Below are positions 1 through 35,493 of a DNA stretch of 35,493 nucleotides, piece after piece. The position numbers were made by a program, and so were the translations under genes. The notes beneath the pieces were generated by a model. It saw only the letters and a list, made by a program, of their open reading frames with translations, had not been told where the DNA came from and made no database searches. The first letter of the stretch is position 1. Each line of letters starts with the position of its first letter. Location of the stretch: the UHGV virus genome UHGV-0231292; one strand, given 5' to 3'. This DNA is from a virus.

Positions 1-22
1 AAAACCACCCGAAGGTGGTTTC
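1..22 (-). terminator. Hairpin (ACCACC-CGAA-GGTGGT) followed by T-run on minus strand; probable terminator of the host tRNA transcript
   Basis: Inverted repeat with flanking A/T runs read directly in sequence; lies just 3' of the tRNA-derived fragment on the same strand. Confidence 0.4.
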
Positions 23-64
23 ACGACACTGCTTATTGCTTTGATTTTATTCTTATCTTTCCCA

Positions 65-120
65 TGGTACCCGGAGCGGGACTTGAACCCGCACAGCGCG
101 AACGCCGAGGGATTTTAAAA
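65..120 (-). other. 3' fragment (anticodon loop to CCA end) of a tRNA-Leu(UAA)-like gene; probable prophage att core
   Basis: Minus strand reads TTTAAAATCCCTCGGCGTTCGCGCTGTGCGGGTTCAAGTCCCGCTCCGGGTACCA with T-stem GCGGG/CCCGC and T-loop TTCAAGT; the 5' half has no acceptor-stem complement, so it is not an intact tRNA. Identity to E. coli leuZ is from memory. Confidence 0.6.
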
Positions 121-225
121 ACTATCAACCACCATTTATAAATCATAACCTTATGATTTTATTAACTTTGAAAATGGCTCTATACAACGCCATTTAAATC
201 TATTGTCACTTTTTATCGCCACTTT

Positions 226-1227
226 TTACCCTCTATTGTCAAAAGGGTTCAATTCAACAGCAGCCTCTAAATGACCTGGAGCAAAATGCGCATAACGCAT
301 AGTCATTTTTATATCGCTATGCCCCAGTATTTTTTGCAACACAAGAATATTTCCGCCCCGCATCATAAAATGACTGGCAAACGTGTGACGTAGCACATGA
401 GTTAATTGCCCATCAGGAAGCTCGATCTTCGCTCTCTTAATTGCAGCGTCAAAAGCCTCATAACATGGTGAAAATAGCGCTCCTCGTTTTTGAGGAAGCA
501 TAGCCTGCAATTGAGGTGAAATCGGTACAGTGCGGTTCTTCTTTCCTTTAGTTTTAACAAATGTGATTCGACCGGGCAGTACTTGAGATTGCTTTAATCC
601 TTCAGCTTCACTCCACCGAGCACCAGTCGCAAGCCCAATACGGACAACAACCCCCAAATCTTTATTCCGTGACTCATCACACGCAATCAGAAGGCGTTCA
701 ATCTCATCTACATACAGAAACGCCAGTTCCTTTTCTTCCTCACGAAACTTGCGAATACCAGTCAGGGGGTTTTCACCAGACCACTCCCCAAGGCGCTTCA
801 GTTCGGCAAAAACAGCATGTAGATATGACTGCTCGCGATTAACGGTTGCTTCACTAAGTTTTTTCTTCCCCTTGGGATTCCATTCTCCTGATAGCCTTCT
901 TTCCCGATAAGTAGCAAACATATTTTTGTCAAACTGAGAAGCAAATGGATCCCCCAGCCTGGAACAAATCGCCTCAAGTTTGACTTTGCGCTCTGCACCA
1001 GAGGACAAGGTTTTACCGTACATCTCAAACCAACGAGCAATCAACTCAGAAAGACGAGGACCAGAACCATCTTGAAACTCGTCTCCAACTCTACTATTCA
1101 TTAAACGGCGCTCATAAGAGAGCGCCTCACTTTTTGTCGCAAACTGTTTACGAATGCGTTTTCCCGATGCCCCGTAGGGATAACATTCGCAAAGCCATTT
1201 ACCTGATGGAATCTTACGAACCGACAT
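226..1227 (-). CDS. int: Tyrosine recombinase / phage integrase
   Basis: 333 aa; C-terminal catalytic region HVLRHTFASHFMMRGGNILVLQKILGHSDIKMTMRYAHF (R..H-x-x-R..Y); adjacent to att core. Confidence 0.9.
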   Translation of the reverse strand: MSVRKIPSGKWLCECYPYGASGKRIRKQFATKSEALSYERRLMNSRVGDEFQDGSGPRLSELIARWFEMYGKTLSSGAERKVKLEAICSRLGDPFASQFDKNMFATYRERRLSGEWNPKGKKKLSEATVNREQSYLHAVFAELKRLGEWSGENPLTGIRKFREEEKELAFLYVDEIERLLIACDESRNKDLGVVVRIGLATGARWSEAEGLKQSQVLPGRITFVKTKGKKNRTVPISPQLQAMLPQKRGALFSPCYEAFDAAIKRAKIELPDGQLTHVLRHTFASHFMMRGGNILVLQKILGHSDIKMTMRYAHFAPGHLEAAVELNPFDNRG

Positions 1228-1232
1228 TTTAG

Positions 1233-1580
1233 TTACTTATCACATAAATCAAATGCAGCCTTAGTGACATCCCCCAGACTCTTTTTTAACCCTGGGGCGG
1301 CATCATTATCTAGCCAAAATGGATTATTGTTATCTAACGGTAACGCACCAAATGTTTTACCTTTTATTCGAGCTAAACCTGTAAGCGCATATAACTTATT
1401 ATCGTCAAAATTCATCACATAAGGATTACCATCAAGACACTGTAATTGAACCTCATCAGTATTAAATGGCCATACCCCATTGAAACTCTCACGTTCAATA
1501 GTTTTAAAAGGCATTGCGACGGCGGAAAAAGAAAACATAGATAAAAAAGTAACTAATAGTTGAACCTTTTTTACTTTCAT
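1233..1580 (-). CDS. Small secreted/periplasmic protein of unknown function (cargo)
   Basis: 115 aa; N-terminal signal-peptide-like segment MKVKKVQLLVTFLSMFSFSAVA; AT-rich codon usage; same strand as int and repressor. Confidence 0.5.
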   Translation of the reverse strand: MKVKKVQLLVTFLSMFSFSAVAMPFKTIERESFNGVWPFNTDEVQLQCLDGNPYVMNFDDNKLYALTGLARIKGKTFGALPLDNNNPFWLDNDAAPGLKKSLGDVTKAAFDLCDK

Positions 1581-1609
1581 ATCATTACCTCAATTTAGCT
1601 CAAGTAAGA

Positions 1610-2260
1610 TTACAAATTAAAAAACACCCTAGAAATGGCACCGCCTACCAAAACCCCTACGCAGATAAAGAATATTATTTCTTTTGGATAAAGTCGGATT
1701 AATTCTGAAGCACGAAGTCGAACTTCTGGTAAGGCCGAACTCTCTGTGTGACTTGATGCCGATTGTTGCTCTAACCACGACAATGCAGACTGTAACTGAG
1801 AACGAGTAAGATCGTTTAAACGTCCTGTACCGAAATTGATATGGCAATACCGCAGAAGTTTTTGTCGAAGTCCACAGTCTTCACTGTTACGTAGTAATAA
1901 ACTTACAAGAGTCTTACAGGCATCATGATCTTTACATCGCTCAAGCATTGCATGCAGAAAACTCTCCGCTGTTTTATATTGATTTACTGTCATATCATCA
2001 ATACCAGCTACACCAATCTCCGCATGTACTTTTTGCCAAATAATAAACGCTTCAGTATTGCTAGCTTCTGCAATAGCAGCAACCAAGCTATTTAGCTCCT
2101 TACGCTGAGCCTTAAGCAAAGGGCGATCGTCATCATCATTATTCGAAGGGATTGCGATATTGACGGTATGAGAACCATCATATCGCTCTATCTGAATATT
2201 CTTTTCGTGAAAATCACGCCCAGCAACGCGATTGTTTGAACCGTTTGAGTTGACGGCCAT
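1610..2260 (-). CDS. Hypothetical protein with C-terminal membrane anchor (cargo); N-terminus shares a 16-residue motif with the repressor C-terminus
   Basis: 216 aa; C-terminal hydrophobic helix EIIFFICVGVLVGGAISRVFF; N-terminal NSNGSNNRVAGRDFHE resembles repressor tail NISGGNNRIAGRDYNE. Confidence 0.5.
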   Translation of the reverse strand: MAVNSNGSNNRVAGRDFHEKNIQIERYDGSHTVNIAIPSNNDDDDRPLLKAQRKELNSLVAAIAEASNTEAFIIWQKVHAEIGVAGIDDMTVNQYKTAESFLHAMLERCKDHDACKTLVSLLLRNSEDCGLRQKLLRYCHINFGTGRLNDLTRSQLQSALSWLEQQSASSHTESSALPEVRLRASELIRLYPKEIIFFICVGVLVGGAISRVFFNL

Positions 2261-2275
2261 GTCACCTCCCTACTA

Positions 2276-2680
2276 TCACCTACCCTTAGTTTCGTTATAG
2301 TCACGACCAGCGATACGGTTATTACCACCAGAAATATTTAACTCACGTCCTGATGGCTGAGTTTCCTTTTCACTGATCGCACCTTTTAAAGCCCCGATCA
2401 CCGCGTTTTTCACATCTAACGAAGCTGCTCGAAAGCGAGTAATCAACTCCTGCTCATCATCGTTATAAGTTTCAGGTGAGTGAATTCCCAACACAACATA
2501 CTGAACATCAAGGCCAAAACGAGACAGCGCTGCCAAATACGCAGCATCAGGAAAGCTATCTCCTTTCTCATATCTAAGCTGAGTTAGCTTTTTGACTCCA
2601 CCAATGTCGCTCATGGCAACTTGACTAAGTCCCAATCTTTCCCTTTCCTCACGCAACCGCTGACCAATATCATTTTTCAT
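2276..2680 (-). CDS. XRE-family HTH immunity repressor (P2 C / 186 cI position)
   Basis: 134 aa; N-terminal HTH QRLREERERLGLSQVAMSDIGGVKKLTQLRYEKG; first gene of leftward operon, divergent from early operon. Confidence 0.75.
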   Translation of the reverse strand: MKNDIGQRLREERERLGLSQVAMSDIGGVKKLTQLRYEKGDSFPDAAYLAALSRFGLDVQYVVLGIHSPETYNDDEQELITRFRAASLDVKNAVIGALKGAISEKETQPSGRELNISGGNNRIAGRDYNETKGR

Positions 2681-2755
2681 ACAAAAACCTTGACAGGTAT
2701 CTTTTTTGATACCAAAATGATTTCACGAGCTATTAGATGATCACAATATACCACT
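2681..2755. promoter_or_regulatory. Lysis-lysogeny switch region with divergent promoters and candidate operator
   Basis: TTGACA, 17-nt spacer, CAAAAT on plus strand; the spacer holds the perfect palindrome GGTATC-TTTTTT-GATACC. Confidence 0.4.
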
Positions 2756-2962
2756 ATGAAACAAGTTCTTCACGATACCAGATCACGCATTCCGCGTAAC
2801 ACCGCCACAGGTCCAAGACTGGCACTTCGGCTGTCTCTCGAGGAGCGAGCCGTCATTGATGAAATGGCAGCTAAAGAACAACGCTCATCCTCTAACATGG
2901 CGCGCATGATCTTCCTTCGCGGCCTAGAGCTAACCCAGAAAGAACAAAACAAATCTTCCTGA
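2756..2962 (+). CDS. Ribbon-helix-helix-like small regulator (Cox/Apl position)
   Basis: 68 aa; RLALRLSLEERAVIDEMAAKEQRSSSNMARMIFLRG resembles an Arc/CopG strand-helix-helix fold; first rightward gene. Confidence 0.45.
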   Translation: MKQVLHDTRSRIPRNTATGPRLALRLSLEERAVIDEMAAKEQRSSSNMARMIFLRGLELTQKEQNKSS

Positions 2963-2978
2963 TCAGGAGGCTAGTGGG

Positions 2979-3182
2979 ATGTCAGGTATAACCATCAATA
3001 TCAATGTGAATGCCCCCTATGTATCCCTGCAGAAATATGCAGAGATAACAGGTATCCCTCTTAATACATGCAAAAAGATGTTGGCTGACGGTCGAATTAT
3101 TATCCGCCCCAAACGCGCCAAAATGGAAAAGCCTGAAGTAAACCTTGTGGCGATGTTAAAAGACGCTTTGGCTAACAGCTAA
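2979..3182 (+). CDS. Small HTH DNA-binding protein (excisionase/AlpA-like)
   Basis: 67 aa; YVSLQKYAEITGIPLNTCKKMLADGRI HTH-like segment; RBS GGAGG upstream. Confidence 0.45.
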   Translation: MSGITININVNAPYVSLQKYAEITGIPLNTCKKMLADGRIIIRPKRAKMEKPEVNLVAMLKDALANS

Positions 3183-3203
3183 AACAATGAACAGAGCATC
3201 ATC

Positions 3204-3554
3204 ATGAAAAAAAACACTAATAATCCATACTCCAAATTTCGTAATGGCGTAGAACGCCATGTACACCACGTCGCTACCAGTGCATCACGTAGTAACAGCC
3301 GCTATAACCTGAACGAGACGCACGCAACACCAGATGGGCACGCTGTAAAACAAATCGGCGAACACACCTGGCTGATTGAGAAAGCTGGAATCGTGGTTCA
3401 CAGATGCCCACACAATCCGTTTACCGGAAACCGCATTTTTGCATTAAGCAGCGGCGATAATCAGTTCGGGCAGGATTTCACATTGTACGAAGCACTACGC
3501 ACAGTCGATCGTCTGCTTCGCGGGCAAAGTTTTATTAAACAGGCTGCTTTATAA
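3204..3554 (+). CDS. Hypothetical early-operon protein
   Basis: 116 aa ORF, co-directional and tightly packed with early genes. Confidence 0.4.
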   Translation: MKKNTNNPYSKFRNGVERHVHHVATSASRSNSRYNLNETHATPDGHAVKQIGEHTWLIEKAGIVVHRCPHNPFTGNRIFALSSGDNQFGQDFTLYEALRTVDRLLRGQSFIKQAAL

Positions 3555-3564
3555 CAGGTGCTTT

Positions 3565-3843
3565 ATGACTAAAGACCATGCACAAGGTGTATTTATCCGC
3601 TTTATTGATTTTCGCGGTGAACTGTTATTACGCGCATCAGCTATTGACGGAGTAGTTCCATCTGAAAAAAACGCAGCTACCTACGTTTATCTGAACGGTA
3701 CACGCCTGACTGTAGAGCTTCCGTACCAGATCATTCGCGAAATAATTAGCGAAGCCGAAAAATCTCGTCAGGTTAATGGCGATGAACCCTATATCGAGAT
3801 TATCTGCATGGATTCAGAAGCTGAAATTCAGAAAGCAGATTAA
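3565..3843 (+). CDS. Hypothetical early-operon protein
   Basis: 92 aa ORF, tight spacing. Confidence 0.4.
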   Translation: MTKDHAQGVFIRFIDFRGELLLRASAIDGVVPSEKNAATYVYLNGTRLTVELPYQIIREIISEAEKSRQVNGDEPYIEIICMDSEAEIQKAD

Positions 3844-3854
3844 AGGGTGTTGCG

Positions 3855-4097
3855 ATGGATAAAGAATATAAAACTCTCATCAACAAAGCACTTGAGCGTT
3901 TTTATTTTCGTTTAAGCGCATCCGGCGCTCATTCAGAACGTGCAGCCCGTGACTCATTGACCAGGGCTATCCGGAGTCTGTATGACGTAGCTTTTTACGC
4001 TGACGATCTGGATGCACTTAATGAACTTTCTGAGCTTATCTGCGCCGCAGAATGCGGGGAGCATATTGAGCCGTACAAACTGGGAAATATCGCATGA
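3855..4097 (+). CDS. Hypothetical early-operon protein
   Basis: 80 aa ORF. Confidence 0.4.
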   Translation: MDKEYKTLINKALERFYFRLSASGAHSERAARDSLTRAIRSLYDVAFYADDLDALNELSELICAAECGEHIEPYKLGNIA

Positions 4098-4207
4098 GTA
4101 TATTTATATCCTGGATTGTTCTTATTATTTCGGTGGTTTGTGCAATTGGTATTATGCGAATTATTAATTCAGTAAAAAAGATTGAACGCTTTTTCACTGG
4201 CGAATAA
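4094..4207 (+). CDS. Small hydrophobic membrane peptide (37 aa)
   Basis: ATGA start/stop overlap with upstream gene; MSIFISWIVLIISVVCAIGIMRIINSVKKIERFFTGE is a single TM helix plus basic tail; below the ORF-track length cutoff. Confidence 0.3.
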   Translation: MSIFISWIVLIISVVCAIGIMRIINSVKKIERFFTGE

Positions 4208-4293
4208 CCGCATAAATAAAACCCCAGCTTAAATAAAAAAATGTGAACACAATCTGCATTCGCAGAGGTATTCACACACACCAAGGAGGCGTA

Positions 4294-4497
4294 ATGGCAA
4301 TTAAGCATTTTCCTGTCGTTCGTTTCACCTCCAGAGGACGTGAATACGAAGTCGACGAACGTCTGATTACCACAATCGACAAACACCGCTCAGAAAAGGA
4401 TGCACACCACATCTATCTCACTGACGGCACTTACTTTTGCGCCACTAATGTGGCGCGGGTGAATCTTATCCGACAGGTACAGGATCCACGCAAATGA
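4294..4497 (+). CDS. Hypothetical early-operon protein
   Basis: Start moved to the internal ATG (MAIKHF...) preceded by AAGGAGG; 67 aa. Confidence 0.4.
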   Translation: MAIKHFPVVRFTSRGREYEVDERLITTIDKHRSEKDAHHIYLTDGTYFCATNVARVNLIRQVQDPRK

Positions 4498-4712
4498 GTA
4501 GGAGAAGAATCACTCGCAGACATCACCGAACACACCTGAGTTCCTCAGCAACGCTAAAGGCACTTATTCAAAGCGAGATCGGTGATTTCTTCGCGGGAGT
4601 TGGCTCACCAGGCGAACCAGAAACACCAGAAGCGATGCAGCGTGAGCTCATGATACGCATAGATAACACTTTTGATTTCTTCTACAGCATGCACGGAATT
4701 AAACAGAAATGA
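4494..4712 (+). CDS. Hypothetical early-operon protein
   Basis: 72 aa ORF overlapping the previous stop. Confidence 0.4.
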   Translation: MSRRRITRRHHRTHLSSSATLKALIQSEIGDFFAGVGSPGEPETPEAMQRELMIRIDNTFDFFYSMHGIKQK

Positions 4713-4820
4713 ACCTCAAGCCAGCAATAACTACTCGTAGAACGTCAATTCCTGTAACCGACCGCTTCTGAGTTTTTTGGCAGGAAGCCTTCGCACATCT
4801 GTAGTAAAGAGAATTGCAGC

Positions 4821-5210
4821 ATGATTGACGCTCATGACTTCACAAGATGGGTGCGCACACAGGACCCCCGTCTGGCTCCCGTTCTTCAGGGATTATTTGA
4901 TCTCTACATCCGTGGTCGTGACAACAGAGCACGCACCACAAAACCGGAGAATGCAGACACCCTTTATTTCACAGTAGACGACTGCTACCGCGTGGACTTC
5001 ACACCACACGGGCTGGCGTTGCACTGCCTGACACCACACGGCGAATCACTGCTGGCGTATTACGACTCCCCGGCCTCCATATTTGCGGCAATGCTGGCGC
5101 ATCGCACTGCTGGCGGGTGTGCCTCGCTGAGTGAATACTCCGCTGAATTTAACCGCCTTTCCGCCCTCTTCTCACAGGAGTGGCAGCGCGTGACGGGATA
5201 CCAGCCATGA
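4821..5210 (+). CDS. Hypothetical early protein immediately upstream of A
   Basis: 129 aa ORF; its stop overlaps the A start (ATGA). Confidence 0.45.
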   Translation: MIDAHDFTRWVRTQDPRLAPVLQGLFDLYIRGRDNRARTTKPENADTLYFTVDDCYRVDFTPHGLALHCLTPHGESLLAYYDSPASIFAAMLAHRTAGGCASLSEYSAEFNRLSALFSQEWQRVTGYQP

Positions 5211-8047
5211 GTGCGTTTGCATGGAGCTGGAATGAACCACGGCCAGCCATTGATCCGGCCAGATTTACGGAGCGCAGGCAGGAAACTGAAACCGACCTGC
5301 AACGCGCCATCCGTTACTACCTTGAGGCAAACAAAAGGGCACAGGAAGAACAGGAAGCGAAGGAAGAAGCCTTTTTCGCACAATCCACCGTGGGTAAAAA
5401 ACTCATGGCATCCCTTGAGGAAGCCGGACAGCGTGAAAAGCTGGCACAAAGCATCATCAGCAAGCGTCAGGCAACAGAACAAGACCCGGTGGCCCGTGCT
5501 TTTGCCACACTGAAGGTGCTTCCCGTTTATCTGCGTGAACCTCTGAGCCGCCACCTCTCTTTTCTGCGCAAGAAGCAGGAAGCCGATCGTCAGAAAGGCA
5601 AAAAGAGCTGGCAGGCTGAACGCTACGCGCGCGGAACCCTGCGCAAAATATTCGAACGTCTGGACCGCACCGACAGCCGCTGGCTGACACCGGGCTATCG
5701 CTCCCTTGCCGGACGCGAACGCCTGGACGATTTGCTTTACCTGCCGCAGCTCAACAAACACCAGATACAGACGCTGGCCACCATGACGGCGGCGATGTTC
5801 AGTGGCACTTTTGAAAAACTCTGCGATGGCTTTGGCGCGACCGATGGCGAGCTGACCATGGATGTAACGCTGAAGGCGTATCAGATGCTGGCCCGCATGG
5901 CGTTACACCTGCACGCTATGCCTCCACATTATGACGCTCTGACAACAGACAAAGACCGGAGGAATGAACCGGACACGGAGCTGCTGCCGGGCGCAATCCT
6001 TCGCCTGACCTGTGCGGAATGGTGGAAACGCAAACTGTGGCTGTTACGTTGCGAGTGGAGAGAAGAACAACTCCGCGCCGCCTGTCTGGTTTCCAGAAAA
6101 ACATCACCCTATCTGAGCCAGGACGCGTTAAGCGAGTTTCGCGCACAGCGCGAGAAAACACGCGATTTCCTGAAAAGTTTCATGCTGGAAAACGAAGACG
6201 GGTTCACGATTGATCTCGAGACAGTGTATTACGCGGGAGTAAGTAACCCGATTCACCGTAAGGCAGAAATGATGGCCACCATGAAGGGGCTGGAACTTCT
6301 GGCCGAAGCCCGTGGCGACAGAGCGGTGTTTCTGACTGTCACCTGCCCGTCAAAATACCACGCCACAACAGAGAACGGTCATCCGAATCCCAAATGGAAC
6401 GGGGCCACCATGCGCGACTCCAGCGATTACCTGGTTAACACGTTTTTTGCGGCGGTCCGCAAGAAACTGAACCGCGACGGCCTGCGCTGGTATGGCATCC
6501 GCACGGTGGAGCCTCACCATGACGGCACCGTGCACTGGCATATGATGGTCTTTGCTCATCCGGAAGAAATCGACACCATTGTGTCCCACACCCGCGATAT
6601 TGCCATTCAGGAAGACCGCCACGAGCTGGGCAATGATATTACTCCGCGCTTTAAGGTGGAGTATGTCGACGGCTCAAAAGGCACGCCAACCAGCTACATC
6701 GCCACCTACATCGGAAAGAACCTGGACAGCCGCGCCGTGGATGGCATCGACCCGAAAACGGGCAAGCCACGCGTTGACCACGAAACCGGAAAATCAATGG
6801 CCGAGAGCGTGGAACGCGCCATCGGCTGGGCACGCCTTCACCGGGTCCGCCAGTTCCAGTTCTTTGGCATCCCCTCCCGTCAGGTATGGCGTGAACTCCG
6901 CCGCCTTGCCAGCCAGATGGCACGCAACCCGGAAGGCCCACAACGGCTGAAGGATGATGCAATGGATGCGGTACTCGCTGCCGCTGATGCCGGGTGTTTT
7001 GCCACCTACATTGAGAAACAGGGCGGCGTACTTGTTCCACGCAAAGACTACCTGATTCGCACCGCCTACGACCTCGCAGATGAGCTGAACGATTACGGCG
7101 AACAGAGCGTACAGATTTACGGGATCTGGTCACCACTCATCGGGGAATCCTCCCGTGTGTGCACGCACCCGGATAACTGGAAGCTAGTAAGACGTAAACC
7201 GGAAGCGGAAGACAGCACCCGCGAAAATGGTTTTGACCTTCAGGGCGGCCCTGCCGCCCCTTGGACTCGTGGCAATAACTGTCCCCGTGTACAGGAAACG
7301 GACAACAACGGGACAGAACAGCCGGAAGAAAGGCCAGCACCGTGGCCGCAGCTTCCTGACGGCGTTGACGTGAATGAATGGATGCGCTCACTGAAACGGC
7401 ACGAACGCCGGGCGCTGATGCGTTCGCTGCGTGACAAACAGGCAAAAAACAGCAGTGATGAAATGCAGAACTGGACACAGAGCCGCAAACAGCCACGGCC
7501 TTTGCCTGATAACCACGAGTTACTCGCTAAAGAATGGCGGGAGTCTGCTGAATCTCTCGGCCTGCATATCGGTGAACAGCAGATGCAGCACCTGTTACGG
7601 GGCGGCAGTCTGTACGTTGACGGCAGCATCATTGCACCGCAGGGATTTGAAATTGTACGCAAACCAGATACCCGCCCGGACAGCCGAATCACGCAACTCT
7701 GGCAGCGCCTGAGCCGTAATCACGGCGTAAGCAGCACGGAGATCCGCCATAACCCGGTCGCCAGCTATCTGGAACAGCTGGGGGCATCAGACCCCGAAGC
7801 CGCCGCACACCTGGCATCCACACTTCAGCAGGACCAGAACACCATGAAAACCCCCGTTACCGTGCTTTCTGACATGCTGCGCGCCATCCGTGACGCAGTG
7901 CACGCACAGAGAATCAGTGAAACCACTGAACGCGCCCACCGCAAAGCAGACCTGCTGCGGGGTAGCCTGACCAGTGGAAACAAAAAACAGACAGAAACGG
8001 GACTCACAAATCCCGTAAATGAGCAAAAAACGTGCCGCGATATATGA
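5207..8047 (+). CDS. A: Rolling-circle replication initiator (P2 gpA-like HUH endonuclease)
   Basis: HUH motif VHWHMMVF and paired tyrosines SYIATYIGKN (Y-x3-Y) as in phiX174/P2 A-type initiators; start set to the ATG at 5207 rather than the upstream GTG. Confidence 0.85.
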   Translation: MSAFAWSWNEPRPAIDPARFTERRQETETDLQRAIRYYLEANKRAQEEQEAKEEAFFAQSTVGKKLMASLEEAGQREKLAQSIISKRQATEQDPVARAFATLKVLPVYLREPLSRHLSFLRKKQEADRQKGKKSWQAERYARGTLRKIFERLDRTDSRWLTPGYRSLAGRERLDDLLYLPQLNKHQIQTLATMTAAMFSGTFEKLCDGFGATDGELTMDVTLKAYQMLARMALHLHAMPPHYDALTTDKDRRNEPDTELLPGAILRLTCAEWWKRKLWLLRCEWREEQLRAACLVSRKTSPYLSQDALSEFRAQREKTRDFLKSFMLENEDGFTIDLETVYYAGVSNPIHRKAEMMATMKGLELLAEARGDRAVFLTVTCPSKYHATTENGHPNPKWNGATMRDSSDYLVNTFFAAVRKKLNRDGLRWYGIRTVEPHHDGTVHWHMMVFAHPEEIDTIVSHTRDIAIQEDRHELGNDITPRFKVEYVDGSKGTPTSYIATYIGKNLDSRAVDGIDPKTGKPRVDHETGKSMAESVERAIGWARLHRVRQFQFFGIPSRQVWRELRRLASQMARNPEGPQRLKDDAMDAVLAAADAGCFATYIEKQGGVLVPRKDYLIRTAYDLADELNDYGEQSVQIYGIWSPLIGESSRVCTHPDNWKLVRRKPEAEDSTRENGFDLQGGPAAPWTRGNNCPRVQETDNNGTEQPEERPAPWPQLPDGVDVNEWMRSLKRHERRALMRSLRDKQAKNSSDEMQNWTQSRKQPRPLPDNHELLAKEWRESAESLGLHIGEQQMQHLLRGGSLYVDGSIIAPQGFEIVRKPDTRPDSRITQLWQRLSRNHGVSSTEIRHNPVASYLEQLGASDPEAAAHLASTLQQDQNTMKTPVTVLSDMLRAIRDAVHAQRISETTERAHRKADLLRGSLTSGNKKQTETGLTNPVNEQKTCRDI

Positions 8048-8072
8048 AGCGCGCACAAAACAGGCAAAAGCG

Positions 8073-8086
8073 GGATTTAAAAATCC
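8073..8086. promoter_or_regulatory. Palindrome GGATTT-AA-AAATCC upstream of the parM-like gene (candidate operator/centromere)
   Basis: Inverted repeat read directly in the 76-bp A to parM-like spacer. Confidence 0.3.
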
Positions 8087-8123
8087 TGTAACCGATTAAT
8101 TAATCAACACAAGGAAAAGCGAC

Positions 8124-9083
8124 ATGAAAATTTGTATCGACGACGGCTCCACCAACATCAAGCTGGCATGGACTGAGAACGGCGAACGCCGCAACGCCAT
8201 CAGCCCGAACAGCTTCAAGTCGGAATGGTCTGCGCCGTTCGGTGGCACGCAGCCCGCGAACTACATGCTTGATGGCGTGCGCTATGGTTTTGATCCGGTC
8301 AGCGATCGCTTTGTCCAGACGACCGACACGCAATACCAGTACAGCGATGTGAATATAATTGCCATTCATCACGCGCTGGTCAAATCAGGCATCACACCAC
8401 AGGAAGTGGATGTGGTTGTCACCCTGCCACTGAGCGAGTATTTCGATACAAACGCACAGCCGGACATGGCCAACATCAACCGCAAAAAAGCGAACGTCAT
8501 GCGCCCGGTGGAGTACCAGAACGGCGAAGCATTCACTATCCGTAACGTACGGGTTATGCCTGAATCCATTCCGGCTGGCTTTAAGGCACTGGCTGACATG
8601 AGTCCGTTTGAATCCCTGCTGATTGTGGATTTGGGCGGAACCACTCTGGATGTGGCAAAGGTTCAGGGGCAACTGGCAGGTATCAGCCAGGTGTTTTGCG
8701 ATCCACACGTGGGCGTTTCTCTGATGGCCGATGCCGTACTGTCGGTGATGGCCACTAACGGTATGCGCACCAGTCACCACATCGCCAATACCATTATCGA
8801 ACATCGCCATGATGAAGCCTGGCTGCGCCAGCACATCCACAATGACGCGCATTACGCCAGCCTGATGGCGGTTATTCGTGAAAAGGAAGAAACACTGAAA
8901 CAACGCGTGATCCGCGCGCTGGCGGGTTTTTCGGGTTACGGGCGGGTGATGGTTGTCGGTGGAGGGGCGGAGATTGTGGCACCCGCTATCCGCGAAGCCT
9001 GCGGAGTTAATGCGACTTTCATCGCGGACGGGGTGCCACAGTTTGCTCTGGTTAATGGGCTGTACGCAATGGACAAGGAGTAA
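8124..9083 (+). CDS. parM: Actin-like segregation ATPase (ParM/StbA family)
   Basis: 319 aa; hallmark motifs IDDGSTNIKL, YSDVN, VMPESIPAG, DLGGTTLD, VVGGGAE, LVNGLY match ParM/StbA as recalled. Confidence 0.75.
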   Translation: MKICIDDGSTNIKLAWTENGERRNAISPNSFKSEWSAPFGGTQPANYMLDGVRYGFDPVSDRFVQTTDTQYQYSDVNIIAIHHALVKSGITPQEVDVVVTLPLSEYFDTNAQPDMANINRKKANVMRPVEYQNGEAFTIRNVRVMPESIPAGFKALADMSPFESLLIVDLGGTTLDVAKVQGQLAGISQVFCDPHVGVSLMADAVLSVMATNGMRTSHHIANTIIEHRHDEAWLRQHIHNDAHYASLMAVIREKEETLKQRVIRALAGFSGYGRVMVVGGGAEIVAPAIREACGVNATFIADGVPQFALVNGLYAMDKE

Positions 9084-9087
9084 ACCA

Positions 9088-9399
9088 ATGACGACTCCAA
9101 CCAGACGGATAAGTTTCTATCTGAAGCCCACCGCCGTCAAGAACGAAGGAGAAGCATGCGCCTGGCTGGACAGCCTTACACCAGAAGCCCGCAAAAGCGG
9201 CCAACGCGTGGCTTTTCTGGCCGGGCTGGCACTTCTGAAAATGAATCCGGCAGAGGCTTATCGACTGGCTGCATGGGCTGGTGATGAAGCGTTATCAGTG
9301 ACACAAACCAGGACAGAACGCCCCGCATCACAGCCAGTATCAACCGCACAGATAACCAGTCAGATGGCCGGAAATATCCGGGCGTTATTTCCTGAATAA
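9088..9399 (+). CDS. parR: ParR/StbB-like DNA-binding adaptor
   Basis: 104 aa from the in-frame ATG directly after the parM-like stop; RRISFYLKP...LDSLTPEARKSGQRVAFLAGLALLKMNP...LFPE parallels plasmid R1 ParR as recalled. Confidence 0.55.
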   Translation: MTTPTRRISFYLKPTAVKNEGEACAWLDSLTPEARKSGQRVAFLAGLALLKMNPAEAYRLAAWAGDEALSVTQTRTERPASQPVSTAQITSQMAGNIRALFPE

Positions 9400-9462
9400 C
9401 ACAACATCAGGGCGAGTTCGCCCTGCTCTCCACCTCAGAACATAAACAAGGAGAACGACTTA

Positions 9463-10053
9463 ATGAGCGAAATCAACTATCAGGCATTACGTGAACGTTA
9501 TTCACCTGTGCCAGTACCGAAATGCCCTATTTGCGGCGAGGAAATGTCAATTCAGCGAATATCTGGAGCACAGGTTGTTTATGCCTGCTCCGGTTATGGT
9601 GATGATGGAGATTTCAAAATTGGCCGAACTCTTGCCGACGAACATTATGAAAAATCACGCGTAACAGTGTTGGATGTCGGGGATCCTGAAGTATTGGCGC
9701 TACTTGATTGGCTGGAAACCAAAGACAACCGAATCGCTGAACTGGAAAAAATCGCCACTGACTATGCACTTAAATTCCAGAAAGCACAGGACGCATTAAA
9801 GTATGCCGCTTTGCTGCATAGCAGGACGGCGCAACAAACAAATAATTTTGCAGTATCGCTTCCGGACATAAGCGAATATTTCATTAATGACGTATTTCAG
9901 CCCTTGCGATACGAGCGGGATGTTGAAAGAGCCATCATAAAGGCTGGCGGAAAAGCATTGTGGCAGGAGAAACACGAGGACAGAACGCATCAGTCCTGCG
10001 ATGTAAATCGTGGATGGTTTAGCCCACTGACGACAGATAAAAATAACACCTGA
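9463..10053 (+). CDS. Hypothetical protein with N-terminal Cys-rich (zinc-ribbon-like) segment and central helical region
   Basis: 196 aa; CPICGEE...YACSGYGDDGD then coiled-coil-like LALLDWLETKDNRIAELEKIATDYALKFQKAQDAL; strong RBS AAGGAGAA. Confidence 0.5.
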   Translation: MSEINYQALRERYSPVPVPKCPICGEEMSIQRISGAQVVYACSGYGDDGDFKIGRTLADEHYEKSRVTVLDVGDPEVLALLDWLETKDNRIAELEKIATDYALKFQKAQDALKYAALLHSRTAQQTNNFAVSLPDISEYFINDVFQPLRYERDVERAIIKAGGKALWQEKHEDRTHQSCDVNRGWFSPLTTDKNNT

Positions 10054-10092
10054 TCCCCCTCAAACCAGGGCGATAATCGCGCATCGCCCTGC

Positions 10093-10119
10093 TGCACAAT
10101 AGTGCACAAGTTTGCACAA
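10093..10119. repeat. Three direct TGCACAA repeats at exact 10-bp phasing (candidate protein-binding array near cos)
   Basis: cTGCACAAtagTGCACAAgttTGCACAAt read directly; a fourth TGCACAA lies at about 10185. Confidence 0.5.
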
Positions 10120-10162
10120 TTTTTTTGAACGACTTTTTACCCTTCCGGCCCGCATGGCGGCT

Positions 10163-10181
10163 GGATCCGTCAAGGATCCGT
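10163..10181. repeat. Tandem GGATCCGT direct repeat (11-bp period)
   Basis: GGATCCGTcaaGGATCCGT read directly. Confidence 0.4.
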
Positions 10182-10492
10182 GCGTGCACAAAAAAACGCG
10201 CTTTTTCTGCGCGCAGGTGACGGGGGAACAGCCCGCGTTTCAGGGGGTAAATAGCACTCCCTGAACGATGTCGCAGAGATACAACAGAATGGCTGTATTT
10301 CTCACGCTGAGCGTGAAAAAGACGTGAGGGCTTTTGATTTGATGGGGTGGCAGATAAGGCCGTCAAAATCGCACTGAGGCGGCGAAAACATGCAGTCAGC
10401 GCAGTGGGATTGCGTAAGAGTCTGACCGTCGATGATGGCAATAAGCAGGAAAGCGTCGTGAAATTATCTGATTGATACAGGAGCTGGAGAGT

Positions 10493-10517
10493 CGGGGCAT
10501 AAATTTTTTATGCCCCG
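10493..10517 (-). terminator. Stem-loop just downstream of Q on the minus strand (possible operon terminator)
   Basis: CGGGGCAT-loop(AAATTTTTT)-ATGCCCCG inverted repeat; no clear U-run, so weak. Confidence 0.3.
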
Positions 10518-10543
10518 GCGAAGCAGCAGACAAGCGAAGCGCG

Positions 10544-11590
10544 TCAGGATGTGGGCTGGGTGTCTAACAGTGCGTAAGGGTTAAAGCGGATCACCTCTTC
10601 GCCAAGCCAGTCATTGATGTGCTTCATGGCCTCCATGACAGGCATCAGCTCGTTAATTGCGTAAACCCGCGCGGCCTTCTCCACATCACCAAACGCACTT
10701 TTTTCGCCCGGCATCGCCCCCATCAGTTGCGGCGGAACGCGGTGCGCAGCCAGCACATCATCACGGGATGCCGCCTTAACATTCATGAACTCATCTTTTG
10801 CGGTGATCTGCTGGAACGGCAAAATTTGCACCCCCTCTTTGCCCCCGTTGGGCGCATGAATGAGCACGTTTTTAAATGCACCACCACCACGCGCACCCTG
10901 TAACGTTTCTTTCAGGGAGTCCATGCTTTCGCGGTTTACCTGCGCTGCACCGATGTAGATGATGCACCCGGCGTGGGATCCGTTGTCGTAGTACAGTTTT
11001 CTGAACATGTCCGCCGAATGAGAAAGGCTGGCCGAGAGTAATGCGCCAAGATATTCCGGCATGCCGTAGATTTCCTGGTTAATATCCGGATTCATCAGGT
11101 GGCACACTTTGCCAGGGCGAAACTGGAACGCGTCCTTGCCATCCTGCACATACCACCATGATTCAAGATCGCTTCCGCGTCGCATGTATTTCGCCAGGGC
11201 GTGCCGTAATTTAAGCGGTTCGCCGAGCATATTGCTACGAAGCTCAAGGAATGCGTTACCGAACACAAACCAGTCCAGCGCCAGCGCCGAGAAATCCTGC
11301 CGGGAAAACAGCGGGTGCGGGATGTAGCAACCGAGTAATACATTGCGCTTAAAGTAAAGCGCAGACTGATGCCAGGACGTTTGCCGGGCAGCTCTTGCCA
11401 GACCGTACCAGTCCACCGGGGTTTCATACCACCGCCCGTTATCAGCACAGTACATATTATCCAGCAGGTCATGCCCGGTCAGGCGATAAGGACCATCAAA
11501 TGTGAATGCACTGAGCGATGATTCTTTCCTGAGCGCATCAGCGAGATCAATGCGTGAACTCATGCGCACTTTTTTATTTTTTCTGCTCAT
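10544..11590 (-). CDS. Q: Portal protein (P2 gpQ-like)
   Basis: 348 aa; size, position and N-terminal pattern (basic N-terminus then FTFDGP...W) match P2 Q; cotranscribed with P. Confidence 0.9.
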   Translation of the reverse strand: MSRKNKKVRMSSRIDLADALRKESSLSAFTFDGPYRLTGHDLLDNMYCADNGRWYETPVDWYGLARAARQTSWHQSALYFKRNVLLGCYIPHPLFSRQDFSALALDWFVFGNAFLELRSNMLGEPLKLRHALAKYMRRGSDLESWWYVQDGKDAFQFRPGKVCHLMNPDINQEIYGMPEYLGALLSASLSHSADMFRKLYYDNGSHAGCIIYIGAAQVNRESMDSLKETLQGARGGGAFKNVLIHAPNGGKEGVQILPFQQITAKDEFMNVKAASRDDVLAAHRVPPQLMGAMPGEKSAFGDVEKAARVYAINELMPVMEAMKHINDWLGEEVIRFNPYALLDTQPTS

Positions 11591-13341
11591 CAGAACTCCA
11601 TAACCGTGAAACGCTCGTTTTCTCCTTCGCCGCCAATCGGTTCGTTAATGACAGCAAGCATGGTTGCCCACGCAAGGTCGCCGTGGCTGATCCCCCTCGC
11701 TCGGTCCGTTTCGTAAGTGATAAAGCCGCCCGGTGTTTTCACCTTACGCACGGCGTTAAAGGCCGCGACCAGCTCGCGTTCGGCGCGATCGTATTCCCAC
11801 CGCCCGGCACGCATTATTTGCAGCATTTTCAGTACCAGCGACCGTTTTGATGACAGCGTGAAGGTGTACGGAATAGCAGCAGGGAAAAACCGTTTCACTA
11901 TCTGATAAACAGCCTCCCCGTTCCCGCCCGTCACATCAATGCCGATGTGTTCCACGTTATAGCGACACGTGAACTCTTCAATGACTCTGGCCTGTTCTTC
12001 AAACTCCAGCCCCTGAACGCGTCGCGTCTCCACCGTTCGAAAACGGCCACCAGGAACAGCCGGAGGAACCACCACGGACACAGCACCGCTGTCGCCGTTG
12101 CCACTGCTGCCGTTTGCGTCATACCCAATCCATACCGGACGATTCCCCATCGGGCGGGGAGCAAAAGGTTTCCAGTCTTTCCAGTCGTCGTATCCGTCAA
12201 CACCGCAGCCAATCAGGATATTCAGGTTAAATGCCGATTCCCCTTCGCGGACAAACTCACACATATAGAGATTGAGGAACTCGTCTTCGGTGTTTTCATC
12301 ACGAATTTCGTCGATATCGGTGTGTTTCCAGCCGTGATTAACCACATCTTCCAGCGTGACAATTTGCCGCCAAGTCCGGTCAGGGCAGATAAGCCCGTTA
12401 TGCAGCGTTTTCCAGTCCACAGAAAAACGCTGGCGTTTATGCGAAGCCTTTTTCTCGTTCCAGCGGTCGCCGTTCCAGTAGGCGTACGCCTCGTGCGTTT
12501 CGGTGGATGGCGTGGAGAAGTAGGTGCGCCGCAGTCCGCTGAGGGTTGCCATAGCGCCAGCCACCTTGCGCAGTTCAGCAAAGCGACTGACCCAGAAAAA
12601 TTCATCAAAATAAAAATTGCCCGTATAGGACTGTGCCGACGCAGCAGAAGTGCCGAGAAAATGCAGCTCTGCGCCGTTGGAGAGGATGATTTTATCGCCC
12701 CCTTTCAGCTCCACATCAACTTCAGCCGCGACCTTCTGAATAATGCTTTTAAACTGGAACGCCTGACGACGCGACGCAGACAAAAAAATCTGGTTACGCT
12801 GGTAAGGTTGCGCCACATCGTCACGCAGCGCCATCAGCAGAGCTTCCTGTGCAAAATACCAGGTCGCCCCAATCTGTCGGGATTTCAGGATCATCCTGTT
12901 ACGTATCCCGGCTTCCCTGCAAAGTGTCAGGGAGTCAAACCAGCCCCGCTGATGCCACTCCAGCCTGCTGATGATTTTTTCCCGCAGTGCGGCAATCTGT
13001 TCCGGCGTGAAATGATTTTTAAGTTTTTTCGCCCGGCCTTTCTTTCCTGCGGCCATCACATCCGGCTGGCCATCATGCAGCTTTTTAAGCTGCCGGGTCA
13101 GCAGGTCTATTTCCTTAAAGTCACCGCCTGTTTTATTCTGTTTTTCAGTAAGCTGGATGAGGCGCGCATCGATGGACTGCGTGACACGCTGCACGGGGGG
13201 CGTTTCATCCCACTGGTCGCGTTTTTTCCACGCATAAATCGTGTTCGGGTTTATTCCCATCAGACGTGATATTTCTGCGGGCGGATAACCCTGCCAGTAA
13301 AGTTGCCGCGCACGCTGGCGCACAAAAGCGTCCTGAATCAT
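11590..13341 (-). CDS. P: Terminase large subunit / ATPase (P2 gpP-like)
   Basis: 583 aa; N-terminus MIQDAFVRQRARQLYWQGYPPAEISRLMGINPNTIYAWKKRDQWDE characteristic of P2 P. Confidence 0.9.
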   Translation of the reverse strand: MIQDAFVRQRARQLYWQGYPPAEISRLMGINPNTIYAWKKRDQWDETPPVQRVTQSIDARLIQLTEKQNKTGGDFKEIDLLTRQLKKLHDGQPDVMAAGKKGRAKKLKNHFTPEQIAALREKIISRLEWHQRGWFDSLTLCREAGIRNRMILKSRQIGATWYFAQEALLMALRDDVAQPYQRNQIFLSASRRQAFQFKSIIQKVAAEVDVELKGGDKIILSNGAELHFLGTSAASAQSYTGNFYFDEFFWVSRFAELRKVAGAMATLSGLRRTYFSTPSTETHEAYAYWNGDRWNEKKASHKRQRFSVDWKTLHNGLICPDRTWRQIVTLEDVVNHGWKHTDIDEIRDENTEDEFLNLYMCEFVREGESAFNLNILIGCGVDGYDDWKDWKPFAPRPMGNRPVWIGYDANGSSGNGDSGAVSVVVPPAVPGGRFRTVETRRVQGLEFEEQARVIEEFTCRYNVEHIGIDVTGGNGEAVYQIVKRFFPAAIPYTFTLSSKRSLVLKMLQIMRAGRWEYDRAERELVAAFNAVRKVKTPGGFITYETDRARGISHGDLAWATMLAVINEPIGGEGENERFTVMEF

Positions 13342-13495
13342 TGCTCCCCCTGAGTAATTACAGGAAGATTACCCGCGCGCGAAACCGTTCTCCTTAACCC
13401 CCTGTTCTGGCCGTTTTCTTACAACAAAAGCCCTTTGTATCAGCCTGTTACGCTTTGCCATCATGACTGAAGAACCAGTCAGAGGGGCAAAAACT
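13342..13495. promoter_or_regulatory. Divergent late promoter region between P and O
   Basis: Position equivalent to P2 P_P/P_O; contains TGT...ACA half-sites but no canonical TGT-N12-ACA Ogr site was found. Confidence 0.35.
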
Positions 13496-14332
13496 ATGGC
13501 TAATGAAAAAAAGACATCCCGCAAAAAGTTTCGCGTGGCTGTCTCCGGATCAACTGTTGATGGCCGCGAAATCAGTCCGGTACATCTGCGTGAAGCCGCC
13601 GAGAACTTCAACCCGGATGTTTACGCTGCCCGCGTGAACGTTGAGCACTATCTCTCGCCATGCCCGTCAAGCGAATTTTCCGCAATGGGCGATGTCACCG
13701 CGCTGAGTACGGAAGATATTACGGAAGGCCCGCTGGCCGGACGTACTGCGCTGTATGCAGAAATCGAACCGACCGAGCGCATGAAGCAGCTTGTCGCTGA
13801 CGGCAAGAAAATCTATTCCAGTATCGAACTGCACCCGCAGTTCTCCGTTAACGGGCGCGCCTATCTGGTCGGGCTGGCGATGACCGACACCCCGGCAAGC
13901 CTGGGCACTGAGCGCCTGAAATTCACGGCACAGCAACGTCAGGCGGTGATGACGTTCAACAGTGTCCAGGGTGAAGCACCGCTTATCTCCGAAGCCATCG
14001 AGTCTGAAATCATCGAAATGGCAGAACAACGCCAGGAAGAAGGCACCCAGTGGTTTAACCGCGTAATGGGGATTATTGGCCGTGGCCGCAAAGCGGATGA
14101 CGCCAGTTTCTCCCGCATTCAGGAAGCGGTGGAAGGCGTCGCAACGTCACAGGCCGACATTATCGACCGTTTTAATGCACTGGAAACCCGCCATCAGCAG
14201 GACAGCCAGAAAATCACTTCACTGACCACAGAGCTGGCAGCACTGAAGGAAAAACTGCGCACGCAGGACGGAGATCCGCAGAACCGGTTCACCGCAACGG
14301 GCGCAGCCTCCGACCAGCTGGCTGACTTCTGA
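13496..14332 (+). CDS. O: Capsid scaffolding protein (P2 gpO-like)
   Basis: Start set to the ATG at 13496 after RBS AGAGGGG; KKFRVAVSGSTVDGREISPVHLREAAENFNPDVY and YLVGLAMTDTPASLGTERL match gpO. Confidence 0.85.
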   Translation: MANEKKTSRKKFRVAVSGSTVDGREISPVHLREAAENFNPDVYAARVNVEHYLSPCPSSEFSAMGDVTALSTEDITEGPLAGRTALYAEIEPTERMKQLVADGKKIYSSIELHPQFSVNGRAYLVGLAMTDTPASLGTERLKFTAQQRQAVMTFNSVQGEAPLISEAIESEIIEMAEQRQEEGTQWFNRVMGIIGRGRKADDASFSRIQEAVEGVATSQADIIDRFNALETRHQQDSQKITSLTTELAALKEKLRTQDGDPQNRFTATGAASDQLADF

Positions 14333-14355
14333 TAAGACAAAGGAGCAAATTTTTT

Positions 14356-15408
14356 ATGAATCTGGTGATGTCAGATATTACCCGCAACAAGCTGGGTTGC
14401 TATATGGCGCAGCAGGCGTCGCTTAACAATATCCCGGTTTCCGCACTGGTATCGCGATTTACCGTGGAACCCTCGGTACAGCAGCGTTTTGAAAACGCCT
14501 CAAAGGAAAGCACCGAATTTACAAAAAGAATTAACGTGATCGGCGTGACCGACCAGAAAGGCGAAAAAATCCTCCTGGATACCACCGGGCCGATTGCGCG
14601 CACGAATACCAGTTATGACGGCACAAAACGCCGTAACCCGAATAACGTGGTTGATCTGAAAAACCGCAAATACCAGTGCGAACAGGTGAACTACGACACG
14701 TTTATTTCATATCCGCAGCTTGATGCCTGGGCGGCACACCCTGATTTTCAGTCCCGCATCAGCGCACAGATTGCCCGACAGGTGGCACTTGACCGCATCA
14801 TGATCGGTTTCAACGGCACGTCTCACGCGGATGAGTCTAACTTCAGCACCAACAAGTTGCTTCAGGACGTTAACGTGGGCTGGCTGGAGCACATCAGAAC
14901 CGACGCCAGCGAACGCGTTATGAATAACGTGACGCTGACCTCCCGTAACATGGACAACACCGTGGCGCACGCGGGTAAGTATGCGAACGCTGATGCACTG
15001 GTACAGGACGCGCGCTCATCCCTGCTGGATGAATGGCACAAGGAAGCAGACGACCTCGTGGTGATTATGGGGCGCAACCTGTTTAACTCGCTGCGTCTGC
15101 CCGTGCTGAACAGCATCAGCGGCCAGAATCCCAATGCGGAATTACTCGCCGGACAGCTCATTCTGTCATCGCGCACCATTGGCGGGCTGGGCGTGTTCCT
15201 TGCGCCGTTCTTCCCGGATTCAACGATGCTGATCACCTCGTTCAACAACCTGTCGATTTACTGGCAGAAAGGTTCAATGCGTCGTCTGATGAAAGACGAA
15301 CCGGAATACAACCGCATCGCCACCTACCAGTCCATCAATGACGCTTATGTCGTTGAAGACTATGGCAAGTGCGCGATGGTCACTGGCCTGAAGTTCGCCG
15401 ACAGCTAA
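14356..15408 (+). CDS. N: Major capsid protein (P2 gpN-like)
   Basis: 350 aa; FTVEPSVQQRF, GEKILLDTTGPIA, DRIMIGFNG, VEDYGKCAMV match gpN. Confidence 0.9.
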   Translation: MNLVMSDITRNKLGCYMAQQASLNNIPVSALVSRFTVEPSVQQRFENASKESTEFTKRINVIGVTDQKGEKILLDTTGPIARTNTSYDGTKRRNPNNVVDLKNRKYQCEQVNYDTFISYPQLDAWAAHPDFQSRISAQIARQVALDRIMIGFNGTSHADESNFSTNKLLQDVNVGWLEHIRTDASERVMNNVTLTSRNMDNTVAHAGKYANADALVQDARSSLLDEWHKEADDLVVIMGRNLFNSLRLPVLNSISGQNPNAELLAGQLILSSRTIGGLGVFLAPFFPDSTMLITSFNNLSIYWQKGSMRRLMKDEPEYNRIATYQSINDAYVVEDYGKCAMVTGLKFADS

Positions 15409-15453
15409 TCAACTCACGGCGGGCATCATGCCCGCCTGTAACGGAGAGAAAAA

Positions 15454-16254
15454 ATGATTACTCCTGCACAACAACACTGGCAGAACGTGATGGCACAGCG
15501 CGCAGGCCGGGCGAATGAAGGCGTGGACCACGCCGCGCGTACCGCGCATGAAGAGGTGCTGTATCGTCTGCGTCTGGCACAGGCCCGGCTTAAGGGCGTA
15601 CAGGCCAGAAGCGCGAAAGCCGCCATCAAAAAAGAGTTGTTGCCGGATTTTTCCGGCTGGATTGAGGGAACGCTGGAGGCTGACGGCGGGCAGCAGGATG
15701 AAGTGATTGCCACGCTGATGGTGTGGGCGATTGACTGCGGCGATCTTCCGCTTGCGTTGCGTATTGGTGCGTATGTGGTCCGTCATAACCTCATCATGCC
15801 GGATAACTTTGGCCGTACTGCTGCCACGGTACTGACCGAAGAAATCTGCAACCCGGTACTGACGCAGGCCGGGACGGATGCTGACGCGGATTTGTCCGCC
15901 TTTATCGAACCACTGGACACCCTCCGGGAGATTGTCACAGACCAGGACATGCCGGACGAAGTGCGCGCCAAATTATGCAAGGCGTGCGCCTTTGCCCGTC
16001 GTGGTCTGACCGATGCAGACAACATGGCCTTATCACTGAAGCTGCTGCGCGAAGCGATGCACCTGAACCCGAACGCAGGTGTGAAACGCGAGATTGCAAC
16101 CCTTTCCCGCGCCCTGAAAAAAGCCGATTCCGCAGCCGAACCAGAAGACGCCAGCGCACAGCAGGCGCAGGACGAAAACAGCAAAAGTAAAAAGACAACG
16201 CGGAAGCCTGCAACACGAAAAACCACCGCGACGCAGAAGGCGAAGCGCGGTTAA
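15454..16254 (+). CDS. M: Terminase small subunit / endonuclease (P2 gpM-like)
   Basis: 266 aa; MPDEVRAKL and basic C-terminal tail typical of gpM. Confidence 0.85.
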   Translation: MITPAQQHWQNVMAQRAGRANEGVDHAARTAHEEVLYRLRLAQARLKGVQARSAKAAIKKELLPDFSGWIEGTLEADGGQQDEVIATLMVWAIDCGDLPLALRIGAYVVRHNLIMPDNFGRTAATVLTEEICNPVLTQAGTDADADLSAFIEPLDTLREIVTDQDMPDEVRAKLCKACAFARRGLTDADNMALSLKLLREAMHLNPNAGVKREIATLSRALKKADSAAEPEDASAQQAQDENSKSKKTTRKPATRKTTATQKAKRG

Positions 16255-16356
16255 CGACTGACCCCGTCAGCGGGCGGCGTGCGCGGTGTTCCGGTTTGAC
16301 TCCGTGACCGTTTACACCGCGCACCCACCGCCCGATTTTTTTCAGGAGTGAACCCC

Positions 16357-16851
16357 ATGAGTATGGTTGCCAGAACTGAACCCAGACCCGCAGAGGACGA
16401 CATCACCGATACCGATGATGGAGATACCCGCATTTCAGCGGGTGCATTCTGGCCGGATATTGTGTTGCGCGAGCTGCGTCTGGCGGTACGACTGCCGGGG
16501 CGCGTGACCACCTCCCGCCTGCTGCATACCGCCACCGGGGCCGTGGCACACGTTACCCGCGAGCTGGAAGCGTGGCAGCAGGAACAGCAGGCGGCTGGCC
16601 ATCAGACGCTGGCCGATGTTCCGGCACCCGTAATTAACGGAGAAAGCGTCAATCTCTGGCACTGGCGCAATGCCGTTTATACCGCCACACGCGCCCTGAT
16701 TCTGGAGCGTTACCGCGATGCGGACACAACGGATAAGGGCGACCGCCGGGCGGACGCACTGGATATACAGACATCGGATTTGTGGCGCGATGTGAGCTGG
16801 GCCATCTCTGACATTCTGCGCCGCCCGCGAATCTTTGCGGAGCTGTGCTGA
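16357..16851 (+). CDS. L: Capsid completion protein (P2 gpL-like)
   Basis: Start set to the ATG at 16357 after AGGAG; position and size match gpL. Confidence 0.8.
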   Translation: MSMVARTEPRPAEDDITDTDDGDTRISAGAFWPDIVLRELRLAVRLPGRVTTSRLLHTATGAVAHVTRELEAWQQEQQAAGHQTLADVPAPVINGESVNLWHWRNAVYTATRALILERYRDADTTDKGDRRADALDIQTSDLWRDVSWAISDILRRPRIFAELC

Positions 16852-17051
16852 TGAAAGTGAAGGCACTGGAAGGCGACACCGTGGATTCGCTCTGTTTCCG
16901 GTACTACGGCACGACGCAGGGCGTCACCGAAAAGGTGCTGGATGCCAACCCCGGACTCTGTCAGCAGGTATTTCTGGACGCCGGGCAGGAAGTGGAGATG
17001 CCGGAGCCGGAGAAGAAGAAACGAGAAATGATTCAGTTGTGGGGGGAGTAG
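16851..17051 (+). CDS. X: Tail protein X (LysM-like, P2 gpX)
   Basis: 66 aa; MKVKALEGDTVDSLCFRYYGTTQGVTEKVLDANPGL matches gpX; start overlaps L stop (TGATG). Confidence 0.75.
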   Translation: MKVKALEGDTVDSLCFRYYGTTQGVTEKVLDANPGLCQQVFLDAGQEVEMPEPEKKKREMIQLWGE

Positions 17052-17053
17052 CA

Positions 17054-17377
17054 GTGAGCACCATTCAAACAGGGATCACAGAGCAGGTTATTGCGTGGCT
17101 CTTTGACCACCTGCCAACGGTGTATGCAGTAGGCGCGGCAGTCAGCATTTCCGCGCTGATGAGTCTTTATGACGGACGAACACTGGTTCAGACCGTAACG
17201 GGATCGCTGGCGTGCGGCGTTCTTGCCATGGCCGTGGCCGGGTCGTTGCGCTTCTTCGGGTTTCCTGAAGATGCCGTGACGTTTATCGGCGCATCAATCG
17301 GTTTTATGGGCGCAGAGAAAGCACGCGACAAGGTTATTGCGGCCTTTAATCGCAGGGTGAAGGAGAAGGACGAATGA
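17054..17377 (+). CDS. Y: Holin-like membrane protein (gpY position)
   Basis: GTG start; 107 aa with two to three hydrophobic segments and a charged C-terminus (RRVKEKDE); immediately precedes the endolysin. Confidence 0.5.
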   Translation: MSTIQTGITEQVIAWLFDHLPTVYAVGAAVSISALMSLYDGRTLVQTVTGSLACGVLAMAVAGSLRFFGFPEDAVTFIGASIGFMGAEKARDKVIAAFNRRVKEKDE

Positions 17378-17766
17378 GCAACACATTTAAATTCAGCAGC
17401 CGGAGCGAAAAGAATTTGCAGGGCGTAAATCCTGATCTGGTGAAAGTGACCCGACGGGCACTGGAAATTTCGGAAGTGGATTTTGGTATCACCGAAGGGT
17501 TGCGCAGCCGTTACCGCCAGAAGCAACTGGTGGCCACAGGTAAGAGCCAGACCATGAACAGCCGCCACCTTACGGGGCATGCCGTGGATGTTGTGGCTTA
17601 TGTCGGCAGCCAGGTGTCATGGGAATGGCCGCTGTACGAAAAAATCGCAGCAGCATTCAGACAGGCCAGCCGGGAGCTGAATATTCCGGTGGAATGGGGC
17701 GGCGACTGGAAGACCCTGAAAGACGGACCGCATTTTCAGTTGCCACACGGAGCCTATCCGGCATGA
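17374..17766 (+). CDS. Endolysin, peptidase M15 (zinc D-Ala-D-Ala / L-Ala-D-Glu peptidase) type
   Basis: 130 aa; SRHLTGHAVDV ... GPHFQL zinc-binding H-x6-D...H pattern; replaces the P2 K lysozyme. Confidence 0.7.
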   Translation: MSNTFKFSSRSEKNLQGVNPDLVKVTRRALEISEVDFGITEGLRSRYRQKQLVATGKSQTMNSRHLTGHAVDVVAYVGSQVSWEWPLYEKIAAAFRQASRELNIPVEWGGDWKTLKDGPHFQLPHGAYPA

Positions 17767-18170
17767 AGCTCTGGCCCACGCTTGGCGTCGCTTTCCTTCT
17801 GATTGCCGCATGGGGAACATCCATGCGTCTGTCGTGGTCGCTGGGCAGGGAGAACGCCAGAAACGAAGCGCAGGCCAGCGCCCTGAAAAGTACCGTCGAC
17901 ACCCTGAATATCATCAGCGCTGGGGTACAGGATATGCAGCAGGTGCTGGCGCAACTCCGCGTGGAAAATCAGCAACGCAATCAGGACGGAGAGGCAAGAC
18001 GTGAACAGCTACGCAACGATATTGCAAAAGATGAATGCGCCCACGCTTTGCCTGACGCTCGTTTTACTGACAGGCTGCGCAGGCACGCAGAACGCGCCAC
18101 GGCCAGCGCCGTCAGTCCGGCTTATACCGCAGACGCTGACCATACCGGTAACGCCTCCCCCCTTCCCTGA
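17763..18170 (+). CDS. lysB: i-spanin (Rz/LysB-like)
   Basis: Start at the ATG overlapping the endolysin stop; N-terminal TM LWPTLGVAFLLIAAWG then coiled-coil region. Confidence 0.6.
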   Translation: MKLWPTLGVAFLLIAAWGTSMRLSWSLGRENARNEAQASALKSTVDTLNIISAGVQDMQQVLAQLRVENQQRNQDGEARREQLRNDIAKDECAHALPDARFTDRLRRHAERATASAVSPAYTADADHTGNASPLP

Positions 18171-18321
18171 CTCTCCCACATGGGGAAATCTCGGTATATG
18201 GGGCGACCGCCTTCTGGATGCACTGGAAACCTGTAACGCGGATAAACGGGCCATTGAATTGCTGGAACAGCGCAGGCTGCAACGACTGAACAACGAGGAT
18301 AACAACCATGCTGAAAACTGA
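18031..18321 (+). CDS. lysC: o-spanin lipoprotein (Rz1/LysC-like), overlapping lysB
   Basis: Internal ATG gives MNAPTLCLTLVLLTGCAG with lipobox LTGC; proline-rich; overlaps lysB in another frame. Confidence 0.5.
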   Translation: MNAPTLCLTLVLLTGCAGTQNAPRPAPSVRLIPQTLTIPVTPPPFPDSPTWGNLGIWGDRLLDALETCNADKRAIELLEQRRLQRLNNEDNNHAEN

Positions 18322-18775
18322 TTCCCTGCGTGAAGCCATGACCCGTTCATGCCGATGGTGTCAGGCTAACCCGGAAAAATTCACCATTTTCGTGGAGAGC
18401 GGCAACATTGAAACGACCGGAGAAACGCCCTCGTTTGTTTACCGCTATCAGATGGTGATGTTTGTCATGGATTACGCCGGGGAGCTGGACGACCTCACGC
18501 TGCCGCTGCTGGCGTGGTTATCCGAAAATCAGCCACAGTTGTTGCTCAACCCTGAGCGTAATCAGGACATCAAATTCTCCGCCGTTATCAATGACGATGA
18601 CAGCGCCGATCTCCTGTTTACACTCCCCCTGCGGGAACGCGTTCGCATCACGCGCAGCAGTCAGGGCACACCGCAGGCAGAGCACCTGCCGGAGCCAAAA
18701 CCCCGCCTGCCATCTTCCGAAGGCGACTGGTCGCATGTATTCCAGGATGTGACGTGGGGTGAAAGCGATGGATAA
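18308..18775 (+). CDS. R: Tail completion protein (P2 gpR-like)
   Basis: 155 aa; MLKTDSLREAM... and LAWLSENQP match gpR. Confidence 0.8.
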   Translation: MLKTDSLREAMTRSCRWCQANPEKFTIFVESGNIETTGETPSFVYRYQMVMFVMDYAGELDDLTLPLLAWLSENQPQLLLNPERNQDIKFSAVINDDDSADLLFTLPLRERVRITRSSQGTPQAEHLPEPKPRLPSSEGDWSHVFQDVTWGESDG

Positions 18776-19403
18776 GGCATTCACCCGCGTGGATGAAACC
18801 TTTGAGGCTATCCGCGACAGCCTGAATCAGCAGGCCATCAATAACATCGCCAGAAAGCTGGCACACGATTTACGTCGCGCCCAGCAGGCACGCATCCGGT
18901 CACAGAAAGCGCCGGACGGGACCGCATGGACACCACGCAGACGCCGTGTAACCCGGATACAGGAGCGCATTCGCTTTATCTGGAATAACGAAGCACGCAC
19001 ACTGAAAAACTGGCATCACGACACGGGGAAATACGGGCGAACCATTACCGGGTGGGATGAGGATAAAAACAATATCCGCACGTTTTACCGGGATGACATC
19101 GACCGCTTTCTGGAAATACGCACCCGGCGCATCAACCAGGACAGCACAAAGCGCGTCCCCATGTTCGTAAAACTGCGCACCGCCCGCTACCTGAAAGCCC
19201 GTGCGGATACTTCCGGTGTGACGGTGGGTTACAGCGGCGTGGCTGCACGTATTGCACGCGTTCATCAGTTCGGTGAGCGCGATCAGGTTGCGCCGGGCAT
19301 TTTCACCGATTACCCGGTACGTGAGCTGTTGGGCATCAGTCAGGCAGATGAACGCCTGATTTATAACACGGTGCTGGGCCGGATTGCGGAGGCTGTACGG
19401 TGA
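18768..19403 (+). CDS. S: Tail completion protein (P2 gpS-like)
   Basis: Start at the ATG overlapping R stop; position between R and V; longer than P2 S (about 211 aa). Confidence 0.75.
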   Translation: MDKAFTRVDETFEAIRDSLNQQAINNIARKLAHDLRRAQQARIRSQKAPDGTAWTPRRRRVTRIQERIRFIWNNEARTLKNWHHDTGKYGRTITGWDEDKNNIRTFYRDDIDRFLEIRTRRINQDSTKRVPMFVKLRTARYLKARADTSGVTVGYSGVAARIARVHQFGERDQVAPGIFTDYPVRELLGISQADERLIYNTVLGRIAEAVR

Positions 19404-19981
19404 GTGCAGAACTCATGCGACTGCTGAGCAACATCATCCGCACCGGGATCATCTCTGAAGTTGATGAGAAGTCCTGGCGCGTTCGCGTTCGCAGTGGCGA
19501 ACTGGAAACAGGCTGGCTGCGCTGGAACACCACGCGCGCGGGAGCCTTCAATGTATGGTTGCCACCATCACCTGGCGAACAGGTGGTAATTGCCTGCATC
19601 GGCGGCAATCCGGAAACCGCCATGATAATCGGCAGCCTGTGGAGTGATGCCATTCCGGCCCCCGGCAAAAGCCTGAAAGAAATCGTGGTCAGCGCGCCGG
19701 ATGGCGCGGTGTTCCGCTACGACGCAGACGCAGGCGCACTGAGCGCCAGCGGCATGAAAACAGCCACCCTGCAGGCATCCGTCAGTGTGACACTGGACAC
19801 GCCTGTCGTGGAATGCACAAACCTTCTGAAAACAGCCGAGATTGACGTCACAAAAGGGGGAAAGATGAGCGGCAATATCACGCACAGCGGCGGCGATTTC
19901 ACCTCAAACGGCATCACAGTGCATACGCATAAACACGGTGGCGTTAAAGGTGGCAGCGATTCGACAGGAGGCCCGCAGTGA
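19400..19981 (+). CDS. V: Baseplate spike / central hub protein (P2 gpV-like)
   Basis: 193 aa; IRTGII, TGWLRWNTTRAG, GEQVVIACIGGNPETAMIIGSLWS, HTHKHGGVKGGSDSTGGP match gpV. Confidence 0.85.
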   Translation: MSAELMRLLSNIIRTGIISEVDEKSWRVRVRSGELETGWLRWNTTRAGAFNVWLPPSPGEQVVIACIGGNPETAMIIGSLWSDAIPAPGKSLKEIVVSAPDGAVFRYDADAGALSASGMKTATLQASVSVTLDTPVVECTNLLKTAEIDVTKGGKMSGNITHSGGDFTSNGITVHTHKHGGVKGGSDSTGGPQ

Positions 19982-20328
19982 CAACCCGCTACACAGGAAT
20001 GAACCCGGACGGAACGGGAAACCTGAACGATATGGAGCACCTGAAACAGTCAGTCAGGGACATCCTGATCACCCCGCTGGCAAGCCGGGTTATGCGACGG
20101 GAATATGGCAGCCTTGTGCCTGATTTGATTGACGAACCCATGAATAACACCACGCGTCTGCAATGCATGAGTGCTGCCGTGATTGCACTGACACGATGGG
20201 AACCCCGCATTGCCCTGGACGCTATCGACGTTGTCTGGAAGGCAGGAGGCCGCGCCGGGGTGACGCTGTCGGGCACTGTCATGCAGACCATGCAGAATGT
20301 TGAATTAACCATCACGCTGAGGGAGTAA
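19978..20328 (+). CDS. W: Baseplate wedge protein (P2 gpW-like, lysozyme-fold)
   Basis: 116 aa; LKQSVRDILITPLASRVMRREYGS match gpW. Confidence 0.85.
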   Translation: MTTRYTGMNPDGTGNLNDMEHLKQSVRDILITPLASRVMRREYGSLVPDLIDEPMNNTTRLQCMSAAVIALTRWEPRIALDAIDVVWKAGGRAGVTLSGTVMQTMQNVELTITLRE

Positions 20329-20331
20329 ATC

Positions 20332-21228
20332 ATGCCTGCCGTTGACCTTTCACAGTTACCGGAACCCGCCATCATCGCGGAGCCTGACTTTGAGGCAATT
20401 CTGGCTGACACAAAGGCCATGATGATTGCGTCCTATCCCGCCGAACAGCGTGAAGCCGTTTCCGCCGCGCTGGAGCTGGAATCGGAACCCCTTAACGTTA
20501 TCGCTCAAACCATGTCGTTTCGTGAAATGCTTTTACGCCAGCGGGTTAACGAGGGCGCACGCGCCTGTATGTTAAGCCACGGTTCAGGGACAAACCTGGA
20601 CAACCTCGCGGGTAATATGAACACAAAGCGCCTGATTATCACTCCGGCAACGGATACCACCGACGCGGTGATGGAGAGCGACACCTCGCTGAGACTGCGG
20701 GCGCAGCGGGCGTATGACGGCCTGAGTGTTGCTGGCCCGTCAGGTGCATACGAGTATTTTGCCCGCAGCGCCAGCGGTCTGGTGCGTGATGCGCGGGCTA
20801 TCAGCCCGTCTCCGGCAAATGTGACGGTTTCCATCCTGTCCACTGAGGGCGACGGCACAGCAACGGAGGCGTTGCTTAATACCGTTCGCGCCGTTCTGAA
20901 TGCAGAGGATACCCGCCCGGTGGCCGACCGACTGACCGTACAGAGCGCCAGCATCGTGACATGGCGGCTGAATGCAAAACTGTACTTTTACCCCGGTCCG
21001 GAATCCGAACCTATTCTGGCCGCGGCGGAATCGTCATTCAGGAAGTGGCTGGCTGAACAGGGGCTTATCGGTCAGGACGTGGCGTTGTCCGCCATTGCTG
21101 CCGCACTTCATGTGCACGGCGTGCAACGCGTGGAGATAATCGAACCCACACAGAATATGGCCATCAGCGACATACAGGCGGCGCGCTGTGAGTCATTCAC
21201 CATCAGCGAAGGTGGGCGCAATGAGTAA
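20332..21228 (+). CDS. J: Baseplate assembly protein (P2 gpJ-like)
   Basis: 298 aa; position and sequence pattern match gpJ. Confidence 0.85.
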   Translation: MPAVDLSQLPEPAIIAEPDFEAILADTKAMMIASYPAEQREAVSAALELESEPLNVIAQTMSFREMLLRQRVNEGARACMLSHGSGTNLDNLAGNMNTKRLIITPATDTTDAVMESDTSLRLRAQRAYDGLSVAGPSGAYEYFARSASGLVRDARAISPSPANVTVSILSTEGDGTATEALLNTVRAVLNAEDTRPVADRLTVQSASIVTWRLNAKLYFYPGPESEPILAAAESSFRKWLAEQGLIGQDVALSAIAAALHVHGVQRVEIIEPTQNMAISDIQAARCESFTISEGGRNE

Positions 21229-21748
21229 TTCACTGTTACCGCCATCAGCCAGCAGTTTCATGCGTTGTGCCGAAGCCGTCGGAACACGCATTACAGACAT
21301 CCCGGTAGACCTCAACACGCTGTGGTCACCGGACACCTGCCCGGTGCATCTGCTGCCTTATCTCGCCTGGGCATTTTCCGTTGACCGCTGGGATCGCAAC
21401 TGGCCGGAAGAGACAAAGCGACAGGTTATTCGTGATGCATGGCTGATACACCGACACAAAGGGACCATCAGCGCACTGCGCCGGGCCATTGAGCCGCTGG
21501 GATACCTCATTCGTGTGTCTGAGTGGTGGGAGTTCGACGGCGAACCCGGAACATTCAAGGTTGATGTTGGCACACTGGACAGTGGTGTGACCGAGGAAAT
21601 GTATCTGGAAATGGAACGGCTGATTGCCGACGCCAAACCCGCAAGTCGCCACCTTATCGGCCTGAACATTATCCAGGACATTCCCGGCTATCTGTATACA
21701 GGCGGTGTGGTCTGTGATGGTGATGTTATTACTGTTTATCCCGGATAA
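21221..21748 (+). CDS. I: Baseplate protein (P2 gpI-like)
   Basis: Start at internal ATG (MSNSLLPP...); LLPYLAWAFSVDRWDRNWPEETKRQVIRDAW and LIADAKPASRHLIGLNI match gpI. Confidence 0.85.
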   Translation: MSNSLLPPSASSFMRCAEAVGTRITDIPVDLNTLWSPDTCPVHLLPYLAWAFSVDRWDRNWPEETKRQVIRDAWLIHRHKGTISALRRAIEPLGYLIRVSEWWEFDGEPGTFKVDVGTLDSGVTEEMYLEMERLIADAKPASRHLIGLNIIQDIPGYLYTGGVVCDGDVITVYPG

Positions 21749-21758
21749 GTGAGAAATA

Positions 21759-24518
21759 ATGAGCACGAAATTTAAAACCGTTATCACTACTGCCGGAGCC
21801 GCAAAGCTGGCAGCCGCCACTGTCCCCGGCGGGAAAAAAGTAACCCTGTCTGCAATGGCCGTGGGTGACGGTAATGGCAAATTGCCAGTGCCGGATGCCG
21901 GTCAGACGAAACTGGTGCATGAGGTCTGGCGTCACGCTCTGAATAAAGTCAGCGTGGATAATAAGAATAAAAACTATATCGTGGCTGAACTGGTTGTACC
22001 GCCCGAAGTGGGCGGCTTCTGGATGCGTGAGCTTGGTCTGTATGACGATGCCGGAACACTGATTGCGGTATCCAATATGGCAGAAAGCTATAAGCCAGAA
22101 CTGGCTGAAGGCTCCGGACGTGCGCAGACCTGCCGCATGGTCATTATTGTCAGTAACGTGGCGTCCGTTGAGCTGAGTATTGATGCCAGCACAGTGATGG
22201 CGACGCAGGATTACGTCGATAACAAAATCGCAGAACATGAGCAGTCCCGCCGCCATCCTGACGCCACGCTGACAGAAAAAGGTTTTACTCAGTTAAGCAG
22301 TGCAACAAACAGCACCAGTGAAAGGCTGGCAGCAACGCCAAAGGCAGTAAAAGCAGCCTATGACAATGCTGAAAAACGTATGCAGAAAGACCAGAACGGT
22401 GGCGATATTCCAGATAAGGACGCTTTTCTGGGCAATGTTGGCGTTACCAGCCTGACGTTTATGAAAAACAATGGCGAAATGCCGCTTGATGCTGATCTGA
22501 ATACATTTGGTCCCGTTAAGGCTTATCTGGGGATCTGGTCTAAAGCTACCTCAACTAACGCAACACTGGAGAAAAATTTCCCGGAAGATAATGCTGTCGG
22601 TGTGCTTGAGGTTTTTGCTGCCGGCAATTTTGCAGGTACGCAACGCTTCACCACGAGAGACGGCAATGTATACATACGCAGACTCGCCAATAAGTGGAAT
22701 GGCTCTGATGGTCCGTGGGGCATATGGCGTCACACTCAATCAGCTACCCGCCCTTTGAGTACGACTATAGACCTGAATACGCTTGGAGCCGCCGAGCATC
22801 TTGGTTTATGGCGTAACAGTAGCTCGGCTATAGCTTCATATGAACGCAATTATCCAGAGGAAGGCGGCTTTGCTCAGGGGACGCTTGAGATCCTCGAAGG
22901 CGGGAATTATGGAAGAACGCAACGTTATACCACTCGCCGTGGAAATATGTACGTCCGCTGCCTTGCGGCAAGCTGGGATGCATCAAATCCGCAGTGGGAA
23001 CCGTGGTTAAGAGTCGGTCATCAGTCAGAGAGTCGTTATTACGACGGGGATTTGAATGATGTGACTTCACCAGGTATTTACAGCGTTACAGGTAAAGCGA
23101 CCAACGGTCCAATACTGGACGGAAACGGCGTGACAGTCCTCGGTATTCTGGAAGTGTTGAGGCGCTTTGATGGTGTTAACGTATGGCAGCGTTATACAAC
23201 TGCCGGAACAGGTACAACCCTTAAAGGTCGCACGTTTGAACGCGTTTTTACCGGCAGCTCATGGAGCGAATGGCGGGAAGTTTACACATCTTATTCACTT
23301 CCCCTGAATCTGGGCATCGGTGGCGCAGTGGCAAAACTATCCAGTCTGGACTGGCAGACCTACGATTTTGTGCCGGGCAGTCTGATAACCGTTCGGCTGG
23401 ATAATATGACCAATATTCCCGACGGTATGGACTGGGGCGTCATTGATGGCAACCTGATAAACATCGCAGTTGGTCCGAGTGATGATTCCGGTACGGGGCG
23501 CTCAATGCATGTATGGCGCAGCACTGTAAGTAAAGCGAACTACCGATTTTTTATGGTGCGTATTTCAGGAAATCCGGGAAGCCGCACGATCACAGCAAGA
23601 CGAGTACCAATCATTGACGAAGCCCAGACATGGGGCGCGAAACAGACATTCAGTGCTGGCCTTTCTGGTGAACTGTCCGGCAATGCGGCGACAGCAACAA
23701 AGCTGAAAACAGCCCGTAAAATTAATAACGTTTCGTTTGATGGAACATCAGATATTAACCTGACGCCGAAAAATATTGGTGCATTTGCCTCAGGAAAAAC
23801 AGGAGACACCGTTGCGAATGATAAAGCCGTTGGGTGGAACTGGAGTAGCGGAGCCTATAACGCAACTACTGGTGGGGCATCAACGTTAATTCTTCATTTT
23901 AATATCGGTGAAGGAAGTTGTCCCGCCGCCCAGTTCCGCGTTAATTATAAGAACGGCGGTATTTTTTATCGTTCTGCTCGTGACGGTTACGGATTCGAGG
24001 CTGACTGGTCTGAGTTTTATACCACAACGCGAAAACCTACAGCGGGAGATGTCGGTGCACTGCCGTTATCTGGTGGTCAATTGAATGGTGCTCTGGGTAT
24101 AGGAACATCCAGTGCTCTTGGCGGTAATTCGATTGTTTTGGGTGATAATGACACGGGCTTTAAACAAAATGGTGATGGTAATCTGGATGTTTATGCTAAT
24201 AGCGTCCATATTATGCGCTTTGTCTCGGGAAGTATTCAAAGTAATAAAACCATAAATATTACGGGGCGTGTTAATCCCTCGGATTACGGTAACTTTGATT
24301 CCCGCTATGTCCGGGATATCCGGCTTGGTGGTGCTGCCACATACAAACCTGCGAACAATGGCATGACATGGACACATCAGGCACCGTCCGGGTGTGTATA
24401 TTCCGGCATTATTGTTCAGGATACCGGCTCAAACTCTGCCGATAACATTGGTGGTGTATATTACAGGCCGGTTCAGAAATACATTAACGGGACATGGTAT
24501 AACGTGGCGCAGGTATAA
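21759..24518 (+). CDS. H: Tail fibre protein (P2 gpH-like) with a triplicated central domain and divergent C-terminus
   Basis: 919 aa; conserved N-terminus MSTKFKTVITTAGAAKLAAATVPGGKKV...; three tandem ~90-aa repeats between residues ~244 and 510. Confidence 0.85.
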   Translation: MSTKFKTVITTAGAAKLAAATVPGGKKVTLSAMAVGDGNGKLPVPDAGQTKLVHEVWRHALNKVSVDNKNKNYIVAELVVPPEVGGFWMRELGLYDDAGTLIAVSNMAESYKPELAEGSGRAQTCRMVIIVSNVASVELSIDASTVMATQDYVDNKIAEHEQSRRHPDATLTEKGFTQLSSATNSTSERLAATPKAVKAAYDNAEKRMQKDQNGGDIPDKDAFLGNVGVTSLTFMKNNGEMPLDADLNTFGPVKAYLGIWSKATSTNATLEKNFPEDNAVGVLEVFAAGNFAGTQRFTTRDGNVYIRRLANKWNGSDGPWGIWRHTQSATRPLSTTIDLNTLGAAEHLGLWRNSSSAIASYERNYPEEGGFAQGTLEILEGGNYGRTQRYTTRRGNMYVRCLAASWDASNPQWEPWLRVGHQSESRYYDGDLNDVTSPGIYSVTGKATNGPILDGNGVTVLGILEVLRRFDGVNVWQRYTTAGTGTTLKGRTFERVFTGSSWSEWREVYTSYSLPLNLGIGGAVAKLSSLDWQTYDFVPGSLITVRLDNMTNIPDGMDWGVIDGNLINIAVGPSDDSGTGRSMHVWRSTVSKANYRFFMVRISGNPGSRTITARRVPIIDEAQTWGAKQTFSAGLSGELSGNAATATKLKTARKINNVSFDGTSDINLTPKNIGAFASGKTGDTVANDKAVGWNWSSGAYNATTGGASTLILHFNIGEGSCPAAQFRVNYKNGGIFYRSARDGYGFEADWSEFYTTTRKPTAGDVGALPLSGGQLNGALGIGTSSALGGNSIVLGDNDTGFKQNGDGNLDVYANSVHIMRFVSGSIQSNKTINITGRVNPSDYGNFDSRYVRDIRLGGAATYKPANNGMTWTHQAPSGCVYSGIIVQDTGSNSADNIGGVYYRPVQKYINGTWYNVAQV

Positions 24519-24521
24519 TTT

Positions 24522-25049
24522 ATGCAGCATTTAAAAAATATTACGGCGGGTAATCCAAAAACGGTTGAACAATATCAATTGACAAAAGACTTTGATGTTG
24601 TCTGGTTTTTTTCAGAAGATGGTAAGAACTGGTACGAAGAACAAAAGTATTTTGCTGATGACACGCTAAAAATAGCGTACGACAAAGATAATATCATCCG
24701 CTATGTGGAAAAGGATGTGACAGCTATCAGACCGGATGGATTAAGTGTTGTTGAAGTGGCGGATATTACTGCTAACCGACGGGCGGACATTTCAGGGAAC
24801 TGGATGTTTAAGGACGGTACAGTGATTAAACGCATTTATACGGCAGAGGAATTGCTGCAGCAGGCAGAAAACCGGAAAGCCAGACTTCTTGCAGATGCTG
24901 AATCCGTGATTTTGCCACTGGAGCGCGCTGTCAGGCTGAACATGGCAACAGATGAGGAGCGTAGCCGACTGGAAGCATGGGAACGCTACAGTGTTCTGGT
25001 CAGCCGTGTGGATACGGCAAATCCCGAATGGCCACAAAAGCCTGAGTAA
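24522..25049 (+). CDS. G: Tail fibre assembly chaperone (P2 gpG-like)
   Basis: 175 aa; immediately downstream of H; AT-richer codon usage typical of the exchangeable fibre module. Confidence 0.75.
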
Positions 25050-25263
25050 AAATTAAGCTCCGATATCGGGCCTTCTCTCATTCTGGTTGTTCGGGAAACG
25101 TTACTGGCAGGCCGGAGGTGTCTGTGGATTCGACTTTCTACGCGTAGAGCATCCACTCGGTTAATTTTTGTTTATTCTCGTCGGAAATGATGTCCAGCCG
25201 TAGCTGTGAGTCCCATAGGCGATATACAGGCCGAAGAAACAACCAGGCAGATCAAGGAAAAAG

Positions 25264-25295
25264 AAAACCGCTAATCTGACCATTAGCGGTTTTTG
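25264..25295. terminator. Bidirectional terminator between convergent G (+) and U (-)
   Basis: AAACCGCTAAT-CTGACC-ATTAGCGGTTTTT: 9-bp stem flanked by A-run and T-run. Confidence 0.6.
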
Positions 25296-25302
25296 TGTTA
25301 AA

Positions 25303-25797
25303 TCAGAACAGCCCTTTAACTGAACTGGCCGCGCTGTTAAGAGATGATGTCACCTTATCTTTGAAGCCGGACAGCATATCGCTGAATGATGAGGATTGCA
25401 GGCGCTCCCGCAAATCCTCATCACAGCGTTCAAGGGTCAGTGAAAATTCTATCTTTTTCGCCTTACCGTAGCGATCAAACTCGGAACGGGTCGTATTCGT
25501 TCCGGTCAGGACATACATGCCGTAAATCTGCCCGACGCCATCAATAAGAGGCCAGGGGCGTCCTGTATACGCCTGCGTGGTCAGCAGCGACAGCGACACT
25601 TCGCCACCTGTAATTTCAGGATAAAGCACACCAGAAAGAACGATGCGATCATCACCTGCACCGATATACTGCCAGCTTGCTGAACGGTTAACGCGTTCAT
25701 TTTTCACATGCCGCCAGCTTTTGTTTTGCTGTAACTGCTGATGCGGCAGCGTGCGCAGCTCAAAAACAAACATGCCGTAGATCATCATCATGGCCAT
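25303..25797 (-). CDS. U: Tail protein (P2 gpU-like)
   Basis: 164 aa; SWRHV, GGDD..ISG, ITGG, WPLIDG, IYGMYVLT match gpU. Confidence 0.8.
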   Translation of the reverse strand: MAMMMIYGMFVFELRTLPHQQLQQNKSWRHVKNERVNRSASWQYIGAGDDRIVLSGVLYPEITGGEVSLSLLTTQAYTGRPWPLIDGVGQIYGMYVLTGTNTTRSEFDRYGKAKKIEFSLTLERCDEDLRERLQSSSFSDMLSGFKDKVTSSLNSAASSVKGLF

Positions 25798-25803
25798 GAC
25801 TCC

Positions 25804-28647
25804 TCAATCTTTATCGTAAAAACTGCCACGCCCGGCACGGGCGCGCCGTTCCATTTCTGCCCTGACCATTTCACCGACCAGTTTCGCCAGTTCGCGGGGA
25901 TTCTGCGTAACAACGTTATGCAGATGAACATGAATTTCACCGCCAAATCCGGAGGCAACAGGCTCCCGGTTACGGGAAGTTGCAGGAACTGATGCCACTG
26001 GCGATCGTATGGCCTCCGCCACCGGGCGGGAGCTGGCCGCAACAACAGGGACCAGCGCCGGAGGCAGCGGAGCCGGAACCACGGGTGTGATATTAATTGA
26101 GGGGGCAGGCTTACTGACCTGCGCAATCTTCCGCTCCTGCCACTCCCCACGAACAGCAAGTGCGCGGGGCAGGTTCTTAAAGACAATATCGCCGGGGCCA
26201 ATGCGTTTTTTCGTCTCATCAACCAGCTTACCTGTGTTATCAGCAATTTTGCTGAGTCTGCGTAGCGTCCCGGTATTGCTGTCTGTGAGCGGTTTATTGT
26301 CTTTGGGTTTATCACCTCCGGTGCCATTGCCATTTTCCACAGGCTTCGGCGGATTGATTTTCGCCAGGTCCCCCTGAAGCAAGGCAACCTTGTCCTGAAG
26401 AATGGCCGCACGCTGTGCGTCTTCGATTCTCTTTCTCGCCCTTTCCGCTTCATCCGGAAGAACACCGAGTTTTTCAAGTATCCACGCCAGCGTATCCAGC
26501 AACATTTTTGCAGGCGTCAGAACAAGCTGTAACGCGCCACCAAGAACGTTACCGAATATCTCGCCAGCACTGGTACATTTATCCAGTGTTTCCTTGCTGG
26601 ACTCCATTGGTGACAGCAGCGATTTAAACCAGTTAAACACCTGGCCGATCCCGCTCCCGATTGCGTCAAAAACAGGGCCAAACCGTTCAAAGGTTTCGCG
26701 CAACGGGGTCAGCCTTTCCATAATCCCGCTGAACACCCCAGCATAAAACGCCTTGATGGGCTCCCAGTATTTCCAGATGAGAACCGCCGCAGCCACAAAC
26801 GCAGCAGCAATCAATCCGACCGGACTGAACAGCGCCCCGATAGCGCCTCCCAGTAAAGAAACGGAACCCGTCACCATTCCCCATAGCGCTGGCAGGACCC
26901 TGACAGCATTCATTGATCCGGTCAGAAGAGAAAAACCAAGACGCAGTTTTGCCAGCGGGCCAGCAAGCACACCAATAGCCAGCGACAACGAGCCAACCGT
27001 TGCAGTCATTGCCAGCAACGCACCGCCTGCTATCAGTAGCTGGCGCGTCAGTACCGGATGGGCCTGCGCCAGCGCAGTCACCTTTGATACCACCCGCGTG
27101 AGCCACTGCGTGACAGAACGCAGTGGACCGTCAATCAGATCTGCAATGCGGATGCGCAACCCTTCCCATGCACTGCCGAGTGATTTCAGATCGCCGTCAA
27201 GGTTGTTGGCCATAACCTTTGCCGTGCGTTCAGCCTCACCGCGCGCGCCTTCAAGTTCTTTTCTCAGTTTGGGTAAGGAGCCGTCACCTGCCGCATCAAC
27301 GAGGGCCATAAATGATGTGAAAGCCTCTTCTCCGGCAATGTCCTTAAAGAACGATACCCGGTCAACTTCCCCGTATTTGCGGGTGGCTTTATAAAGGTCG
27401 GCCAGCACATCTTCCATCGGGCGCATTTTGCCCCCGGCATCCGAGACAGACGCGCCCAGCTCTTTCAGCGCTTCTGCTGCCGCCTTTGGCGGTGATGCCA
27501 GACGAGCCAGGCTGGCACGCATTGCCGTCCCGGCATCACTCCCTCTGATACCCATATTCGCCAGCACGCCCGCCATCGCTGCGGCCTGCTCCAGCGATAT
27601 TCCCAGCTTACCCGCCACCGGACCTGCATATTTCATGGTTTCGCCCAGCGCGCGAAGGTCAGTGTTGGTACGGGTAAACGCTGCTGTAAGCGTGTCACCG
27701 ACCCGGTCCATCTGGTCAGCGGAGAGGCCGAACTGCGTCAGGATGTTTGAGCCAATATCTGCCGTCTCGCCGAGATCCATACCGCCAGCCGTTGCCATGC
27801 TCAGCACTCCGGGAAGCGCAGCCTGAATGGCCTGCGGTGTGAAGCCTGCCATTGCAAGAAATGCCTGCCCACTGGCGGCATCGCCTGCGGTGAACTGCGT
27901 TTCAGAGCCAAGTTTTAACGCCTGCTCACGCAGCGCCTTAAACTGCGGGCTGTTCTGGTCGATTCGCGTCAGCGCCTGAACGCGGGACATCTCTTTGCCG
28001 AACCCGATCGCGGGCTGCAAAAAACGCCCGGCAGCATAGCCGCCCGCCGCTGCCGCACCAATTGCCAGCGCACCACCTGTTTTCAGTTTTCCCGCGGTTT
28101 CCTGCGCGCGCGAATACCACTCACGCGCCCGCGTTACACGCGCAAGCGCCTGCCGTTCGCGTTCAAGCTGGTTGTTGTACTGTTCGGTGCGTCTGATGGC
28201 CTGCTGGATGGTGTTATCGCTGCCTGTCAGGGAAATGCCGTGGCGTTTCAGCTCTCCGCCAAGCTCCCGCATTTTCTGAATTTCCCGTGTGCGCGATTCA
28301 TTCAGGCGTTCAAGCCGGGTGCTTAACTGCTGCATCAGCTTTTGTTGTTTTTCGCTGAGCACTGTACCCGTGCGTTGTAACTGATTAAGGGCGTTAAGCT
28401 GGCGTCGTGCTTTCACGATACCCGCATCCGCTTTACTGACAGCGTCGCGGGCGCGCTCAAATGAACGAGCCTGACGCTCGAGATTTTTAATCGCCCCCTG
28501 CGTTCGCTGGATGGAGTCACCAAACTGCCCCATCAGGCGGCGGGCGTTTTCGGCAGGCCGGGTCAGCCTGTCAACGGCGCTGAAAGCGACCCGGATATCA
28601 AGAGTCTTCATTGTCTGCATTCCCGCTGCGAAGTGCCGCCCGCTCAC
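25804..28647 (-). CDS. T: Tail tape measure protein (P2 gpT-like)
   Basis: 947 aa; long coiled-coil N-terminal part, Gly/Ala-rich central TM-like stretches, position after E/E'. Confidence 0.85.
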   Translation of the reverse strand: MSGRHFAAGMQTMKTLDIRVAFSAVDRLTRPAENARRLMGQFGDSIQRTQGAIKNLERQARSFERARDAVSKADAGIVKARRQLNALNQLQRTGTVLSEKQQKLMQQLSTRLERLNESRTREIQKMRELGGELKRHGISLTGSDNTIQQAIRRTEQYNNQLERERQALARVTRAREWYSRAQETAGKLKTGGALAIGAAAAGGYAAGRFLQPAIGFGKEMSRVQALTRIDQNSPQFKALREQALKLGSETQFTAGDAASGQAFLAMAGFTPQAIQAALPGVLSMATAGGMDLGETADIGSNILTQFGLSADQMDRVGDTLTAAFTRTNTDLRALGETMKYAGPVAGKLGISLEQAAAMAGVLANMGIRGSDAGTAMRASLARLASPPKAAAEALKELGASVSDAGGKMRPMEDVLADLYKATRKYGEVDRVSFFKDIAGEEAFTSFMALVDAAGDGSLPKLRKELEGARGEAERTAKVMANNLDGDLKSLGSAWEGLRIRIADLIDGPLRSVTQWLTRVVSKVTALAQAHPVLTRQLLIAGGALLAMTATVGSLSLAIGVLAGPLAKLRLGFSLLTGSMNAVRVLPALWGMVTGSVSLLGGAIGALFSPVGLIAAAFVAAAVLIWKYWEPIKAFYAGVFSGIMERLTPLRETFERFGPVFDAIGSGIGQVFNWFKSLLSPMESSKETLDKCTSAGEIFGNVLGGALQLVLTPAKMLLDTLAWILEKLGVLPDEAERARKRIEDAQRAAILQDKVALLQGDLAKINPPKPVENGNGTGGDKPKDNKPLTDSNTGTLRRLSKIADNTGKLVDETKKRIGPGDIVFKNLPRALAVRGEWQERKIAQVSKPAPSINITPVVPAPLPPALVPVVAASSRPVAEAIRSPVASVPATSRNREPVASGFGGEIHVHLHNVVTQNPRELAKLVGEMVRAEMERRARAGRGSFYDKD

Positions 28648-28816
28648 GCCAGCTAACCACTTCGCCGGGCGTCATCATGAAGATTTCGGCGGGCGACCAG
28701 TTAAAAATAACGGCAATATCTGCCACAAAGTCTTCTATGTGCTCAAAGCACACAACCGTGATCAGGCTTCCGTCGCCTGTTCGTTCTTCCCGCCAGAGTC
28801 CGCACCGCTCAAAAAA
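28598..28816 (-). CDS. E': E' extension made by programmed -1 frameshift (E+E' fusion; tail assembly chaperone pair)
   Basis: Slippery heptamer T_TTT_TTG on the minus strand at plus coords 28810-28816 inside E; the -1 frame stays open to 28598. Confidence 0.6.
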   Translation of the reverse strand, partial: FFERCGLWREERTGDGSLITVVCFEHIEDFVADIAVIFNWSPAEIFMMTPGEVVSWRERAALRSGNADNEDS

Positions 28817-29127
28817 TTTACGGCAACCACACATAACTGAATAAAGTCACGGGATGCCATTTTTTTGATCGTCACTTCATCCAGTCGCGGTGATGTCACG
28901 CGTGACAGCAGCGTAAACATGGATTCCGCTTTCAGATTCAGCACATCAGACAGCGACAAATCTCGCAGAGATCCAGCCTGCTCAATAGCCCCGGTGATCT
29001 CCACATACGTGATTTTTTCGCCGCCTCGCTCAATTGGTTGGGTAAGTTTTACACCACGCTCACTGGTTTCTTTCACAGTGTCAGCAACTACCGTGTTTTC
29101 GGTATCGATGTTTTTCGTCTCTTTCAT
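28762..29127 (-). CDS. E: Tail assembly chaperone (P2 gpE-like)
   Basis: 121 aa; ends ...VVAVNFLSGADS spanning the slippery site; located between tail tube and tape measure. Confidence 0.75.
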   Translation of the reverse strand: MKETKNIDTENTVVADTVKETSERGVKLTQPIERGGEKITYVEITGAIEQAGSLRDLSLSDVLNLKAESMFTLLSRVTSPRLDEVTIKKMASRDFIQLCVVAVNFLSGADSGGKNEQATEA

Positions 29128-29181
29128 CAGGAAACTCCTTTCAGTCAGAGGCGACGCACTGCGCCGCCTGCATATTACTTA

Positions 29182-29694
29182 TCAGCCAAGCCCGAGCGCG
29201 GAACGGATGCGATCGGGCACAATGTCCTTGCCGTCCTTCCGGTAAATGAAGTTCAGCAGGTCAATCTCCCACAACGGGCGATCGTTAACACTCAGCTTGT
29301 AGTAGGTGTTTTTAATGGCGTAAGTGTGTGATGTAGCTTCGCCCTGTTTGGCTTCCCCCATATCAATTTCCGTCACACGTCCGCGCATTTCGACTTCATA
29401 CAGGTCGCTTTCTGCATCGGTGTAATATTCACCCGCAAAACGCAGCAGCGTGCCGTCAATCGTGCCGCCATACTTAAGGAACAGCTCACGAACTGCGCCC
29501 CCCATGACAAAGCTCGCATCAAGCGCGGAGTCGTCCAGACCGAGATCAATACTTACCGCACCCATCATGCCACCACCCCGGTAGCTGTCGGTTTTGCGCG
29601 TCAGCTTAGGCAGAGTGACGGACGTCACCTTACCCACTTCGTTTTCACCATCCACAAACAGCGTAAAAAAGCGAAGATGTTTTGGTACAGCCAT
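29182..29694 (-). CDS. FII: Tail tube protein (P2 gpFII-like)
   Basis: 170 aa; GKVTSVTLPKLTRKTDSYRGGGMMGAVSIDLGLDDSAL, RFAGEY, VEMRGR match FII. Confidence 0.85.
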   Translation of the reverse strand: MAVPKHLRFFTLFVDGENEVGKVTSVTLPKLTRKTDSYRGGGMMGAVSIDLGLDDSALDASFVMGGAVRELFLKYGGTIDGTLLRFAGEYYTDAESDLYEVEMRGRVTEIDMGEAKQGEATSHTYAIKNTYYKLSVNDRPLWEIDLLNFIYRKDGKDIVPDRIRSALGLG

Positions 29695-30878
29695 CAGGCA
29701 CCTCCCAGCACCGCAAATGCGGGTTCAAAGTATTCATCAGTAAACGTCTGGTAAAGCTCCATGTCTTCCAGTGGCGGAACGGGCGTATATTTGTAGCGAA
29801 TACGCACACGCCCCTGACGTAAATCCGTGGTGCTGTTATCCACCACGTCATACCAGCACTCCGCGCCAATCAGTTTCCCGGCAGTAACCAGCGAATCCAG
29901 TTTTGCCCTGATGGCACTGATAACATCCTTCACGTTCGCAGGCGTCAGTGGACTGTCGATGGTTTCAAACTGCGCTTCCGCAATTGAATCAGCCAGCACC
30001 TGTGCGGTTCGGGTATACACCTCAAAGATGTAGGCGTTCGTTTCCGGTGTGCGGTTGCCCCAGAAGCGGAACCCGTTGCGACGAATAATGGTCGTGATTT
30101 CTTTGTTGTTGAGGCTGTTGGCATCACTGTCTTCGGCCTGCAACGACCAGAAAACATGCCTGGACATCCCCAGCACATTTTTAACAGGAACGTTGGACAG
30201 CGATTTGTGCCAGCCCTGCTCATGGTCAATGTACGCACGAAGGCCGCACGCATAGGCAGGCGCGGGGAACGTTTCGTTTTTGCCACTTTTCGGGTTGTAG
30301 GCGATGAAGTCCGGCCATAAGAGCATCACCTCACGTTCGTTGAATTTCTGGCGGTAGGTAATTGCCTCAGCCATCGTGTTACAGTCATGACATGAGGCAT
30401 ACACAAACGCGCGCAGTTTACCCGCAATCACGCACAGGGATTTTGTCACCGCCTCCGTGTCCAGCTCCGGCGCGGCCAGAATACGCGGACGGTATCCGAT
30501 GCTTTCATCCTGCTCTGCAACAAGCAGCGCATACATCCCCGTATAGCTGCCGTCAGATTCAGAACCACCGATAACCAGTTGATCCTGCGTCTTACCGCCT
30601 TCTTCTTTGTGTTCAGCCACGCGAACGACGATCACTTTTGTGCTCACCTGGTCTGCAATAGCCTTAAGCGCACGATAAAGCGTCCCCGTAGTCCCGCATT
30701 TTCCCAGCACGTCATTGACGCGGGTCAGCAGTGTGGGCTTGTTCAGCGGGAACAGCTCCGCGTCCGCATCATCCGCCGTTGCCACGATACCGATAACACT
30801 GGAATCAACATCATTAATCGCTGTTACCAGGTCGGTACTTTCCGTAACACGGGCACCATGAAAACGAGTTTCACTCAT
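29694..30878 (-). CDS. FI: Contractile tail sheath protein (P2 gpFI-like)
   Basis: 394 aa; TADDADAELFPLNKP, QGWHKSLSNV, IRRNGFRFWGNRT, YKYTPVPPLE match FI. Confidence 0.9.
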   Translation of the reverse strand: MSETRFHGARVTESTDLVTAINDVDSSVIGIVATADDADAELFPLNKPTLLTRVNDVLGKCGTTGTLYRALKAIADQVSTKVIVVRVAEHKEEGGKTQDQLVIGGSESDGSYTGMYALLVAEQDESIGYRPRILAAPELDTEAVTKSLCVIAGKLRAFVYASCHDCNTMAEAITYRQKFNEREVMLLWPDFIAYNPKSGKNETFPAPAYACGLRAYIDHEQGWHKSLSNVPVKNVLGMSRHVFWSLQAEDSDANSLNNKEITTIIRRNGFRFWGNRTPETNAYIFEVYTRTAQVLADSIAEAQFETIDSPLTPANVKDVISAIRAKLDSLVTAGKLIGAECWYDVVDNSTTDLRQGRVRIRYKYTPVPPLEDMELYQTFTDEYFEPAFAVLGGA

Positions 30879-31035
30879 AGCTTCAGCCCCTTGTATCCGT
30901 TAAATGATTCGGCAACAATCATCACCCACCACGCGCGTAATCTCACCCCTGCGCCGTTCTCCCGCCACGGCGACAACAAAAAGCAGTAACCCCCTATGCA
31001 CGCACATGCGACCATGCCGCACAGGGAGGGAACAG
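30879..31035. promoter_or_regulatory. Divergent intergenic region between FI (-) and D (+); presumed late promoter(s)
   Basis: 157 bp between divergent starts with RBS on both sides; contains CCTTGTATC similar to CCTTTGTATC in the P/O region; no canonical TGT-N12-ACA seen. Confidence 0.35.
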
Positions 31036-32136
31036 ATGACCGATACCACCATGCAATTGCTCAGTCAGAGCACAGACCCCGTGAAAATGCCGGATTTTGA
31101 TATTCTCGCGGAGGGGGAAACACTGTCCAGCGTGGCAGAGCGCCTGATGAGCCTGTCACTGACCGACAACCGGGGATTTGAAGCGGACCTGCTCACCATC
31201 ACGCTGGATGATGCGGATGGTCAGTTGCAGCTACCGCCACGGGGCGCGCGCCTGACGGTTCTCATTGGCTGGAAAGGAGAACCGCTGACAGAAAAAGGCA
31301 CTTACATTGTTGATGAAATCGCTCACGAAGGACCGCCGGACAGGCTGACTGTTTCAGCCAGAAGCGCAGATTTTCGGGATGAATTTAACGTTAAACGTGA
31401 GGTGTCCTGGCATGATGTGACCGTTGAGCGCGTGGTATCCGCCATCGCTCATCGGTACGGTCTGAAACCACAAATCAGCGAAATGCTGATGGATATTGAA
31501 ATCGACCACGCCGACCAGACCGAAGAAAGCGACATGTCCTTCCTTACGCGCATGGCGGAAATGCTGGGCGCAATCACTACGGTAAAAAGCAGTAATCTGT
31601 TATTCATCATGCCAGGCGGTGGCGTGAACGCACAGGGCCAGCCGTTGCCATCGTTCGCCATCACGCGCAGCAGTGGCGATCGCCATCAGTTCCGCATTGC
31701 TGACCGCGAAGCGTATACGGGGGTACGTGCTTACTGGCTTGATCTTAATTACGGGAAAAAGAAAAAAGTCAGCGTGAAACGCCGCAAACCGAAAAAGGAG
31801 AAAAGCAGCAGCCGTGAAGGTGACTATATGGAAGGTGCGGAAGGCAACGTGTTTGTGTTACGCAAGACTTATCAGAACGAGCAGGCAGCAAGACGTGCAG
31901 CGGCGGCAAAGTGGCAGCAGCTACAACGCGGAGCCGCATCATTCTCCATCACGCTGGCGCGTGGACGCGCAGAACTCTATCCCGAAATGCATGGCACGGT
32001 GACAGGCTTCAAAAGTGACATCGATAATCAGGACTGGATTATTGCAAAAGCCGAGCACACCATTGATAACAGCGGCTTTACCACACAGCTTGAGCTTGAA
32101 GCAAAAATCCCGGAATGGATAGCAGAAACAGAATGA
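31036..32136 (+). CDS. D: Late control / tail protein D (P2 gpD-like)
   Basis: Start at the ATG after GGGAGGG; LTDNRGFEADLLTITLDDADGQLQLPPRGA, SARSADFR, WHD, basic KKKKVSVKRRKPKKEK stretch, GFTTQLELE match gpD. Confidence 0.85.
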   Translation: MTDTTMQLLSQSTDPVKMPDFDILAEGETLSSVAERLMSLSLTDNRGFEADLLTITLDDADGQLQLPPRGARLTVLIGWKGEPLTEKGTYIVDEIAHEGPPDRLTVSARSADFRDEFNVKREVSWHDVTVERVVSAIAHRYGLKPQISEMLMDIEIDHADQTEESDMSFLTRMAEMLGAITTVKSSNLLFIMPGGGVNAQGQPLPSFAITRSSGDRHQFRIADREAYTGVRAYWLDLNYGKKKKVSVKRRKPKKEKSSSREGDYMEGAEGNVFVLRKTYQNEQAARRAAAAKWQQLQRGAASFSITLARGRAELYPEMHGTVTGFKSDIDNQDWIIAKAEHTIDNSGFTTQLELEAKIPEWIAETE

Positions 32137-32535
32137 GCAAATTAGATGTATTGACTCAAACCAGAACTGACACACTCACAGCACAGTGCCAGACCCAATC
32201 TGGCAGCCCGCTTTGTGCCTAGAGCAGGTGTTGCTTATGTAACAGTTAATCCACGGATAGTGGTCATGAATGCTGGTTGAAGTTGTATTGCCATGAGTGG
32301 TCAATTAGGGACTCACTTATTATCGCGTGCTCACCATTGATGGGTAAGATCATGCATTTCGGCTACTGTACTTCGCGAATCCTCCGCACACAGGCAACAC
32401 CTGATTTAAGAACAGAGGGAGATGATGACGCAAGGAAGATTTATTATCGTGCATGTGGCAGATGATCTTTTAGCTGCCGGAGTGATAAATTACACCTATT
32501 TTCGATAAGTGTTTTTGTTATAGAACATTAATTTC

Positions 32536-33675
32536 GTGGGAAACAATAAAGTGAAATTAGGAAGAAATGATAAGTGCTGGTGTAATTCAGGACTTAAGTA
32601 TAAAAAGTGCCATCTTGGTCGAGATCGTGAAACTCCGGTATCCAAAGCCGAGGCACTGAAATTTTCAAAGTCTCTCTCGCAGAGAAAGGCATGTTATGCG
32701 CCAGCATCCATGCACGAAGATTGTGATAAACGCATCGTTCAGGCGCATACGATATCTAAGAGCAGTAGCCTTAAGGCGATCGCCGACTCCAGCAATCACG
32801 TCATGGGGGTGATAATGAACTTAGCAAGCCTGATGAGAAACAACGGAAAATGGCTTCCCGAGAAGATCGGTATCAATCAGGCATCCACTTTTACAGGATT
32901 TTGTGCAGTTCATGACAGAATCTTATTTTCATGCCTAGAGAACGAAAAATTTACAGGCACGGACGAGCAGTGCTTTGCCTTAATGTTTCGTTCATTGTCT
33001 AAAGAAATTTATGCCAAAGAAGGGGGAGTGCTATCTTCTGATTTTGCTAAAAATGCCGATAAAGGAAAGCTACAAGTTGAACAGTATTATATTCAGAAAT
33101 TAATCGACCAGCACCAAAGTGGCTTAAATGCAGCAATAATTGAATTAAATAATCTTAAAACTAGCCTCGACCGCATCCTACTTAGCAGGCAATTTTCAGA
33201 AATTGAAAGTGTTATCTTCACTTTTGCAGAGCCTTTACCAATTGTAGTTTCGTCAATTCTTTCACCGGAGAGGGATTTCGATGGGACCAAAATTCAGGAT
33301 TTGAGCGATCTTACAGTGTCGGCGGAACAAGTATGTTTCAATGCTTTTTCCTGCGGAGGTAAGGGATATGTAGTGTTCAGTTGGCTGAGAACTTCAACAA
33401 TTATCAGACGTTTTATACGGACACTAATTAAGATCCCAGCTAACAGGATGTTCAATACCCTTCTGTATTTTTTCTTCACAAAGGCCGAAAATACATATTC
33501 ATCCCCTGAGTGGTGGGACAGGCTCAGTGATAAACAGCGAGAGAATATCGGCAACATGATTATGTCAGGGGTTGAATTTTTTGGCAGACCTACATCACAG
33601 GTTGATCATTCCGTTGATTATAACGCCGCTGCACTTGAAGAGATAACATGCAGCAACAACGAAATTTGCAGCTGA
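32536..33675 (+). CDS. SEC-C metal-binding-motif protein of unknown function in an AT-rich island
   Basis: 379 aa; N-terminal CWCNSGLKYKKCH matches the SecA/YecA SEC-C zinc motif (C-x-C-x8-C-H); non-ATG start (GTG at 32536 or 32551); AT-rich versus flanking phage genes. Confidence 0.55.
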   Translation: MGNNKVKLGRNDKCWCNSGLKYKKCHLGRDRETPVSKAEALKFSKSLSQRKACYAPASMHEDCDKRIVQAHTISKSSSLKAIADSSNHVMGVIMNLASLMRNNGKWLPEKIGINQASTFTGFCAVHDRILFSCLENEKFTGTDEQCFALMFRSLSKEIYAKEGGVLSSDFAKNADKGKLQVEQYYIQKLIDQHQSGLNAAIIELNNLKTSLDRILLSRQFSEIESVIFTFAEPLPIVVSSILSPERDFDGTKIQDLSDLTVSAEQVCFNAFSCGGKGYVVFSWLRTSTIIRRFIRTLIKIPANRMFNTLLYFFFTKAENTYSSPEWWDRLSDKQRENIGNMIMSGVEFFGRPTSQVDHSVDYNAAALEEITCSNNEICS

Positions 33676-33964
33676 ATGTTTACATGCTGTTAGAAAAAGC
33701 GGGCTGAACAATCATTTCGGGATTGTAACAGATAAGATGGCACTGCCCGCTTGCTTCCCGATATGCACCTCAGCCAATAAACTTATGTAAGCAACCGATT
33801 TCCATTTATGCGGAGGTTATCAAAGTTGTTGGAGTTGCGAACTTCCGCTCTTCGCACAAAGCGTACCGCTAGGTTTGATTGTATTCTGGCTGCGCAAACT
33901 GTCAGTTGGAGTCTGAGCTATTACAACTTAGAATAGCGGCAGCACCACGTTAAGGGAGGTCGCT

Positions 33965-34225
33965 ATGTTCCGTTGTCCGCTTTGTGGCGCATCTGCCCGA
34001 ATCCGCACCAGTCGTCCGGAAAACGATTCAAACACTGTGCGGCAAAAGTATTACCAGTGTAACAACCTGGAATGCGGCGTATGCTTCTCAACACTGGAAG
34101 CTTTCCATAAATTCACATCAAAACACGCCTCCGGCGTTCACTCTTCGGAAGGTATCCCGTGGCATGAGCTGCCAGCTTCACACAGGGGAAACAATCAGAT
34201 GAGTTTGCCTTTACCTCAGAATTAA
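33965..34225 (+). CDS. ogr: Late gene transcription activator, zinc-finger (P2 Ogr / Delta-like)
   Basis: 86 aa; MFRCPLCGASARIRTSR...YYQCNNLECGVCF Cys4 finger (C-x2-C-x22-C-x4-C); RBS AAGGGAGG. Confidence 0.85.
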   Translation: MFRCPLCGASARIRTSRPENDSNTVRQKYYQCNNLECGVCFSTLEAFHKFTSKHASGVHSSEGIPWHELPASHRGNNQMSLPLPQN

Positions 34226-34415
34226 CAGGCAGAATTGCCGGAGTAACAAAAAAACGATAGATTACCCGCGGGTGCCTTTCGGCTGATGGTCGGAGGAATA
34301 CCCGAAGGCCGGATGTGGAAAGGCCCCGGAAAACATTTCTGTTTAACCGAGGCCCTAACATATCTACCTTAAGCAAGTGATAGGTTAGCGCCTCTCCAAC
34401 AAAGGAGCAAGCGCT

Positions 34416-34556
34416 ATGTCGCAAAAATCGCTTACAGCCATCACGTTCTGCGTGACGGTAATCCTCATCATCTGGATGCTACACGGTTCGCTGTGTGAAA
34501 TACGGATGAGCTTCTGGGGAGCGGAGTTTGCGGCGTTCTTACAGTGTAAGCAGTAA
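34416..34556 (+). CDS. hok: Hok/Gef-family type I toxin (46 aa)
   Basis: MSQKSLTAITFCVTVILIIWMLHGSLCEIRMSFWGAEFAAFLQCKQ: TM helix plus SLCEIR...AAF signature; RBS AAAGGAG; below ORF-track cutoff. Confidence 0.65.
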   Translation: MSQKSLTAITFCVTVILIIWMLHGSLCEIRMSFWGAEFAAFLQCKQ

Positions 34557-34644
34557 GGAAACCGCGACGGGGGAGCAATCCCCCGTCAATCGGTTGCTAA
34601 GGTTGGCTGAAGTGGCACCCTATCTCACAGACATGAACAACAAA

Positions 34645-34676
34645 CCCGCAGCGTAAGAACTGCGGGTTTTCTTTTT
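34645..34676 (+). terminator. Rho-independent terminator of the hok-like transcript
   Basis: CCCGCAG-CGTAAGAA-CTGCGGG followed by TTTTCTTTTT. Confidence 0.6.
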
Positions 34677-34744
34677 GGAACAATCACTAGCTAGTGTACC
34701 GTTAACGGCACATAATGCTCGCACAACAAACCTGTTAAAAGAGA

Positions 34745-35026
34745 TTACTCAGCATTCTCCTGCTTCCATTGCCGGATCATTTCATCGGTAACATCACCCT
34801 CATAACATACCACGTCATACCCTCCATTACGGCTATATGCACTGCGTCCACCACATCTACTACCATTCCTTGCATGATTATAAGGACACGCACAATTGCC
34901 TGGATAAGATTCAATGGATTCTTTAATTATTTCTTTTTTGATCTGAGCATCAGACTTTCCTGTTGCTGCATATCCACTAAAAGATACTAAACAAAGGCAG
35001 ATTGCCATTAATAAACCACATCGCAT
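34745..35026 (-). CDS. Small secreted Cys-rich protein of unknown function
   Basis: Start set to the internal Met giving signal peptide MRCGLLMAICLCLVSFSGYAA; mature part has 4 Cys (NCACPYNHARNGSRCGG...VVCYEG); AT-rich. Confidence 0.4.
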   Translation of the reverse strand: MRCGLLMAICLCLVSFSGYAATGKSDAQIKKEIIKESIESYPGNCACPYNHARNGSRCGGRSAYSRNGGYDVVCYEGDVTDEMIRQWKQENAE

Positions 35027-35307
35027 ACCGATACACTCTATTACTAACCAATCATAGCCCACATCATAAAATCGAGATGAGGAGTACAATACCTTTAACA
35101 AGAAGGTGTCATAACGATAATATGTCGTGCAATTCATCAAAAAAAAGATCTATATCAAAGAGATAGAACTCTTATCAGTGCTTCAGACATCGGCATTCGA
35201 GGCAGCAGAAAAACAGTAAATCTGACGAATTTGCCTTTTCCCAAGATGTTGTCAGATTAAAAAGATAGATTAGCGCAGGTACCTGTTGGTGGATTGCAGG
35301 AGGAAAA

Positions 35308-35412
35308 ATGAAGTCGAGTGAAAAAATCCCAGAAAAATTTTTGTTTAACAGAGGTCCTGGTTCACTATGCGAAATACGGAGGAGCTGCAGAAGAATTCTG
35401 CTTAGAGTTTAA
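35308..35412 (+). pseudogene. Degenerate hok-like paralogue lacking the transmembrane helix
   Basis: 34-codon ORF with RBS GCAGGAGG; ...RGPGSLCEIRRSC... and nucleotide similarity to the hok core at 34416-34556 (GGTTCnCTnTGnGAAATACGGAnGAGCT). Confidence 0.35.
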
Positions 35413-35493
35413 ACAGCACGTGCACTACCATTGTTTCTGCATATCGCCACACCATCGCCACTCTACCGCCATTGCACAAAATACAAATACGAA

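Follow-up and report, generated by a model that had tools for sequence, protein, structure and literature searches.

Rugutis is an experimentally validated single-gene antiphage system of Lactococcus that behaves like an abortive infection system, and its validation is confined to this one Gram-positive genus (Grafakou et al. 2024, PMC11381338; Mosterd et al. 2025, PMC12184496). Lactococcal phages are blocked after injection of their DNA; at a low MOI the culture is protected, while at a high MOI it collapses or stalls (PMC11381338; PMC12184496). Escape mutants of phage c2 all map to the ATPase domain of the large terminase subunit (TerL), and the toxicity of c2 TerL rises in cells that carry Rugutis. 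The evidence for the trigger is nevertheless incomplete, as the TerL of escape mutants is still toxic upon co-expression with Rugutis (PMC12184496). The system has no entry in PADLOC or DefenseFinder. Because of this absence, its relatives are annotated as "YecA family" proteins.

In P2-like phages, the described defence hotspots are the old/tin locus between gpA and gpQ and the Z/fun locus (Rousset et al. 2022, PMC9122126; PMC13586616). The locus studied here lies between gpD and ogr in a window of 35,493 nucleotides, i.e., the whole stretch of DNA that was analysed (UHGV virus genome UHGV-0231292). It resembles these hotspots in that variable low-GC cargo sits between conserved core genes, is swapped among near-identical prophages, and occurs as the same cassettes in other mobile elements. 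In contrast to them, the gpD-ogr interval is not among the loci named in PMC9122126 or PMC13586616; it is usually empty, takes one gene at a time, and is marked by a 9-bp repeat and inverted ends. We consider it likely that the DNA inserted here is a mobile one-gene antiphage cassette of the Rugutis family, carried as a moron by an E. coli prophage of the P88-like type (Xuanwuvirus, Peduoviridae).

Relative to phage P88, which lacks the insert, the extra DNA spans about 32147-33923 (~1.78 kb). In this empty relative only 42 nt separate D from ogr, not the roughly 90 bp that the initial annotation had given for P2. The GC content of the insert is 0.423 versus 0.533 for D and 0.518 for the whole window, and its GC3 is 0.411 versus 0.578. 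Together with the RefSeq annotation, which places the 379-aa open reading frame at identical coordinates with its GTG start, these values agree with the earlier description of a low-GC insert with a single non-ATG frame. It is the sole frame in the cassette with homologues or annotation, and its product (42.7 kDa, pI 8.5) has no predicted membrane segment. The start codon is ambiguous: the GTG at 32536 is kept in three cassettes, and an alternative GTG at 32551 agrees with many homologue N-termini, yet is GAG in strain EH53. The longest frame of the neighbouring gpD begins at 30904. The features of the locus are collected in Table 1.

Table 1. Features of the gpD-ogr interval, in window coordinates.
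Feature	Coordinates	Strand	Basis
gpD (late control D / tail protein)	31036..32136	+	Pfam PF05954, E 1.1e-17; RefSeq CDS coordinates; left conserved slot flank
Left 9-bp direct repeat CAAATTAGA	32138..32146		Junction alignment; single copy in P88, GAACTTAGA
Left inner end TGTATTGACTCAAACCAGAACTGACA	32147..32172		20/26 identical to reverse complement of right inner end
5' non-coding part of cassette	32173..32535	+	Comparison with Salmonella; promoter and RNA scans
Rugutis-family protein gene, 379 aa	32536..33675	+	ORF call; homologues; dN/dS; start comparison
SEC-C / SecA-like metal-binding motif, aa 10-27	32563..32616	+	Pfam PF02810, E 2e-8; ligands C14, C16, C25, H26
Rugutis core, about aa 45-345	32668..33570	+	AF2 model and conservation
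G+C-rich inverted repeat I2, AAGCGGGC...GCCCGCTT	33697..33752	+	Repeat scan; 22 nt past stop codon
Right-end element: hairpin CCGCTCTTCGCACAAAGCG and TGTCAGTTGGAGTCTGAGCTATTACA (33900-33925)	33840..33925		Kept at the right end of every cargo allele
Right 9-bp direct repeat CAACTTAGA	33924..33932		Junction alignment
ogr (late transcription activator)	33965..34225	+	Pfam PF04606, E 5.1e-14; RefSeq; right conserved slot flank

The identity of the gene is shown by its homology to Rugutis (pUCCL633_059, WP_137016746.1, 359 aa, from the Lactococcus plasmid pUCCL633A). BLASTP aligns aa 5-347 with aa 3-336 of Rugutis at 26% identity (E 2e-37), and an hhalign comparison of the two clade profiles (A1 versus A2) covers 327 columns with a probability of 100% (E 1.4e-69). 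Both are single genes of ~360-380 aa carried on mobile elements, with an N-terminal SEC-C motif of the form CxCx8C[H/C] (in Rugutis at aa 8-26, E 3.2e-6), a core that is homologous over its full length and shares its invariant Cys, His, Asp, and Arg residues, and a confidently predicted fold without a neighbour in the PDB. They differ in the low identity, in the Gram-negative host, in the carrier (a plasmid versus a slot in a P2-like prophage), and in the fourth metal ligand, which is Cys in Rugutis and His in the E. coli protein. With an identity of only 26%, the two may also respond to different triggers and act on different phages. These alignments add the 379-aa protein to the known Rugutis defence family as a new member, from a proteobacterium and borne by a prophage.

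Beyond the SEC-C motif, searches of the remaining ~330 residues against Pfam, PHROG, NCBIfam, and PADLOC returned no family. The initial annotation was thus right that this part has no recognisable domain, even though it is a full-length Rugutis homologue. PDB sequences searched with the core (aa ~45-379), as a single protein and as a family profile, gave nothing outside the SEC-C motif, and a structure search found no fold neighbour of the core in the PDB or BFVD. The remote-homology and structure check proposed earlier has yielded a clear relative and a confident but neighbourless fold: the AF2 model (pLDDT 89.1) predicts two four-stranded beta-sheets and a long helical hairpin at aa 143-217. 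Among 388 sequences, H71, C123, H126, D127, and F131 are invariant, C63 and R152 are kept in 387, and C53 in 383. Several other identities were considered and rejected. An HNH / His-Me finger nuclease (beta-beta-alpha with H126/D127) has its motif out of register and neither a Pfam HNH nor a fold match, an HD-domain phosphohydrolase (H...HD...D pattern) disagrees with a model that is not all-alpha and with D175, which is unconserved in the Rugutis clade, and a PD-(D/E)xK nuclease lacks a conserved Lys. For DUF4238, suggested by an AHxI(S/Q)..L..IA motif, none of 42 family members matches PF14022 at E<=1. An Fe-S site, at which a weak match between Rugutis and NadA hints (E 0.0038), is speculative.

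The N-terminus does carry the SEC-C zinc-binding motif that had been proposed for it (34.4 bits versus a cut-off of 20.4), as C14-W-C16-x8-C25-H26 (CxCx8CH). Ser18 and Tyr22, which are conserved in SecA-like metal-binding domains (10.1101/613315), are also present, and SecA and YchJ peptides in the PDB match the motif. Its N-terminal position was correctly noted, whereas the contrast then drawn with a C-terminal placement does not hold universally: YchJ has its copy at the N-terminus too (10.1101/613315), and in the methionyl aminopeptidase model NF008970 the match covers positions 1-33. Apart from these ~20 residues, with their conserved Ser and aromatic, the protein shares nothing with SecA, YecA, or YchJ; it has neither a UPF0149 nor a SecA motor domain, and by contrast with theirs its gene is not a core-genome gene. 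Moreover, a homologue on pKPN5 is devoid of SEC-C (hhalign E 4.5e-25), so that the core is the conserved unit of the family.

The gpD-ogr interval is a polymorphic cargo slot in P2-like prophages. Its flanks were found in 1,217 E. coli genomes, and 80 genomes hold the cargo described here; the slot is mostly empty and, when filled, holds one gene at a time. Other alleles encode DUF2971, PIN, and DUF3800 proteins and hypothetical proteins of 132 aa and 340 aa. The survey of the interval, with its empty sites and varied single-gene cargos, supports the earlier idea of an accessory single-gene island. Of the five alternative cargos, DUF2971 alone matches PADLOC (PDC-S31, E 5.4e-27). This occupant, found in other E. 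coli prophages, is a domain relative of Aristaios, a Lactococcus plasmid defence that was validated, as was Rugutis, in the lactococcal plasmidome; it is unrelated to the 379-aa protein and therefore a slot allele, not a homologue. Each cargo lies between copies of the 9-bp direct repeat and has conserved inverted ends. Ends like the left inner end flank the other cargo alleles, and the right-end element is kept at the right end of all of them; it recurs at E. coli loci that are unrelated (~78% identity) and at other boundaries of accessory genes. The slot is thus documented at a position that the main surveys of P2 hotspots do not name.

The family is large and mostly travels on mobile elements. 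The gene is a real one: its protein has 296 homologues at E<=1e-3, and the family comprises 1,480 clusters of 50% identity at E<=1e-30 and 3,513 at E<=1e-10, with a uniform length of ~370 aa across the best 150 representatives. A dN/dS of 0.13 against an 86%-identical copy indicates that it is under purifying selection. The exact protein occurs on at least 1,000 contigs, and the carriers of the gene among complete E. coli genomes (80 of 5,426) are largely STEC-type (O26, O103, O111, O157) from cattle and human sources. The 86%-identical copy lies in a Salmonella P4-like island with integrase, AlpA, and DUF927 primase, next to PARIS-type AAA_15/21 and DUF4435 genes. Further members are found at a prophage edge in Klebsiella aerogenes, in an island with integrase and zeta toxin, on a mobilisable element in Firmicutes, in a Streptococcus suis island that also holds type III restriction-modification and STAND-like genes, and on another integrated E. 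coli element in strain EH53; in two of the seven contexts, no mobile or defence gene is evident close to the homologue. In a tblastn search of 50,697 phage records, only two Listeria phage records matched, so the family is rare among sequenced free phages. The family thus moves as a cassette through the P2-like prophage slot, the Salmonella P4-like island, and the EH53 element.

As an intact full-length relative of Rugutis, the gene very probably serves as a defence gene carried by the prophage. The anti-phage module that the initial annotation had offered as a candidate gains support, by analogy, from this homology and from the DUF2971 (PDC-S31) allele of the same slot. For E. coli, we infer the course of defence from Lactococcus Rugutis: the lysogen would make a soluble 43-kDa protein that is kept inactive and that, once foreign phage DNA has been injected, would respond directly or indirectly to the ATPase domain of the incoming large terminase. 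The activated protein would then arrest or kill the cell, and the lysogen population would be protected. The effector would be the ~300-residue core, probably a metal-dependent enzyme whose site may be formed by C53, C63, H71, C123, H126, D127, E135, and R152, as residue conservation suggests. The SecA-like motif may be an accessory that targets the protein or mediates interactions, possibly with ribosomes or SecB, which are binding partners of the SecA metal-binding domain (10.1101/613315). In addition, the protein would have to remain unresponsive to gpP, the terminase of its own prophage (window 11590-13341). The family now extends to E. coli pathotypes, which places it in the most tractable phage-host system available; the invariant residues are a concrete list for mutagenesis, and the resident terminase is a natural self/non-self control.

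Two bolder readings, which we regard as unlikely, hold that the Rugutis core is a previously unseen metal-enzyme fold sensing TerL, and that gpD-ogr cassettes are exchanged by a dedicated mechanism, as the 9-bp direct repeats, the inverted ends, and the recurring right-end element would suggest. In the first, the core would contain a Cys3/His-type site plus H71/D127/E135/R152 and would be tethered by the SEC-C motif to ribosomes or SecB, the place at which nascent incoming TerL could be detected and the cell shut down. If this were true, thousands of "YecA family" proteins would form one defence family with a new sensing logic.

Other explanations draw on the same observations. The binding of SecB and ribosomes by the SecA domain and the largely STEC-type carriers would suit a moron that modulates the host, e.g., translation or secretion in STEC via SEC-C, or a selfish, toxin-like stabilisation gene; in line with these, some Rugutis constructs are unstable in, or impossible to introduce into, certain Lactococcus strains (PMC11381338; PMC12184496). 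Both fit poorly with the core, rather than SEC-C, being the conserved unit, with a defence system as the nearest characterised relative, and with slot and homologue contexts that appear typical of defence cargo, and we consider either form quite improbable. Also very unlikely is that, instead of a general host defence, the gene provides a weapon or regulator by which mobile elements compete with one another (P2/P4 helper-satellite, or packaging via terminase), aimed mainly at satellites or related P2-like phages. The appeal of this reading lies in the genetic link between Rugutis and the large terminase (PMC12184496), the Salmonella copy in a P4-like island, and the position of the E. coli gene between late genes of a helper-type phage. 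However, plasmid-borne Rugutis protects Lactococcus from unrelated virulent phages without any P2/P4 context, and homologues also reside outside P2- and P4-like elements.

Two further readings were weighed. That the gene is a decaying or unexpressed passenger without current function could be argued from the negative consensus promoter scan and from two O111:H11 genomes in which an IS4-like element splits the gene. Yet the low dN/dS, the uniform length within so many clusters, and the spread of the exact protein make this highly improbable, and the frame disruption in related genomes that the initial annotation had named as counter-evidence is limited to those two genomes, with the gene intact in 78 of the 80 complete carrier genomes. 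The RefSeq name "YecA family protein" would imply a YecA/SecA-type housekeeping protein, for which the SEC-C motif is the one argument. The YecA model NF007704 aligns at positions 197-220 of 221 only (17.9 bits versus a cut-off of 149), Pfam finds SEC-C only, without UPF0149 or the SecA ATPase domain, and the gene is prophage-borne and restricted to few E. coli genomes. The domain content refutes the name and excludes the housekeeping homologue that had been foreseen as an objection, so the probability of this reading is negligible.

Against the preferred reading of a defence cassette speak the negative consensus promoter scan and the position of the gene. The 389-bp region upstream of the gene contains no conserved frame (a 62-aa TTG frame at 32277-32465 has no Salmonella counterpart) and matches no Rfam family; positions 32230-32535 are ~80% identical to the DNA upstream of the Salmonella homologue. 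Its RNA fold is not significant (z-scores of -1.7 and -1.4), and the long inverted repeat I1 shows, by eye, no compensatory changes in the Salmonella copy. A type III toxin-antitoxin (ToxIN-like) arrangement was rejected, given no tandem or multi-copy repeat in 32147-32535 and a fold z of only -1.7. No consensus sigma-70 promoter was found upstream of the gene, and the number of sites in the promoter and terminator scans did not exceed that in shuffled sequence. The inverted repeat I2 may mark the end of the transcript, although it lacks a T-run and was not among the calls of the terminator scan. The gene lies downstream of late gene D, and read-through would co-express it with the prophage's own terminase.

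Rugutis (pUCCL633_059) belongs to a set of seven antiphage systems newly described in the lactococcal plasmidome (PMC11381338), and on sequence comparison the 379-aa protein encoded between D and ogr in the window belongs to the same family. Rugutis was found through the literature on SEC-C motifs in defence contexts, and a tblastn search of plasmids with the window protein led to the Lactococcus plasmid that carries it, pUCCL633A, with its 359-aa SEC-C protein WP_137016746.1. BLASTP aligns aa 5-347 of the window protein with aa 3-336 of this protein (E 2e-37, 26% identity), and a profile-profile comparison between the gammaproteobacterial clade (A1, n=42) and the Firmicutes Rugutis clade (A2, n=30) gave a probability of 100% (E 1.4e-69, 327 columns). 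The initial annotation had recognised no domain beyond the SEC-C motif and suggested a remote-homology search of that region. Indeed, no match was found there in Pfam, PHROGs, NCBIfam, PADLOC, or PDB sequences, whether the single protein, 42 family members, or the family profile was used, and the homologue that did emerge, Rugutis, matches over its full length. The window protein is a member of none of the PADLOC families, and Rugutis is reported missing from both PADLOC and DefenseFinder. Since every Rugutis sequence and structure criterion examined fits the window protein, it is classified here as a previously undescribed, proteobacterial and prophage-borne member of the family, with a putative function proposed by analogy. 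A very large, mis-annotated family is thereby tied to an experimentally validated defence system, its conserved residues are defined, and the gpD-ogr cargo slot is described.

RefSeq lists the same ORF as a 'YecA family protein'. The SEC-C motif proposed for the N-terminus was confirmed by a Pfam match to SEC-C (PF02810; aa 10-27, E 2e-8) with all four ligands, C14-x-C16-x8-C25-H26, accompanied by Ser18 and Tyr22; together, these positions make up the complete consensus for SecA-like metal-binding domains (10.1101/613315). Among 388 family sequences, the fourth ligand is H in 266 and C in 108. The N-terminal position, set against the C-terminal one in SecA and YecA, holds as well but is not unprecedented, as it occurs in YchJ (10.1101/613315) and in a methionyl aminopeptidase model. 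In PADLOC, E2-like and PDC-S12 proteins also carry SEC-C tails. A YecA-type model aligns through its last 24 positions only, far under the cut-off, and nothing beyond the motif of about 20 residues is shared with YecA or SecA. Judged by these alignments, the RefSeq name reflects the 20-residue motif and nothing else.

The predicted model and the conserved residues are included in the table below. Conservation was read from the 388 family sequences, among them Rugutis and two homologues that lack SEC-C. Proteins with no SEC-C motif at all include pKPN5 WP_011977806.1 (hhalign E 4.5e-25 over aa 39-348) and a Priestia plasmid protein. We infer that the functional unit conserved across the family is the core, with SEC-C as an accessory N-terminal module. 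The abundance of invariant Cys, His, Asp, Glu, and Arg residues suggests that the core binds a metal, is catalytic, or both, and is not just a passive scaffold. No membrane segment was found in the window protein; its top Kyte-Doolittle 19-mer scores 1.6 and lies on a predicted strand pair. On pKPN5 (Klebsiella pneumoniae; L007 1-4134), two genes precede the 380-aa core homologue on the same strand, one encoding a large P-loop NTPase and the other an uncharacterised product of 260 aa; this arrangement may represent a multi-gene variant of the system.

Features of the prophage, the window protein and its family, and the alternative cargos of the D-ogr slot
Feature	Position or size	Strand	Remark
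Integrase	226-1227	-	
gpA	5180-8047		
Portal	10544-11590	-	
Large terminase gpP	11590-13341	-	
Sheath	29694-30878	-	
gpD	31036-32136		
ogr	33965-34225		
hok/sok	34270-34556		directly downstream of ogr; conserved in P88-like phages
SEC-C knuckle	aa 10-27		predicted model
Two short helices	after SEC-C knuckle		predicted model
Four-stranded sheet	aa 67-123		predicted model
Helix	aa 124-135		predicted model; directly after first sheet
Long helical hairpin	aa 143-217		predicted model
Second four-stranded sheet	aa 223-284		predicted model
Helical C-terminal part	after second sheet		predicted model
Conserved residues	H71, C123, H126, D127, F131		388/388
Conserved residues	C63, R152		387/388
Conserved residue	C53		383/388; remainder gaps
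Conserved residue	E135		E or D in all
Conserved residue	K161		97%
Conserved residues	E318, N319		~95%
DUF2971 protein	261 aa	-	slot allele
PIN-domain protein	356 aa		slot allele
DUF3800 protein	389 aa	-	slot allele
Unnamed proteins	340 aa and 132 aa		slot alleles

As initially annotated, the insert is AT-rich and holds one long non-ATG ORF (32536-33675, +, GTG start, 379 aa), coordinates identical to those in RefSeq. With a GC content of 0.423 (D, 0.533; window, 0.518) and a likewise lower GC3 (0.411 versus 0.578), the segment is foreign by composition. It is missing from phage P88, relative to which the extra DNA spans approximately 32147-33923. In this empty relative, 42 nt separate the stop codon of D from the ATG of ogr, not the roughly 90 bp given for P2. 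Two in-frame GTG starts are available: the one at 32536 is kept in the EH53 and Salmonella cassettes and has no Shine-Dalgarno sequence, while the one at 32551 has GGGA 9 nt upstream, fits the 'MK(L/I)GRN' N-termini of many homologues, and is GAG in E. coli EH53. About 300 bp of non-coding DNA upstream (32230-32535) travels with the gene and is ~80% identical, with a 12-bp indel, in a Salmonella P4-like island. No conserved ORF, Rfam match, or significant fold was found in this region, nor any promoter by a consensus scan upstream of the gene; a role as promoter or regulatory DNA is possible.

Sequence comparison further indicates that the gene is real and under selection. Against the 86%-identical EH53 copy, dN is 0.066, dS 0.51, and dN/dS 0.13, with similar ratios across all five gene segments. 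The exact protein is present on at least 1,000 contigs and the gene in 80 of 5,426 complete E. coli genomes (≥99% DNA identity). It is occasionally inactivated, since an IS4-like ISVsa5 insertion splits it in two of these 80 carriers, O111:H11 88.0502 (L018) and 88-19539. A word-indexed search returned 296 homologues at E≤1e-3. When 1.84 billion cluster representatives were searched exhaustively with a profile, 7,545 matched at this threshold; 3,513 of them remained at E≤1e-10 and 1,480 at E≤1e-30. Nearly all of the best 150 profile matches are 360-390 aa long and align end to end.

The distribution of related copies identifies the cassette as mobile. Window 32230-33822 is 83% identical to the Salmonella P4-like island, where an integrase and AlpA/DUF927 flank the gene and PARIS-type genes lie a few genes away, and 32487-33925 shows the same identity to an integrated element of EH53 with RepL and H-NS genes. 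Among more distant homologues, one lies at the edge of a Klebsiella prophage, one shares a Pseudomonas island with an integrase and a zeta toxin, and one belongs to a mobilisable element of Firmicutes; in Streptococcus suis the neighbours are a type III restriction-modification system and STAND-like genes. Two further contexts were uninformative.

The D and ogr flanks are present in 1,217 complete E. coli genomes, of which 80 carry the window cargo. The proposed survey of this interval in other P2-like prophages, read from an evenly spaced sample of flank matches, revealed a polymorphic slot that is mostly empty (span 614-616 bp) and otherwise occupied by single-gene cargos. The DUF2971 cargo (L010 860-1645, E. 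coli RIVM_C019217) matches the PADLOC candidate PDC-S31 (E 5.4e-27), and DUF2971 is also a domain of Aristaios, another lactococcal plasmidome system (PMC11381338). Relatives of two Lactococcus-plasmid systems thus alternate in one E. coli prophage slot. Surveys of P2 hotspots name gpA-gpQ, Z/fun downstream of gpL, int-att, and int-primase (PMC9122126, PMC13586616); the gpD-ogr slot is not among these loci, and both papers are silent on ogr and gpD.

Every D-ogr cargo allele examined (the window, L004, L010, L011, L002) is flanked by a 9-bp direct repeat, CAA(A/C)TTAGA, of which empty P88 has a single copy. Just inside the repeats, the two ends of each cargo are conserved and inverted relative to one another, 20/26 identical in the window, where repeats and ends together span 32138-32172 and 33900-33932. 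These ends look like a target-site duplication with terminal inverted repeats, or like the outcome of deletion between direct repeats. An ~85-bp right-end element (window ~33840-33925) is composed of a hairpin and TCAGTTGGAGTCTGAG; about 140 other complete E. coli genomes contain it at ~76-82% identity. Two of these loci were examined (L016 4001-4077, L017 4001-4085) and proved to be unrelated sites by accessory genes, namely a nadS remnant and an integrase/DUF4365 pair. An 83%-identical copy ends the EH53 cassette (L009 7388-7417).

Rugutis does not block adsorption or DNA entry, and it protects at MOI 0.05, while cultures die or stall at MOI 5 (PMC11381338, PMC12184496). Induction of the large terminase (TerL) of the lactococcal phage c2 is more toxic in Rugutis-positive cells, and the TerL allele of c2 escape mutants is still toxic (PMC12184496), so the case for TerL as the trigger is not airtight. 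By analogy, the window protein would most likely be a latent cytoplasmic effector produced by the lysogen, which the terminase of a superinfecting phage, or its action, would activate and which would then stop the cell. Since SecB and ribosomes are binding partners of the SecA metal-binding domain (10.1101/613315), we infer that the SEC-C motif may localise the protein to the machinery of translation or targeting. As the prophage encodes its own large terminase, the system must presumably ignore it or stay silent late in induction.

The window is a complete-looking P2-like E. coli prophage whose nearest sequenced phages are the P88-like Xuanwuvirus (Peduoviridae); in E. coli O103 RM8385 the prophage adjoins pgsA and a tRNA-Leu/Cys/Gly cluster. 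Within hok/sok, a hok/gef ORF (34416-34556) is accompanied by a sok-like RNA match (RF01794, E 1.5e-8) scoring 46.7 bits, under the gathering score of 59. A ParM/StbA-type actin-like segregation protein (8124-9083; PF06406, E 3.7e-82) is encoded just after gpA, in the gpA-gpQ hotspot that holds old/tin in P2, and is unusual cargo for an integrated prophage. Near the prophage end, a very AT-rich ORF (34745-35140, -; GC 0.35-0.41), which RefSeq lists in a shorter version as a hypothetical protein (34745-35026), encodes several Cys residues and a hydrophobic N-terminal stretch.

Follow-up and report, generated by a model that had tools for sequence, protein, structure and literature searches.

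A probable Hok/Sok-type locus lacking a mok frame, and a hok relic, in the cargo end of a P88-like prophage at the E. coli tRNA-Leu gene leuZ

The DNA stretch of 35,493 nucleotides analysed here (hereafter the window) represents a P2-family prophage, similar to phage P88, with the E. coli tRNA-Leu gene leuZ as its integration site. It is organized as expected for a P2-family prophage in a tRNA gene, with a 119-bp repeat that contains the tRNA 3' end, the integrase at one end (a tyrosine integrase at 226-1227), and the late genes and ogr at the other; gpD and tail genes are present as well. Beyond ogr (positions 34226-35493) lie an intact hok gene with the predicted elements of its mRNA and of an antisense RNA, a gene for a Cys-rich protein on the opposite strand, and a hok pseudogene (Table 1). 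In the circular phage, the gene order is ogr, hok/sok, Cys-rich gene, hok relic, attP and int. A literature search for P2-like phages at leuZ gave nothing useful.

Table 1. Features at the ends of the prophage (window positions)
Feature	Position	Strand	Remarks
attL copy of the attachment repeat	1-119	.	119-nt exact identity with the DNA directly past position 35493
ogr, late-gene activator	33965-34225	+	last core P2-type gene before the cargo; Pfam Ogr_Delta, E 5.1e-14; RefSeq WP_000488107.1
Predicted hok promoter	34235-34263	+	-35 TTGCCG 34235-34240, 17-nt spacer, -10 TAGATT 34258-34263
Predicted full-length hok mRNA, about 407 nt	34270-34676	+	highly structured fold
tac-like 5' element (GGGUGCC..UCG)	34270-34281	+	in full-length mRNA, predicted partner of the 3' fbi-like element
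Predicted Sok-like antisense RNA, about 62 nt	34313-34374	-	ends by homology, ±5 nt
Homologous site of the mok start (hokB, hokC, plasmid hok)	34362-34388	+	AUC for AUG; frame shut by a conserved TAG, 34386-34388
Predicted sok promoter	34382-34410	-	-35 TTGCTC 34410-34405, 17-nt spacer, -10 TAACCT 34387-34382
Shine-Dalgarno-sequestering hairpin	34386-34416	+	-14.2 kcal/mol; extends to the A of the start codon
hok, 46-aa Hok/Gef-family toxin	34416-34556	+	RefSeq WP_000078920.1 ("Hok/Gef family protein"); Pfam; PHROG 251
3'-UTR stem-loop	34561-34594	+	core GACGGGGGA/TCCCCCGTC at 34566-34587
3' closing elements	34595-34620	+	34595-34601 pairs with the Sok target 34368-34375; 34608-34620, fbi-like, pairs with the 5' end
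Intrinsic terminator of the hok transcript	34642-34676	+	hairpin and T-run; terminator scan; 4 compensatory pairs among relatives
Cys-rich protein gene, 93 aa, N-terminal hydrophobic leader	34745-35026	-	WP_001303543.1; moron; 40% GC
hok pseudogene	35259-35417	+	two homology blocks to the intact locus

The left copy of the repeat consists of 63 bp of the DNA downstream of leuZ (including the terminator AAAACCACCCGAAGGTGGTTT) and the 3' 55-56 nt of the tRNA-Leu. A preliminary description of this DNA had noted that 34226-35493 contains no tRNA copy, which we can confirm for this interval, and had left it unclear whether the region is phage cargo or host flank, pointing to a rightward extension of the sequence as the way to find the missing copy. 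Indeed, the second copy of the repeat (attR; L001 13595-13713) begins with the base directly after the window end and runs into an intact tRNA-Leu, the start of which is 65 bp past the window end. As 34226-35493 lies inside the att repeats, it is phage cargo and not host flank; the repeats and the presence of the same module in phages P88 and Chuche settle the question. Several hok loci exist on E. coli chromosomes, and the region is located past the last core phage gene, so that the gene could be taken for an ordinary chromosomal hok unrelated to the prophage, a possibility raised in the preliminary description. We dropped this extremely improbable explanation: the att repeats enclose the region, hok is present in the genomes of P88, Chuche and Stx2a phages, and HokA, the nearest named K-12 paralogue and the closest one tried, is only 43% identical.

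The -35 box of hok follows the end of ogr (34225) by 10 nt, and the DNA of the ogr-hok module is 97.5% identical to that of phage P88 and 95.8% identical to that of phage Chuche. The Hok protein of P88 (gp52, YP_009113095.1) and that of the window are 100% identical. Compared to P88, the window phage has a different integrase/att module and extra cargo, i.e., the Cys-rich gene and the hok relic. Because the window integrase shares only 39% identity with P88 Int against 97.5% for ogr-hok, a mosaic junction is placed within the 34677-35493 stretch.

In this stretch, as had been described, a Cys-rich protein with an N-terminal hydrophobic leader is encoded past ogr. It matches phrog_27544 (E 7e-58), a family of unknown function, and its 235 homologues have four invariant cysteines (C45, C47, C58 and C74). 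Searches of Pfam, NCBIfam and PADLOC assigned it to no family (Pfam gave a sub-threshold Sclerostin match only), and Foldseek comparison of its AF2 model (pLDDT 79) with PDB and BFVD returned nothing better than an E value of about 2. The GC content of the segment with the Cys-rich gene and the relic is 39-40% (52% for the whole window), and the 0.8 kb had no match in 50,697 phage records. Furthermore, the segment persists beside leuZ where IS elements have eroded the prophage. Together with the mosaic junction, these features could mean that 34677-35493 is not part of the present phage genome but the scar of an older element at leuZ. We regard this as unlikely, as the segment lies inside the two 119-bp repeats with no third att or tRNA copy between it and ogr-hok, and after a single integration event the DNA to the left of attR must be phage. 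In addition, the segment is found at a coverage of at least 80% in 586 genomes, about as many as the integrase module (525), and the Cys-rich gene occurs on a 35.2-kb metagenome contig whose ogr and gpD are arranged as in the window. We treat the Cys-rich gene and the relic here as cargo of the phage, like hok itself.

The 46-codon ORF just after ogr, which had been recognized as a Hok/Gef toxin gene from its letters, matches Pfam HOK_GEF (PF01848) over residues 7-44 (E 3.7e-7; 30.1 bits, gathering score 22 bits) and PHROG 251, "MokW-like host killing" (82.8 bits). The protein has a hydrophobic stretch at residues 6-22 of its 46 residues. The published logo in the survey by Escalera-Maurer et al. 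(bioRxiv 10.1101/2025.08.07.668861) gives M1, C16, T18, L30-C31-E32 and E41 as residues conserved in more than 80% of Hok peptides, and all seven have plausible counterparts here (M1, C12, T14, L26, C27, E28 and E37, in a register that is our own). The protein is not HokA itself: besides the low identity mentioned above, its score with the HokA equivalog NCBIfam NF007290, which is still its best NCBIfam match, is 35.8 bits, far below the cut-off of 89. The gene has a strong Shine-Dalgarno sequence (AAGGAG at 34402-34407, 8 nt from the ATG), and none of 16 relatives, which come from three genera, has lost the 46-codon frame. With a median dN/dS of 0.21 at dS values of up to 1.3, Hok is under purifying selection (dN/dS about 0.2).

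This Hok is an ordinary, already catalogued toxin, annotated in hundreds of E. coli genomes and in phage P88. According to the same preprint, the exact peptide is entry 1628 of cluster 72; two further peptides of this cluster, 72_1621 (V15A compared to the window protein) and 72_1589, were cloned and do not appear among the 3 non-toxic ones of 45 constructs. By analogy with this one-residue variant, reported in a preprint and overexpressed, the window Hok is probably toxic, too. The same Hok cluster is found at prophage ends in Salmonella and Klebsiella, and a cluster-72 hok with 83% DNA identity to the window is also present in Stx2a phages, at a locus separate from hokW. The discovery value is small, since the gene is already annotated, the peptide is in the survey and close relatives are reported to be toxic.

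Both promoters of the locus were predicted from positional homology and have weak hexamers; a generic sigma-70 promoter scan detected neither that of hok nor that of sok. The hok -10 box aligns in position with TAGGAT of hokB, TATAAT of hokC and TATGAT of plasmid hok, and it is kept as TAGATT or TAGAAT in 15 of the 16 relatives. Transcription would start at about 34270, where the Rfam model begins as well. The full-length mRNA predicted from this start has a minimum free energy of -175 kcal/mol (z = -7.7 against shuffles). [quoted passage not shown] In fact, RNAalifold recovered this closure unaided from the alignment, with 18 compensatory pairs versus 10.9±1.8 in shuffled and 1-3 in slid controls; the test is favoured by the fact that the structure was derived from the same alignment. 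The helix 34270-76/34614-20 is paired in 96% of the cells of the 16-relative alignment, compensatory changes occur in 3 of 3 pairs of the helix 34279-81/34608-10, and the minimum free energy fold of the single full-length sequence has the same 5'-3' closure. When the mRNA is shortened at the 3' end, its predicted fold has the tac element in a local 5' hairpin and the Sok target freed.

The helix that closes the hairpin around the Shine-Dalgarno sequence (34386-91/34411-16) is maintained in each of the 16 relatives, where the only changes are of the G-U type, and the ribosome site remains in this hairpin in the folded 3'-shortened mRNA. Because this shortened fold still hides the ribosome site, the switch-on of translation is left unexplained by the folds. 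The GC hairpin and the terminator that had been described downstream of hok could both be located, the hairpin sequence GACGGGGGAGCAATCCCCCGTC at 34566-34587 and the terminator at 34642-34676. Compensatory changes are found in 5 of the 9 pairs of the 3'-UTR stem-loop. This stem-loop is likely to form the protective end of a 3'-processed mRNA, by analogy with plasmid R1, where the corresponding stem protects the truncated mRNA (PMC9841398).

A sok-like promoter had been suspected on the strand opposite to the hok leader, and a candidate was found there (TTGCTC-17-TAACCT) in front of a putative sok gene. Alignment with hokB/sokB, hokC/sokC and plasmid hok placed this gene as well as the fold-back elements; the annotated sokB and sokC of K-12, on which the placement of the Sok-like RNA and its promoter by homology is based, each align to exactly 34313-34374. 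The predicted RNA would begin with an unpaired 5' tail, continue with a long hairpin and end in a short tail containing U, and its fold (-22.9 kcal/mol, z -3.4) resembles those of SokB and SokC. One pair of the hairpin is compensatory (GC in 10 and AU in 6 relatives). The predicted start, a G at 34374, is 7 nt away from the -10 box. The putative promoter occupies a position homologous to the sokB promoter region (TTGCCG-17-TAAGAT in our reading of the hokB region) and overlaps the hok ribosome site; its hexamers and the 17-nt spacing are conserved in all relatives. Each hexamer agrees with the consensus at only 3 of 6 positions, which explains why the generic scan missed it. The Rfam sok model (RF01794) matches 34270-34426 in full length on the hok-sense strand (E 1e-8), with a score of 46.7 bits that is below the gathering threshold of 59 bits. 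The relatives in the cluster score 38-57 bits and the controls, which match the same strand, 118 (hokC), 110 (hokB) and 87 bits (plasmid hok). At the level of sequence, the hok leader thus appears to contain a cis-encoded antisense sok gene with its own promoter. An antisense promoter and fold-back structures, without which the preliminary description would have given up the hok/sok assignment, are both predicted to be present. We put the probability at roughly 85% that the intact locus at ~34235-34676 is a Hok/Sok-type type I toxin-antitoxin module and that the segment forms the cargo end of a P88-like prophage of the P2 family (Xuanwuvirus-type) at leuZ.

The mok frame that was expected from an alignment to known hok/sok loci is missing. 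In the controls (hokB, hokC and plasmid hok) the mok ATG is located at -57/-58, where the window has AUC in a frame that is soon closed by a stop codon, and neither the window nor any of the 16 relatives examined has a mok leader frame. All three leader frames are closed between 34370 and 34388, upstream of the hok ribosome site. An ORF extends across the ribosome site in only 5 of the 16 relatives, where its occurrence is sporadic and the frames are unrelated; the remaining 11 have none. A leader ORF from ATG 34313 (19-28 codons) was considered as a mok substitute and rejected: its ATG is confined to E. coli and the Stx subset, its ends vary (-60 to -30, once +131), and its GAUGUGG is the outer stem of the Sok-target hairpin in single-sequence folds. 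In K-12, mokB and mokC are annotated genes and mokA is a pseudogene, in contrast to the window locus, where there is no mok frame.

In plasmid R1, mutations of the mok start codon abolish Hok toxicity (PMC9841398), and as the mok frame is absent, a strictly R1-like mechanism predicts a silent gene in the window. The hok gene could then be an intact but translationally silent left-over that hitch-hikes with the phage. The closure of every frame before the hok ribosome site agrees with this, as does the hairpin that still binds the ribosome site in the shortened mRNA fold; furthermore, the chromosomal hok copies of K-12 are mostly inactive according to earlier reports cited in bioRxiv 10.1101/2025.08.07.668861. 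However, a dead gene would hardly have kept its 46 codons in every one of the 16 relatives, which belong to three genera, or shown the purifying selection described above. Promoter, Sok region and long-range helices are conserved with compensatory changes, which is not expected for a dead locus, the ribosome site (AAGGAG, 8 nt before the ATG) is strong, and the truly dead copy 0.7 kb away looks very different. We consider a silent left-over improbable.

Since there is no mok leader frame, Sok would have to act directly on mRNA stability or on ribosome standby rather than through mok. Our tentative suggestion, to which we give somewhat less than even odds, is that the cluster-72 loci are a mok-independent hok/sok variant in which Sok represses by another route, and that they are attP-adjacent loci left at integration hot spots as relics or arrays. 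The other route could be a decay trigger, or occlusion of a single-stranded standby region 30-60 nt upstream of the hairpin-locked ribosome site. A possible parallel to the latter is tisB/istR-1, whose mRNA has a structured ribosome site; the antisense RNA attaches at a considerable distance upstream of this site, and the processed mRNA exposes a single-stranded region needed for ribosome loading. This is a possible functional analogy without sequence relationship, and the standby idea for the present locus comes from the modelled fold of the 3'-shortened mRNA. A search of the literature on hok loci without mok found nothing relevant, and an earlier description may exist. The cluster-72 survey deals with the coding sequence only and explicitly leaves out Mok, Sok and mRNA structure (bioRxiv 10.1101/2025.08.07.668861). 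Regulation without mok is the only mildly new point. An abundant Hok cluster with a predicted Sok gene and fold-back design and without mok may interest specialists in type I toxin-antitoxin systems; as the mok frame is absent, the cluster-72 Hok is a natural test of the R1 paradigm, in which Sok blocks mok and mok drives hok.

The locus resembles hok/sok/mok (parB) of plasmid R1 in having a small membrane toxin and, as predicted here, an unstable antisense Sok in homologous positions. Judged from sequence, it also shares the very stable folded mRNA of ~400 nt, the tac/fbi closure, the protective 3' stem-loop and a sok promoter over the hok ribosome site. It differs from R1 by the lack of mok, which is mandatory there, and by being a prophage rather than a plasmid element; furthermore, the window Hok is further from R1 Hok than from HokA, and the Rfam score is well below that of the plasmid locus (46.7 versus 87 bits). 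[quoted passage not shown] 2021, PMC8621323). It is likewise a phage-borne type I Hok/Sok system, with the sokW antisense RNA expressed from its own promoter in the hok leader (PMC8621323). In contrast, HokW has 51 residues, starts with MKQQKAM, belongs to another Hok cluster and is encoded by a lambdoid phage.

The mechanisms described for R1 and hokW serve as the literature basis for a model, in which we infer the expression and ends of both RNAs, the 3' processing and the mok-free repression by Sok. The hok mRNA of roughly 407 nt would be transcribed from its own promoter and be locked as long as it is full-length, with its 5' end paired to the 3' fbi-like element, the Sok target paired with the 3' UTR, the ribosome site within its hairpin and the start region paired with the 3' part of the coding sequence. 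If the 3' end were slowly trimmed as far as the stable 3'-UTR stem-loop, both the 5' end and the Sok target would become accessible. The unstable ~62-nt Sok-like RNA, from the promoter overlapping the hok ribosome site, would bind the freed target and lead to decay of the mRNA or block ribosome access. Once Sok is no longer replenished, the 46-aa Hok would enter the inner membrane and the cell would be killed or lysed. The supply of Sok might be stopped by loss or induction of the prophage, or by transcription shut-off by an infecting phage. The biological role may lie in prophage retention, in help with lysis or in the exclusion of other phages.

The second hok-like sequence, 0.7 kb downstream, had been described as a decayed duplicate of hok, located about 750 bp further on and visible as an ORF at 35308-35412 with the SLCEIR motif and without a membrane helix. 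The homology, the motif and the lack of the helix are borne out, but the ORF itself is no gene. The block 35259-35358 is 72.6% identical to 34251-34356 over 106 nt (E 5e-9), and the block 35359-35386 is 85.7% identical to 34485-34512; the alignment scores of 82 and 45 compare with 23±3 and 17±3 for shuffled sequences. Of the intact locus, the relic retains the 5' leader together with the -10 box of the promoter (35259-35358) and the 3' third of the coding region (35359 to about 35417). As the homology comes in two blocks, 128 nt of the intact copy (34357-34484) are missing, and with them the tail of the Sok target, the sok promoter, the ribosome site, the start codon and the membrane helix. 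The same deletion is found in all lineages, and SLCEIR, contained in the ORF of the window, is not conserved.

That the ORF encodes a functional 34-aa peptide, a truncated soluble derivative of Hok, is hardly credible in spite of the ATG with GGAGG upstream in the window: O157:H7 has ATA in place of the start codon, the frame is shifted by a 1-nt insertion in a lineage of 92% identity, a 7-bp indel alters the tail, and the peptide has neither a Pfam match nor a RefSeq annotation. The frame at 35308-35412 spans the deletion by chance. The points settled by the analysis are that the locus is phage cargo, that the prophage ends are the 119-bp repeats at leuZ, and that the second ORF is a pseudogene. 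When E. coli was searched for a complete hok from which the relic might descend, the only hits were more heavily truncated copies adjoining leuZ. Escalera-Maurer et al. report that hok is enriched in prophages and describe "islets" in which several hok copies lie within 2 kb (bioRxiv 10.1101/2025.08.07.668861). If our reading of the cluster-72 loci is true, their position next to attP would cause them to stay behind at hot spots of integration. Two forms of such left-overs are proposed, relics as at 35259-35417 and tandem arrays as in Salmonella (L018-L023).

The hok-like gene recognized in the preliminary description directly follows ogr and, like the hairpin and the terminator 3' of it, is found where it had been placed. 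The element is of a known, annotated kind, and the peptide has already been catalogued: it is identical to entry 1628 of the high-abundance Hok cluster 72 (bioRxiv 10.1101/2025.08.07.668861). Two members of this cluster, 72_1621 (V15A relative to the window peptide) and 72_1589, were cloned in the same survey and are not among the 3 of 45 constructs that it reports as non-toxic. The survey also found an enrichment of hok in prophages and placed 10% of hok genes in islets of 2-6 copies; Mok, Sok and mRNA structure lie outside its analysis. We compared 16 different loci with members of the 46-aa Hok cluster; they come from E. coli, phages, Salmonella, Klebsiella and one plasmid. The hok ORF is intact at 46 codons in all of them, with a median dN/dS of 0.21 at dS of up to 1.3.

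Features of the hok/sok region and of the integrase gene
Feature	Position	Strand	Remarks
Tyrosine integrase	226-1227	minus	
ogr	33965-34225		Pfam Ogr_Delta, E 5e-14
Predicted hok promoter	TTGCCG 34235-40, TAGATT 34258-63		17-nt spacer; start near 34270; by homology
Sok-like RNA gene, predicted 62 nt	34313-34374	minus	annotated sokB and sokC both map there
Predicted sok promoter	TTGCTC 34410-05, TAACCT 34387-82	minus	17-nt spacer; 7 nt to start at 34374
hok ORF, 46 aa	34416-34556	plus	next after ogr; Pfam HOK_GEF 30.1 bits (gathering score 22), PHROG 251 82.8 bits
Hairpin GACGGGGGAGCAATCCCCCGTC	34566-34587		
Terminator	34642-34676		
Cys-rich ORF, 93 aa	34745-35026	minus	
34-codon ORF containing SLCEIR	35308-35412		

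The elements were placed by alignment with K-12 hokB/sokB and hokC/sokC and with one plasmid hok. Of the parts expected from such an alignment, sok and the fold-back elements could be assigned, whereas a mok frame is absent. On the opposite strand, where a search had been proposed, a sok-like promoter is predicted, and its layout equals that of the sokB region as read here. The Rfam model likewise begins at ~34270, the predicted hok start. A generic promoter scan detected neither the hok nor the sok promoter; both are predictions that rest on homology and conservation. The fold of the predicted 62-nt RNA resembles SokB/SokC (free 5' tail, long hairpin, short U-containing tail), and the hok ribosome site AAGGAG (34402-07) lies inside a hairpin (34386-34416). 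A differently truncated locus is present in a Salmonella lambdoid prophage (L016 2852-3000), where a cluster-72 hok keeps the Sok region, ORF and 3' elements and has unrelated sequence at its 5' end instead of the promoter and tac (the 5' fold-back partner).

Unguided RNAalifold on the 16 loci closes the 5' end onto the 3' end (34270-76/34614-20 and 34279-81/34608-10, the latter helix with compensatory changes in 3 of 3 pairs), pairs the Sok target 34368-75 with the 3' UTR (34595-601), and recovers the ribosome-site hairpin and the terminator as well. Furthermore, the start region 34418-31 pairs with the 3' coding part 34521-34 (99.5% of cells paired), and compensatory changes occur in 5 of the 9 pairs of a 3'-UTR stem-loop. 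Two-sided changes were counted in 18 pairs, compared with 10.9 ± 1.8 in shuffles and 1-3 with slid partners; as the structure comes from the very alignment on which it was scored, this comparison is biased in its favour. The single-sequence fold of 34270-34676 (z = -7.7) has the same 5'-3' closure; if it is cut back to the 3'-UTR stem-loop, a local 5' hairpin is freed with 34371-34385 single-stranded, and the ribosome site is still in its hairpin. The last ~33 nt of hok (codons 36-46, 34521-34553) are near-invariant in the 16 relatives, synonymous sites included. This near-invariance and the pairing with the first codons suggest a constraint at the level of the RNA, by which the start region is hidden.

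Where hokB, hokC and plasmid hok have the ATG of mok, the locus has AUC (34362-34364). The mok-equivalent frame is stopped by TAG 34386-88, which is conserved in all relatives, and the other two leader frames end at 34370 and 34378. In 11 of 16 relatives the hok ribosome site is reached by no ORF, whatever its type of start, and the five exceptions are mutually unrelated; all three controls have an ATG at -57/-58. The upstream ATG at 34313 is confined to the subset of E. coli and Stx loci, its ORF ends vary, and folds of single sequences place it in the outer stem of the Sok-target hairpin. At the leuZ site of E. coli 4588 (L009 4623-4866, 92% identity) the equivalent ATG opens a 78-codon frame across hok; this mok-like overlap is found in no other relative and is probably fortuitous. 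R1 hok/sok loses its toxicity when the mok start codon is mutated (PMC9841398). Regulation here therefore cannot be identical to that of R1.

A working Hok/Sok-type module with classical fold-back control and without mok coupling is the reading best supported. Repression by Sok might proceed through RNase III-type decay or a blocked standby region. The mok-less architecture of this abundant 46-aa cluster is the sole point that may be new. The module could contribute to prophage retention, aid lysis after induction or exclude other phages, roles between which the data do not discriminate. Exclusion of other phages has been reported for R1 hok/sok. The hokW-sokW locus helps lysis after induction (PMC8621323).

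Whether the locus is phage cargo or host flank had been left undecided, as no copy of the tRNA core was seen beside it. The last 1.6 kb of the window are 100% identical to E. coli chromosomes, and the annotated order in SCU-124 is tail genes, gpD, SEC-C-motif protein, ogr, Hok/Gef, hypothetical protein, tRNA-Leu, tRNA-Cys, tRNA-Gly, pgsA, uvrC. Extension to the right indeed reaches tRNA-Leu: leuZ starts 65 bp past the window and is oriented with its 3' end toward it. Nucleotides 1-119 of the window are repeated directly past its end (L001, the locus with the flank, 13595-13713); the repeat comprises the tRNA 3' 55-56 nt and 63 bp downstream of leuZ including the terminator, so that the phage has its own copy of the host terminator. 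An att identity of 119 bp is unusually long, and the window boundaries coincide exactly with the repeat. Since the tRNA segment does not occur a third time in the window, the repeats together with the integrase define the window as a single prophage that begins with attL and stops just short of attR. The circular phage order is ogr, hok, Cys-rich gene, relic, attP, int.

Phages P88 (97.5% identity) and Chuche (from mud; 95.8%) and several further P2-family phages (92-96%) share the ogr-hok module (33925-34676); the hok locus alone is found in many Stx2a phages (83%). In P88 and Chuche, 1-2 other cargo genes follow hok, then attP and int, so ogr, hok, variable slot, attP is the normal order. 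The locus is phage cargo, which settles the point left undecided, and the interpretation in the preliminary description is supported. The integrase shares only 39% identity with that of P88 (L003 108-1103), which, compared with 97.5% for ogr-hok, indicates a mosaic phage whose int-attP module has been exchanged; the junction is located in the stretch from the hok terminator to attP.

The second ORF is, as proposed, a decayed hok duplicate, an old pseudogene that belongs to the same cluster. Its 35259-35358 aligns with 34251-34356 (promoter -10 box and leader, 72.6%), and 35359-35386, extendable to ~35417, with 34485-34553 (last third of the coding sequence). The intervening 128 nt (Sok target tail, sok promoter, ribosome site, start codon, membrane helix) are missing in all lineages examined (divergence up to 8%). 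The frame is not kept (O157:H7 has ATA for ATG; elsewhere there are a 1-nt insertion and a 7-bp indel). In a Salmonella P2-like prophage (L013), hok lies directly at the host junction; accordingly, the relic may represent the hok that the leuZ-type int-attP module originally carried next to att, and it would have been displaced when the P88-like ogr-hok module recombined in. Tandem arrays of 2-3 intact hok copies of the 46-aa cluster, each with its own leader and 0.5-0.7 kb apart, occur beside host genes in Salmonella islands (L018 3001-3631, L019 3001-3635, L022 3001-4487, L023 3001-4143), in agreement with the published 'hok islets' and parallel to the intact gene and relic.

The 0.8-kb Cys-rich/relic segment is present in 654 of 5,426 complete E. 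coli genomes, adjoining leuZ in every inspected case, and the whole ogr-to-relic arrangement in 309 genomes. As none of the phage records searched contains the segment, it might be the scar of an older element; we consider this improbable, because all DNA to the left of attR must come from the phage if integration happened only once. In O157:H7 F6321 (L010 3485-5031), an IS30-family insertion in the leuZ P2-like prophage eliminated the gpD 3' part, ogr and the live hok/sok, whereas the Cys-rich gene and the relic are still there; in two other strains (L011, L012) the segment is shortened further by IS1.

The Cys-rich protein matches phrog_27544 (E 7e-58), an entry of unknown function; Pfam, NCBIfam and PADLOC gave no fitting family, and neither PDB nor BFVD yielded a match to its AF2 model (pLDDT 79). 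Among 235 homologues (named sources Enterobacteriaceae, Pseudomonas, Oxalobacter), C45, C47, C58 and C74 are invariant (motif GxCxCPY...G.CG.RSA..R.GG...C). The protein may be exported, to judge from its hydrophobic N-terminal helix and its cysteines. The gpD-ogr slot is filled by a 379-aa protein (32536-33675, plus strand; 41% GC; RefSeq 'YecA family protein'), whose N-terminal SEC-C motif is its only recognisable feature and the only part matched by PADLOC. The equivalent slot of a related 35.2-kb metagenome contig (L025 2095-4010) holds a Thoeris pair (ThsA SIR2/STALD and ThsB TIR). This position resembles a variable hotspot for defence genes or morons, with the SEC-C protein as a candidate.
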